The notes under the pieces are model-generated. The model did no database searches, was not told the DNA's origin, and saw nothing but the letters and a program-made list of their open reading frames with translations. DNA of 61,295 nt, taken from an uncultured virus (IMG/VR IMGVR_UViG_2049941000_000201). Taxonomy: Duplodnaviria; Heunggongvirae; Uroviricota; Caudoviricetes. Every line of letters starts with the position of its first letter. Positions within the stretch are counted from its first letter, which is position 1. Below are positions 1 through 61,295 of the stretch, piece by piece. The DNA lies in IMG/VR virus record IMGVR_UViG_2049941000_000201. One strand, written 5' to 3'. The translations under genes were made by a program, and so were the position numbers.

Positions 1-816
1 TACCGGGGCTCCGTGCAGGTGCGCGATGTGGACGGCAACGGGGAAAACCTGCTGGCGCTTATTGAAAGCCTGGACACCGAACCCGTTTTGCAAATGTTCG
101 GGGACGCAGGTGTTTCCGTTCTTCGGACAACCGGACCCGTGGCGATGCCAGCCTTGCAGCAAACGCGCTGGCGCCGCGAAAGCATTTTGACCCTTGAAAT
201 GGCCTGGGCGCGTGCGTACACCGGGAGCGACCTTACCATTGAAAGCGTGGAAATNNNNNNNNNNATTTTGACCGGAGTCGAAATAACCGAGAGCCACGAA
301 AACGCACCGACGCCGAGCGGAAACTTTGTCTGCATAGACTATGCAGGGTCTTGGAGACTCGCCGGGACAAACGCTTCACGGATGAACGTGAACGATACTG
401 AACATGTGTCGCCTCGAATATATGTGTACAAGGGCGAAATCGAGATAAGGGATGTTGACGGTAACGGCGATAACCTTATGAAACTTGTGGAATCGCTCGA
501 AACGCAATCGGTGCTAGACTTGTTCGCAAACGCAGGAATCAGCGTTTTAAAGACTAACGGGCCTAACGACTTGCCGGCATTGCAGCAGACGAAATGGAGG
601 CGCGAGAGCGTCCTCACGCTTGAAATGACTTGGGCGCGTGCGTACACCGGGAGCGACCTTACCATTGAAAGCGTGGAAATCACCCAGGTGGAAGTAAACG
701 GCACCATTGATTCCGAAAACGAAATAATTGTGGACGACAAAAGAAATGTTTTGCAATCCGAAGAATTTTTAAATAAATTTATAATTGAAACAACGGAGGC
801 GCCAAATGGCACTTAA
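1..816 (+). CDS. Tail terminator/neck protein; two diverged allele fragments (1-254 and 265-816) joined across an N gap
   Basis: Both fragments encode homologous sequence (RDVDGNG..LL..ESL..RRES.LTLEM.WARAYTGSDLTIESVE). The N-terminus is at 60845. It lies directly upstream of the sheath gene. Confidence 0.6.
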   Translation, partial: YRGSVQVRDVDGNGENLLALIESLDTEPVLQMFGDAGVSVLRTTGPVAMPALQQTRWRRESILTLEMAWARAYTGSDLTIESVEXXXXILTGVEITESHENAPTPSGNFVCIDYAGSWRLAGTNASRMNVNDTEHVSPRIYVYKGEIEIRDVDGNGDNLMKLVESLETQSVLDLFANAGISVLKTNGPNDLPALQQTKWRRESVLTLEMTWARAYTGSDLTIESVEITQVEVNGTIDSENEIIVDDKRNVLQSEEFLNKFIIETTEAPNGT

Positions 817-1852
817 AGACATCGTGAACATTAACATTACAAGGCAGACGACTTCCGTGGCGGTTGCTGCGTTCAATGTTCCCCTAATCCTTTCCACCTT
901 TGCCACGAGCAAAACCACAACCGCGTTCACCCGCGCCCGCTCCTACGGCTCCGTTAAGGAAATGACCGATGACGGCTGGGCAAGCACCGACGCCGTTTAC
1001 AAAATTGCAAACGCAATTTTCTCGCAGAACCCCAGCGTTTCCCGCGTTGTGGTTGGGCGTGCCGACAGCGGCGATGCCGACGTTGCCGCCAGCATGGCAG
1101 CAATTCAAAACGAGGATAATTCCTGGTACGGCGTGGCGGTTGACCAGGCCATGGCTTCGGACTTTGCCGCCATTGCCGCCTGGGTTGAAAGCGCCAATCG
1201 CTTCTCGGTTCTTTGGACTACCGACCCGAACACCTACGACGCCACCAAATCCACCGACCTGGCTTCCACGCTCAAGGCGCTTTCCTACGACCGAACGGCG
1301 GTTATTTGGCACGCGCAGCCTTCGGATGGCGCGGACTACCCGGACGCCGCGTGGATGGGCGAAGGCTTCCCCTACGACCCCGGAACCAGCACCTGGGCGT
1401 ACAAAACGCTCAAGGGCGTCAAGCCGGACAACATTTCCGGCAAGGAAACCACGTTGCAGAACAAGAACTGCAACTACTATTCCGAAGTGGGCGGCGTGAA
1501 CATTACGCAGGAAGGCAAGGTTGCTTCCGGCGAGTGGATTGACATTATCATCGGAACGGACTGGATTGAAGCCCGCCTCCGCGAGGCCGTCTATTCCGCG
1601 CTCGTGAACAACCGCAAAATTCCGTATGACGACAGCGGCATCACTCTTATCGAAGGCCTTGTGAAGGGCGTGCTGAACCAGGCCGCCGCCGCTGGCATCT
1701 TGCAGGCCGACTCCATCGTGGTGACGGTCCCGCGCTATGCCGACATCCCGCAGGCCGACAAGATCGCCCGCAAGCTGCCTGACGTGAAGTTCACTGCACT
1801 CTACCAGGGCGCCATCCACCGCACCACCATCAACGGCACGATTTCCGTGTAA
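806..1852 (+). CDS. Contractile tail sheath protein (DUF3383-like)
   Basis: DIVNINITRQT start, WAYKTLKGV, GEWIDIIIGTDW, KIPYDDSG and GAIH...INGTISV motifs. GGAGG RBS before ATG 806. Confidence 0.9.
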   Translation: MALKDIVNINITRQTTSVAVAAFNVPLILSTFATSKTTTAFTRARSYGSVKEMTDDGWASTDAVYKIANAIFSQNPSVSRVVVGRADSGDADVAASMAAIQNEDNSWYGVAVDQAMASDFAAIAAWVESANRFSVLWTTDPNTYDATKSTDLASTLKALSYDRTAVIWHAQPSDGADYPDAAWMGEGFPYDPGTSTWAYKTLKGVKPDNISGKETTLQNKNCNYYSEVGGVNITQEGKVASGEWIDIIIGTDWIEARLREAVYSALVNNRKIPYDDSGITLIEGLVKGVLNQAAAAGILQADSIVVTVPRYADIPQADKIARKLPDVKFTALYQGAIHRTTINGTISV

Positions 1853-1871
1853 TCTATAAGGAGAAAAAATC

Positions 1872-2303
1872 ATGGCTAATCTTCCCGTAAGAACTTTCGA
1901 CCCCAAGCTGGTCGTGATTACCTTCGGCGCGCTCTCGATTTCGGGCTATGCCGAGGGCACGTTCGTATCCGTGAACCGCTCCGGCGATGCTTTCACCAAG
2001 AGCAAGGGCGCAGGCGGCGACATCGAGCGCGTGAACCGCAACCAGGGCGATTTCGAAGTGACCGTCACCTTGCAGCAGACTTCTCCCACGAATGCCGAGC
2101 TTTCGGCCATCCTCGCTGCGGACCAGGCCTCCAACGCTGGCGTATGGCCGCTCACCATCAAGGACATTCTCGGACAGACCCTGTTCTTCGCCCCGGAGGC
2201 GTGGATCAGGAAGGACCCCGAATGGGAGGACGGCGACGACCTGAATTCCCGCGCATGGGTATTCGACACCGGCATCGCCGCAAACCTCGTCGGAGGTAAT
2301 TAA
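1872..2303 (+). CDS. Tail tube protein (DUF3277-like)
   Basis: TFDPKLVVITFG, GAGGD, VTLQQTSPTN motifs; follows the sheath gene; AAGGAG RBS. Confidence 0.85.
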   Translation: MANLPVRTFDPKLVVITFGALSISGYAEGTFVSVNRSGDAFTKSKGAGGDIERVNRNQGDFEVTVTLQQTSPTNAELSAILAADQASNAGVWPLTIKDILGQTLFFAPEAWIRKDPEWEDGDDLNSRAWVFDTGIAANLVGGN

Positions 2304-2306
2304 CCC

Positions 2307-2789
2307 ATGCTCTCCCCGATTACTAAAGAAATTGACAACTTCTCGGTCCGTTTCAGGCCGCTTCCCGCAACAAAGGCCTTCACCCTCGCGAAGAGGGTGG
2401 GAGCCCTTGTTCTCCCGCTCTTGAAGAGCTTTGACCTTTCGAAGCTTAACGCCGAGGTGGACTTGAACTCCATCATTGACGGCGTCATCGAAACTCTCTC
2501 CGGCCTTCCTGATGATAAGGCCGTGGGCATTATCGTCGATAGCCTGCAAGGCTGCACGATTGTCGCTCCCGGAAAGCCCGCCATCGAAATCAACGGGATT
2601 TCGGACGTGGACGAGGTATTCCAGGGAGAACTTGAGGCGATGTATTCCATCGTGCTCGAAAGCTGGAAGTATAACAAGCTCGCCCCTTTCAAGTTGGCGG
2701 CTCGCTTTGGGTTCCAAACGACTCAAACGGATACCTCAAGCGAAGCCGCAAGCACGCCGAGAAAGCCTGGTCCAGCATTGGCCTTGTAG
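2307..2789 (+). CDS. Tail assembly chaperone (G-like)
   Basis: 160 aa, located between the tube and tape measure genes; contains an in-frame slippery heptamer. Confidence 0.75.
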   Translation: MLSPITKEIDNFSVRFRPLPATKAFTLAKRVGALVLPLLKSFDLSKLNAEVDLNSIIDGVIETLSGLPDDKAVGIIVDSLQGCTIVAPGKPAIEINGISDVDEVFQGELEAMYSIVLESWKYNKLAPFKLAARFGFQTTQTDTSSEAASTPRKPGPALAL

Positions 2790-3004
2790 GGACGCTTGCA
2801 CCCGAAGTCGAGGAGCGTTGGCCCATATTACGCCTGGTCGTGGATATGGGCTTGCCCTTGAGCGAAGTCGAGCGCATGGACCTCAACGACATCCGACAGC
2901 TAAATGCGGTCCTGGATATGCGAAGGGACCACGACAGCGCCGCGGATGCGTGGCAGGCCGAAAACGTGAAGAAATCACAGAAGGAACGCACCAGTGGTAA
3001 TTGA
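2675..3004 (+). CDS. -1 frameshift extension of the tail chaperone (GT-like)
   Basis: The -1 frame is open from 2675 to TGA 3002-3004 (..EERWPILRLVVDMGLPLSEVERMDLNDIRQLNAVLD..). Slippery C CCT TTC at 2684-2690. Confidence 0.7.
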   Translation, partial: QARPFQVGGSLWVPNDSNGYLKRSRKHAEKAWSSIGLVGTLAPEVEERWPILRLVVDMGLPLSEVERMDLNDIRQLNAVLDMRRDHDSAADAWQAENVKKSQKERTSGN

Positions 3005-4709
3005 GGAACTATACACTCGTCTCGGGTTCAAGGTAGACCCGAAGGGCATTGACAAGGCCAAGAGCTCACTCTCCAGCTTCAAGAAGTGGGTGGGTGGTAT
3101 AGCCCTGGGAGCAGGTTTTGTGACTTTGGCAAAGACTGGCCTGGACGCTGCAATGACGATGGAGTCGCTGAATGCACAATTCACGGTCATGGCAGGGTCC
3201 GCAGAGCGTTCCCGAGACTTGCTTGCCGAGATTTCGGACTTTGCCGCAAAAACGCCATTCTCGAAGTTGGGGCTAGCGGACGCTAGTAAGACGCTCATGG
3301 CGTTCGGTCTGGAAGCCGACAATGTTGTCCCGACGCTCAAGATGCTGGGAGATGTCGCTGGAGCCGACCAGAACAAGCTAAATGGCCTCGCATTGGTGTT
3401 CGGACAGATACAAAGCACCGGCAAGCTCATGGGCCAGGATTTGCTCCAGCTCATAAATCAAGGATTTAACCCGCTCACCGAAATATCGAAGCAGACCGGC
3501 ATTTCTGTTGCGAAGCTGAAAGACGCGATGGCGCAGGGGGCTATTTCCGCTGACATGGTGACTGCCGCGTTCAAGTCCGCGACAAGCGAGGGCGGTCTCT
3601 TTTACGGAAATCTCGAAGCACAGAGCCAAACGCTTCAAGGTCGTATTTCTACCTTGAAGGACAATTTCGTAACCGCCTTGCAGAACATGGCCGAGGCGTT
3701 CATGCCGCTATTGAAGGCTGGAGTCGATATGCTTGTCGCGTTCGACTGGACCCCGATTGTGGCAAGCATCCAGTCCGTCGGCGAAGCCATGAGCACGCTT
3801 CCAGAGATGCTGGAAACGATTGCGACCTGGGCCCGCCGTCTCGCGCCGCTGGTGTATGCCGTTTTCGCTCCTCGCATAAACGCCATGGTTATGCAGTATG
3901 TAGCGTCTATGCGGTCAGCGATTATGTCGTCGGGTATCTTTGCCAGAGTCCAAGGCGTTGTGCAACGCGCGGCGCTTGCAAGCGGTGCCGCCATGGGATA
4001 CCAGGTGACGGCCATCGGGCTCCTAAAGTCCGCGATGTTTAGCCTGAAGGCGACCGCGGTTTCGTCGTTCAAGGCGATAGGGCTTGCCATGAAAACGGCA
4101 CTCGGCCCGATAGGTATTGCGCTGATGGCGATTGAAGGCTTCGTCGAGGCGTACAACTATTTGAGCGGGAAGGCCGAACGGGATGCCACCGAGGACCAGC
4201 TTCGGCAGGCGCGGGGCGTATTCAAGAACGCCGCGGTCTATGACAGGAAAACCCGCGAGCAGGTCGTGACGGATGCCGAGAATCGTCTCGCAAAGAACCG
4301 GCAGCGGGTGGAGGAGCTCCAGGAGATAGCAGGTCGGGGTGGACCCGGTGCCGGAGAGGCATCGAAGGAGCTTGCAAAACTTAGCGAGGAAATAAAGGGG
4401 CAGGAGTCGTGGGTCAATGCCTTGAAGCAGGTGTACACGGAATTAACCGGCCTTGAGTGGACTTCGAGAACCTGGGAATGGGGCGTGAAGGACCCGAAGC
4501 TGGGTGGCGACAACCGGGAATTTTTGGCGGCCTTTGCCGATTTGGAAAAGGTCATCAAGGACTCGGAAAATGCAACAAAGAAGCAGACGAAGGCTACCGA
4601 GGACAACACCCGTGCGCAGCAGAAGTTCGATATTTCCGCGCTTTCTAGGCAGGCGTTTGACGCAGCCTTCAACGTAAAACTCCGCGACCTTACCCTGGGG
4701 GCTATATAA
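2994..4709 (+). CDS. Tape measure protein
   Basis: MVIEELYTRLGFKVD start, FAAKTPF and FGQIQSTGKLMGQDLLQL tape-measure motifs; Ala-rich helical composition. Confidence 0.9.
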   Translation: MVIEELYTRLGFKVDPKGIDKAKSSLSSFKKWVGGIALGAGFVTLAKTGLDAAMTMESLNAQFTVMAGSAERSRDLLAEISDFAAKTPFSKLGLADASKTLMAFGLEADNVVPTLKMLGDVAGADQNKLNGLALVFGQIQSTGKLMGQDLLQLINQGFNPLTEISKQTGISVAKLKDAMAQGAISADMVTAAFKSATSEGGLFYGNLEAQSQTLQGRISTLKDNFVTALQNMAEAFMPLLKAGVDMLVAFDWTPIVASIQSVGEAMSTLPEMLETIATWARRLAPLVYAVFAPRINAMVMQYVASMRSAIMSSGIFARVQGVVQRAALASGAAMGYQVTAIGLLKSAMFSLKATAVSSFKAIGLAMKTALGPIGIALMAIEGFVEAYNYLSGKAERDATEDQLRQARGVFKNAAVYDRKTREQVVTDAENRLAKNRQRVEELQEIAGRGGPGAGEASKELAKLSEEIKGQESWVNALKQVYTELTGLEWTSRTWEWGVKDPKLGGDNREFLAAFADLEKVIKDSENATKKQTKATEDNTRAQQKFDISALSRQAFDAAFNVKLRDLTLGAI

Positions 4710-5380
4710 TGTATAGCGTTATCGGTGCAATATACCAGGCAATCGCTGGGAGACAGCAGCTACCGCAGCACACCTGCCTTTTTTACCGAAAGGAAGGCTA
4801 CTCCGTGGGCGGCGTTTCTCTCGACCTTATTCTTGACGAGAACCATTCCAAGTCCGCAGAAGTAACCGAGAATCCGCTGCAAGACGGCAGGGCCATCTCG
4901 GACGGCATCTATGTGAAGCTCCGCGAAGGCTCGCTCACCGGTCTCGTATCAAACCACTCGCTGAAGCATACCGAGGATATAGCCGAGGAAAACCGGAACG
5001 CCGAGGGCATCCTGAACATCGCTCAATGGCAGCCGCTGAAGAACCGCGCCGCCGAGGCATGGAACGAGCTCAAGGCGGTAATGGATGCGAAGCAGACGGT
5101 CACTATCGTTACGGCCCTAGAAGTCTACGAGAACGTGGCGGTCACCAACATCGAGACTACCCTTGACGGAGAGAGCGGCGACGCGCTCGCCATCCGGCTT
5201 ACCTTCAAGCAAGTAAAGACGGTCCAGCTCCGCGAGGACAAGGTGACGGCGCAGGTGCAACCCGAGAACATGGAAAGCGACATCAACCGTGAAACCGCCG
5301 TCGGAGTAGATGGCGGGCAGAAGGTCGGAGAGCAGCCTACCGAAGCCGACATGAAACAACTCATTCCGGGGGTGCAGTAA
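4709..5380 (+). CDS. Baseplate/tube initiator (Dit-like) protein
   Basis: DLILDENHS..EVTENPLQDG..ISD motif; follows the tape measure gene. Confidence 0.75.
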   Translation: MYSVIGAIYQAIAGRQQLPQHTCLFYRKEGYSVGGVSLDLILDENHSKSAEVTENPLQDGRAISDGIYVKLREGSLTGLVSNHSLKHTEDIAEENRNAEGILNIAQWQPLKNRAAEAWNELKAVMDAKQTVTIVTALEVYENVAVTNIETTLDGESGDALAIRLTFKQVKTVQLREDKVTAQVQPENMESDINRETAVGVDGGQKVGEQPTEADMKQLIPGVQ

Positions 5381-5736
5381 TGCTGAAAATTCCTTTTGAC
5401 GCATCGAGAAGCGCAGACCAGAATTTCCGCGTGCTCATCCCCGAGCGGATGGTGATTTCCTTGCGGCTGGTATGGAATACCCGTGCATCCGCGTGGTTCA
5501 TCACGATTTCTTCGGAGCGTGGCGAAATAGGCGCCTTCAGGATTGTCGAGCGCTGGCCCATCCTTTTCTCTCACAAGGCGATTTCCCCCATCGACGGCGA
5601 CATTATCGCCCTCCCTCTTTCCGATGGCAAGGGAAAGCCCTTGAGCCAGTATGACGCGCTTGGCGAGTCCTGGGGTCTTTTCTGGCTTTCTCCCGAAGAT
5701 GTGGCGAACTGGAAGGTGGCGAATGGTATGGGGTAG
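5380..5736 (+). CDS. Baseplate protein
   Basis: LRLVWNTRASAWFITI motif typical of small myovirus baseplate proteins; synteny. Confidence 0.65.
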   Translation: MLKIPFDASRSADQNFRVLIPERMVISLRLVWNTRASAWFITISSERGEIGAFRIVERWPILFSHKAISPIDGDIIALPLSDGKGKPLSQYDALGESWGLFWLSPEDVANWKVANGMG

Positions 5737-6694
5737 ACAGATAAGGATGGAGGCCCGGAATTCGGACGGGGTCCAGGTGGATGTTTCCGCCCTGCGCATC
5801 GACGCTCGATGCGTGCGCTCCCGCGTATTCGACGACAACGAGCTTGAGGCTACCATCCACGGCGCGAGCGACGATACCATCGCAAAGTTTCTCAAGAGAG
5901 GCACGAACGTAGCCCTCTATGCAGGGTATGAGCAGGGGGCCGAGCCTGGGCTCATTTACCAGGGCAACATCATCGACTCGAAAACGTACCGCAGCGGGAC
6001 GGAAATCCTGACCGTGATCCGATCCATCGCGATGCGCTCCTTGACGCGCCCGTTCACTTGCACTCCGGTATGCCTTCATTTCAAGCCGGGCTCCGATGCA
6101 GGGCAGGTCGTCCGGGCCATAGCGAACATCCTTGGGCTTGTGCCGATAGGCGCAGAAATGGCCTCCGAGGTAAAGTTCCCAGCAGGATGGACTTTTGCAG
6201 GCCCGGTTTCGCAGGCCATGAAGAGGCTGGCGCAGGATATGCGCACGAAGGGCGTGGGCTTGTATGTAGACCTGGCCCAAATGGTGATTTTTAAATACTC
6301 GGGAGACTCTTCCTATTCCATCGCGTATATTTCCCCGGAGAGCGGCCTGCTGAACCTTCAGGATACCACGGACTACGTGGAAGCCGCCCGCTCGAACTTG
6401 GCGAGCCTTGCGAGCAAGGTTGGCGAGGCTGCCGGGAAGGGCGACGATGTAATCCTGAAGCCCGAAGATACGGACGACGCCTATAAACTCCTTGACAAGA
6501 TTTTCACGAACATGAAAAAGACCTACTCCGCCCGCACGATGGTGATGCCGAAGGTGACCCCGAATTCCCTGGTGCATATTGCCGACAAAGGCATGGGCGT
6601 GGACGGGCTTTTCGTCGTGGATAGGATGGAAATTGCCGTCGGCAACGGCCCGGACTCTTCATTCGCTATGGACTTGAACCTTATAGAGGCATAA
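5723..6694 (+). CDS. Baseplate hub protein
   Basis: LYAGYE..GLIYQGNI and ISPESGLL motifs; lies before the spike gene. Confidence 0.75.
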   Translation: MVWGRQIRMEARNSDGVQVDVSALRIDARCVRSRVFDDNELEATIHGASDDTIAKFLKRGTNVALYAGYEQGAEPGLIYQGNIIDSKTYRSGTEILTVIRSIAMRSLTRPFTCTPVCLHFKPGSDAGQVVRAIANILGLVPIGAEMASEVKFPAGWTFAGPVSQAMKRLAQDMRTKGVGLYVDLAQMVIFKYSGDSSYSIAYISPESGLLNLQDTTDYVEAARSNLASLASKVGEAAGKGDDVILKPEDTDDAYKLLDKIFTNMKKTYSARTMVMPKVTPNSLVHIADKGMGVDGLFVVDRMEIAVGNGPDSSFAMDLNLIEA

Positions 6695-6695
6695 T

Positions 6696-7301
6696 ATGAG
6701 CATGGCATCGGCACTTGACACATATATGACCGTGGCCTTTTCCTCGGTGCATACCTCTATACCCGCTACCGTCGTGAAGTATGACGAGGGCACGCACCGC
6801 GCACAGGTTAAGCCTTCGGTGCGGATGCTCATGGATAACGGCATCCAGATAGAGCTCCCCGAGCTCATGGACGTGCCGGTGGTATTCCCTTCCGGAAAAT
6901 TCTTTGACCTGGAATTCCCGCTCGACAAGGGTGACGGCGTTCTGCTCCTTTTTGCCGAGCAGGACATTTCGGCATGGAAGAAAGGCGACTCGCCTGCGGT
7001 CCCGGCTACGGCCTCGCGCTTCAACCTTGACTCTGCCATCGCCATCCCCGGCTGCTCTTCGAAGCCCTCGAAGGGGAAAGCCCGCATCACGATAGACAAG
7101 GACGGCGTGATTACCTGGACGGCAAAGAAGTTCGTTTTTGACGGCCAGGTGGTAGCGACCGGCGACGTAATCGCTCGCGGGGATGTATTCTGCGGGCCTG
7201 CTCCGTCCGGCCCCGGAGTATCCTTGTCGCAGCACATCCACCCGACGGCGGTCGGCCCGACAAGCCCGGCAACTCCAGCACCAATTCCACCGGAGGCATA
7301 G
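6696..7301 (+). CDS. Baseplate central spike (Gp138-N/gpV-like)
   Basis: HTSIPATVVKYD, DVPVVFP, GDGVLLLFAEQDIS and C-terminal SLSQHIH metal-binding motif. Confidence 0.85.
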   Translation: MSMASALDTYMTVAFSSVHTSIPATVVKYDEGTHRAQVKPSVRMLMDNGIQIELPELMDVPVVFPSGKFFDLEFPLDKGDGVLLLFAEQDISAWKKGDSPAVPATASRFNLDSAIAIPGCSSKPSKGKARITIDKDGVITWTAKKFVFDGQVVATGDVIARGDVFCGPAPSGPGVSLSQHIHPTAVGPTSPATPAPIPPEA

Positions 7302-7304
7302 AAG

Positions 7305-7589
7305 ATGGCTCTCAATTTGACGCAATTTAAAAAGGATCTCAAGGATGCCCTTCTGACGGCCCAGGAAAAGAACCAGGTCGACAACCTCACGGAAGACCCG
7401 AAGGATGCCCCCGCAGTCGCCATGGGCAACCTGGCGGACGAACTCGCGACGGTGATTGACGCCTACATCAAGACGGCAACAGTGAGCACGACCGTGAGCA
7501 CGACGGTCACCGGCACTTGCGCTACACCTGCGGGAGCTGGAACTATTGCAGGCACCGGCTCGGGTTCTGGAACGGGGAGCCTCTCATGA
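7305..7589 (+). CDS. Small baseplate/spike-associated protein
   Basis: LATVIDAYIKTATV..GTGSGSGTGSLS; follows the spike gene. Confidence 0.5.
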   Translation: MALNLTQFKKDLKDALLTAQEKNQVDNLTEDPKDAPAVAMGNLADELATVIDAYIKTATVSTTVSTTVTGTCATPAGAGTIAGTGSGSGTGSLS

Positions 7590-7748
7590 TCGCGTCCGAT
7601 TTCCGAAAATGGGGGTCGGGTGAGTGCCGGAACGGGTTTGGAGTGGGCCACCCGGCCTCCTCTTTGATTTTTCTTTTTGAAGATGTTTTTGTGTGAAAAT
7701 AGGGCCAAAATAAGTTATATTTAGGGAATAGAAAAGGGAACCTGGAAA

Positions 7749-8105
7749 ATGCAGCTTGCGCTTGAGACATCTACATGGGATTTGCATCTCGACAAGACGG
7801 GCAATATCGCCACGCTTTCCGATGCCGTCGCGCTCCTTTCGCAGCGCATCCAGTGCAGATTGCAGACTTTCAGGGGAGAGTGCTTTCTCGACCGCTCGAT
7901 AGGCGTGCCCTACTATTCCGAGGTAATGAAGAAGAACCCCGATCTCGGGCGCATCCGTTCCCTGCTTGCAGCCGTCATCGCTGGGGTCGAAGGCGTGAAG
8001 AAGGTGCTTTCCCTCGATTTGCAGTTTGCGGCTTCCACTAGGACTTTGACCGTGCGCTTTCGGGTGCAAGGCACTTCAGGGGAAATTGCCGAAGGAGCGA
8101 TTTAA
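7749..8105 (+). CDS. Baseplate wedge/sheath initiator (gp25-like)
   Basis: QRIQCRLQTFRGECFLDRSIGVPY motif. Confidence 0.8.
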   Translation: MQLALETSTWDLHLDKTGNIATLSDAVALLSQRIQCRLQTFRGECFLDRSIGVPYYSEVMKKNPDLGRIRSLLAAVIAGVEGVKKVLSLDLQFAASTRTLTVRFRVQGTSGEIAEGAI

Positions 8106-8108
8106 AAA

Positions 8109-9533
8109 ATGGAATACGTGACCGATACAGGGCTGAAGAAAAAGACCCTCCAGGAACTCCGCATCGAGACCGAGAACGACCTCAAGCAAGACTTTGGCGT
8201 CGGCTTCGAGACTTCCGTCGATAGCCCGAACGGCCTGCTCATCTCGCAGCTCGCGCTCGCAAATAGCCGCCTCTGGGACCTCGCGCAGGAAATCTATTCT
8301 TCGCTCGACCCTAACCAGGCTACCGGCACTGCGCTCGATGCAAGGGCCTCCTTTAACGGAGTAACCCGAAAGCCTGCCGAGGCCTGCACCGTCACCGCCA
8401 TGCTCTACACCGAGGATGAGAGCGCCACCATCCCTGCTGGCTCGATAGCGAACCGGCAGCGTGGCGACCTCGACTTTGCGCTTGACGAGGCCGTGAGCAT
8501 CGACCGCGCGTCATGCGCAGAGCTGATGCTCGATATTTCCGATGTGGAGTCCGGCACCTATACTCTTGAATTTTCGTTCGGGAATGTATCCTGGGACACT
8601 ACGTCATCCACGACTCTCGCTTCGCTTATTACTACCGCAGGCGGCATCGCTGAAGAAACCCCTCGCGGGCTTCGCGTGACCTATTCCAGCGGCTCGGTCG
8701 GCCTGACCGGAAGCATCCCCGACGGCGTGATAGTTCAGGCGGGAATGCCCGGAAAATTTACCGCAGTATCTACCGGATACCAGACCTGCGAAATCGGTGA
8801 GCTCGACAACATCCCTACTAGCGTGGACGGCTGGAGCTCGGTCTACAACTACGAGGCGGGAACGCCCGGCGCCGATACCGAAACCGACGTCTCGCTCCGC
8901 GTGCGCCGAGAAGCTGCCGCGAAGGTTAAGAAAAGCAAGGCTACCGACCCCGCCACCGAGGCGGCCCTGCTCGATGTTCCGGGCGTGACTACGGCCCGCG
9001 TTTTCAGCAACAGGGGCTTCGATACGAATGCCGACGGCGTGCCCGGGAAATCGTTTACCTCTCTCGTCGTTGGCGGCACCGATGCCGATATAGCCCGTTG
9101 TATTTACGAGAACCAGCCCTCGGGCATCCAGTCCTGGGGAAATACCTCGGTGAACGTGACGGATAGCCACGGCTTTGAGCAGCAGATTTCCTTCAGCAGG
9201 CCGACGCCGAAGTATCTCTGGGTCAAGTTCTACTATCATGTCTACGACGAAGAAGTTTTCCCCGGAGCGGATGCAATCAAGACGGCCATGGTCGAATGGG
9301 CTGACAAGCAGTACACGCTGGGCAAGGATGTCATCCCGACAAGAATTCCGGGCGGCATCTACGAGCTCGTGGCGGGCGTAGGCGTTTCGATGGCGCACGT
9401 CGCCATTACGGACAGCCCGGACACGGTTCCTTCCTCCGGCGACTACTCGTGGGATACTGCGCTGGCTATCCCGCCGTTTGCGTATGCGGTTCTCGAAGAG
9501 GACCGGATCGAGACTATCCTCGAAAATGATTAA
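8109..9533 (+). CDS. Baseplate J-like protein
   Basis: LDPNQATGTALD, GADTETDVSLRVR and VVGGTDADIA motifs. Confidence 0.9.
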   Translation: MEYVTDTGLKKKTLQELRIETENDLKQDFGVGFETSVDSPNGLLISQLALANSRLWDLAQEIYSSLDPNQATGTALDARASFNGVTRKPAEACTVTAMLYTEDESATIPAGSIANRQRGDLDFALDEAVSIDRASCAELMLDISDVESGTYTLEFSFGNVSWDTTSSTTLASLITTAGGIAEETPRGLRVTYSSGSVGLTGSIPDGVIVQAGMPGKFTAVSTGYQTCEIGELDNIPTSVDGWSSVYNYEAGTPGADTETDVSLRVRREAAAKVKKSKATDPATEAALLDVPGVTTARVFSNRGFDTNADGVPGKSFTSLVVGGTDADIARCIYENQPSGIQSWGNTSVNVTDSHGFEQQISFSRPTPKYLWVKFYYHVYDEEVFPGADAIKTAMVEWADKQYTLGKDVIPTRIPGGIYELVAGVGVSMAHVAITDSPDTVPSSGDYSWDTALAIPPFAYAVLEEDRIETILEND

Positions 9534-9561
9534 AGTTTATAGAAATTAGGGTGCAGGCATA

Positions 9562-10209
9562 ATGAGCGAAGTCATCACAAGCTATTCGGAAGCGCAGCGC
9601 AAGTATGTGCCCGAGCAATACAAGCGGAGCGAGAAGCTGCTCGGCTTGATAGATTGCGACCTTGCGATGGCAGACGAAATCGAGAAGGCCCTGCACGAAA
9701 TCGGGGACTCGTTTACACTTGATGATGCCGTCGGTCCGATGCTCGATTTTTATGGAGCCTATGCCGGAGGATTTTCCCGCCGCGTGGGCGAAACTGACGA
9801 CCAGTTCCGCGCCCGCATAAAGCTAGGAACCGGAACCGAGGACCTGCCTACTCTTGAGGCGGTCTACAATTATTTCGAGCTTGCGCTAGGCATTACCGAT
9901 GTCGGTCTTTTCCCGGTATGGCCCGCAGGGCTTTATTTTGTTATTTTGCAGGGCTCCCCGGAGATAGATGCCGAGGACCTGGAAAATATCGCGGCGGCTT
10001 CGGGTGTCGATTTTGGGCAGGGCACATTCCTCTCTTGCGAGGATGGTGAACCCTGGGGGCTCATAGTCCTGGAGGACAACGGGCAACCGATTGTCGTGGA
10101 CCAGCGGTGGCCGGATACTTTGTATGAACTTGTGGATGATGATGGAAATTACCTAGTGGATAGCGAAGGGAATCACCTTGTAGCATTGGACTTTTTAACC
10201 ACAACCTAG
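9562..10209 (+). CDS. Baseplate wedge protein (DUF2612-like)
   Basis: LDDAVGPMLD..G..RR.GETDDQFRARIK; follows J. Confidence 0.7.
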   Translation: MSEVITSYSEAQRKYVPEQYKRSEKLLGLIDCDLAMADEIEKALHEIGDSFTLDDAVGPMLDFYGAYAGGFSRRVGETDDQFRARIKLGTGTEDLPTLEAVYNYFELALGITDVGLFPVWPAGLYFVILQGSPEIDAEDLENIAAASGVDFGQGTFLSCEDGEPWGLIVLEDNGQPIVVDQRWPDTLYELVDDDGNYLVDSEGNHLVALDFLTTT

Positions 10210-10221
10210 TGGAGAAAAATT

Positions 10222-10809
10222 ATGGCAACGAAAAGAATCAAAGACCTCACATCTACTGCAACGGCGGAAGACCTCCTATCCGGCCGATATGGAGTATTGG
10301 ACACCCCGAACATAACTAAAAGGTTGCCTGGGAATTTATTGGGCGGCGGTGGCGGCGGCGGTGGAGATACAGGTATCGTAGTATTTGAGGTATCTTATTC
10401 CGAAAGTATTGCCGATTATGTTTACCCTACATATGAAGAAGTGGCTTCTGCTGTGTCGGCAGGTAAGATGCCTGTAATACTATTGTACGTGCATAATAGT
10501 CCGATTCGGCGTTGTTTTGTGTTTAGGTGGTTATCCGGGGGCTACGCCCATTTTGACAATGACAGTCAGTGTGTTGAAATATCTAATGCAAATGTCGTGA
10601 AAACTGGATATATCAACGATAAGAACTTGGCAGCAGATTATGACCCGACTGCTACTTATAATGTAGGCGATTATTGTATGTATCATAATGAGTTGTTTGT
10701 ATGTACTACGGATATATCGGTTGCCGAAGAATGGGATGGTTCTCATTGGCAGCGTACACGTATGTCCGATATAGTTGGCAATGTGGAAACCCTCTTGGCT
10801 GCGTTGTAA
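10222..10809 (+). CDS. Tail fibre/adaptor with C-terminal carbohydrate-binding-like module
   Basis: KRIKDL N-terminus, poly-Gly linker, YDPTATYNVGDYCMYHNELFVC..WDGSHW (CBM5/12-like). Confidence 0.6.
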   Translation: MATKRIKDLTSTATAEDLLSGRYGVLDTPNITKRLPGNLLGGGGGGGGDTGIVVFEVSYSESIADYVYPTYEEVASAVSAGKMPVILLYVHNSPIRRCFVFRWLSGGYAHFDNDSQCVEISNANVVKTGYINDKNLAADYDPTATYNVGDYCMYHNELFVCTTDISVAEEWDGSHWQRTRMSDIVGNVETLLAAL

Positions 10810-10821
10810 GGAGGTGATAAG

Positions 10822-11742
10822 ATGAGTATCGCAAGCGAAATTACAAGGTTGCAGGGCGTGAAGTCCGACATATTGCAGGCCATAAGCGATAAGGGCGTTG
10901 TGGTTCCTGCGGGTAGTGCGTTGGACGATTGTCCAGTCCTTATTGCTAGTATTAGTGGCGGTGGCGGTGGTGGCGGCAATGGTGTATATTTACAGGCGAT
11001 TCTTCCGGTTTCCGGCGGAAGAGTGCTTGTCGTGGACGAAAATGGGTATATCGGTCGTAAAAGTCTCCCGACATATTATCCTTCAGCTTATACCAGTTAT
11101 GCCTTTGTAGTAAGCGGTGCAGATTTTTCGAGTTCAGGTCTTGGCCAAGTAACTTTGGTTACTCCGGGAACGGCTGATATTGGAGGTCGTTCTTACCGAA
11201 CTGTGTCTATTAACGGTGTCATTTGGATGGCTGAAAATCTTGATTTTAAGGCTTCTGGTATTGACATTGGGCCGTCTGGATCTCCTGGAACTCCCGCTGC
11301 ATGGTACTACAATAACAGTGAAAGTACCTATGGCGAAAATGGCAATAAGTACGGGTTGCTCTATAATTGGCATGCAGTAAAGCATCTTAACGACAACCGT
11401 GAACTGTTGATGAACGGCTGGCATGTCCCTACAACAGCAGAGTGGGATGCTTTAGCCAATGCCGTTGGAGGTACTGGAGTAGCAGGTTCGAAGCTTAAAT
11501 CATCTACAGGATGGTCATCTGGTAACGGAACCGACGACTTCGGCTTTGCGGCCTTTCCTGCTGGCCGCCGGCGCTCGGGCTCCTTCAACGATTTAGGCAG
11601 CTACGCGTACTTCTGGACGGCCACAGAGTACTCGTCCACCAGCGCCTACAGCCGTTACTTTGATACGGGCGCATCGATGCTCTCGTACAACTACGATAAG
11701 GCTAGCTACGCCTTTTCTGTTCGTCTCGTCAAGGATTCCTAA
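10822..11742 (+). CDS. Receptor-binding tail-tip protein with Fib_succ_major (FISUMP, C-type-lectin fold) domain; DGR target
   Basis: YRTVSING.IWMAENL, YGLLYNW, GWHVPTTAEW, FAAFPAG, AYFWT and FSVRLVKD motifs; MSIASEITRL fibre N-terminus. Confidence 0.9.
   Translation: MSIASEITRLQGVKSDILQAISDKGVVVPAGSALDDCPVLIASISGGGGGGGNGVYLQAILPVSGGRVLVVDENGYIGRKSLPTYYPSAYTSYAFVVSGADFSSSGLGQVTLVTPGTADIGGRSYRTVSINGVIWMAENLDFKASGIDIGPSGSPGTPAAWYYNNSESTYGENGNKYGLLYNWHAVKHLNDNRELLMNGWHVPTTAEWDALANAVGGTGVAGSKLKSSTGWSSGNGTDDFGFAAFPAGRRRSGSFNDLGSYAYFWTATEYSSTSAYSRYFDTGASMLSYNYDKASYAFSVRLVKDS
11560..11742 (+). repeat. Putative DGR variable region (VR) plus IMH
   Basis: Putative variable codons are almost all NNC/NAT (cgc, tac, agc, gat, ctc), as expected from AAC/AAT templates. 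GC rises relative to the rest of the gene. Confidence 0.7.
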
Positions 11743-11748
11743 GTGAGC

Positions 11749-11868
11749 CTAGGCCCTTTGGGGCCTAGAGCGAACGGGACCGGAGCGCCGCAAGGCGCAC
11801 GGTCCTGAATTTAATTAAATTTGCCCCCCGGCTAAGCATCCAGAAGCAAGGCTGCGAAGCAGCCTTGC
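11749..11868 (+). promoter_or_regulatory. DGR-type hairpins downstream of VR
   Basis: CTAGGCCC-tttg-GGGCCTAG (11749-68), GCGCC-gcaa-GGCGC (11785-98) and GCAAGGCTGC-gaa-GCAGCCTTGC (11846-68). Confidence 0.65.
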
Positions 11869-11878
11869 GAATTTTTTT

Positions 11879-12007
11879 ATGAATACAGAAGACATCATAA
11901 AGTTTGAAAATAACGCCGGAAACGAACTCCATCTGTTTCGTGACAGACTGTTCTGGCAGGCTTGGGAACGTTCTGCGTTCCTTTTTTCAAAAATCTTTAG
12001 AAAATAC
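11879..12007 (+). pseudogene. Truncated MutS-I-like (MSL) DGR accessory gene, N-terminal ~43 codons
   Basis: IIKFE...LHLFRDRLFWQAWERSAFLF resembles the MutS domain-I N-terminal pattern; the frame loses resemblance after FRKY. Confidence 0.6.
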
Positions 12008-12237
12008 AATTACAGCCCGCAGCCTTCGGTTTTGACTTCCTTGGTGTCCATATATTGCCCTATAGGGTATATCCTGGCACCAGGGTGCTTAAAAACTGCA
12101 AAAAGGCCGTTGTCAATCCAGACAACGACCAGGCTAAACAGGAGTCAAGAATCAATAGTTACGAAGGCATGTTTAAGCACTTGAATGGGACCAGTAAAAT
12201 TCGTAAATTTATAGCCGATTCAAGGAAACCTCAATAA
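12001..12237 (+). pseudogene. Reverse transcriptase C-terminal remnant (DGR RT domain 7 and thumb)
   Basis: KIQLQPAAFGFDFLGVHILPYRVYPG...RINSYEGMFKH. An in-frame TAG immediately precedes it, and there is no YxDD. Confidence 0.8.
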
Positions 12238-12417
12238 CCGTTCAATCGGTTTTGTAATACAATTAAATTTTGTCTCACGAAAAGCGGTTAGCGTTCTCAC
12301 GACAACCGCGCCGTTATAACGGGACCACCTGCTGAAAAAAAATATATATTTGGATTGTTCTCATTTGTATGTTTTTATTTATTGTGTTGTTACACCCTAA
12401 CAAAAAGGAACTCCCCT

Positions 12418-13107
12418 ATGCCTTACAACAGACAAATACCCGATGCACCCATAGCGCTTTCCATGCTGCCGAGAGATGAAAGCCCTGTGGCGTCCGACTT
12501 GATTTATATAGCAAAGCCGAACGCCCCTATCAGGCAAAGAAGCAAGGCGGTTGAACTTTCTGCGCTTTTTGGAAGTGACCCCGCGAAATATGCCCCTAGG
12601 ATAATTTGTTCTAATATCCTGGAATATTCCGGCGCGTTGGCGGCGACATCTACTGCATCACCACTTACGGAAGTTGCGCACGTCGATATTGACCCGCGTC
12701 TCGATGTTCAGTTCCATGTTTGGGGAACTTCGGACCCGGCTTCGGATGGTTCGGAATACAATACTTACTCGTATGGCTTGCGGGGCCGCGTGCGTATGAT
12801 GTATCTGCCGGACGACCAGGACCGCGACCTTATGGCGATAGCTCCTTCTGGCTTTCGAAATTCGGACGGCTCAGGACCTGCACCGACTTATAACGCGTTC
12901 TTTGGGTGCTTGCCGTTCGATTATTCCCCGTCTCCGAACGATCTGCTCCATTATCCTACAAAGCGTGTGACTTTGTTTTTGTCCAGCGGAGCTACTGAAA
13001 GTCCGTATCATGGAACCGAACCCTCATCTTTTGCGCTAAATATACAGGCGACGATTTTCCCGCGACAGATTGACACCACAATTTTAAAAGCCACCGCCAC
13101 CCCGTAA
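12418..13107 (+). CDS. Putative second tail fibre/virion protein
   Basis: N-terminal LSMLP..PVASDLIYIAK..RSKAVELSALF resembles fibre-attachment motifs; position in the tail module. Confidence 0.4.
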   Translation: MPYNRQIPDAPIALSMLPRDESPVASDLIYIAKPNAPIRQRSKAVELSALFGSDPAKYAPRIICSNILEYSGALAATSTASPLTEVAHVDIDPRLDVQFHVWGTSDPASDGSEYNTYSYGLRGRVRMMYLPDDQDRDLMAIAPSGFRNSDGSGPAPTYNAFFGCLPFDYSPSPNDLLHYPTKRVTLFLSSGATESPYHGTEPSSFALNIQATIFPRQIDTTILKATATP

Positions 13108-13116
13108 GGTTTAAAG

Positions 13117-13710
13117 ATGGATATAACAGGCATCGACATAGCCGCAGTCGCGGGCTTGGTAGGAACGACGGGTACCGCCATCGTTTCCATCGTCAAGGCG
13201 GTCCAGGCGTCCCGAAAAGCTGGTGACGCGGACCGGCGTGCTCTCGACATCGAGCTCGCCCGCGAAAAGACCAAACGCGAACGCGACCAGGAATTGCAGT
13301 CGCTCAAGACCGAGGTCGCCGTTCTCAAGGCTTTACAGGATGAAACGAACAAGCGGCTGGCCGAAAGTACGGACCAGTTCAAGGCGCTCGACGACAAGGT
13401 NNNNNNNNNNGTGCGCAAGGCGGAAGCCGCAGACGCCCGCGCCATAGCCATAGAACTGCAACGGGAGCAGGCAAAGAAGGACCGCGACCGGGAAATTGAA
13501 AACCTAAAGTCCGAAGTAAAGGTGCTCCAGCACGAAAACAAGGAAGTGCGGGAGCGCTTGAGCGAAGGGAACGGACACTTTGTGCGCCTAGAAGGCGAGG
13601 TCAAGGAAACGAACGGCCTGCTCCGTGAAATTATCGGGGCGCTGCGGAACAAGGGGCTTGTGATTTCCGAAACGCACAAGGTTGCACGCGACGCGGGGCT
13701 GGAACTATGA
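13117..13710 (+). CDS. Holin-like membrane coiled-coil protein; two allele fragments across an N gap
   Basis: N-terminal transmembrane helix. The segment RKA..AD.RA..IEL.RE..K..RD.E...LK.EV.VL occurs twice around the gap. Upstream of the endolysin. Confidence 0.5.
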   Translation: MDITGIDIAAVAGLVGTTGTAIVSIVKAVQASRKAGDADRRALDIELAREKTKRERDQELQSLKTEVAVLKALQDETNKRLAESTDQFKALDDKXXXXVRKAEAADARAIAIELQREQAKKDRDREIENLKSEVKVLQHENKEVRERLSEGNGHFVRLEGEVKETNGLLREIIGALRNKGLVISETHKVARDAGLEL

Positions 13711-14210
13711 GAACGAAATGCAGCGTTAAGCGCGTGACAGTTTCCCCGTTTTTCACAACCGAAAGCCGCCCGTTCAAGTTTTTGGGATACGCCCGGATTT
13801 TGGTTTGGGTGGAACGCACCTACAAGGACGGCAGGGTTGAAAAGGCGCTGCTGGAAGTGGAATTGCTGCCGGGCTACAAAACCGACGGCGCTTCCACCTT
13901 TTGGCCGATTTCCAAACTGGTGCCGCAGTGGCGGGACGGGGACGACGAATACAACGCCGGACCGGTTGCGCACGATGTGCTCTACCTGCTTGAAGGCATT
14001 GTTGAAGGCGAATTTGAGCCCGTTAAACTTTCCCGCGAAGAAGTGGACGACATACTGCGCGGGATTTGGCGGTGCTGGGGAATGGGCAGGTTCCTGGCTG
14101 GCTGCGCGGACAAGGGCGTTGAAATTTTTGCAGGCGGAAGGCGGCACTGGGGCTCGGATGGCTACGGGGTGCGCCAGTTCGCCCGCGCAAAGTGGACGGT
14201 CATGGAATGA
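13707..14210 (+). CDS. DUF1353 family protein
   Basis: PGYKTDGAS, AHDVLY and SREEVDDIL motifs. Confidence 0.8.
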   Translation: MRTKCSVKRVTVSPFFTTESRPFKFLGYARILVWVERTYKDGRVEKALLEVELLPGYKTDGASTFWPISKLVPQWRDGDDEYNAGPVAHDVLYLLEGIVEGEFEPVKLSREEVDDILRGIWRCWGMGRFLAGCADKGVEIFAGGRRHWGSDGYGVRQFARAKWTVME

Positions 14211-14620
14211 ACATTGTTGACTATGCCTTGAAGTTTGTTGGGCGCCCCTACGTTTGGGGCGGCGACGGAAGCGGAAGGTGCGGGGGCGGCTTTGACTGCT
14301 CCGGCCTTGTGGTGGAATGCTTGCAGGCCTTCGGGCTGGTGCAGGGCGATTTCACCGCGCAATCGCTTTATAGGCGGCTTTCCGCGCTGGGGTGGGTAAG
14401 TGTACCCCGTGGCCTGGAAACGGGCGCAGACGTTGTCTTTTGGGGCAAATCCGCCGCGTCCATAACGCACGTATCGCTTGCGGTCGGAAACGGCCTGCAC
14501 GTTGAAGCGGGCGGGGGCGGCAGCAAGTGCAAGACGGCGGAAGTTTCCACGGGCATGGTGCGGGTGCGCCCGCTTGCCGCGAGAGGTGATTGGGTTGCCG
14601 CGCTGCGCAGGCCTTTGTAG
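14207..14620 (+). CDS. NlpC/P60 endolysin
   Basis: GRPYVWGG, FDCSGLV and ITHVSL catalytic motifs. Confidence 0.9.
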   Translation: MNIVDYALKFVGRPYVWGGDGSGRCGGGFDCSGLVVECLQAFGLVQGDFTAQSLYRRLSALGWVSVPRGLETGADVVFWGKSAASITHVSLAVGNGLHVEAGGGGSKCKTAEVSTGMVRVRPLAARGDWVAALRRPL

Positions 14621-14643
14621 AATTTTGTTGACTGGGGAGGCAA

Positions 14644-14680
14644 CAAAAGGAGCGTCCGGGTTTTCCCGAACGCCTTTTTG
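14644..14680. terminator. Bidirectional intrinsic terminator
   Basis: AAAAGG-AGCGTCCGGG-tttt-CCCGAACGCC-TTTTTG between convergent gene blocks. Confidence 0.7.
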
Positions 14681-14701
14681 TGTGGGGGTTGAAAATCAAA
14701 T

Positions 14702-16960
14702 TTAGAAAAGTTCGTCGCCGCTTGCTTCCAGCGTCCGTTCCGCGCTTTCCAGGTTCTTCACCGCCTGCCGGAAATAACTTTCCTTCAATTCGCAGCCAAC
14801 GAACTGGCGCCCCATGGGCACGGCGCAGTATCCTTCGCTTCCAATTCCCATGAACGGGCTGAAAACAAGGTCGCCTGGCTTGCTCCAAAGTTGCAGGGCG
14901 CGTTCAATTACGTCAAGTTGCAGCGGGCAAATGTGCTTTTCGTCCTTTTCCTCGCGTGCGCTTTCCTTTTGCAGCGTGCGCGAAGCCCTAATGTCCATCC
15001 ACACCGGGCTGGCGTAGCGCTGCCAAATTTCAATGGAATTTCGCGTCTTGTCTGCACCAAGTTCGGGCGGGTTTTCACCAACGAAACGGGTAAGTTCGCC
15101 TTCAATGCGGTCGGCGTTTTCGCCCGGCTTGCGCATGGTCACAAGGTAGTCGGGTATTCCGTTTCGGGAAATGGAACTGTCCTTTACAAGTTGCTTGTGC
15201 AGCAGGCCGATGGCCTTCGTGCGCTGCATGGCGGTCACCGGGTCCTTCCAAATGGTGACCTCGCTATGGTAAATCCACCCGCATTCCGTGAAGAGCCGGA
15301 TAAGTTCGCCACGGAAATCGCTAATGCCAATGAAGCCGTCCCGCGCCTTTGTGGTGGGCAGGTTCATGCAGTGGAACGAAACAAGCCTGCCCGGCTTTGT
15401 TATGCGGAAAAGTTCCCTTACAATGAAGCGGAAGTGTTCAATGAACTGGTCCGTGGTGTCGCAGTTGCCAAGGTCGCGCACGGAGTTGGAATAGGTGTAA
15501 AGGCTTGCAAACGGCGGGCTGAAAATGCTGAAGCCCACGGAATTGTCCTGCATTTCCTTGATAAGTTCGCAGGTGTCCCCCAGGTACGCGGTGTAGTTCT
15601 TGCCCCTTGCGCATTCTTGCATATACGTGTCCTCCATTTTGGCGGTTTTGTTTAGGTTCGTGTTTATGGTGCAGTTCGCAATCATGCAGTCCAGCATCTT
15701 CTTGAAGTTTTCGCCCTTGCGCACAATGTTCTCAAAAACAAAGCGCTCCTCGTTAGCCATTACAACCTGCACCGCCACCGGGCAGCGCTGCCCGAAGCGC
15801 CAGCACCTGCGGACGGCCTGGTAGTACATTTCGTAGGAATGGGAAACGCTGGAAAAGATTACGTTGTGGCAATTCTGCCAGTTCATGCCGAACCCGGCAA
15901 TGGAAACCTTCGTGATAAGCACGCGGTACTTGCCGGAGGCGAAGCCAAGCAGGCGGTCAATTTTTGCGTCTTCCTGGGTTGACCCCGCAACCTGCACGGC
16001 GCCGGGAATAAGGCGCTCCAGCATGTCGCCTTCCTCGTTGCGTTCGCACCACACAAGGAACTGCTCCCGGCTTGCGTTCACAATTTCCGCAACCCTTGCG
16101 GCGCGGGCTTCCAGGCTTGCCTTCTTGATTTGCGAAAGTTCCGAAAGCGAGCAGTTGGTCACGAACAAGTCGTCGCTTTCCAGTTTTATTCCGGCGTCCA
16201 CGTAAACCGGGTCCACCCGCAGTTCGGGCAGGTTGTACCCTTCCGCGCTATACCCAATTTCGGCGGGGTTCTTGAACATGACCGCCCAACTTGCAATCCA
16301 CTTCCAAAATTCGTCCTCGGCGTGCCCCTTTATTGTCCACTTGCTTGTTTCCCCGCCATCGTGGAAAAAGAACTTTGAAAGCATACATTCGCGGGTCATT
16401 ACCCCAAGGAACTCGGCATGGTTGCCCAGTTCCATGTAGTCGTTCGGGCTGGGCGTTGCGGTGCAGGCCAACTTGAACGGGGTTTTTGCGAACGTTTCAA
16501 TTATTAGGGTGCGCATCTTGCCGTCAAACGATTTCAAAATGCTGCTTTCGTCCAGCACCACCCCGGCAAATTCTTCCGGGTTGAACTTTGCGATTTGCTC
16601 GTAGTTGGTGATGGTGATTTTGCCCTTCTTTTTTCCGTCGCGGGAAAGCAGCACGTCAATTCCGTACTTTTTGCCCTCGGCTATTGTCTGCTCGGCAACC
16701 GCAAGCGGGGAAACGACCAAGACGTCCCCCCCACTGGGGTTGTTTGCAACCTGCCAAGCCCACTGCAACTGCATCATCGTCTTGCCAAGGCCGCAATCGG
16801 CAAAAATGGCGGCTTTCCCCAGGCGCAGCGCCCAGCGGACGACATCGTGCTGGAACTTGAACATTTGCGTCCCGTTCTGCGGAACAAGCGCCTCGTCAAT
16901 TTCAAAGCCCACGGGCTTAAATTCAATGCTTTTGGATTTCAAAAATTCGGTATATTCCAT
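14702..16960 (-). CDS. SF2 helicase - N4/N6 DNA methyltransferase fusion
   Basis: DCGLGKT, DESS, TATP and QAVRRCWRFGQ helicase motifs; SPPF and FSPFMGIGS methyltransferase motifs. Confidence 0.9.
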   Translation of the reverse strand: MEYTEFLKSKSIEFKPVGFEIDEALVPQNGTQMFKFQHDVVRWALRLGKAAIFADCGLGKTMMQLQWAWQVANNPSGGDVLVVSPLAVAEQTIAEGKKYGIDVLLSRDGKKKGKITITNYEQIAKFNPEEFAGVVLDESSILKSFDGKMRTLIIETFAKTPFKLACTATPSPNDYMELGNHAEFLGVMTRECMLSKFFFHDGGETSKWTIKGHAEDEFWKWIASWAVMFKNPAEIGYSAEGYNLPELRVDPVYVDAGIKLESDDLFVTNCSLSELSQIKKASLEARAARVAEIVNASREQFLVWCERNEEGDMLERLIPGAVQVAGSTQEDAKIDRLLGFASGKYRVLITKVSIAGFGMNWQNCHNVIFSSVSHSYEMYYQAVRRCWRFGQRCPVAVQVVMANEERFVFENIVRKGENFKKMLDCMIANCTINTNLNKTAKMEDTYMQECARGKNYTAYLGDTCELIKEMQDNSVGFSIFSPPFASLYTYSNSVRDLGNCDTTDQFIEHFRFIVRELFRITKPGRLVSFHCMNLPTTKARDGFIGISDFRGELIRLFTECGWIYHSEVTIWKDPVTAMQRTKAIGLLHKQLVKDSSISRNGIPDYLVTMRKPGENADRIEGELTRFVGENPPELGADKTRNSIEIWQRYASPVWMDIRASRTLQKESAREEKDEKHICPLQLDVIERALQLWSKPGDLVFSPFMGIGSEGYCAVPMGRQFVGCELKESYFRQAVKNLESAERTLEASGDELF

Positions 16961-16969
16961 TTTAGTCTC

Positions 16970-17236
16970 CTATTTTTCCAGTTCGGCGGCAACCGCACGC
17001 AGCCTTTCAAGGAACGCCTTTGTGCAGGCCTTGGGTGCGCGTTTCACGCCCTGCAAGACCCCAATGCGGGTCAAAAGTTCCCTGGCAACCCTTGCCGTGG
17101 ATGCCGCGTAAAACTTGCGCAACTTGTAGCGTCGGTCGCAGTTCTGCTGGGCGGTTCGCCCTTCTACGGAGCCGCCGTTGAACACAAGCGTGTCCTGCGC
17201 CGGGGTCCAGCCCATAGCCTTTCCGCGTTTAACCAT
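16970..17236 (-). CDS. Hypothetical protein
   Basis: GGAGG RBS; fills the gap between co-oriented genes. Confidence 0.6.
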   Translation of the reverse strand: MVKRGKAMGWTPAQDTLVFNGGSVEGRTAQQNCDRRYKLRKFYAASTARVARELLTRIGVLQGVKRAPKACTKAFLERLRAVAAELEK

Positions 17237-17249
17237 GCTTTACCTCCGT

Positions 17250-18257
17250 TTAGGAAAACGTTTCAATGGTGGCAAGGGTTAGGACATGCCACCCGTAATC
17301 TATATTGTTCGTGTCAAAGTGCTTGTCAAAGTTTTGCAGCACGCTCGCGGCCTGGCTAATGCGCGGGTCGCCAAGGTTTGCGCCGCCCTTGCCCAGCAAA
17401 ATTCCGTTCGCCCAGGCCATTGCCATTTTGCCCAGGGTCATGCTGTCTTCCTTGCCCTCGGTTTTCATTTTCTTAATAAGCGTCAGCGCGTTCACAAGGC
17501 TGGGCTCCTGCCCCTTCCCGAAGCCGCCCATAAGTGCAAGGCAGAAATTTTTTGCATCCTCGCTTTCCGCTTCAATGCAAACCTTGTTCGTGAGAACCTT
17601 AATTTGCTCTTCTTCGGTTGCAATGCCGCTCACGCTTTCCAGCGCAACCAGCAGTGCACGCGGGGAACCTTCGCCAACTTCCACAATTTTGTTAAACACG
17701 GCGTCGGAAATTTCAATGCCTTCCTTTGTTGCCACTTCGTCCACCAGTTGCATGGCTTCCTTTTTGGCAAGCGGTTCCACCTTCCACTGGGTGAGCCTGG
17801 TGGTCAACGCGCTAACCTTTTCCCCCTTGTCGCCCTTGAAGAACTTGTCCGGGTTTGTGGTGCAGAAAAAGATGTAGTTAAAGTCCGCGCCATCTTCGCA
17901 GGGTTTCAAAAGCAGGCTTTTGGCTGCGGGCGTTAGTTGCTGGCATTCGTCAATGATAAAAATGTTGTAGTTCCCAATGAGCGGGAGGCTTTTCATTGCC
18001 TCCTCCACGCCGCGCATTGCATCCACGCCGTTCAAACTGGAAGCGTTGATTTCGTCAATGTTTGCGTCCGTTGCGCCCAGGAACTCCTTGCTTACGGCAC
18101 GCGCCAGGGTGGTTTTTCCGCAGCCGCTGGCGCCATAGAGCAGGATGGCGTGGTTGTGATTTTTCTTTGCAAAGTGCGCTTTAATTTGGCTGATGAGCGC
18201 GGTGTTGCCTTTCATTTCCGCAAGCGTTTGCGGGCGGTGTTTTTTGTAAAGCGACAT
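17250..18257 (-). CDS. dnaX: Clamp loader, DNA Pol III gamma/tau-like AAA+ ATPase
   Basis: SLYKKHRPQTL, GASGCGKTT, IIDECQQL and GSPR motifs. Confidence 0.9.
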   Translation of the reverse strand: MSLYKKHRPQTLAEMKGNTALISQIKAHFAKKNHNHAILLYGASGCGKTTLARAVSKEFLGATDANIDEINASSLNGVDAMRGVEEAMKSLPLIGNYNIFIIDECQQLTPAAKSLLLKPCEDGADFNYIFFCTTNPDKFFKGDKGEKVSALTTRLTQWKVEPLAKKEAMQLVDEVATKEGIEISDAVFNKIVEVGEGSPRALLVALESVSGIATEEEQIKVLTNKVCIEAESEDAKNFCLALMGGFGKGQEPSLVNALTLIKKMKTEGKEDSMTLGKMAMAWANGILLGKGGANLGDPRISQAASVLQNFDKHFDTNNIDYGWHVLTLATIETFS

Positions 18258-18277
18258 GTTTGTTTTTCCTTTTTGGT

Positions 18278-18511
18278 TTAAATAATTTCGCAGTTAAGGT
18301 TTATTTTTCTAATTGCGTTTGTTGAAATTTCCGGGCACCCGTTTTTAAAAAACCAGTAGCGGCAAAAGTCACAAACTTCCTTCTGCATGGCCTTGTAGTT
18401 TTCTTCCGTCGCCTGCTGGCTTTCCCATCTTTTTAAAATGGTGTAAACCCCGGCTTCGAGCGTTTCTTGTTCAGCGGCGTCCGCTGCAATAAAAATTCTT
18501 TCTTGTTCCAT
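18278..18511 (-). CDS. Hypothetical protein, possibly leaderless
   Basis: TGCTATAAT lies 5 nt upstream of the ATG. Confidence 0.55.
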   Translation of the reverse strand: MEQERIFIAADAAEQETLEAGVYTILKRWESQQATEENYKAMQKEVCDFCRYWFFKNGCPEISTNAIRKINLNCEII

Positions 18512-18529
18512 GCCTTATTATAGCAAATG

Positions 18530-18901
18530 TTAGCAAGTCGCATTCTTTGCAGCCTTGCGGGCGGAGCGGCGTGTACGCCTTATTTTGTGGTCCCATGTTT
18601 CTTCTATTACCATGTGCTTATTCGCACGGGCAACCGCTGCAATATAATCAACCCCAAGGCGCGTCCAGCAAACCTCCCGCACCCTTTCCGAATATTCAAA
18701 AATGCCCTTTTTGCGCAAGCCCTCAATGATGCCGCCTTGTGCGCCGCCCCGGTAAATTGAACCGGGGTTTACGCGGAGTTTGCGGTGGTGCCATCCGATG
18801 AGATTTGGTGTCGCTATTTGGTACGCCGCCCACGCAAGCACACGAATTTCTTCAAGCGTGCATTCTACTCCGTAAAATTTCAGCCGTGGTGATTTTGCCA
18901 T
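18530..18901 (-). CDS. Hypothetical basic protein
   Basis: TAAGGAG RBS; 123 aa. Confidence 0.6.
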   Translation of the reverse strand: MAKSPRLKFYGVECTLEEIRVLAWAAYQIATPNLIGWHHRKLRVNPGSIYRGGAQGGIIEGLRKKGIFEYSERVREVCWTRLGVDYIAAVARANKHMVIEETWDHKIRRTRRSARKAAKNATC

Positions 18902-18919
18902 TTTGAAACTCCTTATAAA

Positions 18920-19345
18920 ATGGTATGGGCGCGGGCGTTGGTATCAGTTTCCAACCAGCCGCCCGCGCCCTAACGATAGCGCTCTCGCGTTAGCCAACGC
19001 ACCGTCGCTCGGTGGTGCATTCCCGCCCGGTATTTCGGACCCGGTGTCGGCTTCCTATTTGTGGGCAAGCAACGTTCCCAAGGGGTTCACCATTTGGAGG
19101 CGTTGGGTCGATGCGTCGCACTCCAATCATTTCACCCGTAACTTTTGGCGGCTTGTTTACTTTCGGGGCAAGTATGAACCAGCCGTAAAAATATAGCCCT
19201 AATTTGTTCGCCGTACTAGGCAGCTCTTTTCCAAATGGTTCCTTGCTGGCAGCTAACCAACAAATTTTTCACTTTTGTACTAGGAGCCACTTTTCCGGCG
19301 CGGAGTTCCCTTGCAGTTAACAAGGCTCCAAAAACCTTTTTACAC
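18920..19345 (-). ncRNA. Candidate large structured non-coding RNA or leader
   Basis: No substantial ORF on the transcribed strand; own TGCTATAAT promoter (19349-57); tandem motif followed by a series of hairpins. Confidence 0.55.
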
Positions 19346-19376
19346 CATATTATAGCAAAGTGCGTGCAAGTGCTTT

Positions 19377-19595
19377 TTATACGCGCACCGCCATAAAAAG
19401 TTCACCAGGCTGGTCAACCCCGTACAGAAAGGCGCGTTGAAAATGCACCCCGTCCGGGGTTGTGCCAAATTCCCAAACGCGCCGATAAATGTATTTCGCG
19501 GTGCTAAACTTTGGGAAAAGTCCGGCTGCGCTGGCACGCTGGTAAAATGTTTCCTTGTCAACGATTTGCGGTCCTATAAAATAGCGCTTTTGCAT
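19377..19595 (-). CDS. Hypothetical protein
   Basis: AAGGA RBS before MQKRYF. Confidence 0.5.
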   Translation of the reverse strand: MQKRYFIGPQIVDKETFYQRASAAGLFPKFSTAKYIYRRVWEFGTTPDGVHFQRAFLYGVDQPGELFMAVRV

Positions 19596-19608
19596 TTTAT
19601 TTCCTTCA

Positions 19609-20214
19609 TTACCTTGTTTTCCAGGCGCCTTGCACGGGCAGCACAAGCCCGTGAAGGGTAATTGCCCGCCCCTTTTCGTCCACGCCAATGTCGGCCTGCT
19701 TTTTGGCGGCTTCGTAAAGCCCCAGGATTTCGCGCATGAACATTTCCGAGGTGAAGTTTGCCTGGCGCAGTTCGTGCAGGCTAAAAACGCGGCCTGCGGA
19801 AAATTCCAGGATGTGCCCGGTTTCCACTTCCGGCTCCCCTGCGTCCGCCACGCTTGCCTTGCACCGCAGGAAAACGCGGATGTTTACGCTGTCGCCATGG
19901 TAGAACCTATCCAGCCCGGCACCCTGCACCCGCAGGCGTTCTTCAATGCGTTCCAGTAGGCCGTCCAGGGCTTCCCGGTATTCAAAAACCCAGGCGCACC
20001 CGCCGCAACTTTTAAAGAACCCGGCGCGACGCGTTTTGCCGCAAATGGGGCAGGCCTTGAGTTTTGGTTGCTCGCGCTCTGCAAGCCCGTAGTCGCAAAA
20101 CCTTCCGCGATACATTTGCACCCGGACGTCTTTTGTTTTAATTTTTGCGCCATGCCAAACCGGGCTTTTGCAAAATTTGGCTTTGGCAATTTTCTTTTTA
20201 AGCCTTTTGTTCAT
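19609..20214 (-). CDS. Hypothetical protein with Zn-ribbon
   Basis: MNKRLKKKIAK start; LKACPICG...CGGC. Confidence 0.6.
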   Translation of the reverse strand: MNKRLKKKIAKAKFCKSPVWHGAKIKTKDVRVQMYRGRFCDYGLAEREQPKLKACPICGKTRRAGFFKSCGGCAWVFEYREALDGLLERIEERLRVQGAGLDRFYHGDSVNIRVFLRCKASVADAGEPEVETGHILEFSAGRVFSLHELRQANFTSEMFMREILGLYEAAKKQADIGVDEKGRAITLHGLVLPVQGAWKTR

Positions 20215-20611
20215 TGCCTGCTCCCTTGTTGTGAAATTCAATGCAAACAACGTGAATCGCAAGCGGCGACCCGTTTTCTTCCACCCTGGCAACGCGCTCC
20301 GTGGCGGTGGCCTTCCTAAACGCCAGCCCCATGGCTTGCAGCGCCTTGCCCACAAGTTCCACGGCGTTGGAAACCGGGCGCAGGGTTATTTCAAGCGAAT
20401 GCCGCNNNNNNNNNNNNNNNNNNNNNNNNNNNNNNNNNNNNNNNNNNNNNNNNNNNNNNNNNNNNNNNNNNNNNNNNNNNNNNNNNNNNNNNNNNNNNNN
20501 NNNNNNNNNNNNNNNNNNNNNNNNNNNNNNNNNNNNNNNNNNNNNNNNNNNNNNNNNNNNNNNNNNNNNNNNNNNTTGGTCCCAATCGCGTTTAATTCTT
20601 GGGTTGTACAT
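20198..20611 (-). CDS. Hypothetical protein interrupted by an N gap
   Basis: MYNPRIK start and ..HSLEITLR.. on either side of a ~170 N gap. Confidence 0.4.
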   Translation of the reverse strand: MYNPRIKRDWDQXXXXXXXXXXXXXXXXXXXXXXXXXXXXXXXXXXXXXXXXXXXXXXXXXXXXXXXXXRHSLEITLRPVSNAVELVGKALQAMGLAFRKATATERVARVEENGSPLAIHVVCIEFHNKGAGNEQKA

Positions 20612-20622
20612 TTGCCCGTCCC

Positions 20623-20907
20623 CTAGTTAAAGTATCCGGCTTCGGTAATGGCGTCCAGGCAAAGTTTCACCTGGTAGGCGAAATTATAGCCGGAAAGGTT
20701 TACTTCCTCGGCGCTGCCCGCCTTGAACAAAACGCTGCCGCCTTCGCTGCGGAAGGTAAAGTCTTCCGGGTTCCAGTGCGCCCGCACCACCATTTCGGCG
20801 ACGGTGCTTGCAACCGGGGTCACGGAAATAATATGGTTCGCGGAAACGCCTGCGGCAATTTGCTTGAAGGTGTTCGCGGTTTTTACAATGAGTTCTTCGG
20901 GTGTCAT
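20623..20907 (-). CDS. Hypothetical protein
   Basis: GGAGG RBS before MTPEEL. Confidence 0.6.
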   Translation of the reverse strand: MTPEELIVKTANTFKQIAAGVSANHIISVTPVASTVAEMVVRAHWNPEDFTFRSEGGSVLFKAGSAEEVNLSGYNFAYQVKLCLDAITEAGYFN

Positions 20908-20920
20908 TTTGTGCCTCCGT

Positions 20921-21076
20921 TTAGAAAAGATGCAGTTCTTGCTTAATGGCGTCCACCTTCGCCAAAACAATCATTTTCGCGTCGCCAGCAATGCCTGCTT
21001 CGGAAAACTGCGCCAGCACTTTTTCAAGTACCTGGCGCTGGTGGTTTAGTTCGTCTGTCCGGGTGTTCCTAACCAT
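20921..21076 (-). CDS. Small hypothetical protein (51 aa)
   Basis: MVRNTRTDELNHQRQVLEKVL...ELHLF; fills the gap; not in the ORF track. Confidence 0.5.
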   Translation of the reverse strand: MVRNTRTDELNHQRQVLEKVLAQFSEAGIAGDAKMIVLAKVDAIKQELHLF

Positions 21077-21087
21077 GCGCCCACCCC

Positions 21088-21334
21088 TTACTTGATTTTC
21101 TTCACCAGTACGGCGGCGTGCAGTTTCTTGATGTTCCAGCCGCCCTTTTCAATGGTGTAAATCCTGCACTTGCCGCCTTCACCGCTCACAACCCCGTTGA
21201 GCATGGGTGCGTAATGTGTTCCAAAGGTAAGTTCCACGTCGTCCCAGCAGGAAACCGCGCCAATGTGCTTCGCGCACTTCGGTGTAGTTTTTAACGAGCA
21301 TTTCTTCAATTTGCTTTAAAAGTTCCGGCTTCAT
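21088..21334 (-). pseudogene. Frameshifted early gene
   Basis: RBS-led MKPELLKQIEEMLVKNYTEV.. is in one frame; ..RIYTIEKGGWNIKKLHAAVLVKKIK is in another. Confidence 0.45.
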
Positions 21335-21340
21335 GGTGGG

Positions 21341-21439
21341 CTCCTTGCTAATTGTTAATTGCTTATGACCTTAATATAGCATTTATTTGCTAGATGTGCA
21401 AGTGATTTTTTAAATTTTTATGTAAAAATTTTGTTTACA
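21341..21439 (-). promoter_or_regulatory. Early promoter repeat, copy A
   Basis: AT-rich UP element, TTGCAC-17bp-TATATT, then leader GCAATTAACAATTAGCAAGGAG. Confidence 0.85.
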
Positions 21440-21440
21440 T

Positions 21441-22190
21441 TCATCGGCGGTGCCCAACCACCCAAAGCAAATCGCCCGGCTGCATGAACGGCACGCACTT
21501 GGCCTCGTAAATTGGGTCAAGTTCCACGCCGCAAAGGCTTGTTTCCGCCGGGGCGTCATGGTAGTCCAGCGGGCTGGCAACCAGTTCAAAATCAACCTTG
21601 CAGCCCAGGAAGGGCTGGTAAAACTTTTCAAGGTTCTTGAGCGAGCGCCTTCCAACCTGGACGCCAAGGACGCGCACGTCGTAGCGCCGGAAAAGCGTGA
21701 GCCCGTTAAGCACGCAGGCCATGGACATTCCGCTGCCAAACGGCACGACAACGCGCCGGACGCCCTGGGGAACGTTTTGCGCCTGCTGCATGGTTGTCTT
21801 GACGTTTTCGGCGCATTCCATTCCGAAAGGAACGTAAAAGAGCCCGTTCTCCTTCGCGTATTCCCTGGCGTGCGCCGCGATGACGTTATTGTAGCCAACC
21901 CTTTGAACCACCACCTGGGAAAACGTGTTTTGCGAAATGGTTTTTAGGACGCTTGTTTCCCTGCCCCGTGGCATGAACAAGAAGCACGGCACGCGCAGGG
22001 CTTCGCAAATGCAGGAAACAATTTCGCACTGCGGGCTTTCCCTTGCGCCTGCGGTTGCAATGCCCTTGAAGCCCTGCGCAAGCGCCTGGGAAATAAGTTG
22101 GAAGGCGGCTCGTGCCTTCCCCCCCCTGGCGCCGTAAACTTCAAAAAGGTCGCCGCGCCGTTCAACCGGGGTCAGTTCTTCAACGTTCAT
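21441..22190 (-). CDS. PLP-dependent enzyme, ACC deaminase/D-cysteine desulfhydrase-like (fold type II)
   Basis: LTPVE, GGKAR, VVVPFGSGMS, VLGVQVG and LDPIYEAK motifs. Confidence 0.75.
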   Translation of the reverse strand: MNVEELTPVERRGDLFEVYGARGGKARAAFQLISQALAQGFKGIATAGARESPQCEIVSCICEALRVPCFLFMPRGRETSVLKTISQNTFSQVVVQRVGYNNVIAAHAREYAKENGLFYVPFGMECAENVKTTMQQAQNVPQGVRRVVVPFGSGMSMACVLNGLTLFRRYDVRVLGVQVGRRSLKNLEKFYQPFLGCKVDFELVASPLDYHDAPAETSLCGVELDPIYEAKCVPFMQPGDLLWVVGHRR

Positions 22191-22199
22191 TTTTGCCGC

Positions 22200-23537
22200 C
22201 TAGTCAAAGTTATCAAAAACCTTTTCAAAGCCCACGGCGTCTTCCGCCTCGGCTTCCGCCGCTTCCCACTTTTCAATCACCATTTCGCGCAGGCGCCTGC
22301 GGGCTTCGGGGTCGGAACCGCAAAGGGCGCGGAGTTCGTCGCGGGTCATTTTGCGCCCGAACTTTGCCCCGTATTCTTCCGGGCACGCCGGGGCTTCCAC
22401 AACGCTTCCATCTTCGGCCTTAATGCCAAGCGCCGCCCACTGGTAAACGACGTCCAGGTTCACGGCGCGGCGCCCGATTACCTTGTAGGCAAACTCCTTG
22501 TATTCCGCCATCTTCCCGGTGTCGTTCAACCAGGAGGTCACGGCCTTCAAATCCGGCATGGCGCCGCCCCAACTTACTTCATCGCTCACAAGGTTGCCAT
22601 CCTTGTCGCGCAGGTTGTAAAGGAAGTCAATATTTGAGCCAACGTTGTCAATTCCACGGGTGAAATAAACCACGTAGTAAACCTCGCGCCCCGGCCTTTC
22701 GGTTCGCGCCTTATTCTTTGTGCGTGCCCGCACCACGCTGCCAATCCACTTCCCGCCAACTTCAATTTTTCTAATTAGCGCAAGGTCCAGGATGGTGTGG
22801 CAATAGTATTTCAAGGAATAGCCGCCCGTGACCGTCTTCTGCCCAGGTATGGGCGAGCCAATTTTGGCGCGGTACTGGCTGGTCAAAATAAGGAGGCAGT
22901 TTTTGCGTTCCAGTTCGTCAACGTGGTCGGCAAAGAACGCGGAAAGGGATTTTTGCTTGCCCATGTTGTAGGAGCCCTTGTTCACCACTTCCTTTCCCTG
23001 CACCAGTTTGGAAAGGCGTTCCTGCATGGCTTCTTCCGCCCCGGCGTCCTTAACGCTGTCCAGGCTGTCCTGGGCGTAAATGGCATATTCGTCGTCCTTA
23101 AGGCCGGAAAGGAAAAGGGAAACGTGCGCGTCCATTTCCTGGACGGTGGTGGAGTGGTGGAAGGTAATGGTTGCGGGCTTAAGCGTTCCGCGCTCGCCCT
23201 TTACAAAGCCGGAAAGCGGCTTGCCTTCGCTGCTAATTTCAAAGCCGTACAATTTCGGGCAGTCAAACTTGTTCCCGTTTTCGCCGTCGCTATTAAGCCA
23301 GCGGAACTTCTTGGGGTTGCGGTAATGGTTGGCGGCAATCATTTCGTTAATTACAAAGGATTTGCCCGCGCCGCTGTCGCCCCAAACCCCCAAAATGGTT
23401 CCGGCTTCCAGGCCGTACGTCTTGGCCTTGCCGCCAAGCAAAATATCAAGCAGGTCGCAGCCCGTGCGGATGCGCGGGTGTTCCTGCGCGGCTTCCGGTT
23501 TCTTTGTAAGTGCGGCTTCCAGTTTCTTGTCCTTCAT
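22200..23537 (-). CDS. recA: RecA/UvsX-like recombinase
   Basis: TGCDLLDILLGG, GDSGAGKS, QDSLDS, SQYR and TGGYSLKYY motifs. Confidence 0.9.
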   Translation of the reverse strand: MKDKKLEAALTKKPEAAQEHPRIRTGCDLLDILLGGKAKTYGLEAGTILGVWGDSGAGKSFVINEMIAANHYRNPKKFRWLNSDGENGNKFDCPKLYGFEISSEGKPLSGFVKGERGTLKPATITFHHSTTVQEMDAHVSLFLSGLKDDEYAIYAQDSLDSVKDAGAEEAMQERLSKLVQGKEVVNKGSYNMGKQKSLSAFFADHVDELERKNCLLILTSQYRAKIGSPIPGQKTVTGGYSLKYYCHTILDLALIRKIEVGGKWIGSVVRARTKNKARTERPGREVYYVVYFTRGIDNVGSNIDFLYNLRDKDGNLVSDEVSWGGAMPDLKAVTSWLNDTGKMAEYKEFAYKVIGRRAVNLDVVYQWAALGIKAEDGSVVEAPACPEEYGAKFGRKMTRDELRALCGSDPEARRRLREMVIEKWEAAEAEAEDAVGFEKVFDNFD

Positions 23538-23653
23538 TTTAAAACTCCGTTATGCGTTAAAAGGGGCGCCCGTTTGTTTNNNNNNNNNNNNNNNNNNNNN
23601 NNNNNNNNNNNNNNNNNNNNNNNNNNNNNNNNNNNTGGCTTTAAATTGTACCT

Positions 23654-24871
23654 TTAGCGGCTTGCCCTTTCGCACTGGGCATATTGTGCGCAGTTGCAGC
23701 ACTTGCGGCTTGTGGAAAAGTCCCTGCCGAACTGCAACCCGGCGTGGCAACCGCCTTGAGCCGGGGCGGCTGCGGGCTGCGGCTGCTCGCTGGGGAACGT
23801 GCGCTGCGGTTGCTGCGAATACGGGTCGCGGGCAAAGTCTTCTTCCGTGAGCGGACCGCCCGGAGCGGCGGGGCTGCTGCGGAAGCCCGTGGGAGCCTGC
23901 TGCGGCTGCGGTGTCGGAGGCGGCGCGGCCTGGAAGCCAGCGGGCTGCGGCTGGGCGTAGTGCGTGGCGGGCTGCGCGGCCTGGCGGAAGCCGCCCTGCT
24001 GCCCCTGCAAGGATTGTTCGCAGGCGCGTTCAAATTCTTCCTGCCTTTGCTCCTCGGTGTATGCCTGCGCGGGCGCCTGGGTGGCAGCGGGTGCGCCGGA
24101 GTTGTACGGGTCGGGCTCGCCGCCGTTCATGACGCGCTCCATTTCTTCGTAGGTGCCAAAGTTCAAAACTTCATTCCAGGGCACGCAGCGGTCGTAAAGT
24201 TCGTCCGCCGGGAGTTCCCTGCGCGGGAAAAAGTTCACGGCGCTGGCGGAATAGTATTCGTGCCCGCCGAAGGTGTCCTTTGCGGTGTTCACCTTCACAA
24301 TTCGCCCGTCCTCGTTGGGGCTTGCAAAAGGAATCGGCAGGTTGCCTTCGCTCATTGCGGTGGCCTGCGCCATCAAGCGCTGGGGGAACGCGGCTTCGCC
24401 CTTCTGCTTGGCGGCGCATTCATGCAGCAAAATGTCGCTGGTGTTTTCCGGGTTCATGTAGTAAAGGACGCGGTCCTTGGGAATGAACGGCTTGATGCGG
24501 TCCCAGTTTTCGCCGCCCTTGCTGCCGTCGTCCAGTTGTTCCTTGCGTTCGCAGCACGGGCACGGCTTGCCGATAATCTTGAGGCAAGGGTACTGGTGCG
24601 GGTGCTTGGGGTCTGCCAGGTTGGGCAATTCGTGAACGGGAACCGCCTTGTAAAACTTGTATCCGGTATCGTCCGGGTCGGTTGCGTTGTTTTTTGCCAG
24701 GAGGATGTTGAAGCGCTCTTCCTTTTCGGTCCACTTGTGCCCCTTAATGCCACGGGGAAGGTGGAAGTAGGAACGCGAGCGGTTGTTGCTTTCGCTGGCT
24801 TCGCCACGGCTAACGGCTGCGGCGTGGGAGAACTGGTTGCCGAGGTTTACCCCGGAGCGGTTAAATGCCAT
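23654..24871 (-). CDS. Single-stranded DNA-binding protein (gp32-like) with Q/P/A-rich tail
   Basis: H...YPCLK..GKPCPCCE Zn site; low-complexity C-terminus; between UvsY-like and RecA genes. Confidence 0.7.
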   Translation of the reverse strand: MAFNRSGVNLGNQFSHAAAVSRGEASESNNRSRSYFHLPRGIKGHKWTEKEERFNILLAKNNATDPDDTGYKFYKAVPVHELPNLADPKHPHQYPCLKIIGKPCPCCERKEQLDDGSKGGENWDRIKPFIPKDRVLYYMNPENTSDILLHECAAKQKGEAAFPQRLMAQATAMSEGNLPIPFASPNEDGRIVKVNTAKDTFGGHEYYSASAVNFFPRRELPADELYDRCVPWNEVLNFGTYEEMERVMNGGEPDPYNSGAPAATQAPAQAYTEEQRQEEFERACEQSLQGQQGGFRQAAQPATHYAQPQPAGFQAAPPPTPQPQQAPTGFRSSPAAPGGPLTEEDFARDPYSQQPQRTFPSEQPQPAAAPAQGGCHAGLQFGRDFSTSRKCCNCAQYAQCERASR

Positions 24872-24978
24872 AGTAGGCTCCTTTTGTTGGTCTAGTCTAG
24901 GATTTGGTTTAGGTCTAGGTTAAAGTAAAAAGCACACCGGAACTTCCGGCGTGCTATATTATAGCAAAACGTGCGCAA

Positions 24979-25452
24979 CTACTTTTTCATGCTTTCCTGG
25001 GTGGCGCGTTCAACGGCTTCCGTTTGGGTTTCCAGTTTGGTGTCCGGTGCGCAGTCGCCCGAAATCATTGTGAACTTGGAAAGCACCAGGGCGCGTTCGT
25101 TTTCAATGCTGTCGCGCTTGTGGCGCATGGCTTCAACGGCGCTTTTAAGTTGCCCCAGGTATTCTTCCGCGTCCAAAATTTGCGCCTTAATTGCACGCAG
25201 TTCCGGGTCGGTTTCAATTTGGCAGTCCACTTCGTCCTGCACCATTTTGATTTTTGCGGCTGCGGCGTTTGCGCGAATTTCAATCTTGCGCTGCGCGGTC
25301 TTGTAGGAAAGTTCGTTCTTAAGCCTTGCAACCACGCTTTCCTGGCGTGCGGCTTCCCCGGCATAGTGCTCAAAAAGGCTGGCCTGGGTAAGCACCGCGT
25401 CTTCCAGGTGCGTGCGGCTTAACTGGAAATGTTCCGCTTTAACTTCAATCAT
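24979..25452 (-). CDS. UvsY-like recombination mediator
   Basis: Helical; L....Q..LF..Y..., IETDPEL and AVEAMRHKRDSI pattern; adjacent to SSB and RecA. Confidence 0.6.
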   Translation of the reverse strand: MIEVKAEHFQLSRTHLEDAVLTQASLFEHYAGEAARQESVVARLKNELSYKTAQRKIEIRANAAAAKIKMVQDEVDCQIETDPELRAIKAQILDAEEYLGQLKSAVEAMRHKRDSIENERALVLSKFTMISGDCAPDTKLETQTEAVERATQESMKK

Positions 25453-25462
25453 GGGGAACCCC

Positions 25463-25738
25463 CTATTCGTCCAGCGCGGCCTTGATGCGGATGTTGAGGT
25501 GGAACTTGTAGTTGCACATTGCCTCCAACTGCTCGGCAATCGTTTTCTTGTCCGCAGCGTTGGGCGTTGCCTTGTATTCCTGCTCGGCTTCGGCAATGCG
25601 GTCGCAAAGGAAGTCGCGCTCCTTTGCAAGTTTGACCACGCGCTCGCCGTTGGTGGGTGCGGACTTCAACGAATCAAAAAATTCGGCGATGGACTTTGGG
25701 GCGTCCGGGTTCTTTTTTGTGGTTTTCTTTGTTGCCAT
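25463..25738 (-). CDS. Hypothetical protein
   Basis: AAGGA RBS before MATKKTTKK. Confidence 0.65.
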   Translation of the reverse strand: MATKKTTKKNPDAPKSIAEFFDSLKSAPTNGERVVKLAKERDFLCDRIAEAEQEYKATPNAADKKTIAEQLEAMCNYKFHLNIRIKAALDE

Positions 25739-25908
25739 GTTGTTTTTCCTTTTTGGTTTATTGTGAATTTTCGTTTTTGGGCTTACGCGGCTTGTACGGT
25801 CCGCGCTTTTTGTGTCTGCGGTAGTATGTGCGCTCCTCGTGGCTTGGGTGTATATGCCGAACGGAAACCGGGGCGCCCTTTAGCGCTTCAAGCATTTGGC
25901 GCACTGGT

Positions 25909-26274
25909 TCAAGCGGTTGCGACCTTTTCACCAAACGCCTCCAGCAACCTGGCTTCCGCGAAGTGAACCGCGCCGGGCAGGTGCAGGCTTGCAACCATGC
26001 GGCAAAGTTCGGGGGAAAGCCTGGTTTTAAGTCCGGGCTGCTCCAGGTACCGCTTCAAGTACCTTTCCAGGCGGTCAATGTACTCTTCGTCCACCAGGGG
26101 CAGGAAGCCGCGTTGCTTGTATGCCTTAATGGTTTCGCAAAGGAGCCGCTTGTATGCCGGGCGGTCTTCTTCCTTGCCTTCGCCCGCCGCGTACCTAAAA
26201 AGCAGCGCCTGGGCGTGCGGCATAAGCGATTCCAAAAGGAAGGCGTCAAGGGTGTACGGCTTCTCGGTTTTCAC
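25909..26274 (-). CDS. Hypothetical protein
   Basis: GTG start overlaps the upstream stop; 121 aa. Confidence 0.55.
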   Translation of the reverse strand: MKTEKPYTLDAFLLESLMPHAQALLFRYAAGEGKEEDRPAYKRLLCETIKAYKQRGFLPLVDEEYIDRLERYLKRYLEQPGLKTRLSPELCRMVASLHLPGAVHFAEARLLEAFGEKVATA

Positions 26275-26501
26275 GGCACCACCCCGGCGCTAATGCCAAA
26301 TTCCGAAACCAGGATTTCGGAAATCCGTTCCTTAAGCCTATCAACTTCCCCGGCGCTTGGCTTGTGCCCGGTGTAGTTTTCCAGGAGGCGTTCGGCAGCA
26401 TCTTCCGCGTCCAGCGGCGCGGTGTCGCAGTCGGGAGCGGTGTCGCAGTCGGGATAAAATACGTGTCCACACGCGGGGCACTCAATTTCTTCGTCGGGCA
26501 T
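26271..26501 (-). CDS. Small acidic Zn-ribbon protein
   Basis: IECPACGHVF, duplicated PDCDTA; AAGGAG RBS. Confidence 0.6.
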   Translation of the reverse strand: MPDEEIECPACGHVFYPDCDTAPDCDTAPLDAEDAAERLLENYTGHKPSAGEVDRLKERISEILVSEFGISAGVVP

Positions 26502-26611
26502 TTTTCAACTCCTTGTAAATAGTAGCCCGCCGGGGTTGTGTTATGGCGTTAGTTTGTGTGTCAAACTAGCATGAAGAACCCGGCGGGCTGGTTTATTATA
26601 GCAAAGTGCGT

Positions 26612-26884
26612 TTAATCGCAAAGCGCCATCATGCGCAGGGCAACGGCGGCAACCTGGGCGAGTTCCTGCTTGCAGTGCTTCTTATCGCCTTCCAGCCACG
26701 CCGTGCGTGCTTCCGCAAGTTCTTCCAGCAGAATGCGGTCGGCAAAGAACGGGGCTTCCTCGTTCTTGCGCTTAAGAACGCGCTCGTCATACCTTGCATG
26801 AATTAGTGTTTGCTGCGTAAACTTGTCGCAGAACTTTGGGTGCTTTTCAAACGCCAGGCGCAATTCGTCCAGCACCATTTCCAC
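26612..26884 (-). CDS. MazG-like helical protein (N-terminus in N gap)
   Basis: ILLEELAEA...QELAQVAAVALRM. Confidence 0.5.
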   Translation of the reverse strand: MEMVLDELRLAFEKHPKFCDKFTQQTLIHARYDERVLKRKNEEAPFFADRILLEELAEARTAWLEGDKKHCKQELAQVAAVALRMMALCD

Positions 26885-26996
26885 NNNNNNNNNNNNNNNN
26901 NNNNNNNNNNNNNNNNNNNNNNNNNNNNNNNNNNNNNNNNNNNTAAAAATTCGTTCTTTACAAAAATTTCCGGCATTCCGTTTCCCTCCGCTTGGT

Positions 26997-27326
26997 TCAT
27001 TCGTTTAACTTTTTGAATGCGCATTTCGCGCAGTATGCCCTTCGCGATACCATGAACTGGTCCGGGAAAAATACCGGGCTTGTGGTTTTGCCGCCGCACT
27101 GCGTGCAGGTGTAGAGCAAATCCTTAATTTTATGCGTTGGGGCTGGGCTTTCAATTTTCACACTTGTCATGGACGAAACGTGTTCAACGCAGTAGTCAAA
27201 GCCGTCCTGCAAGCCCAAAAGGTAGGCCTTAATATATCCAAGTTTTTGCTCGGCGTTTTCCCAACCTTCCTTTTTGTCAATAACTTCCACCAACTTGGCG
27301 GCAAGTTCCTTCACCTTGTTTTCCAT
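26997..27326 (-). CDS. Hypothetical protein with CxxC pairs
   Basis: CTQCG...YCAKC. Confidence 0.55.
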   Translation of the reverse strand: MENKVKELAAKLVEVIDKKEGWENAEQKLGYIKAYLLGLQDGFDYCVEHVSSMTSVKIESPAPTHKIKDLLYTCTQCGGKTTSPVFFPDQFMVSRRAYCAKCAFKKLNE

Positions 27327-27327
27327 T

Positions 27328-27486
27328 TTAGCACCCCTTTATTAGTTTATACAAAAACAGACAAATGGAACCGACCCAAACAACAAAGGCGCAAAAGCCC
27401 ATTATTGAAAAGGCTATTGCAATAAACCAAAGCCAGGCGTCTTCCAGCGCCCCGGCCTTCATTTTTAACTTGTGCAAAATTCCCAT
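27328..27486 (-). CDS. Small membrane protein (52 aa)
   Basis: MGILHKLKMKAGALEDAWLWFIAIAFSIMGFCAFVVWVGSICLFLYKLIKGC; AAGGA RBS. Confidence 0.55.
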   Translation of the reverse strand: MGILHKLKMKAGALEDAWLWFIAIAFSIMGFCAFVVWVGSICLFLYKLIKGC

Positions 27487-27639
27487 TTTTGGCTTCCTTT
27501 GAATTGCAGGGTTCTTTTTCGCGTCGCGGCCTGCACGGCGCGAAGAGGAAACCTGCCCCTACTTTTTGGGCGGCTTCTTGGTGCTGGGTGTTTTTGTTCC
27601 GCAGGCCATGTCTTGCTCCTTTGTTTGTGGTTTAACGTG

Positions 27640-28155
27640 TTAAAGTTTTTCGCGCCTTGCCCATTCTGCAATCAAAAGTGCGTCCGCGTCTTTGTGCTTG
27701 CGAATGATTTGTTCGGTTGGTCCGCCGGGGTAAAGGCGGCAACCGATGTCAAGGCTTGCCTTCTTAAGTTCGTCGCCCTTGCAGCCGTGCGGCAAAAGCG
27801 CCTTTTGCCATGCGCGGCTGTCCACGTACATTCGCGGCAACCCCAGCCGTTCAATCACGCAAAGTGTGGCTTCCAGGCTGCGGGCTGCGCTTACGCTTGC
27901 GACGAAGCGCATGGGGTTAATCATGGGACGTTCAATTACTACCAGGCACTCCGCCGGGTTGCCAGTTCCAACCACGTCCGCCAGCAGCGCCTCCAGCCTG
28001 GGGGCGTCTATGCGGGTGATGTTTTTCTTTTCCCTGGTATAACTTTGTTCGCTTTTTACCGGGGTTTCCCAAATGCCGGGGCAAAGGTTTTCACCGACCC
28101 AACCAATAGTTCCGGTCACGCCGTTGTCAATTCCGATGTAAATTTTGTGAGCCAT
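27640..28155 (-). CDS. RuvC-like Holliday junction resolvase
   Basis: IYIGIDNGVTG, VVIERP, WQK and DADALLIAEW motifs. Confidence 0.85.
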   Translation of the reverse strand: MAHKIYIGIDNGVTGTIGWVGENLCPGIWETPVKSEQSYTREKKNITRIDAPRLEALLADVVGTGNPAECLVVIERPMINPMRFVASVSAARSLEATLCVIERLGLPRMYVDSRAWQKALLPHGCKGDELKKASLDIGCRLYPGGPTEQIIRKHKDADALLIAEWARREKL

Positions 28156-28157
28156 TT

Positions 28158-29030
28158 TTACTTCTTGAAAACTAAAATGTTTTGATGCAGTTTGACAAGT
28201 TTTTGGTTGTACATATTCCGCCGGGCACGAATTGCCGCAGTTCCGACCGAGTTCAAAAGAACGGCCTCGTTGTAGTAGTGCATTCCGGTTTCCATGAAGG
28301 CCTTAATTGTGTCCGGCACAAAACCAATATAATTCCCATTCTTGTCGCGTACTTCGCCAACCACAAAGCAGGCAAGCGCACCGGGCTTCAACTTGGCGCA
28401 GGCCTTTTTAATGATACTTCGGTACGCCTGCAAAAATTCCGGGTAAGGCATATTTGAAATGTCGCCTTCCAGTTCGCTATACACTTCTAGGTCTGCATAG
28501 GGCGGGCAACTGAACACAAAATCAAAACCGCCGTCAACCCCATCCAGCACCTTGTCGCTGTCACCACAAATCCACTCGGGCATGGTTCCACGTTTACAAA
28601 TTTCCGCAGCCTGCTCGCGGTTGCTTTCCACCTGCTCCGGGCGAATGTCAATTCCGGTGTACTTAAAACCCAGGTGGCTGGCAACTATGCCTCGCACGCT
28701 GCCACCAGCAAACGGGTCAAGGATTTTGCCGCCTTCCGGGCAGAACCACTTATAAAGAACTTCGCAAAGTGCAGGGTCAAAAATGGAAATTCCTTCGTTG
28801 ATGTCACCGTTTTTAATGCCGTACTTTTCGCCGAAACTGGTGTGCATACACTTGGCGTCGCGCCCAGCTTCGCTCTTTATGCCAAGCGTTTTCCAAAGGT
28901 TTGCGCGGTCGCGCCAGGAGCCGCTTTTTGTGTCAAGCACGCTAAACGGGGGCTCAATGAAATCGTCGCGCAGAATTGCGTCGGCTTCAATGGGGTTTCC
29001 AAAAACATCGTATTCTTCAAATTTTGCCAT
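28158..29030 (-). CDS. Amino (N4/N6)-type DNA methyltransferase
   Basis: ILDPFAGGSVRG SAM-binding motif and FSCPPY. Confidence 0.85.
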   Translation of the reverse strand: MAKFEEYDVFGNPIEADAILRDDFIEPPFSVLDTKSGSWRDRANLWKTLGIKSEAGRDAKCMHTSFGEKYGIKNGDINEGISIFDPALCEVLYKWFCPEGGKILDPFAGGSVRGIVASHLGFKYTGIDIRPEQVESNREQAAEICKRGTMPEWICGDSDKVLDGVDGGFDFVFSCPPYADLEVYSELEGDISNMPYPEFLQAYRSIIKKACAKLKPGALACFVVGEVRDKNGNYIGFVPDTIKAFMETGMHYYNEAVLLNSVGTAAIRARRNMYNQKLVKLHQNILVFKK

Positions 29031-29066
29031 GGGTTGTTCCTTTTTTTGTTTCCATATTATAGCAAA

Positions 29067-30788
29067 CTACAAACGCAAGCCCCTCCTGGCGGCAATGGTT
29101 GCAATTAGGTCAAGGTCGGAAGCCTGCTTGCCATCAAGCACGCTGGCAAGCACCTTTTTCTTTTCGTCCAAGGCTTCCGCCATGTCTTCGTCTATTGTGC
29201 CGCTGGCGATAAGGTAGTAAACGGACACCGGGCGTTCCTGCCCGCCCCGGTGCAGGCGGTCTTCGGCCTGCTCCATGTCGGTGGACGTTTCGGCAAATTC
29301 CGCGAAGGCCACGTTGCAGCAAACATTTTGAAAGCCGTCAATGCCCGTCCCGCCGCTTTGAATGTTGCACACCATAAGGCGGCATTCCGGGTCGCCCATG
29401 AACCGCTCCTTTTCCCTTTCGCGCTGCTGCAAGGCCACTCCGCCGTAAATTTTGGCGGGTTTAAATTCTGCAAGTTCCTCGCAAAGGCGGTCAACGACAT
29501 CGCGGTGCCATGCAAAAAGCAAAAGTTTTTCTTCGCCTTCCATGAAGCAGCGCACCCAGTTCAAAAGCGCCTTTTCCTTCACCATATAGGCGGTGCGGGT
29601 AAGGTTTGCCAGGCGTTCGCGTGCTTCAATGCCCTGCAAGTCCGCAATGGAACTTTCCTCGCTTTCGTATTCCGCAAGGGCGCCCGCGTCGGCTTCAAGC
29701 GGAACAACGTCCAAAATTTTGGGCGGCAAGTCCTTCATCACGTCTTCCTTTGTGCGGCGCAGCATAACTGAAACAAGTTTTGCGTGCAGTTCCCGCACGT
29801 TCCTGGCGCCGTTGAACTGGATGCCCCACTGCGTTGCGGTTGGCCTTGTGTAGCGCCACAAATACGCCTTATAGGTCGGGAACATTTGCGGCTCCACGCA
29901 GGAAACCATTGTCCAAAACTGCGCAGGCCGCGAACGCGCCGGGGTGCCGCTCATAACTATGCACTCGGGTATCACGGCGGCAAGGTGTCGGAACGCCAGC
30001 GCCCTTTTTGTTTCCGGGTTTCCTATGGCCTGGGCTTCGTCGCCAATAATGCACTCAAAGCCGTGTTCCGCAAGCGCGTCCTGCCAGTAGGTAAGAATGT
30101 CCCAGTTTATAATGTAGGAACACCCGCGTTCCAGCCTGCGCGTGCGGGTTCCGTAAAGTATTTGAACGCGGGTGTCGCAGCCCGGCACCTGCGAAAGCCA
30201 GCGCCGATATTCCCTTTGCCATTGAAGTTTCGTGGGCGCGTTCACTACAATCAACGCCGGGAAGGATTTGTTGTACGCAAGCCACGCAAGCGATTGAAGG
30301 GTTTTGCCCGTTCCCATGCCGTCCCCAAGCGCGACGCGCCCGTTGCGCATTGCCGCGAACTTGACAAAGTCCACCTGGTAGGGGCGCAGGCCGGGAACCA
30401 AATCGCGGCTTTCGTCAAGCGCATAGGCCGCAATGGCTTCGCGCTGGGCAACCACCGGGTCAACGTCCGGCACCTCTTCCGGCTTCGCCATATATTCGGC
30501 GTACTTTTTGGGAACCGGAATGGAGCCGAACGCCTGCATGGGGTCGGCCTTCACAAGCGACTTTTTGGTTGCCCGCCAGCCGCTTTGTGCCAGGCTTTCA
30601 ATGTTTTCCTGGGTTGCCGGAATGTACCATTTTTTGGTCTCCGCATCAAACACGCGGCGGGGTATTTGGCGCACCAGGGCAAGCATCCTCGCCCACCCGC
30701 CACGGTCGCGGCAGAACCACGAAAGTTCAATGGTGCCGTCTTCCAGCACCGAGTAGGAACCATAACAATTCGGAAGGCGCAGGTTCAA
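29067..30788 (-). CDS. SNF2/SMARCAL1(HARP)-like helicase
   Basis: DGMGTGKT, DEAQ, MSGTP, LRRTK and QAEDRLHRGGQ motifs. Confidence 0.9.
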   Translation of the reverse strand: MNLRLPNCYGSYSVLEDGTIELSWFCRDRGGWARMLALVRQIPRRVFDAETKKWYIPATQENIESLAQSGWRATKKSLVKADPMQAFGSIPVPKKYAEYMAKPEEVPDVDPVVAQREAIAAYALDESRDLVPGLRPYQVDFVKFAAMRNGRVALGDGMGTGKTLQSLAWLAYNKSFPALIVVNAPTKLQWQREYRRWLSQVPGCDTRVQILYGTRTRRLERGCSYIINWDILTYWQDALAEHGFECIIGDEAQAIGNPETKRALAFRHLAAVIPECIVMSGTPARSRPAQFWTMVSCVEPQMFPTYKAYLWRYTRPTATQWGIQFNGARNVRELHAKLVSVMLRRTKEDVMKDLPPKILDVVPLEADAGALAEYESEESSIADLQGIEARERLANLTRTAYMVKEKALLNWVRCFMEGEEKLLLFAWHRDVVDRLCEELAEFKPAKIYGGVALQQREREKERFMGDPECRLMVCNIQSGGTGIDGFQNVCCNVAFAEFAETSTDMEQAEDRLHRGGQERPVSVYYLIASGTIDEDMAEALDEKKKVLASVLDGKQASDLDLIATIAARRGLRL

Positions 30789-31696
30789 AGCAGCACCCCG
30801 TGAACGTTTTTAAACCAATCCTTCAGGACGCACCACTTGGCCGTCCACGGACCAACAAACGCCGGACCAACGCACCCGGTTTCCTCGTTGCACTGCGCAA
30901 CCCCTTCCAGCATTGCCTGGAAGGATGAAAGGCGGTAGTTGTTCTCGGTGCAGCGTGCCGCCAGCGCGGCGGCGTTTTCCGCGTGCCAGCGCTTAAGGTC
31001 GGAAACGCCCTTGTAAAACTTGAGCATGGTTGCAAAATCCTTCTGCCACCACACCCGTTCAAGTATGCGGTCAAGTATTTTGCAAACGCCCGGACCCAGC
31101 GCGTTGCGGTACATTTTGGGCGTTGCGCAATCGCCGCAGGCAATTTCCAAGAACGGGCTCCACCAGCCGCCGTTCTTCATGGTCACCGCCAGGAAACTTG
31201 CAAGGCTAACCTTTTCCGCCCTGCCGTTGCGTTTCGCCGGGTACCAGTAGCCGTAATTTTGGCGTTCTTCAACGTACCCAAGCACGTCGTCAATTCGGGC
31301 AATAAGTTCTTCGCGTGCTCCGAACCTTACGTCCTGCACCGGGCTGGACGCCGAAACGCGGCTCCACCAGTTTTTATCCCAGGCGTATGCGTAAAGGAAC
31401 TCCCCGGCTTCAAGTTGGGCGAGCCGCAGGAAGGTAGCTTCCATTGTTTTGGTGCCCCGGCGGGTCACGCTTAAAATTTTCTTGTGCCTTTCCATAAGGG
31501 AAAGCACCGGGTCAAGTTCTTCGGCCTGCCCCGGTACGTGGCTCCCGTCAAACAGTTCATCGCAGGCGCATTCCGGCGCCGCTGGCGGGGTTTTGCGTGC
31601 CGACCGTGTAGTTATTACCCCAAACCCGTTTTCGGGCTTGTCGTGCGCGGACGGCGTGAACGTGGTTGTTTCTTCCGGGTTTGCAAATGCTAACAT
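30785..31696 (-). CDS. Hypothetical protein
   Basis: 303 aa; own promoter and GAGGA RBS. Confidence 0.65.
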   Translation of the reverse strand: MLAFANPEETTTFTPSAHDKPENGFGVITTRSARKTPPAAPECACDELFDGSHVPGQAEELDPVLSLMERHKKILSVTRRGTKTMEATFLRLAQLEAGEFLYAYAWDKNWWSRVSASSPVQDVRFGAREELIARIDDVLGYVEERQNYGYWYPAKRNGRAEKVSLASFLAVTMKNGGWWSPFLEIACGDCATPKMYRNALGPGVCKILDRILERVWWQKDFATMLKFYKGVSDLKRWHAENAAALAARCTENNYRLSSFQAMLEGVAQCNEETGCVGPAFVGPWTAKWCVLKDWFKNVHGVLL

Positions 31697-31726
31697 GGTA
31701 ATTTCCTCGGAACATTATAGCAAAAA

Positions 31727-32074
31727 CTACACCCGCAGCGCCTTCCGCTGCCGTTCCACCGGGTCAAAGGCAATGGCCTCAAGTTCGCGCAGGTGCCCGC
31801 TTTCCTTTCCGTATTCGCCCGGCGCGGGTTCCTTGTTTTTTCCCCGGTACGAATAGTCCAGCCATTTCACCAGCACGCGCCACCCGCGCCCCTGCATTTC
31901 CCTAATGACGAGCGAATGGTACCAAACCAGGCAACCCCAGGAAAGGTTATAGTACCAAGTTTTTGCCGTTGGCTTTCCCCACGGGCGGGAACGCACGCGG
32001 CAAAGCGAGGCGTGCAGGGTTGAAAGTTTTTTGTCGGGGAGTTCTTGTAAAAGTGCAGGGTGCCAAAGCCTCAT
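31727..32074 (-). CDS. Pyrimidine-dimer glycosylase/TIGR02328-like protein, in frame with the upstream ORF
   Basis: MRLWH..LL..LP...L..LH...C..R...WGK and REMQGRGW motifs; own AAGGAGG RBS. Confidence 0.7.
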   Translation of the reverse strand: MRLWHPALLQELPDKKLSTLHASLCRVRSRPWGKPTAKTWYYNLSWGCLVWYHSLVIREMQGRGWRVLVKWLDYSYRGKNKEPAPGEYGKESGHLRELEAIAFDPVERQRKALRV

Positions 32075-33250
32075 TTCCGGCCTCCTTTGTTGCATATCAA
32101 ACCGGTCTCGCCATACGTTCCAGCAGGGAAAGGTTGGTTGGTTTGTTGCCCCGCATTGGTTGCCCGGTAATTGTTGCACATCAAAATGCAATTTATAACT
32201 ATGTCTTCTTTTACCATTTGCAGTTTGTTCTGCAACAATTATTTTTTCCGAATTTTGCGTTGTTTCGGCGGGTTTTGCGGGTTTCCGCCCGCGTTTTGGC
32301 TCCGGGCAGGCTTCAAAAAGTTCCTTGTGGCGGCTTTTGAAGCAGGTTTCCGCCCTGGTAAGGGCTTCTCCGCGCAGCAACTTTTCCCGCAGCGCCTGCG
32401 CCCGGTTCATGGTGCTTTCAAACGTCCCGCGTTCCCTGGCTTCCCGGCGTATTTCCGAAAGTTCTTCCTTTTGCCACGGACTAATCACCACCTCGCCCGT
32501 TTCGGCGTCGTAGTACCTGCAAAGGAGTTTCAAAATGGCGCCCGCAGCGCCCTGCTTTAGACGGTCGTTCGCTCCAATCCAGCGCCAAACGAACGCTTCC
32601 TGCTCGCCCCTTGTGGGGAGTTCCGCAATGCCCGCGTCCACAATTTGCTGGGCAATTTCGCGCCGCGCCTTCCGGTCGCTCCACCCCCTGCGCCTGCTGC
32701 GGCAATCGTAGCCCGGCATATTTACAACAATTCGCTCCGCAGCCCCAAGGCCTGCCCGGTTTAGCGGGCGCCAGGTTGCCCCGAGGTGGTTTTTAACAAC
32801 CCCGAAGAAGTCCTGGGCAAGCGTGCCGATTTTCCTTATGGTTTCCCGGTCGTTTAGGTTGGAGTAGTGTTCAAGTTCGTCCTCCACCCGCAGCCGCACG
32901 GCGTCCCGGTTTAGCAGGCGCCCGGTCACAAATTCCGCAAGCAAGCCCTGCCAAACGCAGGAACGCACCAGTTTCATCATCGCCAGGTGGCTGAACCTGC
33001 ACACCTGCAACTTTCCGTCCGTTTTCTTGAACCAGTGCTTGAAGTAGCAGGTATATTCGTCGTGTTCCGTGCGGACCCCTTCGTGCCATAACTGGGTCGT
33101 GCAGGGCGATTTTTCAAGCCCGTTTTCGTCCCAACTTGCAACGACTTCGTCGCACTTTAGCGTCCTTTTAAGTTCTTCAACGCGGAAGCGCAGCCGCTCC
33201 GCCGCTTCCTGCCACAACTGGGCGGAAACGCAAGTAATCAAGGCCTTCAT
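31727..33250 (-). CDS. Large hypothetical protein, candidate replication initiator, read through into the glycosylase domain
   Basis: 507 aa; first gene of the leftward arm; contains an internal AT-rich inverted repeat. Confidence 0.45.
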   Translation of the reverse strand: MKALITCVSAQLWQEAAERLRFRVEELKRTLKCDEVVASWDENGLEKSPCTTQLWHEGVRTEHDEYTCYFKHWFKKTDGKLQVCRFSHLAMMKLVRSCVWQGLLAEFVTGRLLNRDAVRLRVEDELEHYSNLNDRETIRKIGTLAQDFFGVVKNHLGATWRPLNRAGLGAAERIVVNMPGYDCRSRRRGWSDRKARREIAQQIVDAGIAELPTRGEQEAFVWRWIGANDRLKQGAAGAILKLLCRYYDAETGEVVISPWQKEELSEIRREARERGTFESTMNRAQALREKLLRGEALTRAETCFKSRHKELFEACPEPKRGRKPAKPAETTQNSEKIIVAEQTANGKRRHSYKLHFDVQQLPGNQCGATNQPTFPCWNVWRDRFDMQQRRPEMRLWHPALLQELPDKKLSTLHASLCRVRSRPWGKPTAKTWYYNLSWGCLVWYHSLVIREMQGRGWRVLVKWLDYSYRGKNKEPAPGEYGKESGHLRELEAIAFDPVERQRKALRV

Positions 33251-33394
33251 TTTGAAGCCCCTTTGGTGGTTTGGTATTTGGTGGAAATTTTATAAAGCAA
33301 AAGTTCGCCTCCAGTTCGGTGTAGCCAACGGCAGCGCTGCTACACCGAACCGAGGCTAAATGTTATGACAAGGCCGTCGCCCTGCTTGCCCCAT

Positions 33395-33438
33395 ATTATA
33401 GCAAAGGAAAAATTCTTTGTAAAGGGTTCTGCTATAAT
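33395..33438. promoter_or_regulatory. Divergent extended -10 promoters
   Basis: TGCTATAAT on the minus strand (33395-33403) and plus strand (33430-33438) at the strand switch. Confidence 0.8.
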
Positions 33439-33466
33439 ACGCCAGGCAAATTTAAGGATTTTTGCA

Positions 33467-34669
33467 ATGCTTGAAAAAATTTCAATTAAAAACTTTCAAA
33501 GCCACAAGGCCACGTCCATGGAACTTTCCCCGCTGGTGAACACCTTGCAGGGAAATTCCGACTGCGGCAAAAGCGCGGTAATGCGTGCCGTTTGCTGGCT
33601 TTTGTTTAACCCGGCGGGGGACTACTTTGTAAGCGATTGGGCGAAGAAGGGCAAAACCATTTCCGCCCCCTGCGAAGTTTCCGTTGTGGCGAACGGGCAC
33701 ACAATAACGCGCCGACGCGACAAGGATTTCAACGGGTACACCATGGACGGGCAGGTGTTTGAAGCGACTCGCAATAGCGTTCCGTCGCAAATACTGGAAG
33801 CGCTAGGGCTTGGCGAAGTGAACGTGCAGCGCCAACTGGACGCCCCGTTTTTGCTTTCCATGAGCGCCGGGGACGTTTCCCGGTACATTAACTCCCTTGT
33901 GAACCTTTCCAGGATTGACCGCTGGACCGTTGCGGTGAACGGGCGCGGGCGCAGGTTGCAGCAGGACGCCGATGCAGCGCAGGAACGCGAAGAAAAGGCG
34001 CGTGCCGTGGTGGAATCGTTCGCGTACCTTGAAGGCCTGGAAGCATTAAGCACGCAGGCCACGGAACTGGAAGGCAAACTTGCCGCGCTGGAAGCCGCCG
34101 GGGACGAACTTGAAAATTCCGTTGTTAGGTACGACACCGAGCGCATTGTTTTGGAAGGGTTGCCGGATGTTGATAAGGTGTTTAATTTGTTGAATGGCGC
34201 GAGCGATTTGGCCTGCGGGGTTGAACGCCTGGGAACCATGGCGGCGGAACTTGCCGGGCAGGTTGAACACCACGGGGAAACGCAGGCCGCGATTGCCGCG
34301 CTCCCGAATATTGAACGGGCGCAGGAAGTGCTTAAGGAAGCCCAGGAAATTGCAGCCAGGCGCGAGCAGGTGGAAGGCAAGTTGGTCGCGCTTTCGGCGG
34401 ACATAAACCGCAGGCTTTCGGTCAAGGTGCCGGAAGTGCCGGAAAGTTTGTTTGATGGCCTTGCCGAACTTGGGCGATGGAAGGGCGTGCTGCAAAACAT
34501 GGACGCCCGCGTGCAGGCCTTGCAGAATGAACTTGCAAACCATGAAAAGGCAACGGCCTGGGCTTCGGAAGCCGGGGCGGAACTTGAACCCGTACTGCGC
34601 CAACTGGACGGCATGGTTTGCCCCATGTGCGGGCGCAGCGGCGTGCATACGCACCAGGAGGAAAAATGA
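33467..34669 (+). CDS. SbcC/Rad50 N-terminal half
   Basis: IKNFQSH, GNSDCGKS, coiled coil, ending in CPMC Zn hook. Confidence 0.85.
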   Translation: MLEKISIKNFQSHKATSMELSPLVNTLQGNSDCGKSAVMRAVCWLLFNPAGDYFVSDWAKKGKTISAPCEVSVVANGHTITRRRDKDFNGYTMDGQVFEATRNSVPSQILEALGLGEVNVQRQLDAPFLLSMSAGDVSRYINSLVNLSRIDRWTVAVNGRGRRLQQDADAAQEREEKARAVVESFAYLEGLEALSTQATELEGKLAALEAAGDELENSVVRYDTERIVLEGLPDVDKVFNLLNGASDLACGVERLGTMAAELAGQVEHHGETQAAIAALPNIERAQEVLKEAQEIAARREQVEGKLVALSADINRRLSVKVPEVPESLFDGLAELGRWKGVLQNMDARVQALQNELANHEKATAWASEAGAELEPVLRQLDGMVCPMCGRSGVHTHQEEK

Positions 34670-35592
34670 AAATCTTAATTACCGCAGACTGGCACGTTAG
34701 GGGCGAGCGCCCTTTGTGCCGCCTTGACGAAGACTGGATTGAAAGCCAGCGCAAAACAATTTCCGAAATTCGCTCCGTGTTTGAAAATAACGGCTGCGAC
34801 CAAATTTGGATTTTGGGTGACGTTTTTGACGCGCCGCGCTGCGCAACCGCCGCCGTGAATATGCTAATTGGGGAACTTAAAAAATTCCCGTTTGACAGCG
34901 TGAAAATTTTGTGCGGCAACCACGACCTAAAGGACCACAACTATGGCAACCTGGAAGAGTGCAGTATTGGCACCCTAAAGAAAATTTTTGGCGACGTGCC
35001 GGATGTTATTGCAAACGATGGAATTGGTTCCATGTCCGTTTCCGCAAAGCCCTTCGCGCTTGATGACCTGCAAAGTACCGCTGATGTAATTTGTACGCAC
35101 CAACTAACCTTCCCGAACGCGGAAGCCAGGCCGATGCCGGATTGCGGAGTGCTTGCGCAGGACCTGCTTGACCGGTGGCGTGAAGCGGAAGTTATTTTTA
35201 CCGGGGACTATCATCACGGATATGTTTTTAAGGAAGACTGGGACACGCTGCCGGGGCGCTACGTTGTGACGCCGGGCTGCATTAACATTCAAAAGGCGGA
35301 CGAATTGGATTACCAGCCTTTTGTGGTGGTTTGGGACACGAAAAGCGCTTCCGGGGATTATGCCTTTGAAAAGTTCTACCTTGACCCCCAGCGCGAAAAC
35401 TGCACCCGCGACCACATTGAAGCACGCGAACAAAACGAGGAGCAACTTGCGCAGGTGGTGGAAACCATTAAGGGCGGCGCGGAAATAACGCTGGACTTTG
35501 ACAGCAACCTTGCGGCGGCGGTTGCCAAGTGCGATGCGAATGTGGTGGAAGAATATGGGCTTGTGCGGCAGGAAGTGAACGCGGAAAAATAA
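34666..35592 (+). CDS. SbcD/Mre11 nuclease
   Basis: TADWH, LGDVFD, GNHD and GDYH motifs. Confidence 0.9.
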   Translation: MKILITADWHVRGERPLCRLDEDWIESQRKTISEIRSVFENNGCDQIWILGDVFDAPRCATAAVNMLIGELKKFPFDSVKILCGNHDLKDHNYGNLEECSIGTLKKIFGDVPDVIANDGIGSMSVSAKPFALDDLQSTADVICTHQLTFPNAEARPMPDCGVLAQDLLDRWREAEVIFTGDYHHGYVFKEDWDTLPGRYVVTPGCINIQKADELDYQPFVVVWDTKSASGDYAFEKFYLDPQRENCTRDHIEAREQNEEQLAQVVETIKGGAEITLDFDSNLAAAVAKCDANVVEEYGLVRQEVNAEK

Positions 35593-35640
35593 ACGTGCCT
35601 GCTATAATATGCCATGAACAATTAACAAGGAAAAAACAAA

Positions 35641-36279
35641 ATGCGATATTTAGTTGTGGACATTAGCACCACCGCCCAGCCGGGCGTAGAAAATTCAACT
35701 TATCTTTCATGGGTGAACAAGCGCGGGAACTTTACGCCGGAGGAGGCGTATTCAAAGGCCGGGCTGCATCCGGAATATGGCATGATTTGCGGGCTTGCCG
35801 CCTGGTGGGTTTCGTTTGATGCCGGGTTTGAAAACTACACGCTTCACAAGGCGTATTCCGCAACCGCCAGCACGCCGGAAGAAGAGGAGCAGTTGCTGCT
35901 TGGCCTGGAAGAAAACCTGGGCGAGGATGTTGTGCTGGTTGGGCACAACGCGCAGGACTTTATCATTCCGTTCATTGCGAAGCGCTACCTGGGGAACGGC
36001 CTGCGCCTGCCCGCCTGCATTTGGGAAGCAATTAACGACAAAACCTTTTATGACACCATGCGCGAACTTGCCTGCGGTGGCGCAAGCGTGATGAGCCTGC
36101 GTGCAAGCGCGTGGATGTTTGGCATTGACGACCCGCGTTCCGGCGTTGCGAGCCCGCGCTTTTACCAACTTTGCCAGGCGCACCGCATGGGCGAAATTGA
36201 AGAACTTACCAACCAAAACGCAAAGGTCGCGGCAAAGGTTTTCGCGAACTGCGTTTTGGGCAACCTAATTCAACTTTAA
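35641..36279 (+). CDS. 3'-5' exonuclease-fold protein, apparently degenerate
   Basis: VVDISTT, GLHPEYG.I, LVGHN..F.IPFI and YDTM motifs. Confidence 0.6.
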   Translation: MRYLVVDISTTAQPGVENSTYLSWVNKRGNFTPEEAYSKAGLHPEYGMICGLAAWWVSFDAGFENYTLHKAYSATASTPEEEEQLLLGLEENLGEDVVLVGHNAQDFIIPFIAKRYLGNGLRLPACIWEAINDKTFYDTMRELACGGASVMSLRASAWMFGIDDPRSGVASPRFYQLCQAHRMGEIEELTNQNAKVAAKVFANCVLGNLIQL

Positions 36280-36296
36280 AACAAGGAAAAAGAAAC

Positions 36297-36536
36297 ATGG
36301 CTGCAACGTTTGAAGAACTTAAAAGCAAGGCGGACGCGCTTAAAAGCAAGCGCGACCAATCCCTGGGCGTGATTAAAAGCATTGAAGACGGCTGGGAGCA
36401 GAAGTACGGCACCCGCAACGCCGACGAACTTCGGGAACGCTTGAAGGGCATGGAAAAGGAACGCAACGAACTCAAGGCGGATTTTGACGCCAAGTTGCAG
36501 GAAGCCGAGAAAATTTTGGAAGGTGCAAGCGTATGA
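36297..36536 (+). CDS. Small coiled-coil protein
   Basis: 79 aa heptad pattern; coupled to the SbcC C-terminal half. Confidence 0.65.
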   Translation: MAATFEELKSKADALKSKRDQSLGVIKSIEDGWEQKYGTRNADELRERLKGMEKERNELKADFDAKLQEAEKILEGASV

Positions 36537-37135
36537 ACGCCGCGCAACTTGCGAGCAGGGTTTCCGAACTAAAGGGCAGGAAGTGGGCTGCGGAAAAGGA
36601 ACTGGCGGAGGCTTCTGTCGCCCTGGGTTCCGCCCGTTCCCACCTTGCCGCCACAAACTCGCTCAAGGCGGTTGTGCAGCAGGTTGCAAAGGAAACCCAG
36701 GACAAACTCCGCCTTCGCTTTGAAGCCATTGTGCAGGCCTGCCTGGACGCGGTGTTCCCCGGCGCCTACAAGTTCATGATGGAATTTATTTCCAGGCGTG
36801 GACAGGTGGAAGTGGACATGTGGCTGGACAAGGAAGGGACGCGCATGGACCCGCTTGATAGCAACGGCGGCGGAGTTGTGGATGTGATGAGCATTGCGCT
36901 GCGCCTTTGCTGCCTTACGCTTTCGTCCAACGCCCGCGTTCTTTTGCTGGACGAACCTTTTGGGCACCTGCGCGGGGAAGCACGCGAACGCCTTGGGGCG
37001 TTGCTTGCTATAATTTCCGAGCGGCTTAACGTGCAGATTTTAATGGTTGGCGATGTTGCCGGGAACGTTGTAAGTGGAAAGGAATTTCGCATTTCAAAGG
37101 TTGCCGGAATTAGCGTTGTAAAGGAAAGCGCATGA
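36533..37135 (+). CDS. SbcC/Rad50 C-terminal half
   Basis: DSNGGG signature and LLLDEPF Walker B. Confidence 0.85.
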   Translation: MNAAQLASRVSELKGRKWAAEKELAEASVALGSARSHLAATNSLKAVVQQVAKETQDKLRLRFEAIVQACLDAVFPGAYKFMMEFISRRGQVEVDMWLDKEGTRMDPLDSNGGGVVDVMSIALRLCCLTLSSNARVLLLDEPFGHLRGEARERLGALLAIISERLNVQILMVGDVAGNVVSGKEFRISKVAGISVVKESA

Positions 37136-37389
37136 CACGAAAGGAAGTTGAAATTTACGCGGTTGAACACGGGCTGGAATTGCCCGTTTTAACCGACGGC
37201 GATGATGCCATTGTTGGGGTGGTTTGCGAAGGCGGCGTGCCCCGCGTGGTGTATTCAAAGGGTCGTTTTATTGCTGCGCTTCAAGTTGGCGGCATGACGG
37301 AAGAAGAAGCGTTGGAATGGTTTGATTATAATACCGCCCACTCCCTGCCGTACATGGGCGAAAACCATCCGGTCTTTGTGGAGCCGTAA
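37132..37389 (+). CDS. Conserved phage hypothetical protein
   Basis: DDAIVG..RVVYS..MTEEEALEWFDYN..PYMGE.HPVF. Confidence 0.65.
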   Translation: MTRKEVEIYAVEHGLELPVLTDGDDAIVGVVCEGGVPRVVYSKGRFIAALQVGGMTEEEALEWFDYNTAHSLPYMGENHPVFVEP

Positions 37390-38325
37390 ATGGTTGACTT
37401 TGAAGCAATATGCAAGCAACTGGACATTCCCTACTGGACAAGTGGCAAGAACAATGCGCCCGGCTGCATAACTATTCATTGCCCTTGCTGCCCGCCGGAA
37501 AGCCCCGACCCCAGCAGGCACGGCAACCTAAACCCGGAAGACGGCTCTTATGCGTGCTGGCGCTGCAAGGGTTCACACCCGGCGGTCGTTATTGCACGCG
37601 CAGGGCGTTGCAGCGTGCAGGCCGCAAGCGATTTAATTCGCAAGTACACAACTGGCGCCGCAAGAACAAAGCGCGAAGCGGTGCAAATGGCGGAAAGCAT
37701 TTCACTTCCCGGAAGCCATACGCCCCAGCAAATGCACACAAAGTATCTAGAGGGGCGCGGCTTTGATGTTGGCGAACTTGAATTTTATCACGGCATACGC
37801 TACACCGGAATGATGGAAAAGTGGAACGGCGTGGATTGGGGCTGGCGCGTCATTATACCAGTATTTGACCGCCGGAACAAACTTGTTTCGTTCCAGGGGC
37901 GTGCCATTTTCCCGCAGCAGGACCCGCGCTACCTTTTCCCGCCGAAGGAGCGCCAGGTGCGCGATTGCAAAACCCTGCTTTATGGGGCAGAACTTTGCGG
38001 CGGCGCTTCCGACCTGCTGGTGGTGGAAGGCGTGATGGACGCGTGGAAACTTGGCGCTGGCGCGGTTTGTACCTTTGGCAGCAGCGTCACAAAGGAGCAG
38101 GTGCTTGAAATGGCGTCCTGGCGCCGGGTTTTCCTTGCGTTTGACAACGAGCCCGCAGCGCAGGAGCACGCCCGCGACGTGGCAATGCAACTTTCCGCCC
38201 TGGGCGTGGATGCCTACGTGGTGAACACCGACTTTGGCTTGAACCAGGACGGCAGCGTGCGAGACGTTGGCGACCTGCCCATGGACGACGCCCGTGCGTT
38301 TAGGCGCCAGGTTTTGGGTAAATGA
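37390..38325 (+). CDS. DNA primase (Zn finger plus Toprim)
   Basis: CPCC..CWRC, YLEGRG, RVIIP, FQGR, VVEGVMD and AFDNE motifs. Confidence 0.9.
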   Translation: MVDFEAICKQLDIPYWTSGKNNAPGCITIHCPCCPPESPDPSRHGNLNPEDGSYACWRCKGSHPAVVIARAGRCSVQAASDLIRKYTTGAARTKREAVQMAESISLPGSHTPQQMHTKYLEGRGFDVGELEFYHGIRYTGMMEKWNGVDWGWRVIIPVFDRRNKLVSFQGRAIFPQQDPRYLFPPKERQVRDCKTLLYGAELCGGASDLLVVEGVMDAWKLGAGAVCTFGSSVTKEQVLEMASWRRVFLAFDNEPAAQEHARDVAMQLSALGVDAYVVNTDFGLNQDGSVRDVGDLPMDDARAFRRQVLGK

Positions 38326-38364
38326 CGCTATAATAACGCACAACCACAAAAGGAAAAACTAAAA

Positions 38365-39148
38365 ATGGAAATTAAAGGAAAGGTTCATTGCTTCTTTGAA
38401 CAAAGCGGCACATTCAAGAACGAATTTATCAAGTTGGGCATACCTGCGGAAGATTACGACATACAAAACAACTTCGGGCAAACCGACCACACCGATGACC
38501 TATTTGCCGAAATAGAAAAGGCGTGGGAAAATAAACCTAGTATTTTTGATAACATAACAAAGGACGACCTAATTGTGGCGTTCTTCCCGTGCATCAAGTT
38601 CTGCAACATTGCGGAATATAATCAACGCAGTGCCCAGGAGCATTTAAGGCGAATCGGTAAACCAATAAAGGATATATATATATCTTAAGAAGGAAAGTGA
38701 TGAAAGGTACTTTTTTTATCAAAAGTGCTTAAAACTGCATGGCATTGTGGAAATGCGCGGGCTTCGGATGATTATGGAAAACCCGTGGAATGAAACAAAT
38801 TATACAAACTATTTTTGGTTCAAAAATGTGTCCCTCATAGATAGGGATAGAACGCAGCGCGGGGATTTTTTCAAAAAGCCTACCGGATACTGGTTTACGA
38901 ACTGCGAACCTACAAATGGGTTTTCTTACCAGCAAACACCAAAGGAAAAAATTAGGAACACGGATATTGGATACTGGAAGAAAAAACCAAATTCAAAGCC
39001 TAAAAATTTGAGGGCAAAAGGTAGTTCGGAAGCAGGCTTGTGCAGCGAAGAACGCTCAATGATTAGCCCGGACTATGCAAGAAACTTTATTTGCGACTTT
39101 ATACTTGGCAAGGAGCAGGGGACGCCGAAGGAAGTGGAGTTGTGGTAA
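38365..39148 (+). pseudogene. C5-cytosine methyltransferase-like gene, frameshifted at an (AT)6 tract
   Basis: FFEQSG, FFPC, MENP and KKPT motifs lie in two frames joined at 38672-38683; low GC. Confidence 0.7.
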
Positions 39149-39206
39149 ATAAACACAACTTGCTATAATGTGTTAAACCTAAAAACAACCAAAAGGAAAA
39201 ACAAAA

Positions 39207-40331
39207 ATGATTCAAACCGAAAAAACGAAAATGGTGGACGCCATGCGTGCAGTTATGCCGGGCGTTGAAAAGGGAACGAGCGGCATTGAAGGCGCAAACC
39301 TTTTCCTCTTCAAGGACAACCGAATTTTCACCTACAACGGCGTGACTTCCGTTAGCGTGCCCTTTGACATGGGCGGCGCCAAGTTCGGCGTGAAGGCTGC
39401 GGACCTTTTTGCGTTTGTTAGCAAGTTGAACGACCTGCTGGTGAACGTGGAACTTGTTATGGACAAGGAAAACCCGGAGCGCGTGAAATCCGTCAAGGTG
39501 ACCAGCGGCAAGGCGAAGGCAAACTTTGCGCTTGCGGACACGACTGAAATTGAAAAGTACCTGGAAGGCATTGCGTTTGAAGAAGGCAAGCCGTGCCCGG
39601 AAAACTTTGCGGAAGCCTTTGCGCTTACCATTATCAAAAACAACATTCACGCCGAAATGAAGGGCGTTGTGACCACCAAAATCGGCGACAAGACCTTCCT
39701 TGCCGCAAGCGACAAGCGCCGAATTTCCGTGCATGAACTGAACGGCGAAATGGAAGAATTTAAGGTGGACGATGATGTGCTTGCGGATGCCTTGAAGTTG
39801 GGCAACCCCAAAACATACGCCGTCGTCGGACCCTGGCTTCACCTGGGCTTTGATGGGAACGTGACCTTTAGTTGCATTCGCCAGGACATTTCCCAGTTCA
39901 ACGCCCCGGCAATGTTGCAGGCGATGGACAGGCTTTACACCATTGCCCCGGCGGTGGAAGGCAAGTTGCCCAAGGAGCTGCCGGAAGCCATTGCCCGCGT
40001 TTCCGCACTTGCCGACGTTGCCAACGCGAACACGGGCTTGACCGCACGCCTTACGTTCACGGCGGAGGGAATTACCGCCTACACCGAAAAGCAGGGCAGC
40101 GGCAACGCCGAAGAACTGGTGCCGTGGGACGCCGAGGTGAAGTTTGGCGAACCGGGCGCCGAGGTGCAGGCCTGGGTTTCCATTAACATTTTGCTGGAAG
40201 CCGGAAACAAGGTGACGGACTTTAAGGTGGTTTGCACCAACCCGCAGCGCAAATCCTACGCCTTCCTTTTCACTGGCGAAAACTACAAGGCGCTGGTGGG
40301 CGGCATTACCTTGAAGGACGAGCAGAAGTAG
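39207..40331 (+). CDS. Sliding clamp (Pol III beta-like)
   Basis: 374 aa; FTYNG, AASDKRRI and FNAP patterns; upstream of the polymerase; clamp loader present in the genome. Confidence 0.65.
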   Translation: MIQTEKTKMVDAMRAVMPGVEKGTSGIEGANLFLFKDNRIFTYNGVTSVSVPFDMGGAKFGVKAADLFAFVSKLNDLLVNVELVMDKENPERVKSVKVTSGKAKANFALADTTEIEKYLEGIAFEEGKPCPENFAEAFALTIIKNNIHAEMKGVVTTKIGDKTFLAASDKRRISVHELNGEMEEFKVDDDVLADALKLGNPKTYAVVGPWLHLGFDGNVTFSCIRQDISQFNAPAMLQAMDRLYTIAPAVEGKLPKELPEAIARVSALADVANANTGLTARLTFTAEGITAYTEKQGSGNAEELVPWDAEVKFGEPGAEVQAWVSINILLEAGNKVTDFKVVCTNPQRKSYAFLFTGENYKALVGGITLKDEQK

Positions 40332-40410
40332 GGCTTTCCTGGTTGCCATAGGAGAAGGGGCGGTTTTGCTATAATACGGCAAAGCCGCCTTTTTACTTGG
40401 AGAATTTTTA

Positions 40411-42404
40411 ATGGTGGACACAAAAAAGCGAATAACGTTTGACATTGAAACATACAACGCCGCCTTCATTGTGACGGCGCTTATTAACGGCAGCGAGTGG
40501 CAGGAATACGTTGTTTGCCCCAGCGTGCAGGGCTACCCGCAGCAAGTGGACTGTTCGGTGGTGCGCGGAGGCGTNNNNNNNNNNNNNNNNNNNNNNNNNN
40601 NNNNNNNNNNNNNNNNNNNNNNNNNNNNNNNNNNNNNNNNNNNNNNNNNNNNNNNNNNNNNNNNNNNNNNNNNNNNNNNNNNNNNNNCAAAAGTTTTGAC
40701 CTTCGCGTGCTTTCGTGGATTGCGAACTGCGGAAAGGAAACGCTTACAACCGAAGAAATTGCGCAGGCCGCTGGCAAACTTATTTCCGACCTAAACGCAA
40801 AGTTCGGCCACCCCAAAACGTCACCCTGCTGGGACGTAAAGTATTCCGAAATTGCAAGGGTGCGCAGGCAGCACTTTGACGTTTTGAAGTGCTACACCAT
40901 AGAACATTCCCTTAAGTGGTGGGAAATGCGGCGCGGCTGGGCAATTAAGGAAACCAGCGTGCCGTGGGACAAGCCCACGCTCACGGAAAAGGAATTGCTG
41001 GACTGCCGCCGCTATTGCAGGCATGACGTTTATTGCACCGACCGCCTTTACATGGAAAAGGATTGCCAGGAGCACATTGAAGCCCGCCAGTGGGTAATTG
41101 ATAACGCCGACTGCGAAATTTTCCCGGACGTGCCGAACGCGGAACTTGCGGAACTTTATTGCTACGGGGACGGCGAAACCGCCGACGAAATTGAAACCTG
41201 CTTTGACCTGGTGCCGTGGGACACGTTTAAGGTTCCCGAAGATTTTTTGTACAAAATGATGCAAATTGCACGCCACGAAATTGAAAGTTTTGAGTGGCGC
41301 GGCATTACCTACGGGGCGGGCGGTGCGCACTATGCAAAGCCGGGGCGCCACAAGGGCGTGAAAATTTTTGACGTTGCTTCGCTTTACCCTCATATTATTT
41401 GGTTTATTACAAAGTTAAAAACGCCGCAGGCGCTGGAGCGATATGTTGGCTGCATTTTGAAGCGCCTGGAAAACAAGCGCAAGAAGGGGACGCCGGAATA
41501 TAGCAAGAGCGCGGACAAGGGCTTGAAACTGGTGCTTAATAGTTTGTCCGGAAAGTTTGGGCAAAAGGGCTCCAAGGCATACGCGCCGGAACACCGCCTT
41601 GCAATGTGCATTATTGGGCAAACCCTAATCACGGAAGCGGCCTGCGCCGCCTGCGGGGACAACTTTGAAAACCTAATTGAAATTAACACCGATTCCTTCG
41701 CGGTGCTGGGCGAAAAGGAAATTGAACGAGCCCGCGCATACTGCGACACAAAGCCGCACGGCTTCACCTTTGAAGAAGACGACTTTGCGGATAGTTATTG
41801 GAAGGATGTAAACAATTACTTTGTTTACAAGTTTGGCGAAGGTGGCCTGTCGCTTAAGGAAGCGCACGGCAAGGTCGGCACCAACCTGGACGAAGACCAC
41901 TCCGAAACCATTGTGACCGAAAGCCTGGCGCTGGCGGTGCGCATGGAAGTGGGTGCGGAGTTGGCGCTGGCGGAAATTAAAAACCCGGCGCCAGCCCTGC
42001 GCGTGGAAAACTGCGTGGTCAAGTATTCCAAGGCGGTGTCCGCAGTGAATGCCGCAATAGGCGGCAAGCCGCTGGACTGCAAATACTATTATTTCCTTTG
42101 GACTACACCGGAATGCCCCAATTCCTGCCGCGTGCAGTTTTCCGGCGAAAAAATTGACAAGTACGGAACGGTCGCGGTGCGTCATGGGGTTTATGGCTTT
42201 AGCCTGGAAGAATTGCGAAAGTACGAACAATATATTGACCCGGAGCAGTACCTGGAAGACCTTAAAAAGCAACTTGCAGTGTGGGGGCGCAAGGATTTGT
42301 TCACCCCCGTAAAGGCGCGGAACGTGCCGGAACACTGCACAACGTTCCACGAGGTGCGGCAGGTCGCTGGCGGCTTTTTTGACATGCCCGATGATTTGTT
42401 TTAA
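40411..42404 (+). CDS. Family B DNA polymerase (spans N gap)
   Basis: FDIET, YCRHDV, DVASLYP, KLVLNSLSGKFG, NTDS and KDVNNY motifs. Confidence 0.9.
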
Positions 42405-42410
42405 CGTTCA

Positions 42411-42435
42411 AGCCCGGCACATTTGCCGGGTTTTT
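42411..42435 (+). terminator. Intrinsic terminator
   Basis: GCCCGGCA-catt-TGCCGGGT followed by a T run. Confidence 0.7.
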
Positions 42436-42436
42436 G

Positions 42437-42540
42437 TGTAAACAAAATTTTTACATAAAAATTTAAAAAAATCGCTTGCATATCTAGCAAATAAATGCTA
42501 TATTAAGGTCATAAGCAATTAACAATTAACCACAAGGAGC
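42437..42540 (+). promoter_or_regulatory. Early promoter repeat, copy B
   Basis: TTGCAT (42476)-17bp-TATATT (42499); near-identical to copies A, C and D. Confidence 0.85.
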
Positions 42541-42545
42541 CAACC

Positions 42546-42833
42546 ATGAGCACACCCTGCATCATTACCCGCAAAGAAAACCCCACCATCGCAGTTTACA
42601 TTCACTGGGACGGCTACGATAAGCAGATGGTTCAAGACATTGTAAACATTGCGAAGAAAAACAACGCCCGCAACCCGAACAACGACGAAGCCTACGGAAT
42701 AGCCCGCCTGGTTTGCGCCTGCCAGGAGTATTTCCAGGACCAAACCACGGGCTTCGGTGTGGGCACGCCGAGCAGTTTTTACTATGACTTTCACTGGGTT
42801 GTAGACGAAGACTGGAACGTTAGGGAAGCCTAA
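42546..42833 (+). CDS. Conserved early phage protein
   Basis: AVYIHWDGY motif. Confidence 0.7.
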   Translation: MSTPCIITRKENPTIAVYIHWDGYDKQMVQDIVNIAKKNNARNPNNDEAYGIARLVCACQEYFQDQTTGFGVGTPSSFYYDFHWVVDEDWNVREA

Positions 42834-42834
42834 A

Positions 42835-42901
42835 CCTGCCGAAACGCCCTGCCGGGCGTCCGCAGCCGGGTGGCACCCGCTGCGCCGATGATGGCAAGCC
42901 A
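42835..42901 (+). ncRNA. Type II hammerhead ribozyme
   Basis: UGCC-GAAA-[CGCCC/GGGCG]-UC^-[CGCAGC/GCUGCG]-CCGAUGA-U-GGCA; loop I UGGC pairs with 3' GCCA. Confidence 0.75.
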
Positions 42902-42930
42902 AGAATTAACAATTAGCAAGGAGCAAGACC

Positions 42931-43284
42931 ATGGCAATGAAAATCGTTTCGCAGCAGACCAAGAAGTTCACCATTAACGGGAAGGAAGTTGAGTGCGTTG
43001 TGACCCGCCGCGAGGGCAAGGTGCGCAGGCGCGACGGGTGGCGCCAGTGCGTTTCCACCGAAGGCCATTGCAGCCTTTACGAAAATTGCTACTGGTTCCC
43101 GGAAAACACCGATGGAAACGAAACCGCCGCCTTTAGTTGCGACGGGTGGGAACCGCGTGAGCCGGAATTTGCGGACGTGGATGCGGTTGTGACCGCCATG
43201 GTTCGCGAAATGAAGGGCTGGGGCGATGCTGGCGAAGCCGACCGGGAAATTGAACGCATTGCAAAGGAGGCTCAAAATGCTTAA
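42931..43284 (+). CDS. Hypothetical protein
   Basis: Leader repeat and AAGGAG RBS. Confidence 0.65.
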   Translation: MAMKIVSQQTKKFTINGKEVECVVTRREGKVRRRDGWRQCVSTEGHCSLYENCYWFPENTDGNETAAFSCDGWEPREPEFADVDAVVTAMVREMKGWGDAGEADREIERIAKEAQNA

Positions 43285-43438
43285 TTTCAACGAATACATC
43301 CCGGCAGGTGGCTGGGTTAGGTTTAACAAGCGCAGGGCGTTCAAGCGCCGCGTTTTCCGCGTGGCTTGCAGCGCACTGGGCTGCGCCGTGCTGCTTGGCT
43401 TTTACGCCCTTGTGGGCTATGTTGAAAGGGGGATTTAG
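43277..43438 (+). CDS. Small membrane protein
   Basis: AAGGAGG RBS; basic stretch followed by a hydrophobic helix. Confidence 0.55.
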   Translation: MLNFNEYIPAGGWVRFNKRRAFKRRVFRVACSALGCAVLLGFYALVGYVERGI

Positions 43439-43439
43439 C

Positions 43440-43607
43440 GTGACGAACCTGGACCATTTTAAGCGCGGCATTACCGCCGAAAACCTTTGTGATAAAATTA
43501 TGTGCAGCGAGTGCCCGTTTTTCGGCACCCGTGGGAACGCCCCTTGCACCGCCAGGCTTGCGGAATGGGCGCGGCAGGAATACAAGCCAGCAAAAAGGGA
43601 GGCATAG
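43440..43607 (+). CDS. Small Cys-rich protein
   Basis: MTNLDHFK..CSECPF..C. Confidence 0.55.
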   Translation: MTNLDHFKRGITAENLCDKIMCSECPFFGTRGNAPCTARLAEWARQEYKPAKREA

Positions 43608-43608
43608 C

Positions 43609-43842
43609 ATGGCAACCAAAACGCAGAAGGAACTGATTAGGGAATACCTGGAACGCGGCAATTCCCTCACGCCGATGGATGCCCTGGAATTGTTCGGGTG
43701 CTTTAGGCTTGCCACCCGCATCTTTGAACTCAAGCGGGAAGGGCTGGACATTGTGACGGACATGGTGGAAAACAAGGCCACGGGCAAGCGATACGCCAGT
43801 TATCGCCTCGTGCCCGCCCCGGTGTGCAGTGACCCGCTTTGA
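43609..43842 (+). CDS. Helix-turn-helix protein (HTH_39-like)
   Basis: TQ..LI..YL..G.SLTPMDAL..FGCFRLATRI.EL...G..I..RYASYRL. Confidence 0.8.
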   Translation: MATKTQKELIREYLERGNSLTPMDALELFGCFRLATRIFELKREGLDIVTDMVENKATGKRYASYRLVPAPVCSDPL

Positions 43843-43929
43843 CAACGGAAAGCGCGAACTTTACATTGTGCCCGTTGCTGGAAAGGGCTCCCCGGTTAGC
43901 GTTTCCCTTCCTTCCGTGAGGGGCTAACC

Positions 43930-44076
43930 ATGAAGCCAGTTTGCCGCAACCGCTTGACTATTGACTACACCGCCCGCGACGCCATTGAAGACCTTGAACT
44001 GGCAATTCGCAAGGCTGAACTGCAACGGAACAAGGAACCAGCCCGCAACGGCTTCCGCATTTGGAGGAAATGGTAA
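43930..44076 (+). CDS. Small protein (48 aa) coupled to the sigma-like gene
   Basis: MKPVCRNRLTIDY..; TAATG overlap. Confidence 0.5.
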   Translation: MKPVCRNRLTIDYTARDAIEDLELAIRKAELQRNKEPARNGFRIWRKW

Positions 44077-44792
44077 TGGAACACAAACTTGAAGCCACAA
44101 ACGAACTTTACTTGCAGTGCCGTGGCACCATTGAAAAGGCCTGCTGGGACGCCTGGCGCAAAAACCCGCTTTTGGAACTTGACGATTACCGCAGTTATGC
44201 AAATGAGGTTTTCATGGACGCGGTGAACTCCTTTGACCCGAATGCCGGGGTCAAGTTCAATTCCTGGCTCACCACGCAACTCCTGCGCCTTAAGCCATAC
44301 GCGAACCGGGGCGGCGTTATGACCACCGACAGCCGTGGCACCGCCGAAAGCCTGGTTTTAAGCCTTGACGCGGCTGCAAGTGTGGACGGCAAGCCCTGCA
44401 CCCTGCTGGACAAGAAGCAGCCCGCAAATGACGCCTATTCCGCCGAACTGGGGCTTCCCGCATGGGCGACCAGTTGGGAACACCGCATGGCGAACTTGAA
44501 GCCGTACATGGGCGCCTTAAGCCCGGACGCCCGCACCATGGTGGACGACATTTTGGACGGCAACGCGGCGAAGAAGGACGAACACGGCGTGCCCAAACTT
44601 GAACACGGGCGCCGCCTTTACGTGAAACTTACCCCGCGCCAGTTGTATGTTAGGCTTTACCGCCGCAGGGGGTGGAACTTTGAGCGCGTGCGTGACGCCC
44701 GCATTGAAGTGGAAAATATGCTTCGCAGGTGGGAGCCCTGCAAGTTGCCCGAGCCCGGCGAACTTGTGCAGGTGCAGGAAGAACTTTTTTAG
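44076..44792 (+). CDS. Sigma-70-like transcription factor
   Basis: Region 2-like DD....NEVFMDAVNSFDPNAGVKFNSW; region 4-like LSPDAR...GWNFERVR. Confidence 0.7.
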   Translation: MEHKLEATNELYLQCRGTIEKACWDAWRKNPLLELDDYRSYANEVFMDAVNSFDPNAGVKFNSWLTTQLLRLKPYANRGGVMTTDSRGTAESLVLSLDAAASVDGKPCTLLDKKQPANDAYSAELGLPAWATSWEHRMANLKPYMGALSPDARTMVDDILDGNAAKKDEHGVPKLEHGRRLYVKLTPRQLYVRLYRRRGWNFERVRDARIEVENMLRRWEPCKLPEPGELVQVQEELF

Positions 44793-44811
44793 TTTTTTGC
44801 TATAATATGCC

Positions 44812-45150
44812 ATGGAACGAAAAATGCAGTTTTACCGAACAACCTGCTCCTTTGACGCGCATGGCGGAAGAACCCATGTGGAAGGGCGCCTGCACGTTGA
44901 ACTTGCGGACAGCCCCGAGGATGCAACCGCCAAGTCAATCGCCTACCTGGAATCGTGCCATTATACGAACGTGAAGGTTCACGAATGCCACCCGGAAAGC
45001 GATGCGGAAAAGTACACCAAGGCGCGGGCAATTTGGAACGCGCCGGAAGGCCTTAAGGGAGCAGCCGACCGGGTTGCCGCAAAGGCCGAACAAAAGCCGG
45101 AACCGCAGCCCCAGGTGCCTGCCGGGGAATATAGCGACGATTTGTTTTAA
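44812..45150 (+). CDS. Hypothetical protein ending YSDDLF
   Basis: TGCTATAAT lies 5 nt upstream of the ATG. Confidence 0.6.
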   Translation: MERKMQFYRTTCSFDAHGGRTHVEGRLHVELADSPEDATAKSIAYLESCHYTNVKVHECHPESDAEKYTKARAIWNAPEGLKGAADRVAAKAEQKPEPQPQVPAGEYSDDLF

Positions 45151-45163
45151 CGGAGTTTTTGGA

Positions 45164-45337
45164 ATGATAAAGTTTAGTTTTGGACCCAACGGCGAATTTT
45201 TCATGGAAAGCAGCGAAGCCCTTTCCGCCGAAGCGGTGGACCTTGCGGAGTTGCTTTACAAGCGCATAATGAACGCCCGCAGCGAATGCGACATTATACA
45301 TGACGCCAGGCGCGGAATGTACGGGGACGAAGACTGA
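45164..45337 (+). CDS. Small hypothetical protein
   Basis: GGAG RBS; coupled to the helicase gene. Confidence 0.5.
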   Translation: MIKFSFGPNGEFFMESSEALSAEAVDLAELLYKRIMNARSECDIIHDARRGMYGDED

Positions 45338-46761
45338 TGGCCGGGGAAGTGGAGCGCGTTGACGTAAGCGTGGAAGGCCGCATTTTGGGCAACCTAATCA
45401 CCTCCGGGGAACTGCTCGGCAAGGTGCGCCCAATAGTTGACCCGACACTTTTTGAAAGCCCGGTGAGCCGCATTGTGGCGCAGTGGGTGCTTGACTACTT
45501 TGACCGTCTGCATGAAGCGCCGGGCAAGGCAATCACGGACGTGTACATTGCCAGGCGCGAAGAACTGAACGAGGCGGACGCCGGGCTTGTGAAGGCCTTT
45601 TTGAAAAACTGCTCCGCAACCTGGAAGCCGACGAACGTGGCATTTGCCGAAGGCATGGCGACCAGGTTTTTCCAGGGGCGTTCCCTGGACCGCTTGATTG
45701 AAAACCTAAAAACAAAGGCCGGAGGCGGGAACATTGAAGGCGCCCAGCGGCTCATCGCGGAATACGTGAAGCCGGAACTGGTGCATTCCCGTTCCATTGA
45801 CCTGCTGCGCGGCGGCAGCGCTTCCGTGTCCGCAATCCAGCACGCATTCCAAAACGAGGACGAAGAACTTTTTGCACTGCGCGGCGGAATGAACAAACTT
45901 GTGGGCGGACCCTTGTGCCGTGGCGAACTGGTGGCTTTCCTTGCGCCGCCCAAAAGCGGGAAAACCTGGTGGATGATTGATACCGCCATTGCGGCAATGA
46001 CGCGCGGGCAAAGGGTGCTTTTTGTTAGCCTGGAAATGACGGAAGACCAGGTTGTGCGCAGGTTTTGGCAAAACCTTTCCGCCCGCAGCCGCTTCGGGGA
46101 AAAGGCGCCCGGCAGCGCGTTCCAGCAGAACGGGAACAAGTGGGACCTGGTGGAAGGGGAACGCAGCACCGCCCGCGTGGAACTTGACGGCGCCAGCATT
46201 GAGGCGGTTCAAAAAACGTACCTGCAAACCGGGGACGGCGATTTGAAAATTCGCTGCTACCCGCCGCGCACCCTTACGCTTCAAAAGTTGCGCAGCGAGT
46301 TGAAGGTGCTGGAAGTTTTTGAAAACTTTGTGCCGGACGTGATTGTGCTGGACTACGGCGATATTATGGCGTTGCCGCCCGGCAGGGAACGCCGCCTGCA
46401 ACTGGACGAACTTTGGCTGGGCTTGCGAAACATTACCCTGGAAATGAACAACTTAATTGTCACGGCAAGCCAAACCAACCGCGAAACCATTGGGGGCAAG
46501 CGCGACGCAGACGAAACGAACACGGCGGAATGCGCCAGCAAGGTGAACCACGTGACGCGCATGATAACAATTAACCGCAGCCCCAGGGACAAGAAACTGG
46601 GCATTTACCGAATGTCCTGCCAAACTATGCGCGACGGCCGAGAGTGCTTTGAAAGCCTTGTGGTGGTGAATTGCCTGGAAATAGGGCGCCCGTGGATGGA
46701 CGACCGCTTCATGGACGAGGTGAATTTCCCGCGTGAACACGGCGAAGAAGACGAAAACTAG
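45337..46761 (+). CDS. dnaB: DnaB-like replicative helicase
   Basis: APPKSGKT, FVSLEM, VLDYGD and TASQ.NR motifs. Confidence 0.9.
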   Translation: MAGEVERVDVSVEGRILGNLITSGELLGKVRPIVDPTLFESPVSRIVAQWVLDYFDRLHEAPGKAITDVYIARREELNEADAGLVKAFLKNCSATWKPTNVAFAEGMATRFFQGRSLDRLIENLKTKAGGGNIEGAQRLIAEYVKPELVHSRSIDLLRGGSASVSAIQHAFQNEDEELFALRGGMNKLVGGPLCRGELVAFLAPPKSGKTWWMIDTAIAAMTRGQRVLFVSLEMTEDQVVRRFWQNLSARSRFGEKAPGSAFQQNGNKWDLVEGERSTARVELDGASIEAVQKTYLQTGDGDLKIRCYPPRTLTLQKLRSELKVLEVFENFVPDVIVLDYGDIMALPPGRERRLQLDELWLGLRNITLEMNNLIVTASQTNRETIGGKRDADETNTAECASKVNHVTRMITINRSPRDKKLGIYRMSCQTMRDGRECFESLVVVNCLEIGRPWMDDRFMDEVNFPREHGEEDEN

Positions 46762-46774
46762 CAAGGAGTGTAAA

Positions 46775-47170
46775 ATGGATTTAGAAGAAATTAAGCGCGG
46801 CCTTCGCGCCGAAATTAAGAAAAGGGAAAATGAGCAGTATGCTACATTCCAGTGCAATGTTCGGCAGATGTGCAAGGATGTGCTTGCCAAACTTGAAGAG
46901 CAGGAATCGGTGATTGCGGAACTGAAAGCCGATTATAAGGAAGCCTGCGGACGCTTGCAAACTGCAAACCTCATCAAGGATGAACAACTTGCAGCAACTC
47001 GCCACTCCAAATATAAGCGGTGTCTTAACAAGGCCGAATGGTGCGAAGAACGAAGTGCGCGATATGATGCCTTGCAGGAACGAACGGGTTTTGATTGGAG
47101 TAGGGAAATTGGCTTTTATTTTAACTGGTGCCAGCGTTGGCTGGACCTTGCAAAGAAATTCAAGGAGTAA
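46775..47170 (+). CDS. Hypothetical coiled-coil protein
   Basis: AAGGAG RBS; lower GC. Confidence 0.65.
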   Translation: MDLEEIKRGLRAEIKKRENEQYATFQCNVRQMCKDVLAKLEEQESVIAELKADYKEACGRLQTANLIKDEQLAATRHSKYKRCLNKAEWCEERSARYDALQERTGFDWSREIGFYFNWCQRWLDLAKKFKE

Positions 47171-47174
47171 TGCA

Positions 47175-47492
47175 ATGCAGAACCAAAACAACAAGACCGC
47201 CGACGGTTCCTACTACGACGGCAAGTTTGAAACCATTGAATACATTGAGCACGTAGTGGACGCGCTTGTTAAAAACGGGCTTGAACCAAAACGCGCCTAC
47301 TGCGTGGGGCAGGCGCTCAAGTACCTTTCCAGCCGCCTGGGCGCCAAATCGGACACCCCGGTGGAACTGGACTTGCAGAAGGCCGAAAACTACGTTTACC
47401 GCGCTTTGTGGGGCGAATGGATTGACCCGGAATTTTTGTGGAAGCCCGCCACGCCCAAGGAAGGCAAAAAGCGCCGCGAAGGGGCACGCTGA
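47175..47492 (+). CDS. DUF3310 family protein
   Basis: SYY..ETIEYI..YCVGQALKYLS.R.G.K..DLQKA..Y. Confidence 0.8.
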   Translation: MQNQNNKTADGSYYDGKFETIEYIEHVVDALVKNGLEPKRAYCVGQALKYLSSRLGAKSDTPVELDLQKAENYVYRALWGEWIDPEFLWKPATPKEGKKRREGAR

Positions 47493-47550
47493 CGCCCGTT
47501 TCGCGCCCATGCCCGCCTTGTTATGTGCCCAGGTGCAAAACGCCCGGCAC

Positions 47551-47596
47551 GCGCACGGAAACCGTCTTTGTGTCCCCGGCTTCCGTGCGTTTTTTT
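47551..47596 (+). terminator. Intrinsic terminator
   Basis: GCGCACGGAA...TTCCGTGCGT followed by a T run. Confidence 0.7.
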
Positions 47597-47601
47597 GTTT
47601 G

Positions 47602-47693
47602 CAAAATTTTACATAAAAATTTAAAAAATCACTTGCATATCTAGCAAATAAATGCTATATTAAGGCTATAAGCAATTAACAATTAGCAAGGAG
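47602..47693 (+). promoter_or_regulatory. Early promoter repeat, copy C
   Basis: Same -35/-10/leader repeat as copies A and B. Confidence 0.85.
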
Positions 47694-47700
47694 TTGAACC

Positions 47701-47967
47701 ATGACACCGATTGAAAAACTTGACGCCTACTTCCACCGCCACGATGGCGAAATTTTGGTGCCGTGCTGCGGCTGGCGCCCGGCAAAGCCCGCAAGGGACT
47801 TCAAGGCCGGGGACGTTATGGTTTGCACTGGCGGCGCAACGCAGGAAGTTGTAGAAGTTGCCCAGTGCGGAAAGACGATGGTTCACCTTTTTGTTAAGTG
47901 CGGCGACGGCAACGTTTACGATAAGCGCTGCAAGGCTGCAACCCTTTACGCATACCAGGAGGCATAA
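47701..47967 (+). CDS. Hypothetical early protein
   Basis: PAKPARDFKAGDVMV; directly behind promoter C. Confidence 0.65.
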   Translation: MTPIEKLDAYFHRHDGEILVPCCGWRPAKPARDFKAGDVMVCTGGATQEVVEVAQCGKTMVHLFVKCGDGNVYDKRCKAATLYAYQEA

Positions 47968-47968
47968 A

Positions 47969-48160
47969 ATGAAAAAGCACTGCGGACGCTACACTTCCAC
48001 GAAAACCGGAATCACCATGGGCTTCAAACGCTGGCTGGAGTGCATTTGCCAGGTGGAGTTCAAGACCGAACTTTGCATGACCGCCCCCAGCCTTTGGGCT
48101 GGTGTGGTTGACCGATTTGACCAGTACGTTGCGGAAGGGATTTTGGTGCCAGTTTTGTAA
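47969..48160 (+). CDS. Hypothetical early protein
   Basis: AGGAGG RBS. Confidence 0.55.
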   Translation: MKKHCGRYTSTKTGITMGFKRWLECICQVEFKTELCMTAPSLWAGVVDRFDQYVAEGILVPVL

Positions 48161-48163
48161 ATA

Positions 48164-48244
48164 AAAATTTTACAAAAAATCACTTGCACATCTAGCAAAT
48201 AAATGCTATATTAAGGTCATAAGCAATTAACAATTAGCAAGGAG
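48164..48244 (+). promoter_or_regulatory. Early promoter repeat, copy D
   Basis: Same -35/-10/leader repeat. Confidence 0.85.
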
Positions 48245-48251
48245 CAAGACC

Positions 48252-49242
48252 ATGAACCACGAAGAAATTATTGCCAAGGTGAACGCAGCCCTGGACGAAA
48301 AGAACCTCAACTTTGAAGCCAAAATGGCGGAAACCTTTGCCATGGTGGACGGCGTTTACGTGCCGACCGGCAAGTTTACCCCGGTGCGCACGGACAAGCA
48401 GGGAAAGGACGCCGTTATTGGCGGCGGCAACTTTTCCCGCCACCACACCCCCCTCCCAAACGTTGNNNNNNNNNNTTGACGCCTTTTCCTGCCTGGGCGA
48501 AATGGCGGAGGTTGCCGACATTGAATTTGTGAACGTTGGCTCCTGGGGCAACGGCGCGGGCGTTTTTGCGCAGATTAGCCTTGGGGAAATGGACGCGATT
48601 GGCTCCAGCGGCGACCGCGTTGGCAAGTACCTTTCGCTCGTAAATAGCCACGACGGCTCCCGCTCGTTGCAGTTGCTGGTGACGCCCTTCCGCTTCTTTT
48701 GCAGCAACCAAATTTCCAAGGCAATAGGCGACGCCGCGAAGAACAACCGCATTATTTTCATTTACCACAACGCCCACGGCGCCGACCGCCTGCGCGAACT
48801 TGCCGAGGCCATGCACACCGCCCAGGGCGTGCTGGAAAGCAGCGAGGTGGCCTACAAGCGCCTGGCGGACCGCCGCATTACCCTGGACGAAGCCCGCGAG
48901 GCCATGTTCCGCCTCTTCCCGGTGCCCGTGGACAGCCGCACCGGAACCACCGAGCGCATTCGCCGCACCTGGGAAAACAAGGTGCGCGGCCTGGTTGGGC
49001 GCTTCAACGATGCCGACGGCGGCAGGATGGAACGCCTTACGGGATGGAACCTTTACAACGCCATCCAGGGCACCTTCCAGCACGACACCAAAAAGACGGC
49101 AATGTACGAAAAATCCGTGCTGCTGGGCGACATTCGCACCAAATCGGAACTTTCCCTGGCGGTGGTGAACGATGTTTTGTTTAACGGCTACGCCAAGACC
49201 AGCGACGAAAACTTTGACCGCTTGTTCGCCAGCGTGGCATAA
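48252..49242 (+). CDS. DUF932 family protein (spans N gap)
   Basis: VRTD, NSHDGSRS..TPFRFFCSNQ and TGWNLYNA motifs. Confidence 0.8.
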
Positions 49243-49262
49243 TGTCAAAAGGAGAAACCAAA

Positions 49263-49874
49263 ATGGACCCGCGCAAAATTTTGAAGGACCTAAACTACCG
49301 CATTGAAACCGCCGAAGAAAACGACCCGGAACGCGAAAACGCAATCCGCCTCCGCGACCGCCTTTTGCAACGCTTTGGACTGCAACTTTCCGACATTTGC
49401 GATGTACGCACGTGTCGGGCTTTCGGCAAGTACAACTTCAACGAGACAATTATTGCCTTTCAATACTTCCGCAAGCGCCTGGGCATTGCAAAAAGCGGAA
49501 CTGCGCCCTTTATGCTGGAATCGTACATTTACGGCAATGCAGCCAAAACAAATCGGAACCGCATCATAGAAATAGACCTTACCGATGAGGAATACGCGCA
49601 GCACAAGCCCATAGTTGAGAATTTCGTGAAAATGTTTGCCGGGTGCATGAAGAAACTTGAGGCCGACCTAAAGGCGGAAGCCAACCGCAGGCGCGAGGCC
49701 ACCAGGTACGCATTTTGTGAAAAGGCCAACCTGCTGAACGACCCAAGCCCGGAAGATGCGCCAAAGAAGCCTTCCTGGGGCTTGTCCGAGGCCATGAAGG
49801 CGGCAAGGGATTTGGATGGGCTGGTGTTCCCCGAATCGCACCTTGGGCAAGAACTTAAAATGCTGCCGGGCTAA
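49263..49874 (+). CDS. Hypothetical protein (DUF2786-like N-terminus)
   Basis: ERENA...RDRLLQRFGL; AAGGAG RBS before MDPRK. Confidence 0.55.
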   Translation: MDPRKILKDLNYRIETAEENDPERENAIRLRDRLLQRFGLQLSDICDVRTCRAFGKYNFNETIIAFQYFRKRLGIAKSGTAPFMLESYIYGNAAKTNRNRIIEIDLTDEEYAQHKPIVENFVKMFAGCMKKLEADLKAEANRRREATRYAFCEKANLLNDPSPEDAPKKPSWGLSEAMKAARDLDGLVFPESHLGQELKMLPG

Positions 49875-49945
49875 ATTTTAAAATATGGTGTAAAGTTTTA
49901 TTAACAAAGCAAAAAATCCGGGAAATAAAATGTAAATTTGCGTAC

Positions 49946-50752
49946 ATGACGCTAAAGCCAAGCAAGCCGCAAAAGAAGTATCGGGCACGCACCAAGAAAC
50001 TGGGCGAGCAGCCCCTGCACATAGGGGACACCCTCCCGCCCCTTTCCGATGGAACCCTGCGCACCGCCGCCGACGTGTTCCCGGATTGGAAAAAACTTGG
50101 CGCAAGCATGGACGAAGTCTACTTTGCCGCCGAATACCTTTTGAACGGGTTCAATGCAAGCGAAGCCGCCAGGTACGTGCATCCGGAGGCGAGCCCAAAT
50201 AGTTGGGGCTCCTTCGGTTCCCAGTACCTTCGCCGCCCCGTGGTGCAGCAACTACTGAACGACTACACTTCGGCATGGCTGCGCGGAAAGGCCTTTGAAC
50301 TGGAACACAACCTGATGGAAACCCTGGAGGCCTTGGCGTTCTACGATGTGTCAAGGTTTTTAAATCCCGATGGAACTTTAGCCTTCAAGAACTGGAACGA
50401 GTTGCCCGAACCCCTGCGCCGCTGCGTTGAAGGGGTGGAGGTGAAGTTCTTTGGCGCCAACGCCCAGCGGCAGACCGTTTCCCTGCAACTTGCCAAGCGT
50501 GCGGACGCCCTTAAGGCCATCGCCAACTACGTGGCAATTATGCGGAACGGACCGCTTGCCCAGGGCGCAAGCAACGGCGCAAGCGTAAGCGCCGAGGCCG
50601 AACTGGTGCTGAACGCCGTTTTCAATTCCGGGCGCAAACTGGACCGCCGCACCCCGGCGCAAATAAGGGCTGACAAGGCACGCGAGGAAGCGCAGGCGGC
50701 TGACGCCGCGCCCATGCCGGAAAACGCCGTGTCCTTTAGCGGGTTGGGGTGA
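49946..50752 (+). CDS. terS: Terminase small subunit
   Basis: FAAEYL..FNASEAA..LRRPVV and LAFYD..K..AL motifs; directly upstream of TerL. Confidence 0.8.
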   Translation: MTLKPSKPQKKYRARTKKLGEQPLHIGDTLPPLSDGTLRTAADVFPDWKKLGASMDEVYFAAEYLLNGFNASEAARYVHPEASPNSWGSFGSQYLRRPVVQQLLNDYTSAWLRGKAFELEHNLMETLEALAFYDVSRFLNPDGTLAFKNWNELPEPLRRCVEGVEVKFFGANAQRQTVSLQLAKRADALKAIANYVAIMRNGPLAQGASNGASVSAEAELVLNAVFNSGRKLDRRTPAQIRADKAREEAQAADAAPMPENAVSFSGLG

Positions 50753-50755
50753 TGC

Positions 50756-52084
50756 ATGGCCTTCAAGTGGACGCCGGAACTTTTGTGCAGGGTTCGCGAT
50801 TACCCGCACCTGCTGGGGCACATGGTGGGCAAGGACAAACTCACCGAACTGCACTCCGATTGGATTAAACTCATTTGGGACACCCCGCCTGGCGAACACG
50901 CCAGCCTTATGTCCCATCGCGGCGCCTACAAAACCACCGCAATCACCGAATGCGGAATTATTTACCACCTGCTTTTCCACCCTTCCGACCGAATTGCACT
51001 AATTCGCGAAACCTGGACGGAAGCCGCAAAAACCCTGGACACCATTAAAAAGTACATGGAAAGCCCGGCAATAAAGTCCCTTTTTGCCTATGCGCACCAG
51101 GGAAAGGAGCCAAAGGCGGTTAAAAGCCCGGAGGGCAGCGTGCTTTTCAACTTCAAGCAAAGCATAACAAAGGAAAATTCCATTGACGCCTACGGAATAA
51201 ACCAGGTGCCAACGGGTTCCCACTACGACCGCATTTTGTGCGACGACATTGTGACCATAAATTCCCGGCTTTCCCGTGCAAGGCGCGAAATGGTGAAGCA
51301 GGGCGTGCTGGAAATTGTGACCAACATTATAGACCCCGGCAAAAGTTGCTTCTTTGTTGGAACGCCGTGGCACTACGATGACGCCTGGGCAATGAAGAAC
51401 GACGACGGGGAACTTATTATTCCCGAGCCGTGGAAGTACCGTCCCTCCGACACTGGCATTTTAAGCCCCGAGGAATTGCAGAAAAAGCGCAAAAGCACCA
51501 CCTCCAGCCTATTCGCGATTAACTATATGCTGGACGCAAGCGTGCGCGACGAAGGCCAAATTTTTGACGAGCCCATTTACGGAACCTGGGACTGGAACCT
51601 GCGCCCCACGCGCATTCACGCCCACCTGGATGCGGCATGGGACGGCACCTGCACCAACGCGCTCACCATTATGGCGGAACGCCCGGACGGGCTTATCCAG
51701 GCCTTCGGCAAGGTTTACCCCGGCACCTTTAACGAATGCAAGCGCGACGTGGCGGTGCAGTGCGCCGAACGGCACGCCCGCACCTTCCACATTGAAAAGA
51801 ACCCGGACAAGGGAATGGCTGCGGGCGAACTGCGTGCAATTCCCGGCTTCCCGGTTGTGCGTGCATACCAGGAGCGCATGAACAAGGACATCAAAATTGT
51901 TTCCTACCTTAAGCGCTACTGGAACCGCATTGTTTGGGACCCGAATACCGACCCGAACTACCTAAACCAAATTAACGACTACCGACCTGGGCAGGACCCG
52001 CGTGATGCCCCGGACAGCGCTTCTTCGCTTTTGCGCGAAGCCTTCTACAAGGGCGGCGGCGCTTCGGCACTTTACACGCTTTAA
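50756..52084 (+). CDS. terL: Terminase large subunit
   Basis: HRGAYKTT, TGSHYD..LCDD, VGTPWHYDD, HLDAA and DAPDS motifs. Confidence 0.9.
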   Translation: MAFKWTPELLCRVRDYPHLLGHMVGKDKLTELHSDWIKLIWDTPPGEHASLMSHRGAYKTTAITECGIIYHLLFHPSDRIALIRETWTEAAKTLDTIKKYMESPAIKSLFAYAHQGKEPKAVKSPEGSVLFNFKQSITKENSIDAYGINQVPTGSHYDRILCDDIVTINSRLSRARREMVKQGVLEIVTNIIDPGKSCFFVGTPWHYDDAWAMKNDDGELIIPEPWKYRPSDTGILSPEELQKKRKSTTSSLFAINYMLDASVRDEGQIFDEPIYGTWDWNLRPTRIHAHLDAAWDGTCTNALTIMAERPDGLIQAFGKVYPGTFNECKRDVAVQCAERHARTFHIEKNPDKGMAAGELRAIPGFPVVRAYQERMNKDIKIVSYLKRYWNRIVWDPNTDPNYLNQINDYRPGQDPRDAPDSASSLLREAFYKGGGASALYTL

Positions 52085-52098
52085 AAGGAGAAACCAAA

Positions 52099-53659
52099 AT
52101 GGGAATGAACCTTTTTAGAATTGACGGCTGGAAGAAGTTGCTCACGGGCTTCGGAATGCTAAAGGACAAATCCACGCAGCAGCACGGGCACCCCACCTTC
52201 GGGCGCCTTACCCCGTGGGAACTGGAAGTGCTTTACTATGCGGGCGGCGTGGCGAAGAACGCCGTAAACATACCCGCCGAAAGCATGGTGCAGCACGGGT
52301 TTGAAGTGCAGGGCGATGACGGTTCGCTTTACGCCCGCTTTGAAGAAATTGACGGCGCCAAGCAAATGGAACTCGCCCTTAAGTGGACGCGAATGCTGGG
52401 CGGCGCCCTGGTAATAATGGACGTTGCCGGGGCTGGCGATTGGGACACGCCCTGGTATCCGGAAAGGGGCGGCAAAATTCGCGGCCTGCGCGTTTACCCT
52501 TGCGAGCGCGTTATGCTGGGCGAAATGATGGTTTCCAGCATACCCGAAAGNNNNNNNNNNCGACGGTTCGCTTTACGCACGCTTTGAAGAAATTGACGGC
52601 GCCAAGCAAATGGAACTCGCCATTAAGTGGACGCGAATGCTGGGCGGCGCCCTGGTAATAATGGACGTATCCGGGGCGGGCGACTGGGATACGCCCTGGT
52701 ACCCGGAAAGGGGCGGCAAAATTCGCGGCCTGCGCGTTTACCCGTGCGAGCGCGTTATGCTGGGCGAAATGATGGTTTCCAGCATACCCGAAAGCATTTA
52801 CTTTGAAGATTACGAGCGCTTTGTGGTGCGCAAGGCCGACGGGAACACGTTCACCGTCCACGCAAGCCGCTGCCTTGTGTTCAAATCCGCGACCCCGGTT
52901 GACCCCACGTTCCCCGGCTGGCTGGAATATGAACGCTACTGGGGGCTTTCCAGCATTTACGAAGGCCTGGAAGACGCCAGGAACTACGACATTGGAAAGC
53001 AGGGCGTTGCGCACTTGATGCAGGAGTGCAGCGTTGGCAAGTACACAATTTCCAACCTTGAGCAACTGGTGGCCGAAAGCAACTACAAGGCGCTGGACAA
53101 CCGCCTGGAAGCCATGGACGAACAAAAGAGCGTTATTAACGGAATTTTCCTGGGCGAAGGCGAAAACTACACCCGCGAAAATGTCACCTTTGCGGGCGTG
53201 CCGGAAATTATGGACAGGCAAATGATGGCCGTTTCCGGTTCCTACCGCATACCCGTGACCAAGTTGTTCGGGCGCAGCGCCGCAGGCATGAACGCCACGG
53301 GCGAAGGCGACGATGACAACTACAACGCAACCATCGCGGGCTTGCAGAAGGTGCAGTTGCTGCCGCCGCTTAAGCGCTTGATGTGGTGTCTCAACTGCGA
53401 AACAAAAACCATCAAGGGCGAGGGCAAGAACCCGCCGAAAATTTGCATTGACTTCCTGCCGCTTTCCAAGCGCGACCAGTTGAAGGATGCCCAGGTGCGC
53501 GAAACCATGAGCCGCGCCGACCGCAACTACGTGGAAGCGGGCATTTTGCCGCCGGATGAAATTATACGCAACCGCTTCGCGGGCGGCTATAATATAGACA
53601 CCGCCGTGGACAGCGATTACGTGCCGGACTTTGGTGCAGGTGCAGAAACCGAGGAATAG
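52099..53659 (+). CDS. Portal protein (DUF1073-like); internal ~230 bp duplicated across an N gap
   Basis: RIDGW..LLTGFG, YWGLS and IPVTKLFGRSAAGMNATGEGD motifs. Confidence 0.9.
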
Positions 53660-53660
53660 C

Positions 53661-55430
53661 ATGGACAAAACGCGCAAGTTTGCAACCGCACTTTCCCAGG
53701 CCGGGGGAATAACAAAGGGCAAACTCCGCAGGCTTAAGGGCAGGCGGTGGAAGTACCCGCTTTCCCTTGAGTTGCGCTACGCCACCGCAATAAACCGCTA
53801 CATGACGAAGCGGTGGAAGGAATACATGGCGCAGGCCGTTGCCATGATGGTTCCGCGCAACGACGCGGCGGTTGACCTTGAACCCGCTCCGGGCGAATAC
53901 GGACCGGCGCTTGTCGCCATTGTTGGGCTTGCCCGCAACATTTCCGAATTTAACAAAAAGGAAATGGATGCCTTCCGCCAAATAGCGGTCGGCGATGCGT
54001 TTGTGCAGGACGAGCCGTGGGTTGCAAAAACGCTGAACGACTGGGCTCAAAACCAGGTTTCGCTAATTACAAAGGCGACCCAGGATATGCTTGACAAGGT
54101 TGCCGCCAGGGTGCGCACCGGGGTCAAGGAAGGCCAAACGAACCGGGAAATAACAAGGAAAATAATGTCCGACCTCCCCGGCATTAGTTTCCGCCGAGCC
54201 CGCATTATTGCCCGCGACCAGGCCTCCAAGTTGAACGGGGAACTTTCCCAGGGGCGCATGACGGACGCCGGGCTGGAAACCTACATTTGGGAAACCGCCT
54301 ACGACGAGCGCGTGCGCGGCAGGCCTGGCGGCAGGTACCCGCACGTCCTGCCCAGTCACTGGGAAATGCAGGGGAAAATTTGCCGCTGGGACGACCCGAC
54401 CGTTTGCCGCAGCACTTCGGGCGAATGGGAAAAGCGCCCGGCAAACGCGCCCTACAACCATCCTGGAATGGAAATAATGTGCCGCTGCGTTGCCCTGCCG
54501 AACTGGGACGAACTGGAAGAAGTTGTGCCAGCCGAGCCGCTGCCGGAAGTTGCGCGGCAGGTGGAAGTTCCCGCTCCCCCGGCTGTCCCGCAGGTGCCGG
54601 AAGTGCAGGACGCCGAACGCATACAAAAGAACGCCGAAAAGTTTGCCAAAACCCTTGTGTCCAAGGGGCTTGTTCCCGACGTGTACCTTGCGGACAAGAC
54701 GGCCGAAATTAAAACGGCGCTGGAAACCATGCCAGCGGGCTGGCGCAAGCACTGGATGGACACCTTTGAAAAGACCAAAATCTACAAAAAGGCTCGCGGA
54801 GTTTCTTCCTTTGATACGGAAACAAAGGCGGTGAAGTTTACCACCGCAAGAACGGCAACCCTATTCCACGAACTTGGACACGCCACGATGGACAGGCTGG
54901 GCGACCCGGCATGGCTTGAGTCCATGTACGCCAAACTGGAAGCCCGTGGAGGCATTCACGAACGTATCGCCCAAATGTACCGCAAGGGCAACGGGTACGG
55001 CATGAACGACCGAATGTTGCAGGTGAACCTTGGCAAAACCCTAAAGGAAGAATTTTTGGATGACTTTATTGCCAAGGCGCGGGCAAGCGGAGCCCGGACC
55101 GATGCGGAGCGAATGGCGTTTTTCAAGACGTTTATTGCCGAGCGCGGGGTTGGCTTTGACCAGGCCACGGCCTACGCGGTGAGCGACTGGATGTCCCTTA
55201 CAAGAAATTCTCACATGGGCTGGATGCACCCGGCTTCCTACGTGCGCAGTCAAGCCGCCCAGGCCGTGCAGTTTGGCTTTGAATACGAGGAGGCGCAACT
55301 TGCCGCGCTAAACGTTGAACTGGGCGCCGAATTGTACCAAATTGCTATAACAAGGGAGGGGCAGGCGTTTTTAAAGGCTTTCCTGCCCAAAACCATGGAA
55401 CGATTTGAAAAGGAAGTGCTTAAACTATGA
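53661..55430 (+). CDS. MuF minor head protein with C-terminal HEXXH metallopeptidase-like extension
   Basis: RARIIARDQ, YIW.T..DERVR and HPG..IMCRC (MuF); Pro/Glu linker; FHELGH and ELGAE. Confidence 0.85.
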   Translation: MDKTRKFATALSQAGGITKGKLRRLKGRRWKYPLSLELRYATAINRYMTKRWKEYMAQAVAMMVPRNDAAVDLEPAPGEYGPALVAIVGLARNISEFNKKEMDAFRQIAVGDAFVQDEPWVAKTLNDWAQNQVSLITKATQDMLDKVAARVRTGVKEGQTNREITRKIMSDLPGISFRRARIIARDQASKLNGELSQGRMTDAGLETYIWETAYDERVRGRPGGRYPHVLPSHWEMQGKICRWDDPTVCRSTSGEWEKRPANAPYNHPGMEIMCRCVALPNWDELEEVVPAEPLPEVARQVEVPAPPAVPQVPEVQDAERIQKNAEKFAKTLVSKGLVPDVYLADKTAEIKTALETMPAGWRKHWMDTFEKTKIYKKARGVSSFDTETKAVKFTTARTATLFHELGHATMDRLGDPAWLESMYAKLEARGGIHERIAQMYRKGNGYGMNDRMLQVNLGKTLKEEFLDDFIAKARASGARTDAERMAFFKTFIAERGVGFDQATAYAVSDWMSLTRNSHMGWMHPASYVRSQAAQAVQFGFEYEEAQLAALNVELGAELYQIAITREGQAFLKAFLPKTMERFEKEVLKL

Positions 55431-55687
55431 CCTTGGAAGAATACATTTTGAGCGAAAGTGTGCAGGCCTGGGCAACCGCCCAGGGATACGATTCTTTTTC
55501 CCTTTACCCAACGGGCGACCCGTGTGTTGAACGCGGAGGCAAAACCTACGCCAGCGCGGTGCCGCTTGAAGATCTCCAGGCGGCGCTTGAGTCCGCAGTT
55601 GCCGCAGGCGAAGACTTGGCACCCGGCACGCTTGAAGAAGAAGCGGAACCGGACGACGGGGAAATTTCTATTCCTAAAATAATATGA
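55427..55687 (+). CDS. Small acidic protein
   Basis: Start overlaps the MuF stop (ATGA). Confidence 0.6.
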   Translation: MTLEEYILSESVQAWATAQGYDSFSLYPTGDPCVERGGKTYASAVPLEDLQAALESAVAAGEDLAPGTLEEEAEPDDGEISIPKII

Positions 55688-55944
55688 AAGCCCCGCAAAT
55701 AACATTCCGCTCCCTGCTGGAAAACGAAACCTTTTGCGAAGCCTGCACCGCCAACGGGTACGAAGCCGGGTGGGACGATGAACTAAACGCTCCATTTTTG
55801 GAAGACGTGACCGGGCGCAGGTATTTCAAGCGCGGCCTTCGCGCCGCCGTGGTGCTTTCCAAAATCCAGGCCGACGGTGGTGCAGTTTCCCTTTCCGCCA
55901 TGCTTTCGGAGCCAGTGGTTGCCGAAGAAATGGATTATTTTTAA
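55684..55944 (+). CDS. Small acidic protein
   Basis: Start overlaps the previous stop (ATGA). Confidence 0.6.
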   Translation: MKAPQITFRSLLENETFCEACTANGYEAGWDDELNAPFLEDVTGRRYFKRGLRAAVVLSKIQADGGAVSLSAMLSEPVVAEEMDYF

Positions 55945-56099
55945 TTTGCTATTGCATTTTTAAAAAAANNNNNNNNNNTCGACGGGAACACCTTCACCGT
56001 CCACGCAAGCCGCTGCCTGGTGTTCAAATCCGCGACCCCGGTTGACCCCACGTTCCCCGGCTGGCTGGANNNNNNNNNNAAAAGAAAAAGGACACCGAA

Positions 56100-57269
56100 T
56101 TGTCGCAAACCCGCCTTGATTGGTGGGCTGATGGCATTGACTACGAAACAAGCCCGGCAGAAAAAACCGCCGAGGGCTTTTTGATTGCCCGCGCACCGCT
56201 TACCAGCATCGGGGTGTTTACATACCGCAACGCAGACGGGACGCCCCGCCACGAACTGCGTCTGCCGGAAGAAGTTTTTTCCGAGGAAAGCCTGGCAACG
56301 CTGCGCATGAAGCCCCTCACGCTTTTGCACCCGGACGGCGCGGTGACCCCCGAAAACATTGAAGAACTTTCCGTTGGAAGCGTTGGAACCGACATTTCCA
56401 CCGATTCATATCGCGTTTACGGCTCCGTCGCCGTGACCAAGGCCGACGGCATTGACGCGGTTGAAGCAAGAACCGCACGCGGCCTTTCCTGCGGCTACAC
56501 CTGCGATATTGAATGGACAAGCGGAACGTGGATGGGTGTGCCCTACGATTGCATCCAGCGAAACATTCGCTACAACCACGTCGCCCTTGTGCCCGTGCCC
56601 CGCGCAGGGGACGGCAACGAAATCCGCATGGATGGCGCTGGCACGCCCACGCCCCGCGAAAACTACAAACAAAACAACGAGGAAGATATGGACCTTAAAA
56701 CATACCATATTGACGGGGCTGATTACAAGGCTGAGCCCCAGGTGATTGCAGCCTTGGACAAGGCCGTTGCCCGTGCGGACGCGGCTGAAAAGGAACTGGA
56801 GCAGGTACGCGCCGATTCCAAAACCGCCGCTGAAAAGTTTGCCAGAGAAAAGGCCACCATTGAAGGCGAACGCGACACCTACAAGGAACGCATTGACGCC
56901 ATGGAAAAGGAATTGCCGGGCAAGATTGAAGCCGCCGTGAAGGGACGCATGGAAGTGGTTGCAAAGGCCACCGCCGCAGGCGTTGAAGTGCGTGACGACA
57001 TGGCCGAGGCCGACATTAAGAAGGCGGTTATCATGAAGCAGTTCCCGAACGCGGAACTGGAAGGCAAGGAACCCGCCTACATTAACGCACGCTTTGACTG
57101 CGCCTGCGAACTTGTTAAGGCCGAAGCCGAAAGCAAGAGCCGCCAGGACGCTGCCGAAACCCACAACGTGAACCCCTCTGCCGAGGAAAAACTTGAAGCC
57201 GCCCGCAAGGCATACAATGCCCGAATGGACAGCGCCTGGCAGGATGAACCCAACAACAAGGAGGCCTAA
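56100..57269 (+). CDS. Prohead protease/scaffold (DUF2213); start uncertain next to N gap
   Basis: TAEGFL, GVFTY, LSCGY and IQRNIRYNHVALV..RAG motifs. Confidence 0.9.
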   Translation: MSQTRLDWWADGIDYETSPAEKTAEGFLIARAPLTSIGVFTYRNADGTPRHELRLPEEVFSEESLATLRMKPLTLLHPDGAVTPENIEELSVGSVGTDISTDSYRVYGSVAVTKADGIDAVEARTARGLSCGYTCDIEWTSGTWMGVPYDCIQRNIRYNHVALVPVPRAGDGNEIRMDGAGTPTPRENYKQNNEEDMDLKTYHIDGADYKAEPQVIAALDKAVARADAAEKELEQVRADSKTAAEKFAREKATIEGERDTYKERIDAMEKELPGKIEAAVKGRMEVVAKATAAGVEVRDDMAEADIKKAVIMKQFPNAELEGKEPAYINARFDCACELVKAEAESKSRQDAAETHNVNPSAEEKLEAARKAYNARMDSAWQDEPNNKEA

Positions 57270-57271
57270 TC

Positions 57272-58000
57272 ATGGCTGCTTACGGAAACATGGACAAGGG
57301 TCTGCCGGGTCTTTTGGACGGGCTGACCGAAACGCATCAAATTGACTCCCGCCTTGCCGATGGCGAAATCGGCTTTGGCGTGCCGGGCTTTGGCGCTGGC
57401 GATGGCGCCCAGGTGAAGGCCAAGGGCGACGCCGCCCTGCTTGGCATTACCGCCCGCACCGATTACGACTTCCCCGGCTACCGCGACGGCGACGCCGTGA
57501 ACGTGGTGAAGACCGGCAAGGTTTGGGCAAAGGCTGGCGAAGCCATTTCCGCCGACGCCGAAGTTAGCGTCAACGGCGCGACCGGCAAGATTATCGCCAA
57601 GACCAGCGCAGCCGCTGGCGCCAAGCGCGTGGTGACCATCACCGCTTCCGGCACTAGCGCCGCCGACAAGGTTGTGACCGTTGTGGTTGGCGACAAGGTT
57701 TTCCAGTTGACCACCACCGCCGACGTGAAGGCCGCGAACGATGTTGCAGCCGCCATTAAGGCAGGCCTGGAAGCGCTGGACATTCCGTTTGTGCCGACGG
57801 TTTCTTCCGCCGTTGTGACCCTTACCGCAAAGGAAAAGGGCGTTGAAAACACGGCAATCACCGCCAGCACCACCGACGGCACGCAGACGCTGACGGTCGC
57901 GCAGACCGCCGCAGGCAGCGACCCGGTGCTGAACCCTGGCTGGCACGCACGTTCCACCGCCGAAGCCGCAGATGACCTCATCCTTGTGGACCTTGGCTAA
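57272..58000 (+). CDS. Capsid decoration/cement protein with inserted Ig-like domain
   Basis: IGFGV..Y.DGDAVNVVKTGKVW; Thr/Ala/Val-rich insert. Confidence 0.7.
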   Translation: MAAYGNMDKGLPGLLDGLTETHQIDSRLADGEIGFGVPGFGAGDGAQVKAKGDAALLGITARTDYDFPGYRDGDAVNVVKTGKVWAKAGEAISADAEVSVNGATGKIIAKTSAAAGAKRVVTITASGTSAADKVVTVVVGDKVFQLTTTADVKAANDVAAAIKAGLEALDIPFVPTVSSAVVTLTAKEKGVENTAITASTTDGTQTLTVAQTAAGSDPVLNPGWHARSTAEAADDLILVDLG

Positions 58001-58017
58001 TTTAAGGAGACAAAAAC

Positions 58018-58944
58018 ATGGACCCGAAAAACGAAATGCGCTTGGACGGAATGGAGCAGGTTTTCTTTGACGAACAACTTGCGCTCATCAAAGCCCGCAC
58101 CTATGACGTTCGCCACAAGGCGCTGAAGGCACTCACCCTTCTTCCCGTGAGCACCGAGCAGGACCCCGGCGCCGAACACATTATTTGGCGCTCCTTTGAC
58201 CAGGTTGGCATTGCCAAGTTGGTTTCCGACTACGCCAACGATTACCCCCGCGTGGACATTGGCGGCGAAGAACACACCAGCCCCATCAAGGAAATTGGCG
58301 CTTCCTACGGCTACTCCATCAAGGAAATCCGCCGTGCGCAGAAGGCTGGCATTTCCCTGGATGCCAAGAAGGCCGAAGCCTGCCGCCGCGCCATTGACGA
58401 AAAGCAGGACAGCATTGCCTGGAAGGGCGACGCCAAGGGCAAACTCCCCGGCTTCTTCAACCACCCCGGAATCACGGAATACGTTGCCCCGAACGGCGCA
58501 GGCGGTTCCAAGACCTGGGCAAGCAAGACGGCCGACGAAATTGTTGCGGACTTTGCCGCAATTATTTCCACTGCACCGGAAAGCACGAACGGCATTGAGC
58601 AGCCGGACACGGTCATCATGCCGCTTTCGCTTTACAACAAGTTGCAGAACACGCCGTATGGTAGCAACCGCGACAAGACCATCCTGGGCTTCATTCGCGA
58701 AAACTACCCGCAGATTACCCGCATTGACTGGGTGCAGGACCTGGTTGGCGCTGGTGCCGGAAACACAAGCCGCGTGATGGCCTATGCCCGCGACCCGATG
58801 AAGGTTGAGGTGCAGATTCCGCAGCGCTTTGAACAAATGCCGCCGCAGTTGACCGGCAAGGCATACGACATCATCTGCTCGCAGAGCACTGGCGGCACGC
58901 TGGTGTACTACCCGCAGAGCGTTGTATTCTGCGACGGGCTCTAG
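58018..58944 (+). CDS. Major capsid protein (DUF2184)
   Basis: YGYSIKEIRRA, IAWKGD..GFFNHP and GGTLVYYP motifs. Confidence 0.9.
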   Translation: MDPKNEMRLDGMEQVFFDEQLALIKARTYDVRHKALKALTLLPVSTEQDPGAEHIIWRSFDQVGIAKLVSDYANDYPRVDIGGEEHTSPIKEIGASYGYSIKEIRRAQKAGISLDAKKAEACRRAIDEKQDSIAWKGDAKGKLPGFFNHPGITEYVAPNGAGGSKTWASKTADEIVADFAAIISTAPESTNGIEQPDTVIMPLSLYNKLQNTPYGSNRDKTILGFIRENYPQITRIDWVQDLVGAGAGNTSRVMAYARDPMKVEVQIPQRFEQMPPQLTGKAYDIICSQSTGGTLVYYPQSVVFCDGL

Positions 58945-59006
58945 TTCAACTCCTGAAGAGAGCACCCCGGCGGGCGGGGATAATAGCCCGCCACACTATT
59001 GAAACG

Positions 59007-59044
59007 GGTTGCCGGGCAACGCCCGCCCGGCAACCTTATTTTTT
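59007..59044 (+). terminator. Intrinsic terminator after the major capsid gene
   Basis: GGTTGCCGGG...CCCGGCAACC followed by TTATTTTTT. Confidence 0.7.
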
Positions 59045-59165
59045 AGGGCGAGAAACCGCGCCTGCGGCCTTGTTTTGGTTTTGCCAGCACCCTTGTGCTT
59101 CTATGCCGCGAACCGGGCTTGTAGGGGCTTAAAAACAAGAAAACCATCTACTCAGGAGATGAACC

Positions 59166-59543
59166 ATGCTTGTAAACTACAAAAACGCGAACGTGCTCGC
59201 TGCCGAATGCGGCAAGGGCGAACCGAAACTGATTTTGGTGCCGGGCTTGAACGTGGTGGACGATGCCCACTGGGAAAAGGCCAAGGCCACCCTGGAAGGC
59301 CACATTAAGCGCGGCCTGGTGGTGCCCATTGAAAAGGTGACCAAGAAGGACGGCAAGGAAGTGAAAAGCCCGGCAACCCCGGACGAAATTCCGAACGACC
59401 AAATTGACGACGTTGTAAACGAACTCAAATCCGAAGCGCAGGCCGACAAGTTTGTGAAGGCCGCGACCAAGGAAAGCGTCCGCGCCAAGGGCATGAACCG
59501 CAAGGAAGCGATTAAAAAGGAAGTTGAGGAAAGCCGTAAATAA
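59166..59543 (+). CDS. Hypothetical virion-associated protein
   Basis: LVPGLNVVD..W; follows the capsid gene. Confidence 0.65.
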   Translation: MLVNYKNANVLAAECGKGEPKLILVPGLNVVDDAHWEKAKATLEGHIKRGLVVPIEKVTKKDGKEVKSPATPDEIPNDQIDDVVNELKSEAQADKFVKAATKESVRAKGMNRKEAIKKEVEESRK

Positions 59544-59558
59544 GGAGCATTTGTAGCC

Positions 59559-59987
59559 ATGTCCGCCCCGCTTACCATTGACCAGTATTTGGCAGCAATA
59601 GCGCCCGCCCTTGCGACGGACGCGAACAAGGCCGTTTACATTGAAATGGCAACGGAGCGGACAAACAAGTGCTTTTATGGCGGAAAGTACAACCAGGCCG
59701 TCGCCCTGCTTGCCGCGCACATTGCCTTCCTTTTGAACGCCCAGGCCGGGGCAATGGGAACCGGAAGCGGCTCCGCCGATGCCGGAAGCGTGGGCACAAT
59801 TACCAGCAAGCGGGAAGGCGACCTTTCGGTTTCCTATGGCGCGGGTGCGGTTTCCGTTTCCGATGCCGGGGTTTCCGACGCCGAACTGGCACAAACCCGC
59901 TTCGGCCTCATGCTTTTGGCACTCCGCAAGGGGTGCCGCCCGTTCATGGGCGTGATAAACGGGGGACGGGGTTGTGGCAGATGTTAA
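59559..59987 (+). CDS. Head-tail adaptor (DUF4054)
   Basis: LLAAH, ITSKREGDLSVSY and QTRFG motifs. Confidence 0.85.
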   Translation: MSAPLTIDQYLAAIAPALATDANKAVYIEMATERTNKCFYGGKYNQAVALLAAHIAFLLNAQAGAMGTGSGSADAGSVGTITSKREGDLSVSYGAGAVSVSDAGVSDAELAQTRFGLMLLALRKGCRPFMGVINGGRGCGRC

Positions 59988-60504
59988 ATTTAAAACCATT
60001 GACCGGGGTGCCCTGCGCATCCGCAGGGAACTGAAAGTCGCAGCCGGGAAGGTTGCGCTTGTAGGCGTTCCCGGAACCGCCGACCCGGTACTTGACGCAA
60101 ACGGGAAGCCTGCCGAAATTAGCATGGCGCAACTTGCCTTTATTATGGAAAAGGGCAGCGACGTGAACAAAATTCCAGCCCGCCCGTTCATGGAACGCAC
60201 CAGGCAGCGCTGCACCCCCGACATTGCAAAGTATTCCCGCAAACTTTATTCCGCAGTCCTTTCCGGCAGAATTGGGGCAAACCAGGCTCTCAAACTTTTG
60301 GGCGAACGCTATGAAGGCGAAATGAAGCAAACCTTTACAAAGGAAACCTTCGCACCCAACGCCCCGATTACAATTAACGGCGGCTGGATGCGGAACAAGG
60401 TAAACGGAAAGGTCTTCAAGGTAAAGGGCAAGGGCAGCAGCCGCCCGCTGGTTGACGAAGGGCGCCTGCGCGGTTCAATTATTCACAAGGTGGCGAAGGT
60501 ATGA
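59974..60504 (+). CDS. Neck protein
   Basis: IPARPFM, PNAPITI and KGSSRPLVDEGRLRGSI motifs. Confidence 0.8.
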   Translation: MADVKFKTIDRGALRIRRELKVAAGKVALVGVPGTADPVLDANGKPAEISMAQLAFIMEKGSDVNKIPARPFMERTRQRCTPDIAKYSRKLYSAVLSGRIGANQALKLLGERYEGEMKQTFTKETFAPNAPITINGGWMRNKVNGKVFKVKGKGSSRPLVDEGRLRGSIIHKVAKV

Positions 60505-60845
60505 GCACGCTATTTCCCCATGTCATTGCAGTGCTGCGCCGCACCGGGAGCCGCGTGAACGGGCGCTGGGTTTCCACGCCCGAAACCAGGGTCAACGTGA
60601 CGGGCAGCGTGCAGCCAGTAAGCGGCAAGGACACGCAGTTCCTGCCGGAAGGCAGGCGCGACGTTGGAGTTGTGAAAATTTACTGCAACTCCCCGCTTAA
60701 CGTAAGCGTGGAAGGCAGCGCGGACAGCGGCGATATAGTTATTTGGCACGGCAAGAAGTGGGAAGTGTTCCAGGAACTTGCCTTTGCGAACGGGCTAATT
60801 AACCATTACAAGTATTTGGCGGGCTACGTTGGGGAGGCGACATAA
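60501..60845 (+). CDS. Head closure protein
   Basis: GSVQP..LPEG.R and DIVIWHGKKWEV motifs. Confidence 0.75.
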   Translation: MSTLFPHVIAVLRRTGSRVNGRWVSTPETRVNVTGSVQPVSGKDTQFLPEGRRDVGVVKIYCNSPLNVSVEGSADSGDIVIWHGKKWEVFQELAFANGLINHYKYLAGYVGEAT

Positions 60846-61086
60846 TGGCTGCAACCGCAACGGGAACAATTACCGCCCTTTGGGACCTGCTTTACAACTG
60901 GATGCACGGCGTGCTTCCTTCCGTTCAAATTTGCGAAAGCCACGAAAACGCTCCCACCCCAAAAGGCAACTTTATTTCGGTGGAATACGCGGGCAACTGG
61001 CAATTCGCGGGAACCGCACCCAGCAAAATGGTGGACGGCCGCGAAGACCTGCCGTCGCCCCGCCTCCACGACTTCCCGGGCGTCGC
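60845..61086 (+). CDS. Tail terminator N-terminal part (continues at window start)
   Basis: ESHENAPTPKGNF is homologous to ESHENAPTPSGNF at 289-327. Confidence 0.7.
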
Positions 61087-61295
61087 NNNNNNNNNNCAAC
61101 GAATGCAAGCGCGACGTGGCGGTGCAGTGCGCCGAACGGCACGCCCGNNNNNNNNNNGCCCGAGAACATGGAAAGCGACATCAACCGTGAAACCGCCGTC
61201 GGAGTGGATGGCGGGCAGAAGGTCGGAGAGCAACCTACCGAAGCAGACATGAAACAACTCATTCCGGGGGTGCAGTAATGCTGAAAATTCCTTTT

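What the first reader, a model, noticed from the sequence alone, without database searches (positions are those of the whole stretch)
10822..12237. Fossil diversity-generating retroelement: receptor-binding VR frozen by a deletion joining accessory gene to RT
Seen: a C-type-lectin-fold FISUMP tail-tip gene ends in a VR-like stretch with NNC/NAT codons and is followed by three hairpins. Next is the start of a MutS-I-like gene that, at AGAAAATAC (~11999-12007), switches into a different frame encoding an RT C-terminus (KIQLQP..GFDFLG..INSYEG..KH). No YxDD core and no adenine-rich template repeat were found in the window. Known: DGRs are arranged target-VR/IMH/hairpin-accessory-TR-RT, and MutS-like accessory genes occur in them. 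Inference: one microhomology-type deletion (AAAATA reads as K-Y in the accessory frame and K-I in the RT frame) removed TR and most of RT. This would lock a tropism variant while leaving cis elements that an intact DGR could still mutagenize in trans. The ORF track hides this as two meaningless short ORFs.
Basis: partly seen in the sequence, partly recalled or inferred. Interest (0 to 1): 0.85.

Follow-up and report, generated by a model that had tools for sequence, protein, structure and literature searches.

The report
Phage tail-fibre hypermutation cassette killed by deletion
A rumen phage carries a tail-fibre gene that was once rewritten by a diversity-generating retroelement, but a 1.8-kb deletion removed the template and most of the enzyme, so the receptor-binding tip is now fixed.

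Summary
Window 10822-11742 is a FISUMP-domain gene whose last ~200 nt (11542-11748) are a DGR variable region. Three conserved hairpins follow it. Next come the first 43 codons of a DGR accessory gene (11879-12007), then, in another frame, the last 78 codons of a DGR reverse transcriptase (12001-12237).

Eighteen related contigs carry the intact cassette: target, 275-aa accessory (MutS-domain-I-like N-domain plus Avd-like four-helix bundle), TR, and RT with a YVDD motif. In five of eight of these checked, the 7-mer AAAATAC occurs twice, about 1.79 kb apart. The window keeps one copy (12001-12007) and lacks everything between.

The window VR differs from the nearest relatives' TR at 20 of 21 positions at TR adenines (Fisher p 3e-12). 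No RT core or TR lies elsewhere in the window.

A k=31 contig of a public run bridges the junction at ~50x with no mismatch, so this is not an assembly collapse. All junction evidence comes from one sample, however.

New context: the intact relatives are Mu-like transposable Fibrobacter (pro)phages with the DGR at their right end. The window is an unrelated 61-kb phage that took over that end module, terminus included. This is a degraded member of a known system and is of moderate interest.

The parts
10222..10809 (+). 195-aa protein upstream of the target. Similarity to the Mu-like relatives' module begins in its last codons, at about 10775.
   Evidence: blastn similarity to L002-L008 starts at 10775. 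The upstream genes differ between phage groups but share a C-terminal motif. No Pfam or PHROG family was found.
10822..11742 (+). DGR target gene, a 306-aa FISUMP-domain protein. It is a likely tail-fibre / receptor-binding protein, judged from its position after the baseplate genes.
   Evidence: PF09603 E 2.7e-30 and TIGR02145 E 1.1e-35. Baseplate J / wedge protein at 8109-9533 and a baseplate-like protein at 9562-10209 lie upstream.
11542..11707 (+). Mutable part of the variable region (VR). Substituted sites run from 11566 to 11707.
   Evidence: Compared with the L003 TR, 20 of 21 mismatches lie at TR adenines (53 A in 198 nt; Fisher p 2.7e-12). With L004 and L008 it is 19 of 20. Sixteen of 66 residues differ, 15 of them at TR Asn (AAC) codons.
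11708..11748 (+). IMH-like 3' end of the VR. It is invariant against the TR up to 11735, then differs at non-adenine positions from the relatives' IMH*.
   Evidence: Alignment A2. The non-A mismatches lie at the 3' end. This stretch is identical to the VR end of the intact relative L004.
11747..11771 (+). Hairpin 1, directly after the VR.
   Evidence: L009 and L010 have a shorter stem that keeps pairing through an A-U to G-C change.
11775..11807 (+). Hairpin 2: a GC-rich two-part stem with a 4-nt loop, about 28 nt after the end of TR/VR similarity.
   Evidence: It lies within the 4-34 bp range reported for DGR hairpin/cruciform elements (PMC3240598, passages read).
11846..11878 (+). Hairpin 3 plus a T run. 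It looks like an intrinsic terminator and ends right before the accessory start codon.
   Evidence: (I11).
11879..12007 (+). Remnant of the accessory gene: its first 43 codons, which are part of the MutS-domain-I-like N-domain. The frame then runs on out of frame to 12184.
   Evidence: The full 275-aa protein in relatives has an N-domain whose best fold matches are MutS domain I (1fw6_A Z 5.9, rmsd 2.9, 83 aligned). Its C-domain is Avd-like (4dwl Z 12.2; NF033474 E 2e-5, under cut-off).
12001..12007 (+). Deletion junction: the single remaining copy of the 7-bp microhomology AAAATAC.
   Evidence: Alignment A1. There are two copies 1791-1794 bp apart in L002, L003, L004, L006 and L007.
12001..12237 (+). 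Remnant of the reverse transcriptase: its last 78 codons plus the stop, beginning at the motif-6 lysine. A TAG in frame at 11998 precedes it.
   Evidence: The full RT in L003 scores RVT_1 E 2.5e-17 and phrog_1423 E 9e-89 and carries YVDD.
12273..12318 (+). End of the shared module: two 14-nt subterminal direct repeats and a terminal 11-mer. This is the right end of the Mu-like donor phage genome.
   Evidence: D4. All 13 relatives that reach this point share the 11-mer and diverge from each other and from the window immediately after it.
12355..13107 (+). First gene of the window phage's own backbone after the module: a 250-aa protein whose N-terminal ~70 aa are conserved among backbone relatives.
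   Evidence: tblastn hits in 9 of 10 backbone relatives. No family was found.

Best explanation
The window holds a dead diversity-generating retroelement (DGR). The phage's FISUMP tail-fibre gene keeps its variable region, IMH and downstream hairpins. A single deletion of about 1.79 kb between two copies of AAAATAC removed the last 232 codons of the accessory gene (including all of its Avd-like domain), the template repeat, and the first 308 codons of the reverse transcriptase, including its YVDD active site.

Shown: the anatomy, the seamless junction, the intact homologues, the adenine-specific relation of this VR to the relatives' TR, and the presence of the junction in the sequenced DNA.

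Inferred:
- The deletion arose by replication slippage or microhomology-mediated joining.
- The phage can no longer rewrite its receptor-binding tip, so the VR is fixed at the last variant written.
- The whole module was acquired from a Mu-like transposable Fibrobacter phage. It replaced the backbone's usual tail-fibre gene and carried along the donor's genome end.
For: Intact homologues. Eight of 9 viral loci found with the RT remnant hold target-accessory-TR-RT. The window aligns to them up to 12007 and again from 12001, with about 1.79 kb missing between. Five of 5 metagenome contigs are intact, two being the same contigs as L006 and L008. Seven of 7 examined Fibrobacter/MAG loci, out of 80 returned, are also intact.

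Junction. It carries a 7-bp microhomology and no extra bases.

TR/VR relation. The relatives' own TR/VR mismatches are mostly at TR adenines: L002 16/17, L003 21/23, L004 18/23, L006 20/21, L007 18/24, L008 18/20, L009 18/22, L010 13/15. Window VR against the L003 TR gives 20/21 at adenines, p 2.7e-12.

No second copy. Only the two remnants and the VR match the L003 accessory, RT and deleted segment anywhere in the window.

Junction in sequenced DNA. Run X1 has a 786-nt k=31 contig covering 11652-12437 at depth 50 with 0 differences. In run X3 two contigs overlap by 30 nt across the junction. Depth is flat at 50-60 on both sides. The IMG/VR record G002 holds the same junction.

Cis elements. 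The window is identical to intact L004 through the VR end and the whole 151-nt spacer.

Origin of the module. G003, G004 and G007 (3 of 5 records) encode a 651-678-aa protein with rve and Mu-transpos_C domains above cut-off. Thirteen relatives share the terminal 11-mer and then all diverge. Ten backbone relatives have another ~3-3.7 kb in place of window 10146-13400 (in L121 a 713-aa ORF fills it) and give no RT or accessory hit.
Against: All records of the junction (window, G002, runs X1 and X3) come from one sample that may be the window's source, so there is no independent replicate.

The runs are held as contigs, which drop rare variants. Neither the share of intact molecules nor VR variation could be measured.

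In X3 the contig breaks exactly at 12007. A TR-like contig at depth 5-7 lies over 11542-11638 in both X1 and X3. An intact cassette of the same lineage is therefore present in the same sample at roughly a tenth of the depth. Whether it sits on this phage's backbone is unknown.

The window differs from the run contigs at 5 positions in the target gene: 11056, 11244, 11346, 11349 and 11355.

No backbone relative with an intact DGR was found. The deletion could therefore have happened in the donor, at transfer, or afterwards.
Confidence: 0.9

Rival explanations
1. Assembly artefact: an intact DGR was collapsed or mis-joined by the assembler, and the phage really has a TR and a full RT.
For: The window is a scaffold with 12 N runs. 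TR/VR repeats are known to disturb assemblies. IMG/VR pieces G001 and G002 break at 11345/11416, close to the VR.
Against: The two sides of the junction share only 7 bases, far fewer than any assembler's k. A k=31 contig of run X1 bridges it with 349 and 430 matching bases on either side at depth 50. Depth is flat across the junction. A second assembly, G002, has the same junction. No N run lies within 1 kb of the junction, and the largest N run is 170 bases.
Confidence: 0.03
2. The element is deleted but not frozen. The VR is still rewritten in trans by an intact cognate DGR, either a co-infecting Mu-like relative or a Mu-like prophage resident in the Fibrobacter host. The phage would then have outsourced its mutagenesis machinery.
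For: The IMH and hairpins are identical to those of intact L004. The relatives' TR matches this VR at all non-adenine positions of the mutable part. A TR-like contig of the same lineage occurs in the same sample at depth 5-7. Intact cassettes sit in Fibrobacter MAG contigs. In the Bordetella phage, a phage lacking avd-TR-brt is a working recipient when a plasmid supplies them (BPP-1 delta-ATR; PMC3240598, passages read).
Against: In X3 a single contig at depth 59 runs from 10700 to 12007 through the whole VR, with no branch. The dominant VR in X1 and X3 equals the window's. There is no direct sign of variation, although contigs cannot show rare variants.
Confidence: 0.15
3. The deleted form is a defective minority or transient variant of a phage whose functional form keeps the DGR. 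The low-depth TR contig would then be the same backbone.
For: The TR-like contigs and the contig break at 12007 in X3 show an intact cassette in the sample.
Against: The deleted form has 50-59x depth against 5-7x for the TR-like contig, so it is the majority. None of 10 backbone relatives carries a DGR. The known carriers of the intact cassette are Mu-like phages.
Confidence: 0.07

Closest known systems
Bordetella phage BPP-1 DGR (mtd-avd-TR-brt) and its laboratory derivative BPP-1 delta-ATR
   Same: A tail-fibre target has the VR at its 3' end, an IMH, and a GC-rich hairpin just downstream. The accessory gene, TR and RT follow on the same strand, and mutagenesis is adenine-specific. The window resembles the engineered delta-ATR phage, which lacks accessory, TR and RT but keeps a usable target (PMC3240598, passages read; PMC5758913, passages read).
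   Different: The loss here is natural, through a 7-bp microhomology. The target domain is FISUMP rather than Mtd. The accessory has an extra MutS-I-like N-domain. There are three hairpins, and none of their loops matches the reported 5'-GRNA loop consensus exactly.
MSL-containing DGRs (Architecture D of Wu et al. 2018, PMC5758913)
   Same: The accessory protein shows MutS-like features next to an Avd function. The reported MSL size range of 112-283 aa includes 275 aa (passages read).
   Different: The paper describes MSL genes co-occurring with separate avd genes. Here one 275-aa protein carries both domains. I did not see its supplementary tables, which may list such fusions.
Hankyphage, the Mu-like transposable Bacteroides phage with a tail-fibre DGR (PMC6199706; PMC12135933)
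   Same: The intact relatives of this cassette are (pro)phages with a Mu-like transposase, a DGR on a tail-fibre gene, and a different flank at every site. Their hosts belong to the same FCB superphylum (passages read).
   Different: The hosts here are Fibrobacter. 5-bp target duplications and the left end were not examined. The window itself is not such a phage: it has no transposase hit and holds only the end module, with the DGR broken.
Degraded or orphaned DGR parts in cyanobacteria (PMC7517822)
   Same: That paper reports a target paralogue with remnant TR-VR homology but no RT, and a cassette reduced to an RT alone. The authors suggest that diversification components are removed once a good variant is selected (passages read).
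   Different: Those cases are chromosomal, with no breakpoint resolved. Here the breakpoint, the microhomology and near-identical intact copies are all in hand, and the element sits in a phage.

Membership tests
Diversity-generating retroelement (functional cassette) | Reverse transcriptase of the DGR type with an intact catalytic core (YxDD) | tested here: not met
   The window keeps only the last 78 codons. No other RT match exists in the window. Relatives have the full RT with YVDD.
Diversity-generating retroelement (functional cassette) | Template repeat paired with a variable repeat, differing at TR adenines | tested here: not met
   There is no TR in the window. The VR is present and relates to the relatives' TRs in the adenine-specific way: 20/21 and 19/20 twice.
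Diversity-generating retroelement (functional cassette) | IMH at the VR 3' end, differing from IMH*, followed by a GC-rich inverted repeat | tested here: met
Diversity-generating retroelement (functional cassette) | Accessory variability determinant (Avd-like four-helix bundle) | tested here: not met
   The window keeps 43 codons of the N-domain only. In relatives the C-domain matches Avd by fold (4dwl_A Z 12.2, rmsd 2.3, 100 aligned; 8ub7_B Z 12.2). By sequence it scores under cut-off (NF033474 E 2e-5; PF22296 E 0.028).
FISUMP / Fib_succ_major domain proteins | Match to PF09603 / TIGR02145 above the curated cut-off | tested here: met
   106.5 bits against a cut-off of 33.9, and 123.9 bits against 41.65.
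C-type lectin fold DGR variable proteins | CLec fold of the VR-bearing domain | not tested
The only signals are a weak Lcl_C hit (E 0.004, under cut-off) and no PDB sequence match. The general link between VRs and CLec folds comes from PMC8144416 (passage read).
MSL (MutS-like) DGR accessory proteins | Domain related to MutS domain I | tested here: inconclusive
   The N-domain model has pLDDT 90. The top three of 48,161 chains are MutS-family N-terminal mismatch-binding domains: 1fw6_A Z 5.9 over residues 15-97, 8olx_B Z 5.3, 2o8b_A Z 5.0. Foldseek returns many MutS rows with probability 0.8-0.97 but E 0.15 or worse. The Atlas nearest cluster is named 'MutS-like N-terminal domain', score 0.94. 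There is no Pfam, NCBIfam or PDB sequence hit. Z below 8 can reflect only a common arrangement.
Mu-like transposable phages (the intact relatives, not the window) | MuA-type transposase (rve core plus Mu-transpos_C) | tested here: met
   Found in 3 of 5 records (G003, G004, G007), above cut-off. The two without it are 20-23 kb fragments. The window has no hit.
Mu-like transposable phages (the intact relatives, not the window) | A fixed genome end joined to a different flank at each site | tested here: met
   Thirteen of 13 relatives that reach the end share the terminal 11-mer and diverge right after it. The left end and 5-bp duplications were not found or not examined.

The most novel reading that the evidence does not exclude
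The phage has not given up hypermutation but outsourced it. Its VR, IMH and hairpins are still identical to those of intact cassettes, and those cassettes live in Mu-like prophages of the same Fibrobacter hosts. Each infection of such a lysogen would then expose the RT-less phage's tail-fibre VR to the resident prophage's RT, accessory protein and TR RNA. A lytic phage would borrow a prophage's DGR in trans.
Probability: 0.15. Interest if true: 0.7.

Novelty: new member of a known kind. Interest (0 to 1): 0.4.

Why it matters
The case gives a resolved natural example of how a DGR dies: one microhomology deletion, with the breakpoint, the undecayed remnants and near-identical intact copies all available. 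It is the natural counterpart of the laboratory delta-ATR phage.

It also shows that a DGR-diversified receptor-binding module can move from Mu-like temperate Fibrobacter phages into an unrelated 61-kb phage. In that phage none of the 68 frames scanned matched an integrase or transposase family. This fits the published observation that DGRs are found in temperate phages (PMC6199706, passage read).

It offers a testable system for DGR action in trans between phages in the rumen. Finally, it is a caution for annotation: the two remnants look like meaningless short ORFs, and DGR finders that start from an RT will miss the locus.

Tried and rejected
Own genome. The window's assembly is not held, so I worked with handles and loci instead.

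Remnants alone. Pfam on the two remnants gave nothing. tblastn against GenBank phages gave only weak RT hits, with best E 7e-3.

Accessory protein. A profile search against PDB sequences found 0 hits. The full-length accessory model filled the fold lists with helical bundles and left the N-domain untested, so the N-domain was folded alone.

Target protein. Search against PDB sequences found 0 hits.

Backbone relatives. A search with the 250-aa downstream protein found only G002. The baseplate protein worked.

Mu-like left end. A search for an inverted copy of the terminal 11-mer in G003, G004 and G007 found none convincing. The window has only the one copy, plus a 1-mismatch site at 54710 that is no more than chance.

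Runs. X5 and X6 gave identical figures, appear to be one data set filed twice, and hold the intact form only. The small 'joints' inside the VR (11633>11716, 11637>11709; depth about 6, side 20-29) were set aside as cross-matches of other FISUMP repeats.

Earlier findings of this scan: none for this genome.
Full report
**What the window is.** The 61,295-base window is a tailed-phage genome. Neck, tail-tube, tape-measure, Dit-like and baseplate genes lie at 13-10209. Lysis, methylase/helicase and replication genes lie in the middle. Portal, Mu-F-like, DUF2213 and cement-protein head genes lie at 52-58 kb. It contains 12 N runs of 10-170 bases, none within 1 kb of the finding. None of the 68 frames of 80 aa or more that I scanned matched an integrase, transposase or reverse transcriptase family.

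**The observation.**
- The gene at 10822-11742 is a 306-aa FISUMP-domain protein (PF09603 E 2.7e-30; TIGR02145 E 1.1e-35). It follows a baseplate J/wedge protein and a baseplate-like protein.
- The 151 nt after its stop fold into three strong hairpins at 11747-11771, 11775-11807 and 11846-11868 (z -6.9; 0 of 200 shuffles as good). The third is followed by a T run and looks like a terminator.
- At 11879 a frame opens whose first 43 residues end in ...RKY.
- From 12001 another frame, preceded by a TAG at 11998, reads KIQLQP...GFDFLG...SYEG... to a stop at 12235-12237.

**What the remnants are.**
- The 78-aa frame is 96-97% identical to the C-terminus of RVT_1 proteins. It is 100% identical to residues 309-386 of the RT encoded in related contigs.
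- The 43-aa frame is the N-terminus of those contigs' 275-aa accessory protein (97.7% over 44 aa).
- blastn shows the window aligning to eight viral loci (L002-L004, L006-L010) from 10775 to 12007 and again from 12001 to about 12320. About 1.79 kb of each locus is absent from the window.
- In L003 that stretch holds the rest of the accessory gene (4085-4912), a TR (4942-5148) and the RT (ORF 5077-6237, with YVDD).
- The intact sequences carry AAAATAC once in the accessory gene and once in the RT, 1791-1794 bp apart, in L002, L003, L004, L006 and L007. L008 has a one-base variant on the left, and L009 and L010 lack the repeat.
- The window has a single copy at 12001-12007 and no additional bases.

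**The DGR is real in the relatives, and this VR came from such a TR.**
- Each intact relative has a TR/VR pair whose mismatches are mostly at TR adenines: 16/17, 21/23, 18/23, 20/21, 18/24, 18/20, 18/22 and 13/15.
- Their VRs all differ from one another.
- Over 198 ungapped positions the window's VR differs from the L003 TR at 21 sites, 20 of them TR adenines (53 A in the TR; Fisher p 2.7e-12). For L004 and L008 it is 19 of 20.
- The remaining difference, and three more just beyond, lie at the 3' end where the VR (IMH) and TR (IMH*) differ in all relatives.
- At protein level 16 of 66 residues differ, 15 at TR Asn codons.
- No TR, RT core or second accessory copy exists elsewhere in the window.

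**Cis elements.** The window is identical to intact L004 through the VR end and the whole spacer. The three hairpins are kept in all nine aligned sequences. Hairpin 1 is rebuilt with a shorter stem in L009 and L010, and three pairs show compensatory changes. For the Bordetella phage, a GC-rich hairpin 4-34 bp after the VR is needed for efficient homing. IMH plus hairpin suffices to make a heterologous gene a target. A phage lacking avd-TR-brt is a recipient when these are supplied from a plasmid (PMC3240598, passages). None of the loops here fits the published 5'-GRNA loop consensus exactly, so which hairpin plays that role is open.

**The accessory protein.**
- With 38 homologues, the model shows an alpha/beta N-domain (residues 1-108) and a four-helix bundle (127-233).
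- The bundle matches Bordetella Avd (4dwl_A Z 12.2, rmsd 2.3, 100 aligned) and the Avd chains of the DGR ribonucleoprotein (8ub7_B Z 12.2). It also gives a sub-threshold NCBIfam Avd hit (E 2e-5).
- Folded alone (pLDDT 90), the N-domain's three best matches among 48,161 chains are the N-terminal mismatch-binding domains of MutS-family proteins (Z 5.9, 5.3, 5.0). Foldseek gives many MutS rows at weak E-values. The protein atlas places it next to a cluster named 'MutS-like N-terminal domain' (0.94).
- This agrees with the MSL accessory class of Wu et al. (PMC5758913, passages), but the scores are modest, so I rate the relation probable rather than shown.
- Homologues of the accessory are named from Fibrobacter, Fibromonadaceae and Chitinispirillales.

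**Is the junction real?**
- The two sides share only 7 bases, so a k-mer assembler cannot create the join without reads that contain it.
- In run X1 a 786-nt contig at depth 50 covers 11652-12437 without a difference. In X3 a 2042-nt contig ends at 12007 and a 460-nt contig starts at 11978, a 30-nt (k-1) overlap. Depth is 50-60 on both sides.
- The IMG/VR record G002 is 100% identical to the window over about 20 kb, including the junction, but was assembled differently: it lacks 201 bases at 13210-13410.
- All of this comes from one sample, flagged as the possible source, so the deletion is confirmed as DNA but not replicated elsewhere.
- The one independent data set laid (X5, which equals X6) holds the intact form. 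Its loose ends at 12007 and 12001 continue into the accessory and RT sequence, and TR flanks appear at 11542 and 11740.
- Exact-pattern scans of the right junction found 7 viral contigs (6 intact, 1 deleted, the latter being G002) and 5 metagenome contigs (all intact).

**Frozen or not?**
- In X3 one contig at depth 59 runs through the entire VR. In X1 and X3 the dominant VR equals the window's. That fits a fixed VR, but contigs drop rare variants.
- In both runs a contig of depth 5-7 starts exactly at 11542 and carries A where the window VR has G or C (11567, 11572, 11573, 11590). This is a TR of the L004/L008 type.
- An intact cognate cassette therefore coexists in the sample at about a tenth of the depth. 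Its carrier is unknown.

**Where the module came from.**
- Downstream of the RT, all 13 relatives that reach that far share sequence up to the same 11-mer (window 12308-12318). Every one then continues differently, some into what look like bacterial genes.
- Two 14-nt direct repeats lie just inside that end.
- The longer records G003, G004 and G007 encode a 651-678-aa protein with rve and Mu-transpos_C domains. Two shorter fragments do not reach that region.
- RTs 96-98% identical lie in Fibrobacter succinogenes and Fibrobacter sp. MAG contigs. The seven loci I examined all hold intact cassettes.
- The relatives are therefore Mu-like transposable Fibrobacter (pro)phages with the DGR at their right end. 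This resembles the Bacteroides hankyphage (PMC6199706, PMC12135933; passages).
- The window is not such a phage. It has no similar transposase and no other similarity to those phages outside 10775-12320.
- Its own backbone relatives (baseplate protein 92-95% identical) match it at about 91% up to 10145 and again from about 13411. They carry about 3-3.7 kb of other sequence in between. In L121 a 713-aa ORF fills this stretch. There is no RT or accessory hit in 10 of 10 examined.
- I infer that the window phage replaced its tail-fibre module with the end module of a Mu-like phage, terminus included. Whether the deletion happened before, during or after that transfer cannot be told.

**Comparison and novelty.** This is a degraded member of a known system. 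Loss of DGR parts has been noted before, with the suggestion that diversification is removed once a good variant is found (PMC7517822, passages). 'Inactive' DGRs are also reported at scale (PMC8144416, passages). My literature searches did not turn up a phage case with a resolved microhomology breakpoint, nor one where a Mu-like phage's DGR end module sits inside another phage. Those searches cover open-access text only. The finding is correct and tidy, and its interest is moderate.

Noticed in passing
window 12273-12318; L002-L030 equivalents: The module shared with relatives ends at one exact base. An 11-mer preceded by two 14-nt direct repeats is followed by a different sequence in each of 13 relatives and in the window. 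This looks like the right end of a Mu-like transposable phage genome embedded inside another phage.
   Followed up: partly
G003, G004, G007 (records of L004, L008, L010): The carriers of the intact cassette encode a 651-678-aa MuA-like transposase (rve plus Mu-transpos_C). Two are classed as proviruses. They appear to be Fibrobacter counterparts of the Bacteroides hankyphage. The left end and target duplications were not located.
   Followed up: partly
window 10146-13400 versus L121-L128: Backbone relatives (about 91% nt identity on both sides) carry a different ~3-3.7 kb here. In L121 a 713-aa ORF fills it. This is a swappable receptor-binding module. The 250-aa protein at 12355-13107 shares only its N-terminal ~70 aa with most relatives.
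   Followed up: partly
window 13117-13710 (N run 13401-13410): This coiled-coil protein has an internal repeat. The window has 201 bases (13210-13410) that record G002 lacks, probably a tandem repeat resolved differently by two assemblies.
   Followed up: no
window 11056, 11244, 11346, 11349, 11355: The run contigs of the likely source sample differ from the window at these five positions at full depth. The IMG/VR pieces G001 and G002 break at 11345/11416. Two haplotypes of the target gene upstream of the VR seem to coexist.
   Followed up: no
window 14702-16960 (-) and 28158-30788 (-): There is one 752-aa fusion of an SNF2/ResIII-type helicase with an N6/N4 DNA methylase. A separate SNF2 helicase (29067-30788) lies next to a methylase (28158-29030). 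These may be anti-restriction or epigenetic functions of the phage.
   Followed up: no
L003 5077-5140 and proteins P0003, P0004: In intact relatives the RT reading frame is open through the TR. Gene callers therefore produce 'FISUMP plus RVT_1' fusion proteins of 430-431 aa. This is an annotation artefact to be aware of.
   Followed up: no

Follow-up and report, generated by a model that had tools for sequence, protein, structure and literature searches.

The window analyzed here is the whole stretch of 61,295 nucleotides of DNA from an uncultured tailed phage. Our interest centered on a region that adjoins replication genes, lying between those for a UvsX-like recombinase and the clamp loader, where a small gene encoding an orphan basic protein, p123, is preceded by a long stretch apparently free of genes (Table 1). 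The original prediction, made from the letters alone, had described this stretch as the largest gap without a substantial ORF in a gene-dense genome. The gap proved real: positions 18902-19376 contain no credible ORF and no ORF with any homologue, and tblastn and tblastx searches with the frames of the gap returned zero matches. A conserved small ORF, which the prediction had named as one finding that would undo it, does not account for the RNA described below. The start codon of a 46-codon ORF at 18990-19130 is absent from the distant phage L029, where the frame is also shifted by indels, and the mismatches between the window and L029 number 39/39/43 by position modulo 3, with no third-position bias. 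No tRNA or tmRNA genes were found in the window by ARAGORN.

Table 1. Features of the gap and the adjoining p123 gene, in window coordinates
Feature	Position	Strand	Observation
Extended -10 promoter motif TGCTATAAT	19349..19357	(-)	Starts the non-coding transcript; one of 13 exact copies, unchanged in L018
Tandem unit A (GCAAGGGAAC, GGAAAAG, CCUAGUAC), lineage-specific 5' extension	19273..19334	(-)	Fold z -0.10
Tandem unit B, diverged copy of unit A	19201..19266	(-)	Fold z -0.06
Conserved multi-helix 3' domain	18925..19195	(-)	Homologous to L029:2208-2480; 5' edge uncertain, 19195 to 19165
Helix 6 (including UUGGAG/CUCCAA), closes a variable hairpin	19089..19130	(-)	5 of 11 pairs compensatory in L029
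Helix 7, GUUGCUUGCC/GGAAGCCGAC	19046..19073	(-)	3 of 9 pairs compensatory in L029
Helix 9, AAUGCACC/GGUGCGUU, contains GCACC/GGUGC	18996..19021	(-)	8 of 8 pairs kept, 2 compensatory
Helix 10, GCGA/UCGU, inside UAACG/CGUUA	18973..18988	(-)	3 of 4 pairs compensatory; L029 has GUUG/CAAC
Helix 11, long GC-rich hairpin with invariant loop segment GGUUGGAAA	18927..18970	(-)	15 pairs: 10 invariant, 2 compensatory, 3 broken
Helix 12, CCAUUUU/AAAAUGG	18898..18923	(-)	Present in both lineages: 7 bp here, 6 bp in L029
p123, orphan basic protein, 123 aa	18530..18901	(-)	Gene follows the RNA domain in every case

The gap begins with a promoter on the minus strand, as had been proposed. Exact copies of the extended -10 motif were far more numerous in the window than the 0.13 expected by chance, and the observed number was reached in 0 of 100 shuffles. 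Every copy is oriented with the local genes, and all lie inside 18517-44806. The promoter region has 0 differences in 31 nt when compared with the relative L018, while the flanking genes differ by 14%. We take the motif to be an early or middle promoter of the phage that drives transcription of the RNA. Between 19349 and the p123 start at 18901 there is no second exact copy. The sequence GGCTATATT at 19190-19198, near one end of a contig from run X15, was considered as a second promoter and given no weight, as 124 sites with two mismatches were found against 90 expected. On the minus strand at 18927-18970 no intrinsic terminator was called, and the U run begins 7 nt past the stem. These two features, together with the X15 contig reading through this hairpin, led us to set aside a stand-alone sRNA ending in a 3' terminator. 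For the L029 copy of the domain, neither a promoter nor a terminator was called.

Comparison with close relatives indicated that, of the local sequences, the RNA is conserved best. It differs from L018 at 5 positions in 426 nt (98.8% identity) against 86% identity for the flanking genes, the individual gene differences being 30/219 for p72, 33/228 for p77, and 13/372 for p123, which is 96.5% identical in L018. The same pattern of conservation was seen in the alignment with L019 and in contigs from X5 and X12, two sequencing runs. The high identity to L018 and L019 could also partly reflect recent recombination of the module instead of selection. Both p123 and the RNA are missing from L004-L008, relatives whose clamp loader is 80% identical, and from L009, one of these genomes being 100% complete. 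The RNA and p123 are co-present or co-absent across the phages compared, and by this pattern they appear to form a single inherited module.

The 3' part of the RNA was also found in L029, directly upstream of a p123 homologue having 31% identity. In a comparison of the 5.5-kb neighborhood, the RNA domain was by a wide margin the best nucleotide match between the window and L029 (71% over 223 nt, E 2.5e-21), while the clamp-loader gene matched with E of at least 1.7e-4. L028/L029 is the sole distant lineage among the members of the p123 family whose DNA was compared, and the arrangement of the domain followed by p123 is identical in the window, L018, L019, and L028/L029. The L029 copy adjoins a tRNA gene. 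The conserved core spans about 270-300 nt, corresponding in the window to about 19195-18898 with the exact RNA ends presumed. Within the domain are long invariant unpaired stretches. The 19 nt CCGCGCCCAUACCAUUUUA before helix 12 are identical in both lineages and run straight into the ribosome-binding site.

We then examined whether the sequences of the two lineages fold in common. The whole 446 nt folded better than shuffles (z -2.85). RNAalifold applied to four sequences predicted 87 pairs, 17 of which are compensatory, with both sides changed and pairing kept; there being two independent lineages, each such change amounts to one pairwise comparison. Sliding the partners gave 1-4 compensatory pairs, and shuffling the partners gave 4.3±1.8, with 17 reached in 0 of 500 trials. 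Column-shuffled alignments that were refolded yielded 8.5±2.4 compensatory pairs with a maximum of 14, so that 17 was reached in 0 of 200, and their energy was -60.5±5.2 as compared to the observed -85.1 (z -4.7). The minimum free energy folds of single sequences carried over less well between lineages: with that of the window 6 double changes were kept and 10 broken, and with that of L029 10 were kept and 7 broken. Because the antisense alignment folds equally well (-86.7 versus -85.1 for sense), the strand assignment rests on the promoter, synteny, and the context of the Shine-Dalgarno sequence and start codon. The gap encodes a real, conserved, structured RNA whose core is the 3' domain and not the tandem motif on which the original prediction had focused.

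Several individual helices carry the compensatory changes. Helix 6 is formed by AUGAUUGGAGUG/CGCCUCCAAAUGGU in the window and by AAUUACAGACCA/GGGAUGUUGUAGGU in L029. Helix 9 is replaced in L029 by ACCACACC/GGUGUGGU, and in run X12 the change C18999>U leaves a G.U pair. Of the further helices listed originally, UUGGAG/CUCCAA, GCACC/GGUGC, and the base of an 11-bp stem were borne out by compensatory changes in L029, while UAACG/CGUUA gave way to GUUG/CAAC at the same place. Within this 11-bp stem, which belongs to helix 11, L019 has a C>G mismatch. Helix 12 places the Shine-Dalgarno sequence AAGGAG (18914-18909) in its loop, and its stem includes the start codon of p123 (18901-18899); the helix is without variation between the lineages that could test the pairing. 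One alternative pairing, AAAUGGU/ACCAUUU, is specific to the window, and L029 does not retain it.

The RNA could not be placed in a known family, in agreement with the original description of an unassignable structured phage RNA: it is driven by a promoter, structured, conserved, non-coding, and outside every family of Rfam 15. The cmscan search that had been suggested as a check gave 0 matches at the gathering threshold over the whole window, so that no family fits, including ROOL, GOLLD, ribozymes, c4, 6S, T-box, and riboswitches. Even at E<=10, the stretch 18700-19600 had just two weak and irrelevant plus-strand matches outside the element, and in L029:1600-2600 only the neighboring tRNA gene was matched. 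A blastn search of the region against GenBank phages returned zero matches. When IMG/VR was scanned with a strict motif pattern, the identical contig alone was recovered, and a loose pattern gave 8 stretches, comprising 7 unrelated chance matches and 1 identical contig. Two patterns built on blocks of the 3' domain recovered three contigs already known and nothing more, and a second scan by protein alignment provided no additional homologues. Among 401 genomes of the order to which G002 belongs, blastn found G002 itself and five matches of 20-39 nt that we attribute to chance, and G001 gave zero matches. At the level of titles and abstracts, neither this RNA nor the p123 family was found described in the literature. 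The module is spread across samples from the ruminant gut: 20 of the 24 sequencing runs listed, from 13 studies, contain the stretch in whole or in part. A MAG points to 'Ca. Scatosoma' as a possible host, though this is no more than a hint from binning.

The p123 protein is similarly an orphan. Searches against Pfam, including its family of phage translational regulators, and against PHROG assigned p123 to no family, and 12 relatives at E<=0.001 were found among 1.84 billion representatives. When p123, its L029 homologue, and a 92-codon frame were searched against phages with tblastn, zero matches were returned. A p123 profile run over 399 scored Clostridia genomes detected G002 alone, two further genomes having candidates that fall outside this count. 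The AF2 model of p123 had a pLDDT of 72.8, compared to 41.6 for an earlier model from 3 sequences. The best Foldseek matches were MarR-type winged-helix proteins but were not significant (E 0.057, TM 0.44), a profile search of the PDB gave nothing below E 0.47, and the ESM Atlas returned unnamed clusters alone. A winged-helix fold is thus no more than a possibility for p123.

A check against metatranscriptomes had also been suggested, and contigs covering the 3' domain were found in the RNA libraries of two studies, at 18876-19177 (X15) and at 18947-19147. These are assembled contigs with a depth of about 5.6, from which strand, ends, and level are not readable and in which DNA carry-over is possible. 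One of the two libraries was size-fractionated. The X15 contig runs from 19177 through the hairpin to 18876, which is 22 bases past the 3' end of the domain and into the p123 coding sequence. Among the RNA-library contigs within the 1.6 kb examined, none lay over the tandem units, the flanking genes, or p123 beyond 25 nt, with the proviso that contigs cannot prove absence.

The tandem units themselves exist as described, with shared motifs: CCTAGTAC occurs twice in 61 kb, both times in the units, and a 20-nt stretch is repeated at 80% identity 64 nt apart, units A and B being a diverged 64-nt duplication. In other respects they differed from expectation. When folded singly against shuffles their z scores were near zero (Table 1), and when folded together z was -1.45. 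No counterpart of the units was found in L029. In L018 the GGAAAAG motif is altered to GAAAAAG in unit A, and in L019 to GGAACAG in unit B, where an arm of the outer stem also has an A>G change plus a 1-nt deletion in L019 and run X12. The internal covariation previously claimed for the enclosing stems did not hold up. The stems do not occupy homologous positions, because UAGCU of unit B aligns with the supposed loop of unit A (UAACU/UAGCU) and GGAGCC of unit A lies opposite a gap. The units are a lineage-specific duplicated 5' extension of the RNA.

The resemblance to the 23S sarcin-ricin loop was upheld in part. In units A and B, CCUAGUAC and part of the sequence 5' of it resemble the 5' strand of helix 95 of the 23S rRNA as read in L042 (Clostridia). 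The real helix there reads GAGCUGUCCUUAGUACGAGAGGACC, whereas the units continue past UAGUAC with AAAAGUGAAA or GGCGAACAAA and have neither the GAGA tetraloop nor the complementary 3' strand GGACC, and in the originally proposed model the 5' flank pairs upstream. We required of a decoy the bulged-G motif on both strands and the GAGA tetraloop attacked by toxins, and so rejected this assignment. Tandem riboswitch aptamers were rejected on the non-homologous stem columns, the unit z scores near 0, and the missing L029 homologue. RNAs of the ToxI type, the antitoxins of type III toxin-antitoxin systems, are defined by short repeats that stand in tandem and are nearly identical, after which come a terminator and the gene of an endoribonuclease toxin. 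Here there are two units with 34 of 84 columns invariant in an alignment of 6 rows (both units from three sequences), no terminator, and in p123 a protein lacking any Pfam or PHROG toxin family, and this candidate was likewise discarded.

The reading we favor, tentatively, is that the 3' domain, as 5' leader of the p123 mRNA, controls p123 in cis. The RNA is contiguous with the p123 gene, as no terminator was called, no second copy of TGCTATAAT intervenes, and the contig of X15 extends into the p123 coding sequence. Across lineages it lies directly upstream in the same orientation, with no promoter or terminator between. The transcript would start at TGCTATAAT and run through the tandem units and the 3' domain toward p123, and the domain, as leader, would set the output of p123. 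The most probable way would be autogenous control, in which p123 itself, or another putative partner, binds the conserved loops and junctions. The leader fragment may afterwards persist as a stable RNA.

Less probable is that the 3' domain is a stable ncRNA working in trans, maybe as an RNP with p123, in the replication or late-expression program of the phage, in which case its position would reflect co-inheritance of partners. The contigs of both RNA libraries lie on the domain and not on the flanking genes or on p123 beyond 25 nt, one library was size-fractionated, and the size, many helices, and invariant unpaired stretches exceed the needs of a simple operator; joint presence or absence of RNA and p123 would also follow. 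Yet the contigs give neither abundance nor ends, one of them enters the coding sequence with no terminator between RNA and gene, and the invariant 19 nt lead directly to the ribosome-binding site. We consider it improbable that the domain is a new riboswitch-type leader in which sensing of a small molecule or ion gates p123 translation via the hairpin holding the ribosome-binding site and start codon. In its favor, several helices meet in a conserved junction whose unpaired nucleotides do not vary, a coding sequence follows at once, and in both lineages the start codon lies within a stem. Against it, no anti-sequestor pairing is conserved between the lineages, these number only two, and p123 is an orphan with no metabolic link that offers no clue to a ligand.

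Two further explanations appear to us very unlikely. The locus could be a DNA-level element, a replication origin or operator array with the repeats serving as protein-binding sites, given its location between the recombinase and clamp-loader genes, two direct repeats 64 bp apart, the equal folding of sense and antisense, and a p123 that is maybe a winged-helix DNA binder, by Foldseek matches short of significance. Seventeen compensatory pairs are not expected of duplex DNA sites, however; there is no AT-rich unwinding region or array of at least 3 iterons, the sequence is present in RNA libraries, and L029 has the module but not the repeats. Slighter still, by our estimate, is the chance that the tandem units form the functional core as a tandem aptamer, a protein sponge, or a sarcin-ricin decoy for ribotoxins, the roles originally proposed and for which we found no support. 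Ordered motifs common to both units, their near invariance among close relatives, and the likeness to the 5' strand of helix 95 speak for such a core. Against it, the units have no L029 counterpart and fold like shuffles, two natural variants each have GGAAAAG altered in one of the units, the stems are at non-homologous positions, and the GAGA loop and 3' strand of helix 95 are absent. By a rough estimate, chance alone would give about one 11-nt match to some part of rRNA in 430 nt, and the RNA-library contigs lie on the 3' domain rather than the units, a weak point given that contigs cannot prove absence.

To our knowledge, a role is known for very few of the structured RNAs found in phages, and the large ones, such as ROOL and GOLLD, are mostly unexplained. 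The RNA described here offers an experimental handle. Its partner gene is fixed, its promoter is defined, its conserved core is compact, and compensatory variants exist in nature, which makes binding and reporter tests straightforward. If p123 and the RNA do act together, the pair would constitute a new regulatory module or RNP of phages. In a bolder form that we regard as unlikely, the domain of about 300 nt would be the RNA subunit of a new phage RNP with a winged-helix-like p123, acting in replication or in an early-to-late switch, or else a new riboswitch class reading a metabolite of host or phage.

ROOL and GOLLD are large ornate RNAs of phages and prophages (bioRxiv 10.1101/2024.12.08.627333). 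The present RNA resembles them as a large, highly structured, phage-borne ncRNA of rumen or gut origin, but it has no covariance-model match to them at E<=10, is about half their size or less, and is tightly coupled to the protein gene that follows it. Comparative genomics has yielded collections of orphan riboswitch candidates and of structured leader motifs, among them a set of 224 motifs (PMC5737381). Like these, the domain here combines the position of a 5' leader with several conserved helices and invariant nucleotides at the junctions; it differs in lying outside Rfam 15, in being represented by two lineages, and in preceding the gene of an orphan phage protein. Autogenously regulated leaders include those of ribosomal proteins and the translational operators of phage T4 gene 32 and of the RegA type. 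The domain, at about 270-300 nt and about ten helices, is much larger than typical operators of this kind, and p123 is a candidate binder. As in such leaders, a structured RNA lies upstream of, and is co-inherited with, the gene of a small basic protein of nucleic-acid-binding type, with the ribosome-binding site and start codon held in the structure.

At ~61 kb, the window has the look of a complete genome of myovirus type, with head and tail genes at both ends. Its middle is a replication block, transcribed divergently, that encodes a UvsX-like recombinase, clamp loader, sliding clamp, polymerase, primase, and helicases. The RNA lies on the minus strand in the gap between p72 and p123 (18902-19376), which the original prediction singled out as the largest. 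This gap contained only short or wrong-strand ORFs; tblastx searches of related loci and tblastn searches of GenBank phages gave no homologue for any of them, and the gap is real. A second gap of ~530 nt (20907-21441), between p94 and a PLP-dependent enzyme gene, held ORFs of only ~50 codons and gave no match in Rfam. The enzyme gene (21441-22190, minus strand; Pfam PALP, threonine-dehydratase-like PHROG) adjoins the UvsX-like recombinase gene within the replication module and is unusual cargo, out of keeping with that location. The portal gene appeared as two ORFs (52099-52587 and 52610-53659, plus strand), both assigned to the portal family phrog_146 over overlapping ranges of the profile; the split may come from a frameshift, a stop codon, or a misassembly.

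Thirteen exact copies of the promoter motif TGCTATAAT were found in the window against 0.13 expected, a number reached in 0 of 100 shuffles, and the copy predicted to start the non-coding stretch is thus no lone consensus match. All 13 lie within the early/replication block (18517-44806), each oriented with the surrounding genes, and most follow a T-rich stretch. The (T-rich)TGCTATAAT sites are the early/middle promoter family of the phage. The next copy downstream of the one starting the non-coding stretch is located at 18517-18525, just ahead of p77, so that the copy starting the non-coding stretch is the sole exact one available to p123, an orphan gene. The 18517-18525 copy ends 5 nt ahead of the p77 start codon, a distance that suggests a leaderless p77 mRNA; an ATG directly follows 5 of the 13 copies. 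The copy at 24958 (24900-24966, minus strand) is followed immediately by a GC hairpin and U run (agcacgccggaagttccggtgtgcttttt), which could be a two-way terminator or yield a very short transcript, and a similar hairpin is present at the loose end of a contig from sequencing run X12.

The same module was found in three loci: an IMG/VR contig identical to the window here (L001-L003), the metagenome contig L018 (p123 96% identical), and L019 (p123 99% identical), a contig of 1.6 kb from the bin of a 'Candidatus Scatosoma' MAG. Contigs of runs X5 and X12 resembled L018 in having many changes in p72 and p77 and few in the RNA and p123, and this low divergence indicates that the RNA together with p123 is a unit that stays conserved while its surroundings are mosaic. 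In contigs of X12, from a related phage population, the p77 region (18257-18527) was swapped for 1.0-2.0 kb of other sequence (joints 18257/18331 and 18280/18506), a mosaic exchange immediately beside that unit. The stretch was present at least partly in 20 of the 24 listed runs (13 studies, for the most part gut metagenomes from bovine, goat, or other sources). Five IMG/VR contigs whose clamp loaders are 77-81% identical to that of the window (L004-L008), and the more distant L009, keep the UvsX and clamp-loader genes and lack p72, the RNA, p123, and p77. Searched with a p123-family profile and, for the RNA, with an nhmmer profile, these loci gave no match, nor did the whole records of L005, L006, L008, and L009, one of which is rated 100% complete, give any real one. 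The module is thus accessory.

An exhaustive phmmer search returned 12 relatives of p123 at E<=0.001, most of them 32-41% identical. The alignment of the p123 family (A4) was used to search IMG/VR and led to L028 and L029, which are mutually identical here. L029, whose 61.8-kb contig has a completeness rating of 100%, has the gene order p123 homologue (31% identity), small gene, and clamp loader (39% identity). Immediately upstream of the p123 homologue, L029:~2208-2500 aligns with ~19195-18898 of the window, the 3' domain of the RNA, and the two share the long identical blocks CCGAAAUAC, CACCACCGAG, UGGCUAACG, GGUUGGAAA, and CCGCGCCCAUACCAUUUUA. Over 5.5 kb compared between the two phages, the RNA stretch was by far the best nucleotide match (71%, 223 nt, E 2.5e-21); the best match inside the clamp-loader gene had an E of at least 1.7e-4. 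A 16-nt direct repeat (18870-18885 and 19183-19198, minus strand; GGCUGAAAUUUUACGG and GGCUAUAUUUUUACGG, 81% identical) flanks the conserved domain, with one copy at its 5' edge and the other within p123 codons 6-11, where GAAAUUUUACGG is also unaltered in L029 despite possible synonymous changes.

The whole 446-nt stretch folded at -157.6 kcal/mol (z -2.85; as good in 0 of 100 shuffles), as expected of the structured RNA proposed. Rfam 15 gave nothing at gathering scores across the window and only two irrelevant plus-strand matches at E<=10 in 18700-19600, and ARAGORN found no tRNA or tmRNA, in agreement with the earlier failure to assign a class. For the 3' domain, RNAalifold with four sequences predicted 87 pairs in 12 helices, of which 17 pairs were changed on both sides yet kept, all of this covariation coming from one pairwise comparison of two lineages. 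When the 3' partners were slid by 1-3 columns, 1-4 compensatory pairs remained, and when partners were shuffled, 4.3±1.8 remained (17 reached in 0 of 500). Because the structure had been optimized on the same sequences, we also refolded 200 alignments whose columns had been shuffled with gap and identity patterns preserved. These yielded 8.5±2.4 compensatory pairs (maximum 14; 17 reached in 0 of 200) and an energy of -60.5±5.2, versus -85.1 observed (z -4.7). Other results weaken the case. The antisense alignment folded equally well (-86.7 versus -85.1 sense). Single-sequence MFE folds carried over badly to the other lineage, with double changes 6 kept versus 10 broken for the window fold and 10 kept versus 7 broken for the L029 fold. 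Among near-identical copies there were no compensatory changes, and L019 carries a C>G mismatch within the 11-bp stem. Predicted helix 12 has, in both lineages, the Shine-Dalgarno AAGGAG in its loop and the AUG in its stem. The CGGCU/AGCCG helix proposed earlier has, by eye, a possible L029 counterpart (GCCUU/AAGGC) and competes with AGCC/GGCU of RNAalifold, so that the 5' edge of the domain lies somewhere in 19195-19165.

Features of the RNA-p123 region, with divergence between the window and L018
Feature	Coordinates	Strand	Remarks	Differences from L018 (identity)
p72	19377-19595	-	upstream neighbour of RNA stretch	30/219 (86.3%)
Promoter of non-coding stretch	19349-19357	-	exact TGCTATAAT copy	
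Promoter region				0/31 (100%)
RNA stretch				5/426 (98.8%)
Helix 6	19130-19119 with 19102-19089	-	5 compensatory pairs; among best supported	
Helix 7	19073-19064 with 19055-19046	-	3 compensatory pairs; among best supported	
Helix 9	19021-19014 with 19003-18996	-	2 compensatory pairs, 0 broken; among best supported	
Helix 10	18988-18985 with 18976-18973	-	3 compensatory pairs; among best supported	
Helix 11	18970-18954 with 18942-18927	-	base among best supported	
Helix 12	18923-18917 with 18904-18898	-	CCAUUUU with AAAAUGG; predicted, invariant across lineages	
p123	18530-18901	-	directly downstream of RNA stretch	13/372 (96.5%)
p77	18278-18511		downstream of p123	33/228 (85.5%)
Clamp loader	17250-18257		beyond p77	

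The 5' part of the RNA holds the tandem units A (19273-19334) and B (19201-19266) on which the original prediction centered. CCTAGTAC occurs twice in the window, both times in the units (0.46 expected by chance; two reached in 6 of 100 shuffles), a 20-nt block is repeated at 80% identity with a spacing of 64 nt, and in the MAFFT alignment the units form a tandem duplication that has diverged (UUUG..UUG.UUAGCUGC..GGAAAAG.G..CCUAGUAC). The repeat is therefore real, but the structure ascribed to it did not hold up: single units folded no better than shuffles (z -0.10 and -0.06; jointly -1.45), and GGAAAAG is mutated to GAAAAAG in L018 unit A and GGAACAG in L019 unit B. In the MAFFT columns, the unit B stem arm UAGCU falls on the unit A loop UAACU/UAGCU and the unit A arm GGAGCC stands opposite a gap; the enclosing stems thus occupy non-homologous positions, and their apparent internal covariation falls away. 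The A>G change plus 1-nt deletion in the unit B outer stem of L019 and run X12 leaves that stem with a wobble pair and a bulge and is thus uncompensated. We compared the units with the sarcin-ricin helix (GAGCUGUCCUUAGUACGAGAGGACC) in the 23S rRNA of L042, a confirmed LSU rRNA from the order of genome G002. The likeness proposed earlier extends only to the 5' strand, and the GAGA loop and 3' strand are missing from the units; by rough estimate, a stretch of such length would match rRNA somewhere over 11 nt about once by chance. L029 has no counterpart of the units, and a tRNA-Arg(CCG) and ~140 nt of unrelated GC-rich sequence are found there instead. The units are best seen as a lineage-specific duplicated 5' extension. 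In L029 (1993-2200), the tRNA-Arg(CCG) lies a short way upstream of the RNA domain; after the tRNA come a 10-bp helix (GCAAGACCCC/GGGGUCUUGC) and, by eye, a terminator-like hairpin, which the terminator scan did not call.

Mismatches between the window and L029 were distributed 39/39/43 over the three codon positions. In L029, the 46-codon ORF of the window (19130-18990) lacks a start codon and is shifted in frame by indels, and by eye it is without the AGGAG-type ribosome site typical of real genes here. No conserved small ORF accounts for the conservation, and coding appears unlikely from these comparisons. In the 1.6 kb covered, RNA libraries of two studies each gave one contig, at 18876-19177 for run X15 and at 18947-19147 for the size-fractionated run X16, both on the conserved 3' domain; DNA runs gave contigs over the whole stretch. 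The X15 contig extends past helix 11 and the ribosome-binding site and takes in the first 25 nt of p123. As assembled contigs of depth ~5.6, from which strand, ends, and level are not readable and in which DNA carry-over is possible, they hint weakly that the 3' domain is transcribed and relatively stable, with no strict terminator ahead of p123.

The p123 protein belongs to no Pfam or PHROG family, its profile found no relative in the PDB, and its look-alikes in the ESM Atlas are all unnamed. The AlphaFold model (13-sequence alignment; pLDDT 72.8, pTM 0.60) combines a helix-helix-hairpin-helix core with a long, basic helix at the C terminus. Its top Foldseek matches were consistently MarR-type winged-helix regulators, at a best E of 0.057 and TM of 0.44, which is not significant, and the modeled likeness to a MarR-type winged-helix protein serves as a lead only.

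The stretch is thus a conserved, structured, non-coding RNA that is transcribed from its own promoter, belongs to no known family, and is genetically coupled to the p123 family. Its most likely reading, which we hold tentatively, is as a 5' leader on the p123 mRNA, acting in cis to control p123. Either p123 itself or another factor would probably bind the leader to exert this control, and a leader fragment would accumulate. That the RNA instead acts in trans as an ncRNA, or joins p123 in an RNP, we consider rather unlikely. A riboswitch responding to a small molecule is improbable, and a function at the DNA level, as an origin or operator, is more doubtful still. The tandem aptamer, sponge, or decoy of the original prediction has the slimmest chance of these.

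The RNA family has a narrow distribution, with two lineages as its basis, and at the level of titles and abstracts the literature held no description of it. It is a candidate new family of a known general kind, the structured leader or ncRNA of phages. In phage HK022, the put sites are a promoter-proximal antitermination RNA, and by analogy the tandem units, too, may be a promoter-proximal antitermination RNA.

Follow-up and report, generated by a model that had tools for sequence, protein, structure and literature searches.

Type II hammerhead ribozymes, collected in Rfam as family RF02276, have been known from the intergenic regions of phages since 2011. The phage and prophage examples have an open stem II and closed stems I and III (RF02276, PMC3088659), and they hold in common a GAAA segment, an A15.1-U16.1 pair followed by C17, and a pseudoknot between loop I and the 3' tail (PMC3088659). 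They occupy intergenic positions within operons and have a ribosome-binding site (RBS) shortly downstream (PMC3088659); the prophage hammerheads flank genes and cut transcripts of about 2 kb (PMC3088659). The ribozyme described here comes from a 61,295-nucleotide stretch of DNA of an uncultured member of the Caudoviricetes (IMG/VR record IMGVR_UViG_2049941000_000201), referred to below as the window, and it is like the phage and prophage examples in its helices, conserved letters, pseudoknot and operon position. As an element it is ordinary; what the locus adds is a common and conserved core variant, C in place of U at position 4 (C4), which often escapes detection at Rfam thresholds.

This one-letter core change has also been reported in a viroid hammerhead (PMC3088659), where U4C reduced activity in vitro and infectivity was retained (Ambros and Flores 1998, as cited in PMC3088659); Perreault et al. 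(PMC3088659) discuss U4C for the viroid only. The haloviruses HF1 and HF2 likewise have a hammerhead with a variant core, set a few nucleotides before the helicase gene that opens an early polycistronic unit (PMC3088659), and a transcript 5' end has been mapped at the ribozyme cut site (PMC3088659).

Structure of the hammerhead and its fit to the Rfam model

The initial annotation, made from the sequence alone, had proposed a type II hammerhead with a variant core, and all the parts it listed (the stems, GAAA, GUC, the core and the pseudoknot) are present. The motif occupies positions 42837-42901 of the plus strand, to which all coordinates refer unless marked otherwise, and is covered both by the full RF02276 model and by the minimum free energy (MFE) fold. 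Stem II pairs U42837-C42840 with G42893-A42896 and leads into G12A13A14 (42841-42843). Stem III pairs A42844-C42849 with G42854-U42859 around a UGCC loop, A42844 and U42859 forming the A15.1-U16.1 pair, and C42860 is H17. The cut site GUC lies at 42858-42860, with cleavage predicted between C42860 and C42861. Stem I pairs C42861-C42866 with G42879-G42884 and is extended past the bulged C42867 by G42868-G42870 with C42876-C42878. The core strand C3-C4-G5-A6-U7-G8-A9 (CCGAUGA, 42885-42891) was assigned from the sequence and the Rfam alignment. The pseudoknot is formed by UGGC in loop I (42871-42874), which is complementary to GCCA in the tail (42898-42901); at the corresponding places of the Rfam consensus, loop I has UGG and the tail AGCCa.

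Within the core, position 4 is C42886 instead of the consensus U4, the departure that had been pointed out, and the other six of the seven positions of C3-U4-G5-A6-N7-G8-A9 fit. An extra U directly after A9, flagged at the same time, is indeed present at 42892, but it is not unusual: UGGC comes directly after A9 in 14 of the 29 C4 hammerheads compared and in 21 of 68 canonical ones, the latter counted among the IMG/VR matches listed. The MFE fold of the ribozyme is exactly the three-stem hammerhead fold, and the MFE and centroid folds agree on the layout, in which loops close stems I and III but stem II is open. The fold energy is ordinary for such a GC-rich composition (z = -1.12; 27 of 200 shuffled sequences were equally stable).

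Searching with RF02276 (Hammerhead_II), the check suggested for this motif, gave a full-length alignment, from model position 1 to 66 of 66, at 34.3 bits. The E value was 1.6e-5 for the 301 bases searched and 0.0033 when the whole window was searched on both strands with all 4227 families. The score lies 2.7 bits under the Rfam gathering score of 37 bits, so no Rfam match to the ribozyme is reported at the gathering threshold. Scores of this kind are not peculiar to the window. Among the loci scanned, 6 of 10 with a C4 core and 2 of 10 with a canonical core fell below 37 bits (L173, L159, L170, L157, L162, L148, L046 and L092), and they have mainly the loop GAUGGCAAC and the tail UGGCAAGCC; L046 and L092 combine a canonical core with the UGGCAAGCC tail of the window ribozyme and are both under 37 bits. 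The price of the core letter itself can be read from near-identical U4/C4 pairs, in which C4 costs 3 to 5 bits (L109 at 50.2 vs L166 at 45.0 bits; L006 at 42.8 vs L145 at 39.5 bits). A sub-threshold score is thus typical of the UGGCAAGCC-tail subfamily, which the RF02276 model serves poorly. Judged by its sequence and by family comparison, including the full-length Rfam alignment, the segment 42837-42901 is a true member of the type II hammerheads and belongs to the phage subfamily that has the UGGCAAGCC tail. Elsewhere in the window, positions 32906-32951 gave a weak Rfam match to the chrB-b RNA (25.3 bits against a gathering score of 36.5, E = 0.38).

Cytidine at core position 4 in phage type II hammerheads

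The frequency of the C4 core was determined in IMG/VR with an anchor formed by the stem III of the window ribozyme, GAAACGCCC...GGGCGUC. This stem is identical to the Rfam consensus and is uninformative on the core. The anchor by itself retrieved at least 123 loci and at least 130 matches. Among the 130 matches listed, the anchor was followed by CUGANGA in 77, by CCGAYGA in 2 and by neither in 51, many of the last resembling type I hammerheads. A complete scan for the anchor with CCGANGA gave 38 loci, 37 of which were hammerhead-like by eye, having both stem I and stem II and in most cases the pseudoknot; the remaining locus, L156, had none of these. Control scans with the same fixed stem III yielded far fewer hammerheads: A or G at position 4 gave 4 loci with one real case (L179, G4), a letter other than G at position 5 gave 12 loci with none, and a letter other than A at position 6 gave 29 loci with 4 real cases, all A6G. 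The remainder of the position 6 scan consisted of 16 canonical cores in a shifted register, one C4 copy, 4 variants of the U3 type or with insertions, and 4 chance matches. At the core positions scanned, 4 to 6, C4 therefore outnumbers the second most frequent variant by a factor of about ten. U4C is usually regarded as crippling, yet it is by far the commonest substitution at these positions in phage type II hammerheads.

A second scan, in which CCGAUGAUGGCAAGCC was fixed and stems I and III were left free, found 28 loci (21 distinct sequences). The hammerhead architecture was intact in 28 of 28, and an RBS and ATG followed 10-45 nt downstream in every one. The two scans, of 28 and 38 loci, share 6 loci, which brings the C4 total to about 60 IMG/VR loci. 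The letter at position 7 was U in 26 of 29 distinct C4 sequences vs 37 of 68 canonical sequences among the matches listed (Fisher p = 0.0009, a value that ignores kinship between the sequences), and it is possible that core positions 4 and 7 are coupled in C4 hammerheads. In one 19.6-kb phage fragment, six type II hammerheads lie within 4.1 kb (L257, G008:C1:9900-14300), two with C4 and four with U4, each immediately before an RBS and start codon; one member of this array has AUA in place of GUC at the cut site. The 3' half of the window ribozyme (CCGAUGAUGGCAAGCCA) recurs identically in IMG/VR hammerheads such as L170 and L173.

Other core variants were seen among phage type II hammerheads that otherwise look intact. 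Examples are extra letters in front of U4 (CUGUGACGA, CUAUUGACGA and CUGUUGACGA), U3 with A8 (L195) or with G8 (L200), G8A (L022), A6G (L198, L216 and L217) and the G4 core of L179; core-variant loci also include L058, L108, L207 and L210.

Covariation in homologs had been named as a test of the helices, and in family-level sets restricted to C4 members it is found. The first alignment (A2) holds 30 sequences, the window ribozyme and 29 distinct ones from IMG/VR, selected mechanically for at least 4 closing pairs in stem I and at least 2 in stem II; duplicates, L143/L154, L156 and L169 were left out. In this set 94.2% of cells pair, as against 29-41% in controls with slid partners. All 4 outer stem I pairs, whose pairing is partly guaranteed by the filter, and all 5 pseudoknot pairs, which are free of it, changed on both sides. 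The second alignment (A3), of 22 C4 sequences assembled without a structural prefilter, has 97.6% of cells paired (slid controls, 26-40%). Compensatory changes occur at 13 of its 21 pairs, among them all 8 in stem I and 4 of the 6 in stem III. No ortholog of this particular copy was found at the syntenic place in the relatives examined, so both sets represent the family at large.

The roughly 60 loci, the compensatory helices, the rarity of changes at neighboring positions, and the occurrence of U4 and C4 together in near-identical pairs and in one array indicate that C4 is a tolerated natural variant, not decay. Because the same changed letter occurs in dozens of intact phage hammerheads, the window ribozyme is probably functional, a variant form of a known RNA-processing element and not a broken copy, and most likely the C4 ribozyme still self-cleaves. 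Searches of the open-access literature gave no account of a C4 subclass in phages; the supplementary alignments of PMC3088659 or subscription papers may list such variants.

Gene order, promoter copies and related genomes

The plus strand around the ribozyme encodes a primase, a sliding-clamp-like protein, a DNA polymerase, a sigma-like protein and a DnaB-like helicase. Directly after the stop codon (42402-42404) of the DNA polymerase gene (40497-42404), a terminator-like hairpin with a T run (42412-42436) closes the preceding unit, a layout also present in the closest relative, L130. The next unit opens with a promoter block at 42476-42508 (TTGCAT-17 nt-TATATT, with TG before the -10 element and an A/T-rich upstream stretch), one copy of a repeated 33-mer. 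Behind it come a variant leader, AATTAACAATTAACCACAAGGAG (42514-42536), and the first gene of the unit, an ORF of 95 codons (ORF95, 42546-42833, stop at 42831-42833) with no family match. Three nucleotides separate this stop codon from the ribozyme, and 2 nt separate the ribozyme from an exact 20-nt copy of the leader (42904-42923) that ends in the Shine-Dalgarno sequence AAGGAG (42918-42923). The ATG at 42931 then begins an ORF of 117 codons (42931-43284), the gene that would come first in the 3' cleavage product. The 117-codon ORF has a weak and unreliable Pfam match to Ntox35 over 34 residues (23.4 bits, cut-off 23.6).

The leader, AATTAACAATTAGCAAGGAG, has four exact copies in the window vs none expected. 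The 33-mer promoter block also has four copies, with no mismatches (21369-21401 on the minus strand, 42476-42508, 47633-47665 and 48184-48216), and the exact 20-mer leader stands behind three of them, the fourth (42476) having the variant leader. The copy at 42904 is the only exact leader without the 33-nt promoter block, and the ribozyme stands in the promoter's place; the adjacency of the hammerhead to a promoterless leader copy, as originally described, is confirmed. That the leader is called promoterless follows from the missing 33-mer and from the ribozyme, at 72% GC, filling the space. Between 42509 and 42930 a scan for the sigma-70 consensus gave no site, weak evidence given that the promoter copies at 42476 and 47633 escaped it too, and a promoter for the phage's own sigma-like factor may be present in front of the 42904 leader. 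No strong terminator was found between the 42476-42508 promoter and the ribozyme.

The early-promoter modules as a whole span 21341-21401 (minus strand), 42476-42536, 47633-47693 and 48184-48244. Each runs from an A/T-rich stretch through the promoter (TTGCAY-17-TATATT) to a AATTAACAATT... leader and an AAGGAG RBS, and a similar leader core occurs in relatives (CAATTAACAAT in L130, CAATCAACAAT in L126). The 20-mer leader itself was found in IMG/VR at a single locus, the homolog of the 21341 copy, where it has the promoter. Inside ORF95, 60 nt before the stop, a terminator-like hairpin at 42753-42782 (8 pairs, 2 of them G-U) is followed by CAGTTTTTAC; the number of such sites found, 14, is close to the 11.8 expected by chance.

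Relatives identified through the polymerase (65-83% identity) lack the ribozyme. There were no Hammerhead_II matches at E <= 1 in 4 IMG/VR loci around the polymerase, of which L125 ends inside the polymerase and is uninformative, none at E <= 1 in 5 metagenome loci, one of them L130 with its 83% identity, and none at E <= 0.01 in 3 whole relative records, a search that detected 3 of 3 hammerhead-holding records used as a positive control. These absences indicate that the ribozyme is dispensable in this phage lineage. The stretch after the polymerase is variable: its small ORFs differ among relatives, and the terminator-promoter-leader layout is kept. A blastn search of GenBank phages with positions 41500-44500 gave no match, and the nearest records (G001 and G002) are without the ribozyme region.

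The DNA runs that contain the window are labelled as bovine gut or rumen metagenomes. In other studies, DNA contigs run from ORF95 into the ribozyme (X5 record 4 and X6 record 13), and another (X5 record 7) joins the promoter and leader to the ribozyme across 208 unrelated letters; in two longer contigs (X6 records 14 and 16), stretches that resemble the ribozyme, with 5 to 8 differences, lie in a different setting. Because the upstream gene is exchanged in these contigs while the ribozyme is kept, the ribozyme, position 4 aside, looks like the fixed boundary of an exchangeable gene slot. In rumen DNA runs the segment 42838-42933, comprising ribozyme and leader, is assembled as short separate contigs, and its contig depth is 2 to 6 times that of the flanking sequence. 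Several genomic contexts or strains apparently share it. Metatranscriptome X19, which consists of contigs only, covers 42539-42805 and then 42873 onward behind a 29-letter unlike head; the cut site is left uncovered, and the gap and contig ends carry no weight either way. A hammerhead scan of genome contigs returned 7 loci, 3 of them chance matches and 4 real hammerheads on contigs of metagenome-assembled genomes labelled Muribaculaceae (2), Schwartzia and Fimenecus; with so few loci and such uncertain binning, these do not name a host.

Proposed function, alternatives and comparison with known systems

It had been suggested that self-cleavage stands in for a promoter. That part of the proposal was not borne out: because the leader at 42904 is without a promoter block, the RNA must start at 42476-42508, about 390 nt upstream, and run through ORF95. 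What the ribozyme can supply, on the predicted structure, is a new and defined 5' end before the leader, not transcription initiation. We consider it likely, with some reserve, that an active ribozyme processes an early polycistronic RNA and gives the downstream genes a hairpin-capped 5'-OH end before the standard leader. The 42476-42508 promoter would produce one transcript comprising ORF95, the ribozyme, the leader and the 117-codon ORF and continuing towards the sigma-like and DnaB-like genes. The ribozyme would fold during transcription and cut after C42860, leaving an upstream piece whose 3' end is the stem III hairpin carrying a 2',3'-cyclic phosphate and a downstream piece that begins with a 5'-OH and, at once, the stem I hairpin, followed by the unstructured A/U-rich leader and RBS. 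The fold predicted for the 3' product has stem I at the very 5' end and leaves leader and RBS unpaired. The downstream leader would in this way be freed from whichever gene sits upstream, as with an engineered ribozyme insulator. If this is true, the mRNA for the replication genes keeps the same leader and 5' end whatever small gene enters behind the promoter.

We infer that cleavage may affect mRNA stability and translation. A ribosome ending 3 nt upstream would cover stem II and part of stem III, and folding would consequently compete with translation. The 5'-OH end generated by glmS is a substrate of RNase J1 in Bacillus, and in Firmicutes such an end can promote decay (PMC3328962), so any stabilizing effect would depend on the 5' hairpin and on the host. 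The 5' hairpin, rather than the hydroxyl, would then be the protective feature.

The observations that speak against a working ribozyme deserve to be weighed. U4C considerably decreases in vitro activity (PMC3088659), the score of 34.3 bits is under the Rfam cut-off, the motif is absent from all relatives examined, and the near-identical U4/C4 pairs (L109/L166 and L006/L145) imply that the change can be recent. All this could fit a case in which U4C had killed catalysis and the window held an inactivated or nearly inactive copy, persisting only as a stable intercistronic hairpin cluster or as a recent, undecayed acquisition. We regard this as unlikely. Inactivating transitions at other positions should then be similarly frequent, but with stem III fixed there are 37 real C4 loci against none for position 5, one for A or G at position 4 and four for A6G; the C4-only sets retain all helices and the pseudoknot through compensatory changes; C4 and U4 members stand side by side in the L257 array; and the ribozyme is kept in other rumen samples in which the upstream gene differs. 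Mere chance resemblance in a GC-rich intergenic hairpin region is very improbable, even though the fold energy is no better than that of shuffled sequences and the score is under the gathering cut-off, in view of an E value of 0.0033 for the whole window across 4227 families, an alignment that spans the full model with the pseudoknot tail included, a 3' half identical to those of the L170 and L173 hammerheads, and a stop codon and RBS placed as in the family.

A change that leaves the ribozyme alive might still alter it. C4 could slow cleavage or make it dependent on ions, pH or a factor, and the fraction cut would then set the ratio of upstream to downstream expression. Precedents come from a natural A6C phage hammerhead whose preference is shifted from Mg2+ to Mn2+ (PMC7151607) and from the suggestion of Perreault et al. 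that slower phage variants may be conditional (PMC3088659), and the association of C4 with U7 hints at a specific local structure. However, C4 and U4 fill equivalent slots of one array and interconvert between near-identical ribozymes, and near-neutrality fits the data equally; a tuned or conditional ribozyme at this locus seems to us quite improbable. The wider proposal that C4 hammerheads form a distinct tuned subclass, slower or dependent on ions or pH and coupled to U7, that provides regulated processing sites, with the present member acting as an insulator beside a hypervariable slot, we hold to be rather doubtful. Active processing of the early RNA remains our preferred reading. The C4 variant is a natural test of the part played by U4 in the uridine turn. 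One 20-nt leader and RBS, found three times behind a promoter and once behind a ribozyme, provides a clean natural comparison through which the role of hammerheads in bacterial and phage gene expression is testable by simple reporters.

Unlike a typical RF02276 member, the window ribozyme has C4, scores 2.7 bits under the cut-off, occurs as a single copy instead of in an array, and adjoins a leader that is elsewhere part of a promoter module. The viroid U4C hammerhead is of another type and processes replicating RNA, not mRNA (PMC3088659); unlike the viroid case, C4 in phages is a recurrent subclass of about 60 loci. The HF1/HF2 element differs in its core variation, in belonging to viruses of archaea and in its high-salt requirement (PMC3088659). 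The window ribozyme, unlike that of HF1/HF2, follows an upstream ORF. Insulators of the RiboJ type combine a self-cleaving hammerhead with a hairpin before the RBS, by which variable upstream RNA is removed and the 5' untranslated region standardized; RiboJ itself is a synthetic insulator derived from the hammerhead of a plant satellite RNA. The window locus resembles RiboJ in its order of hammerhead and hairpin before an RBS, and the window ribozyme may play an insulating role.
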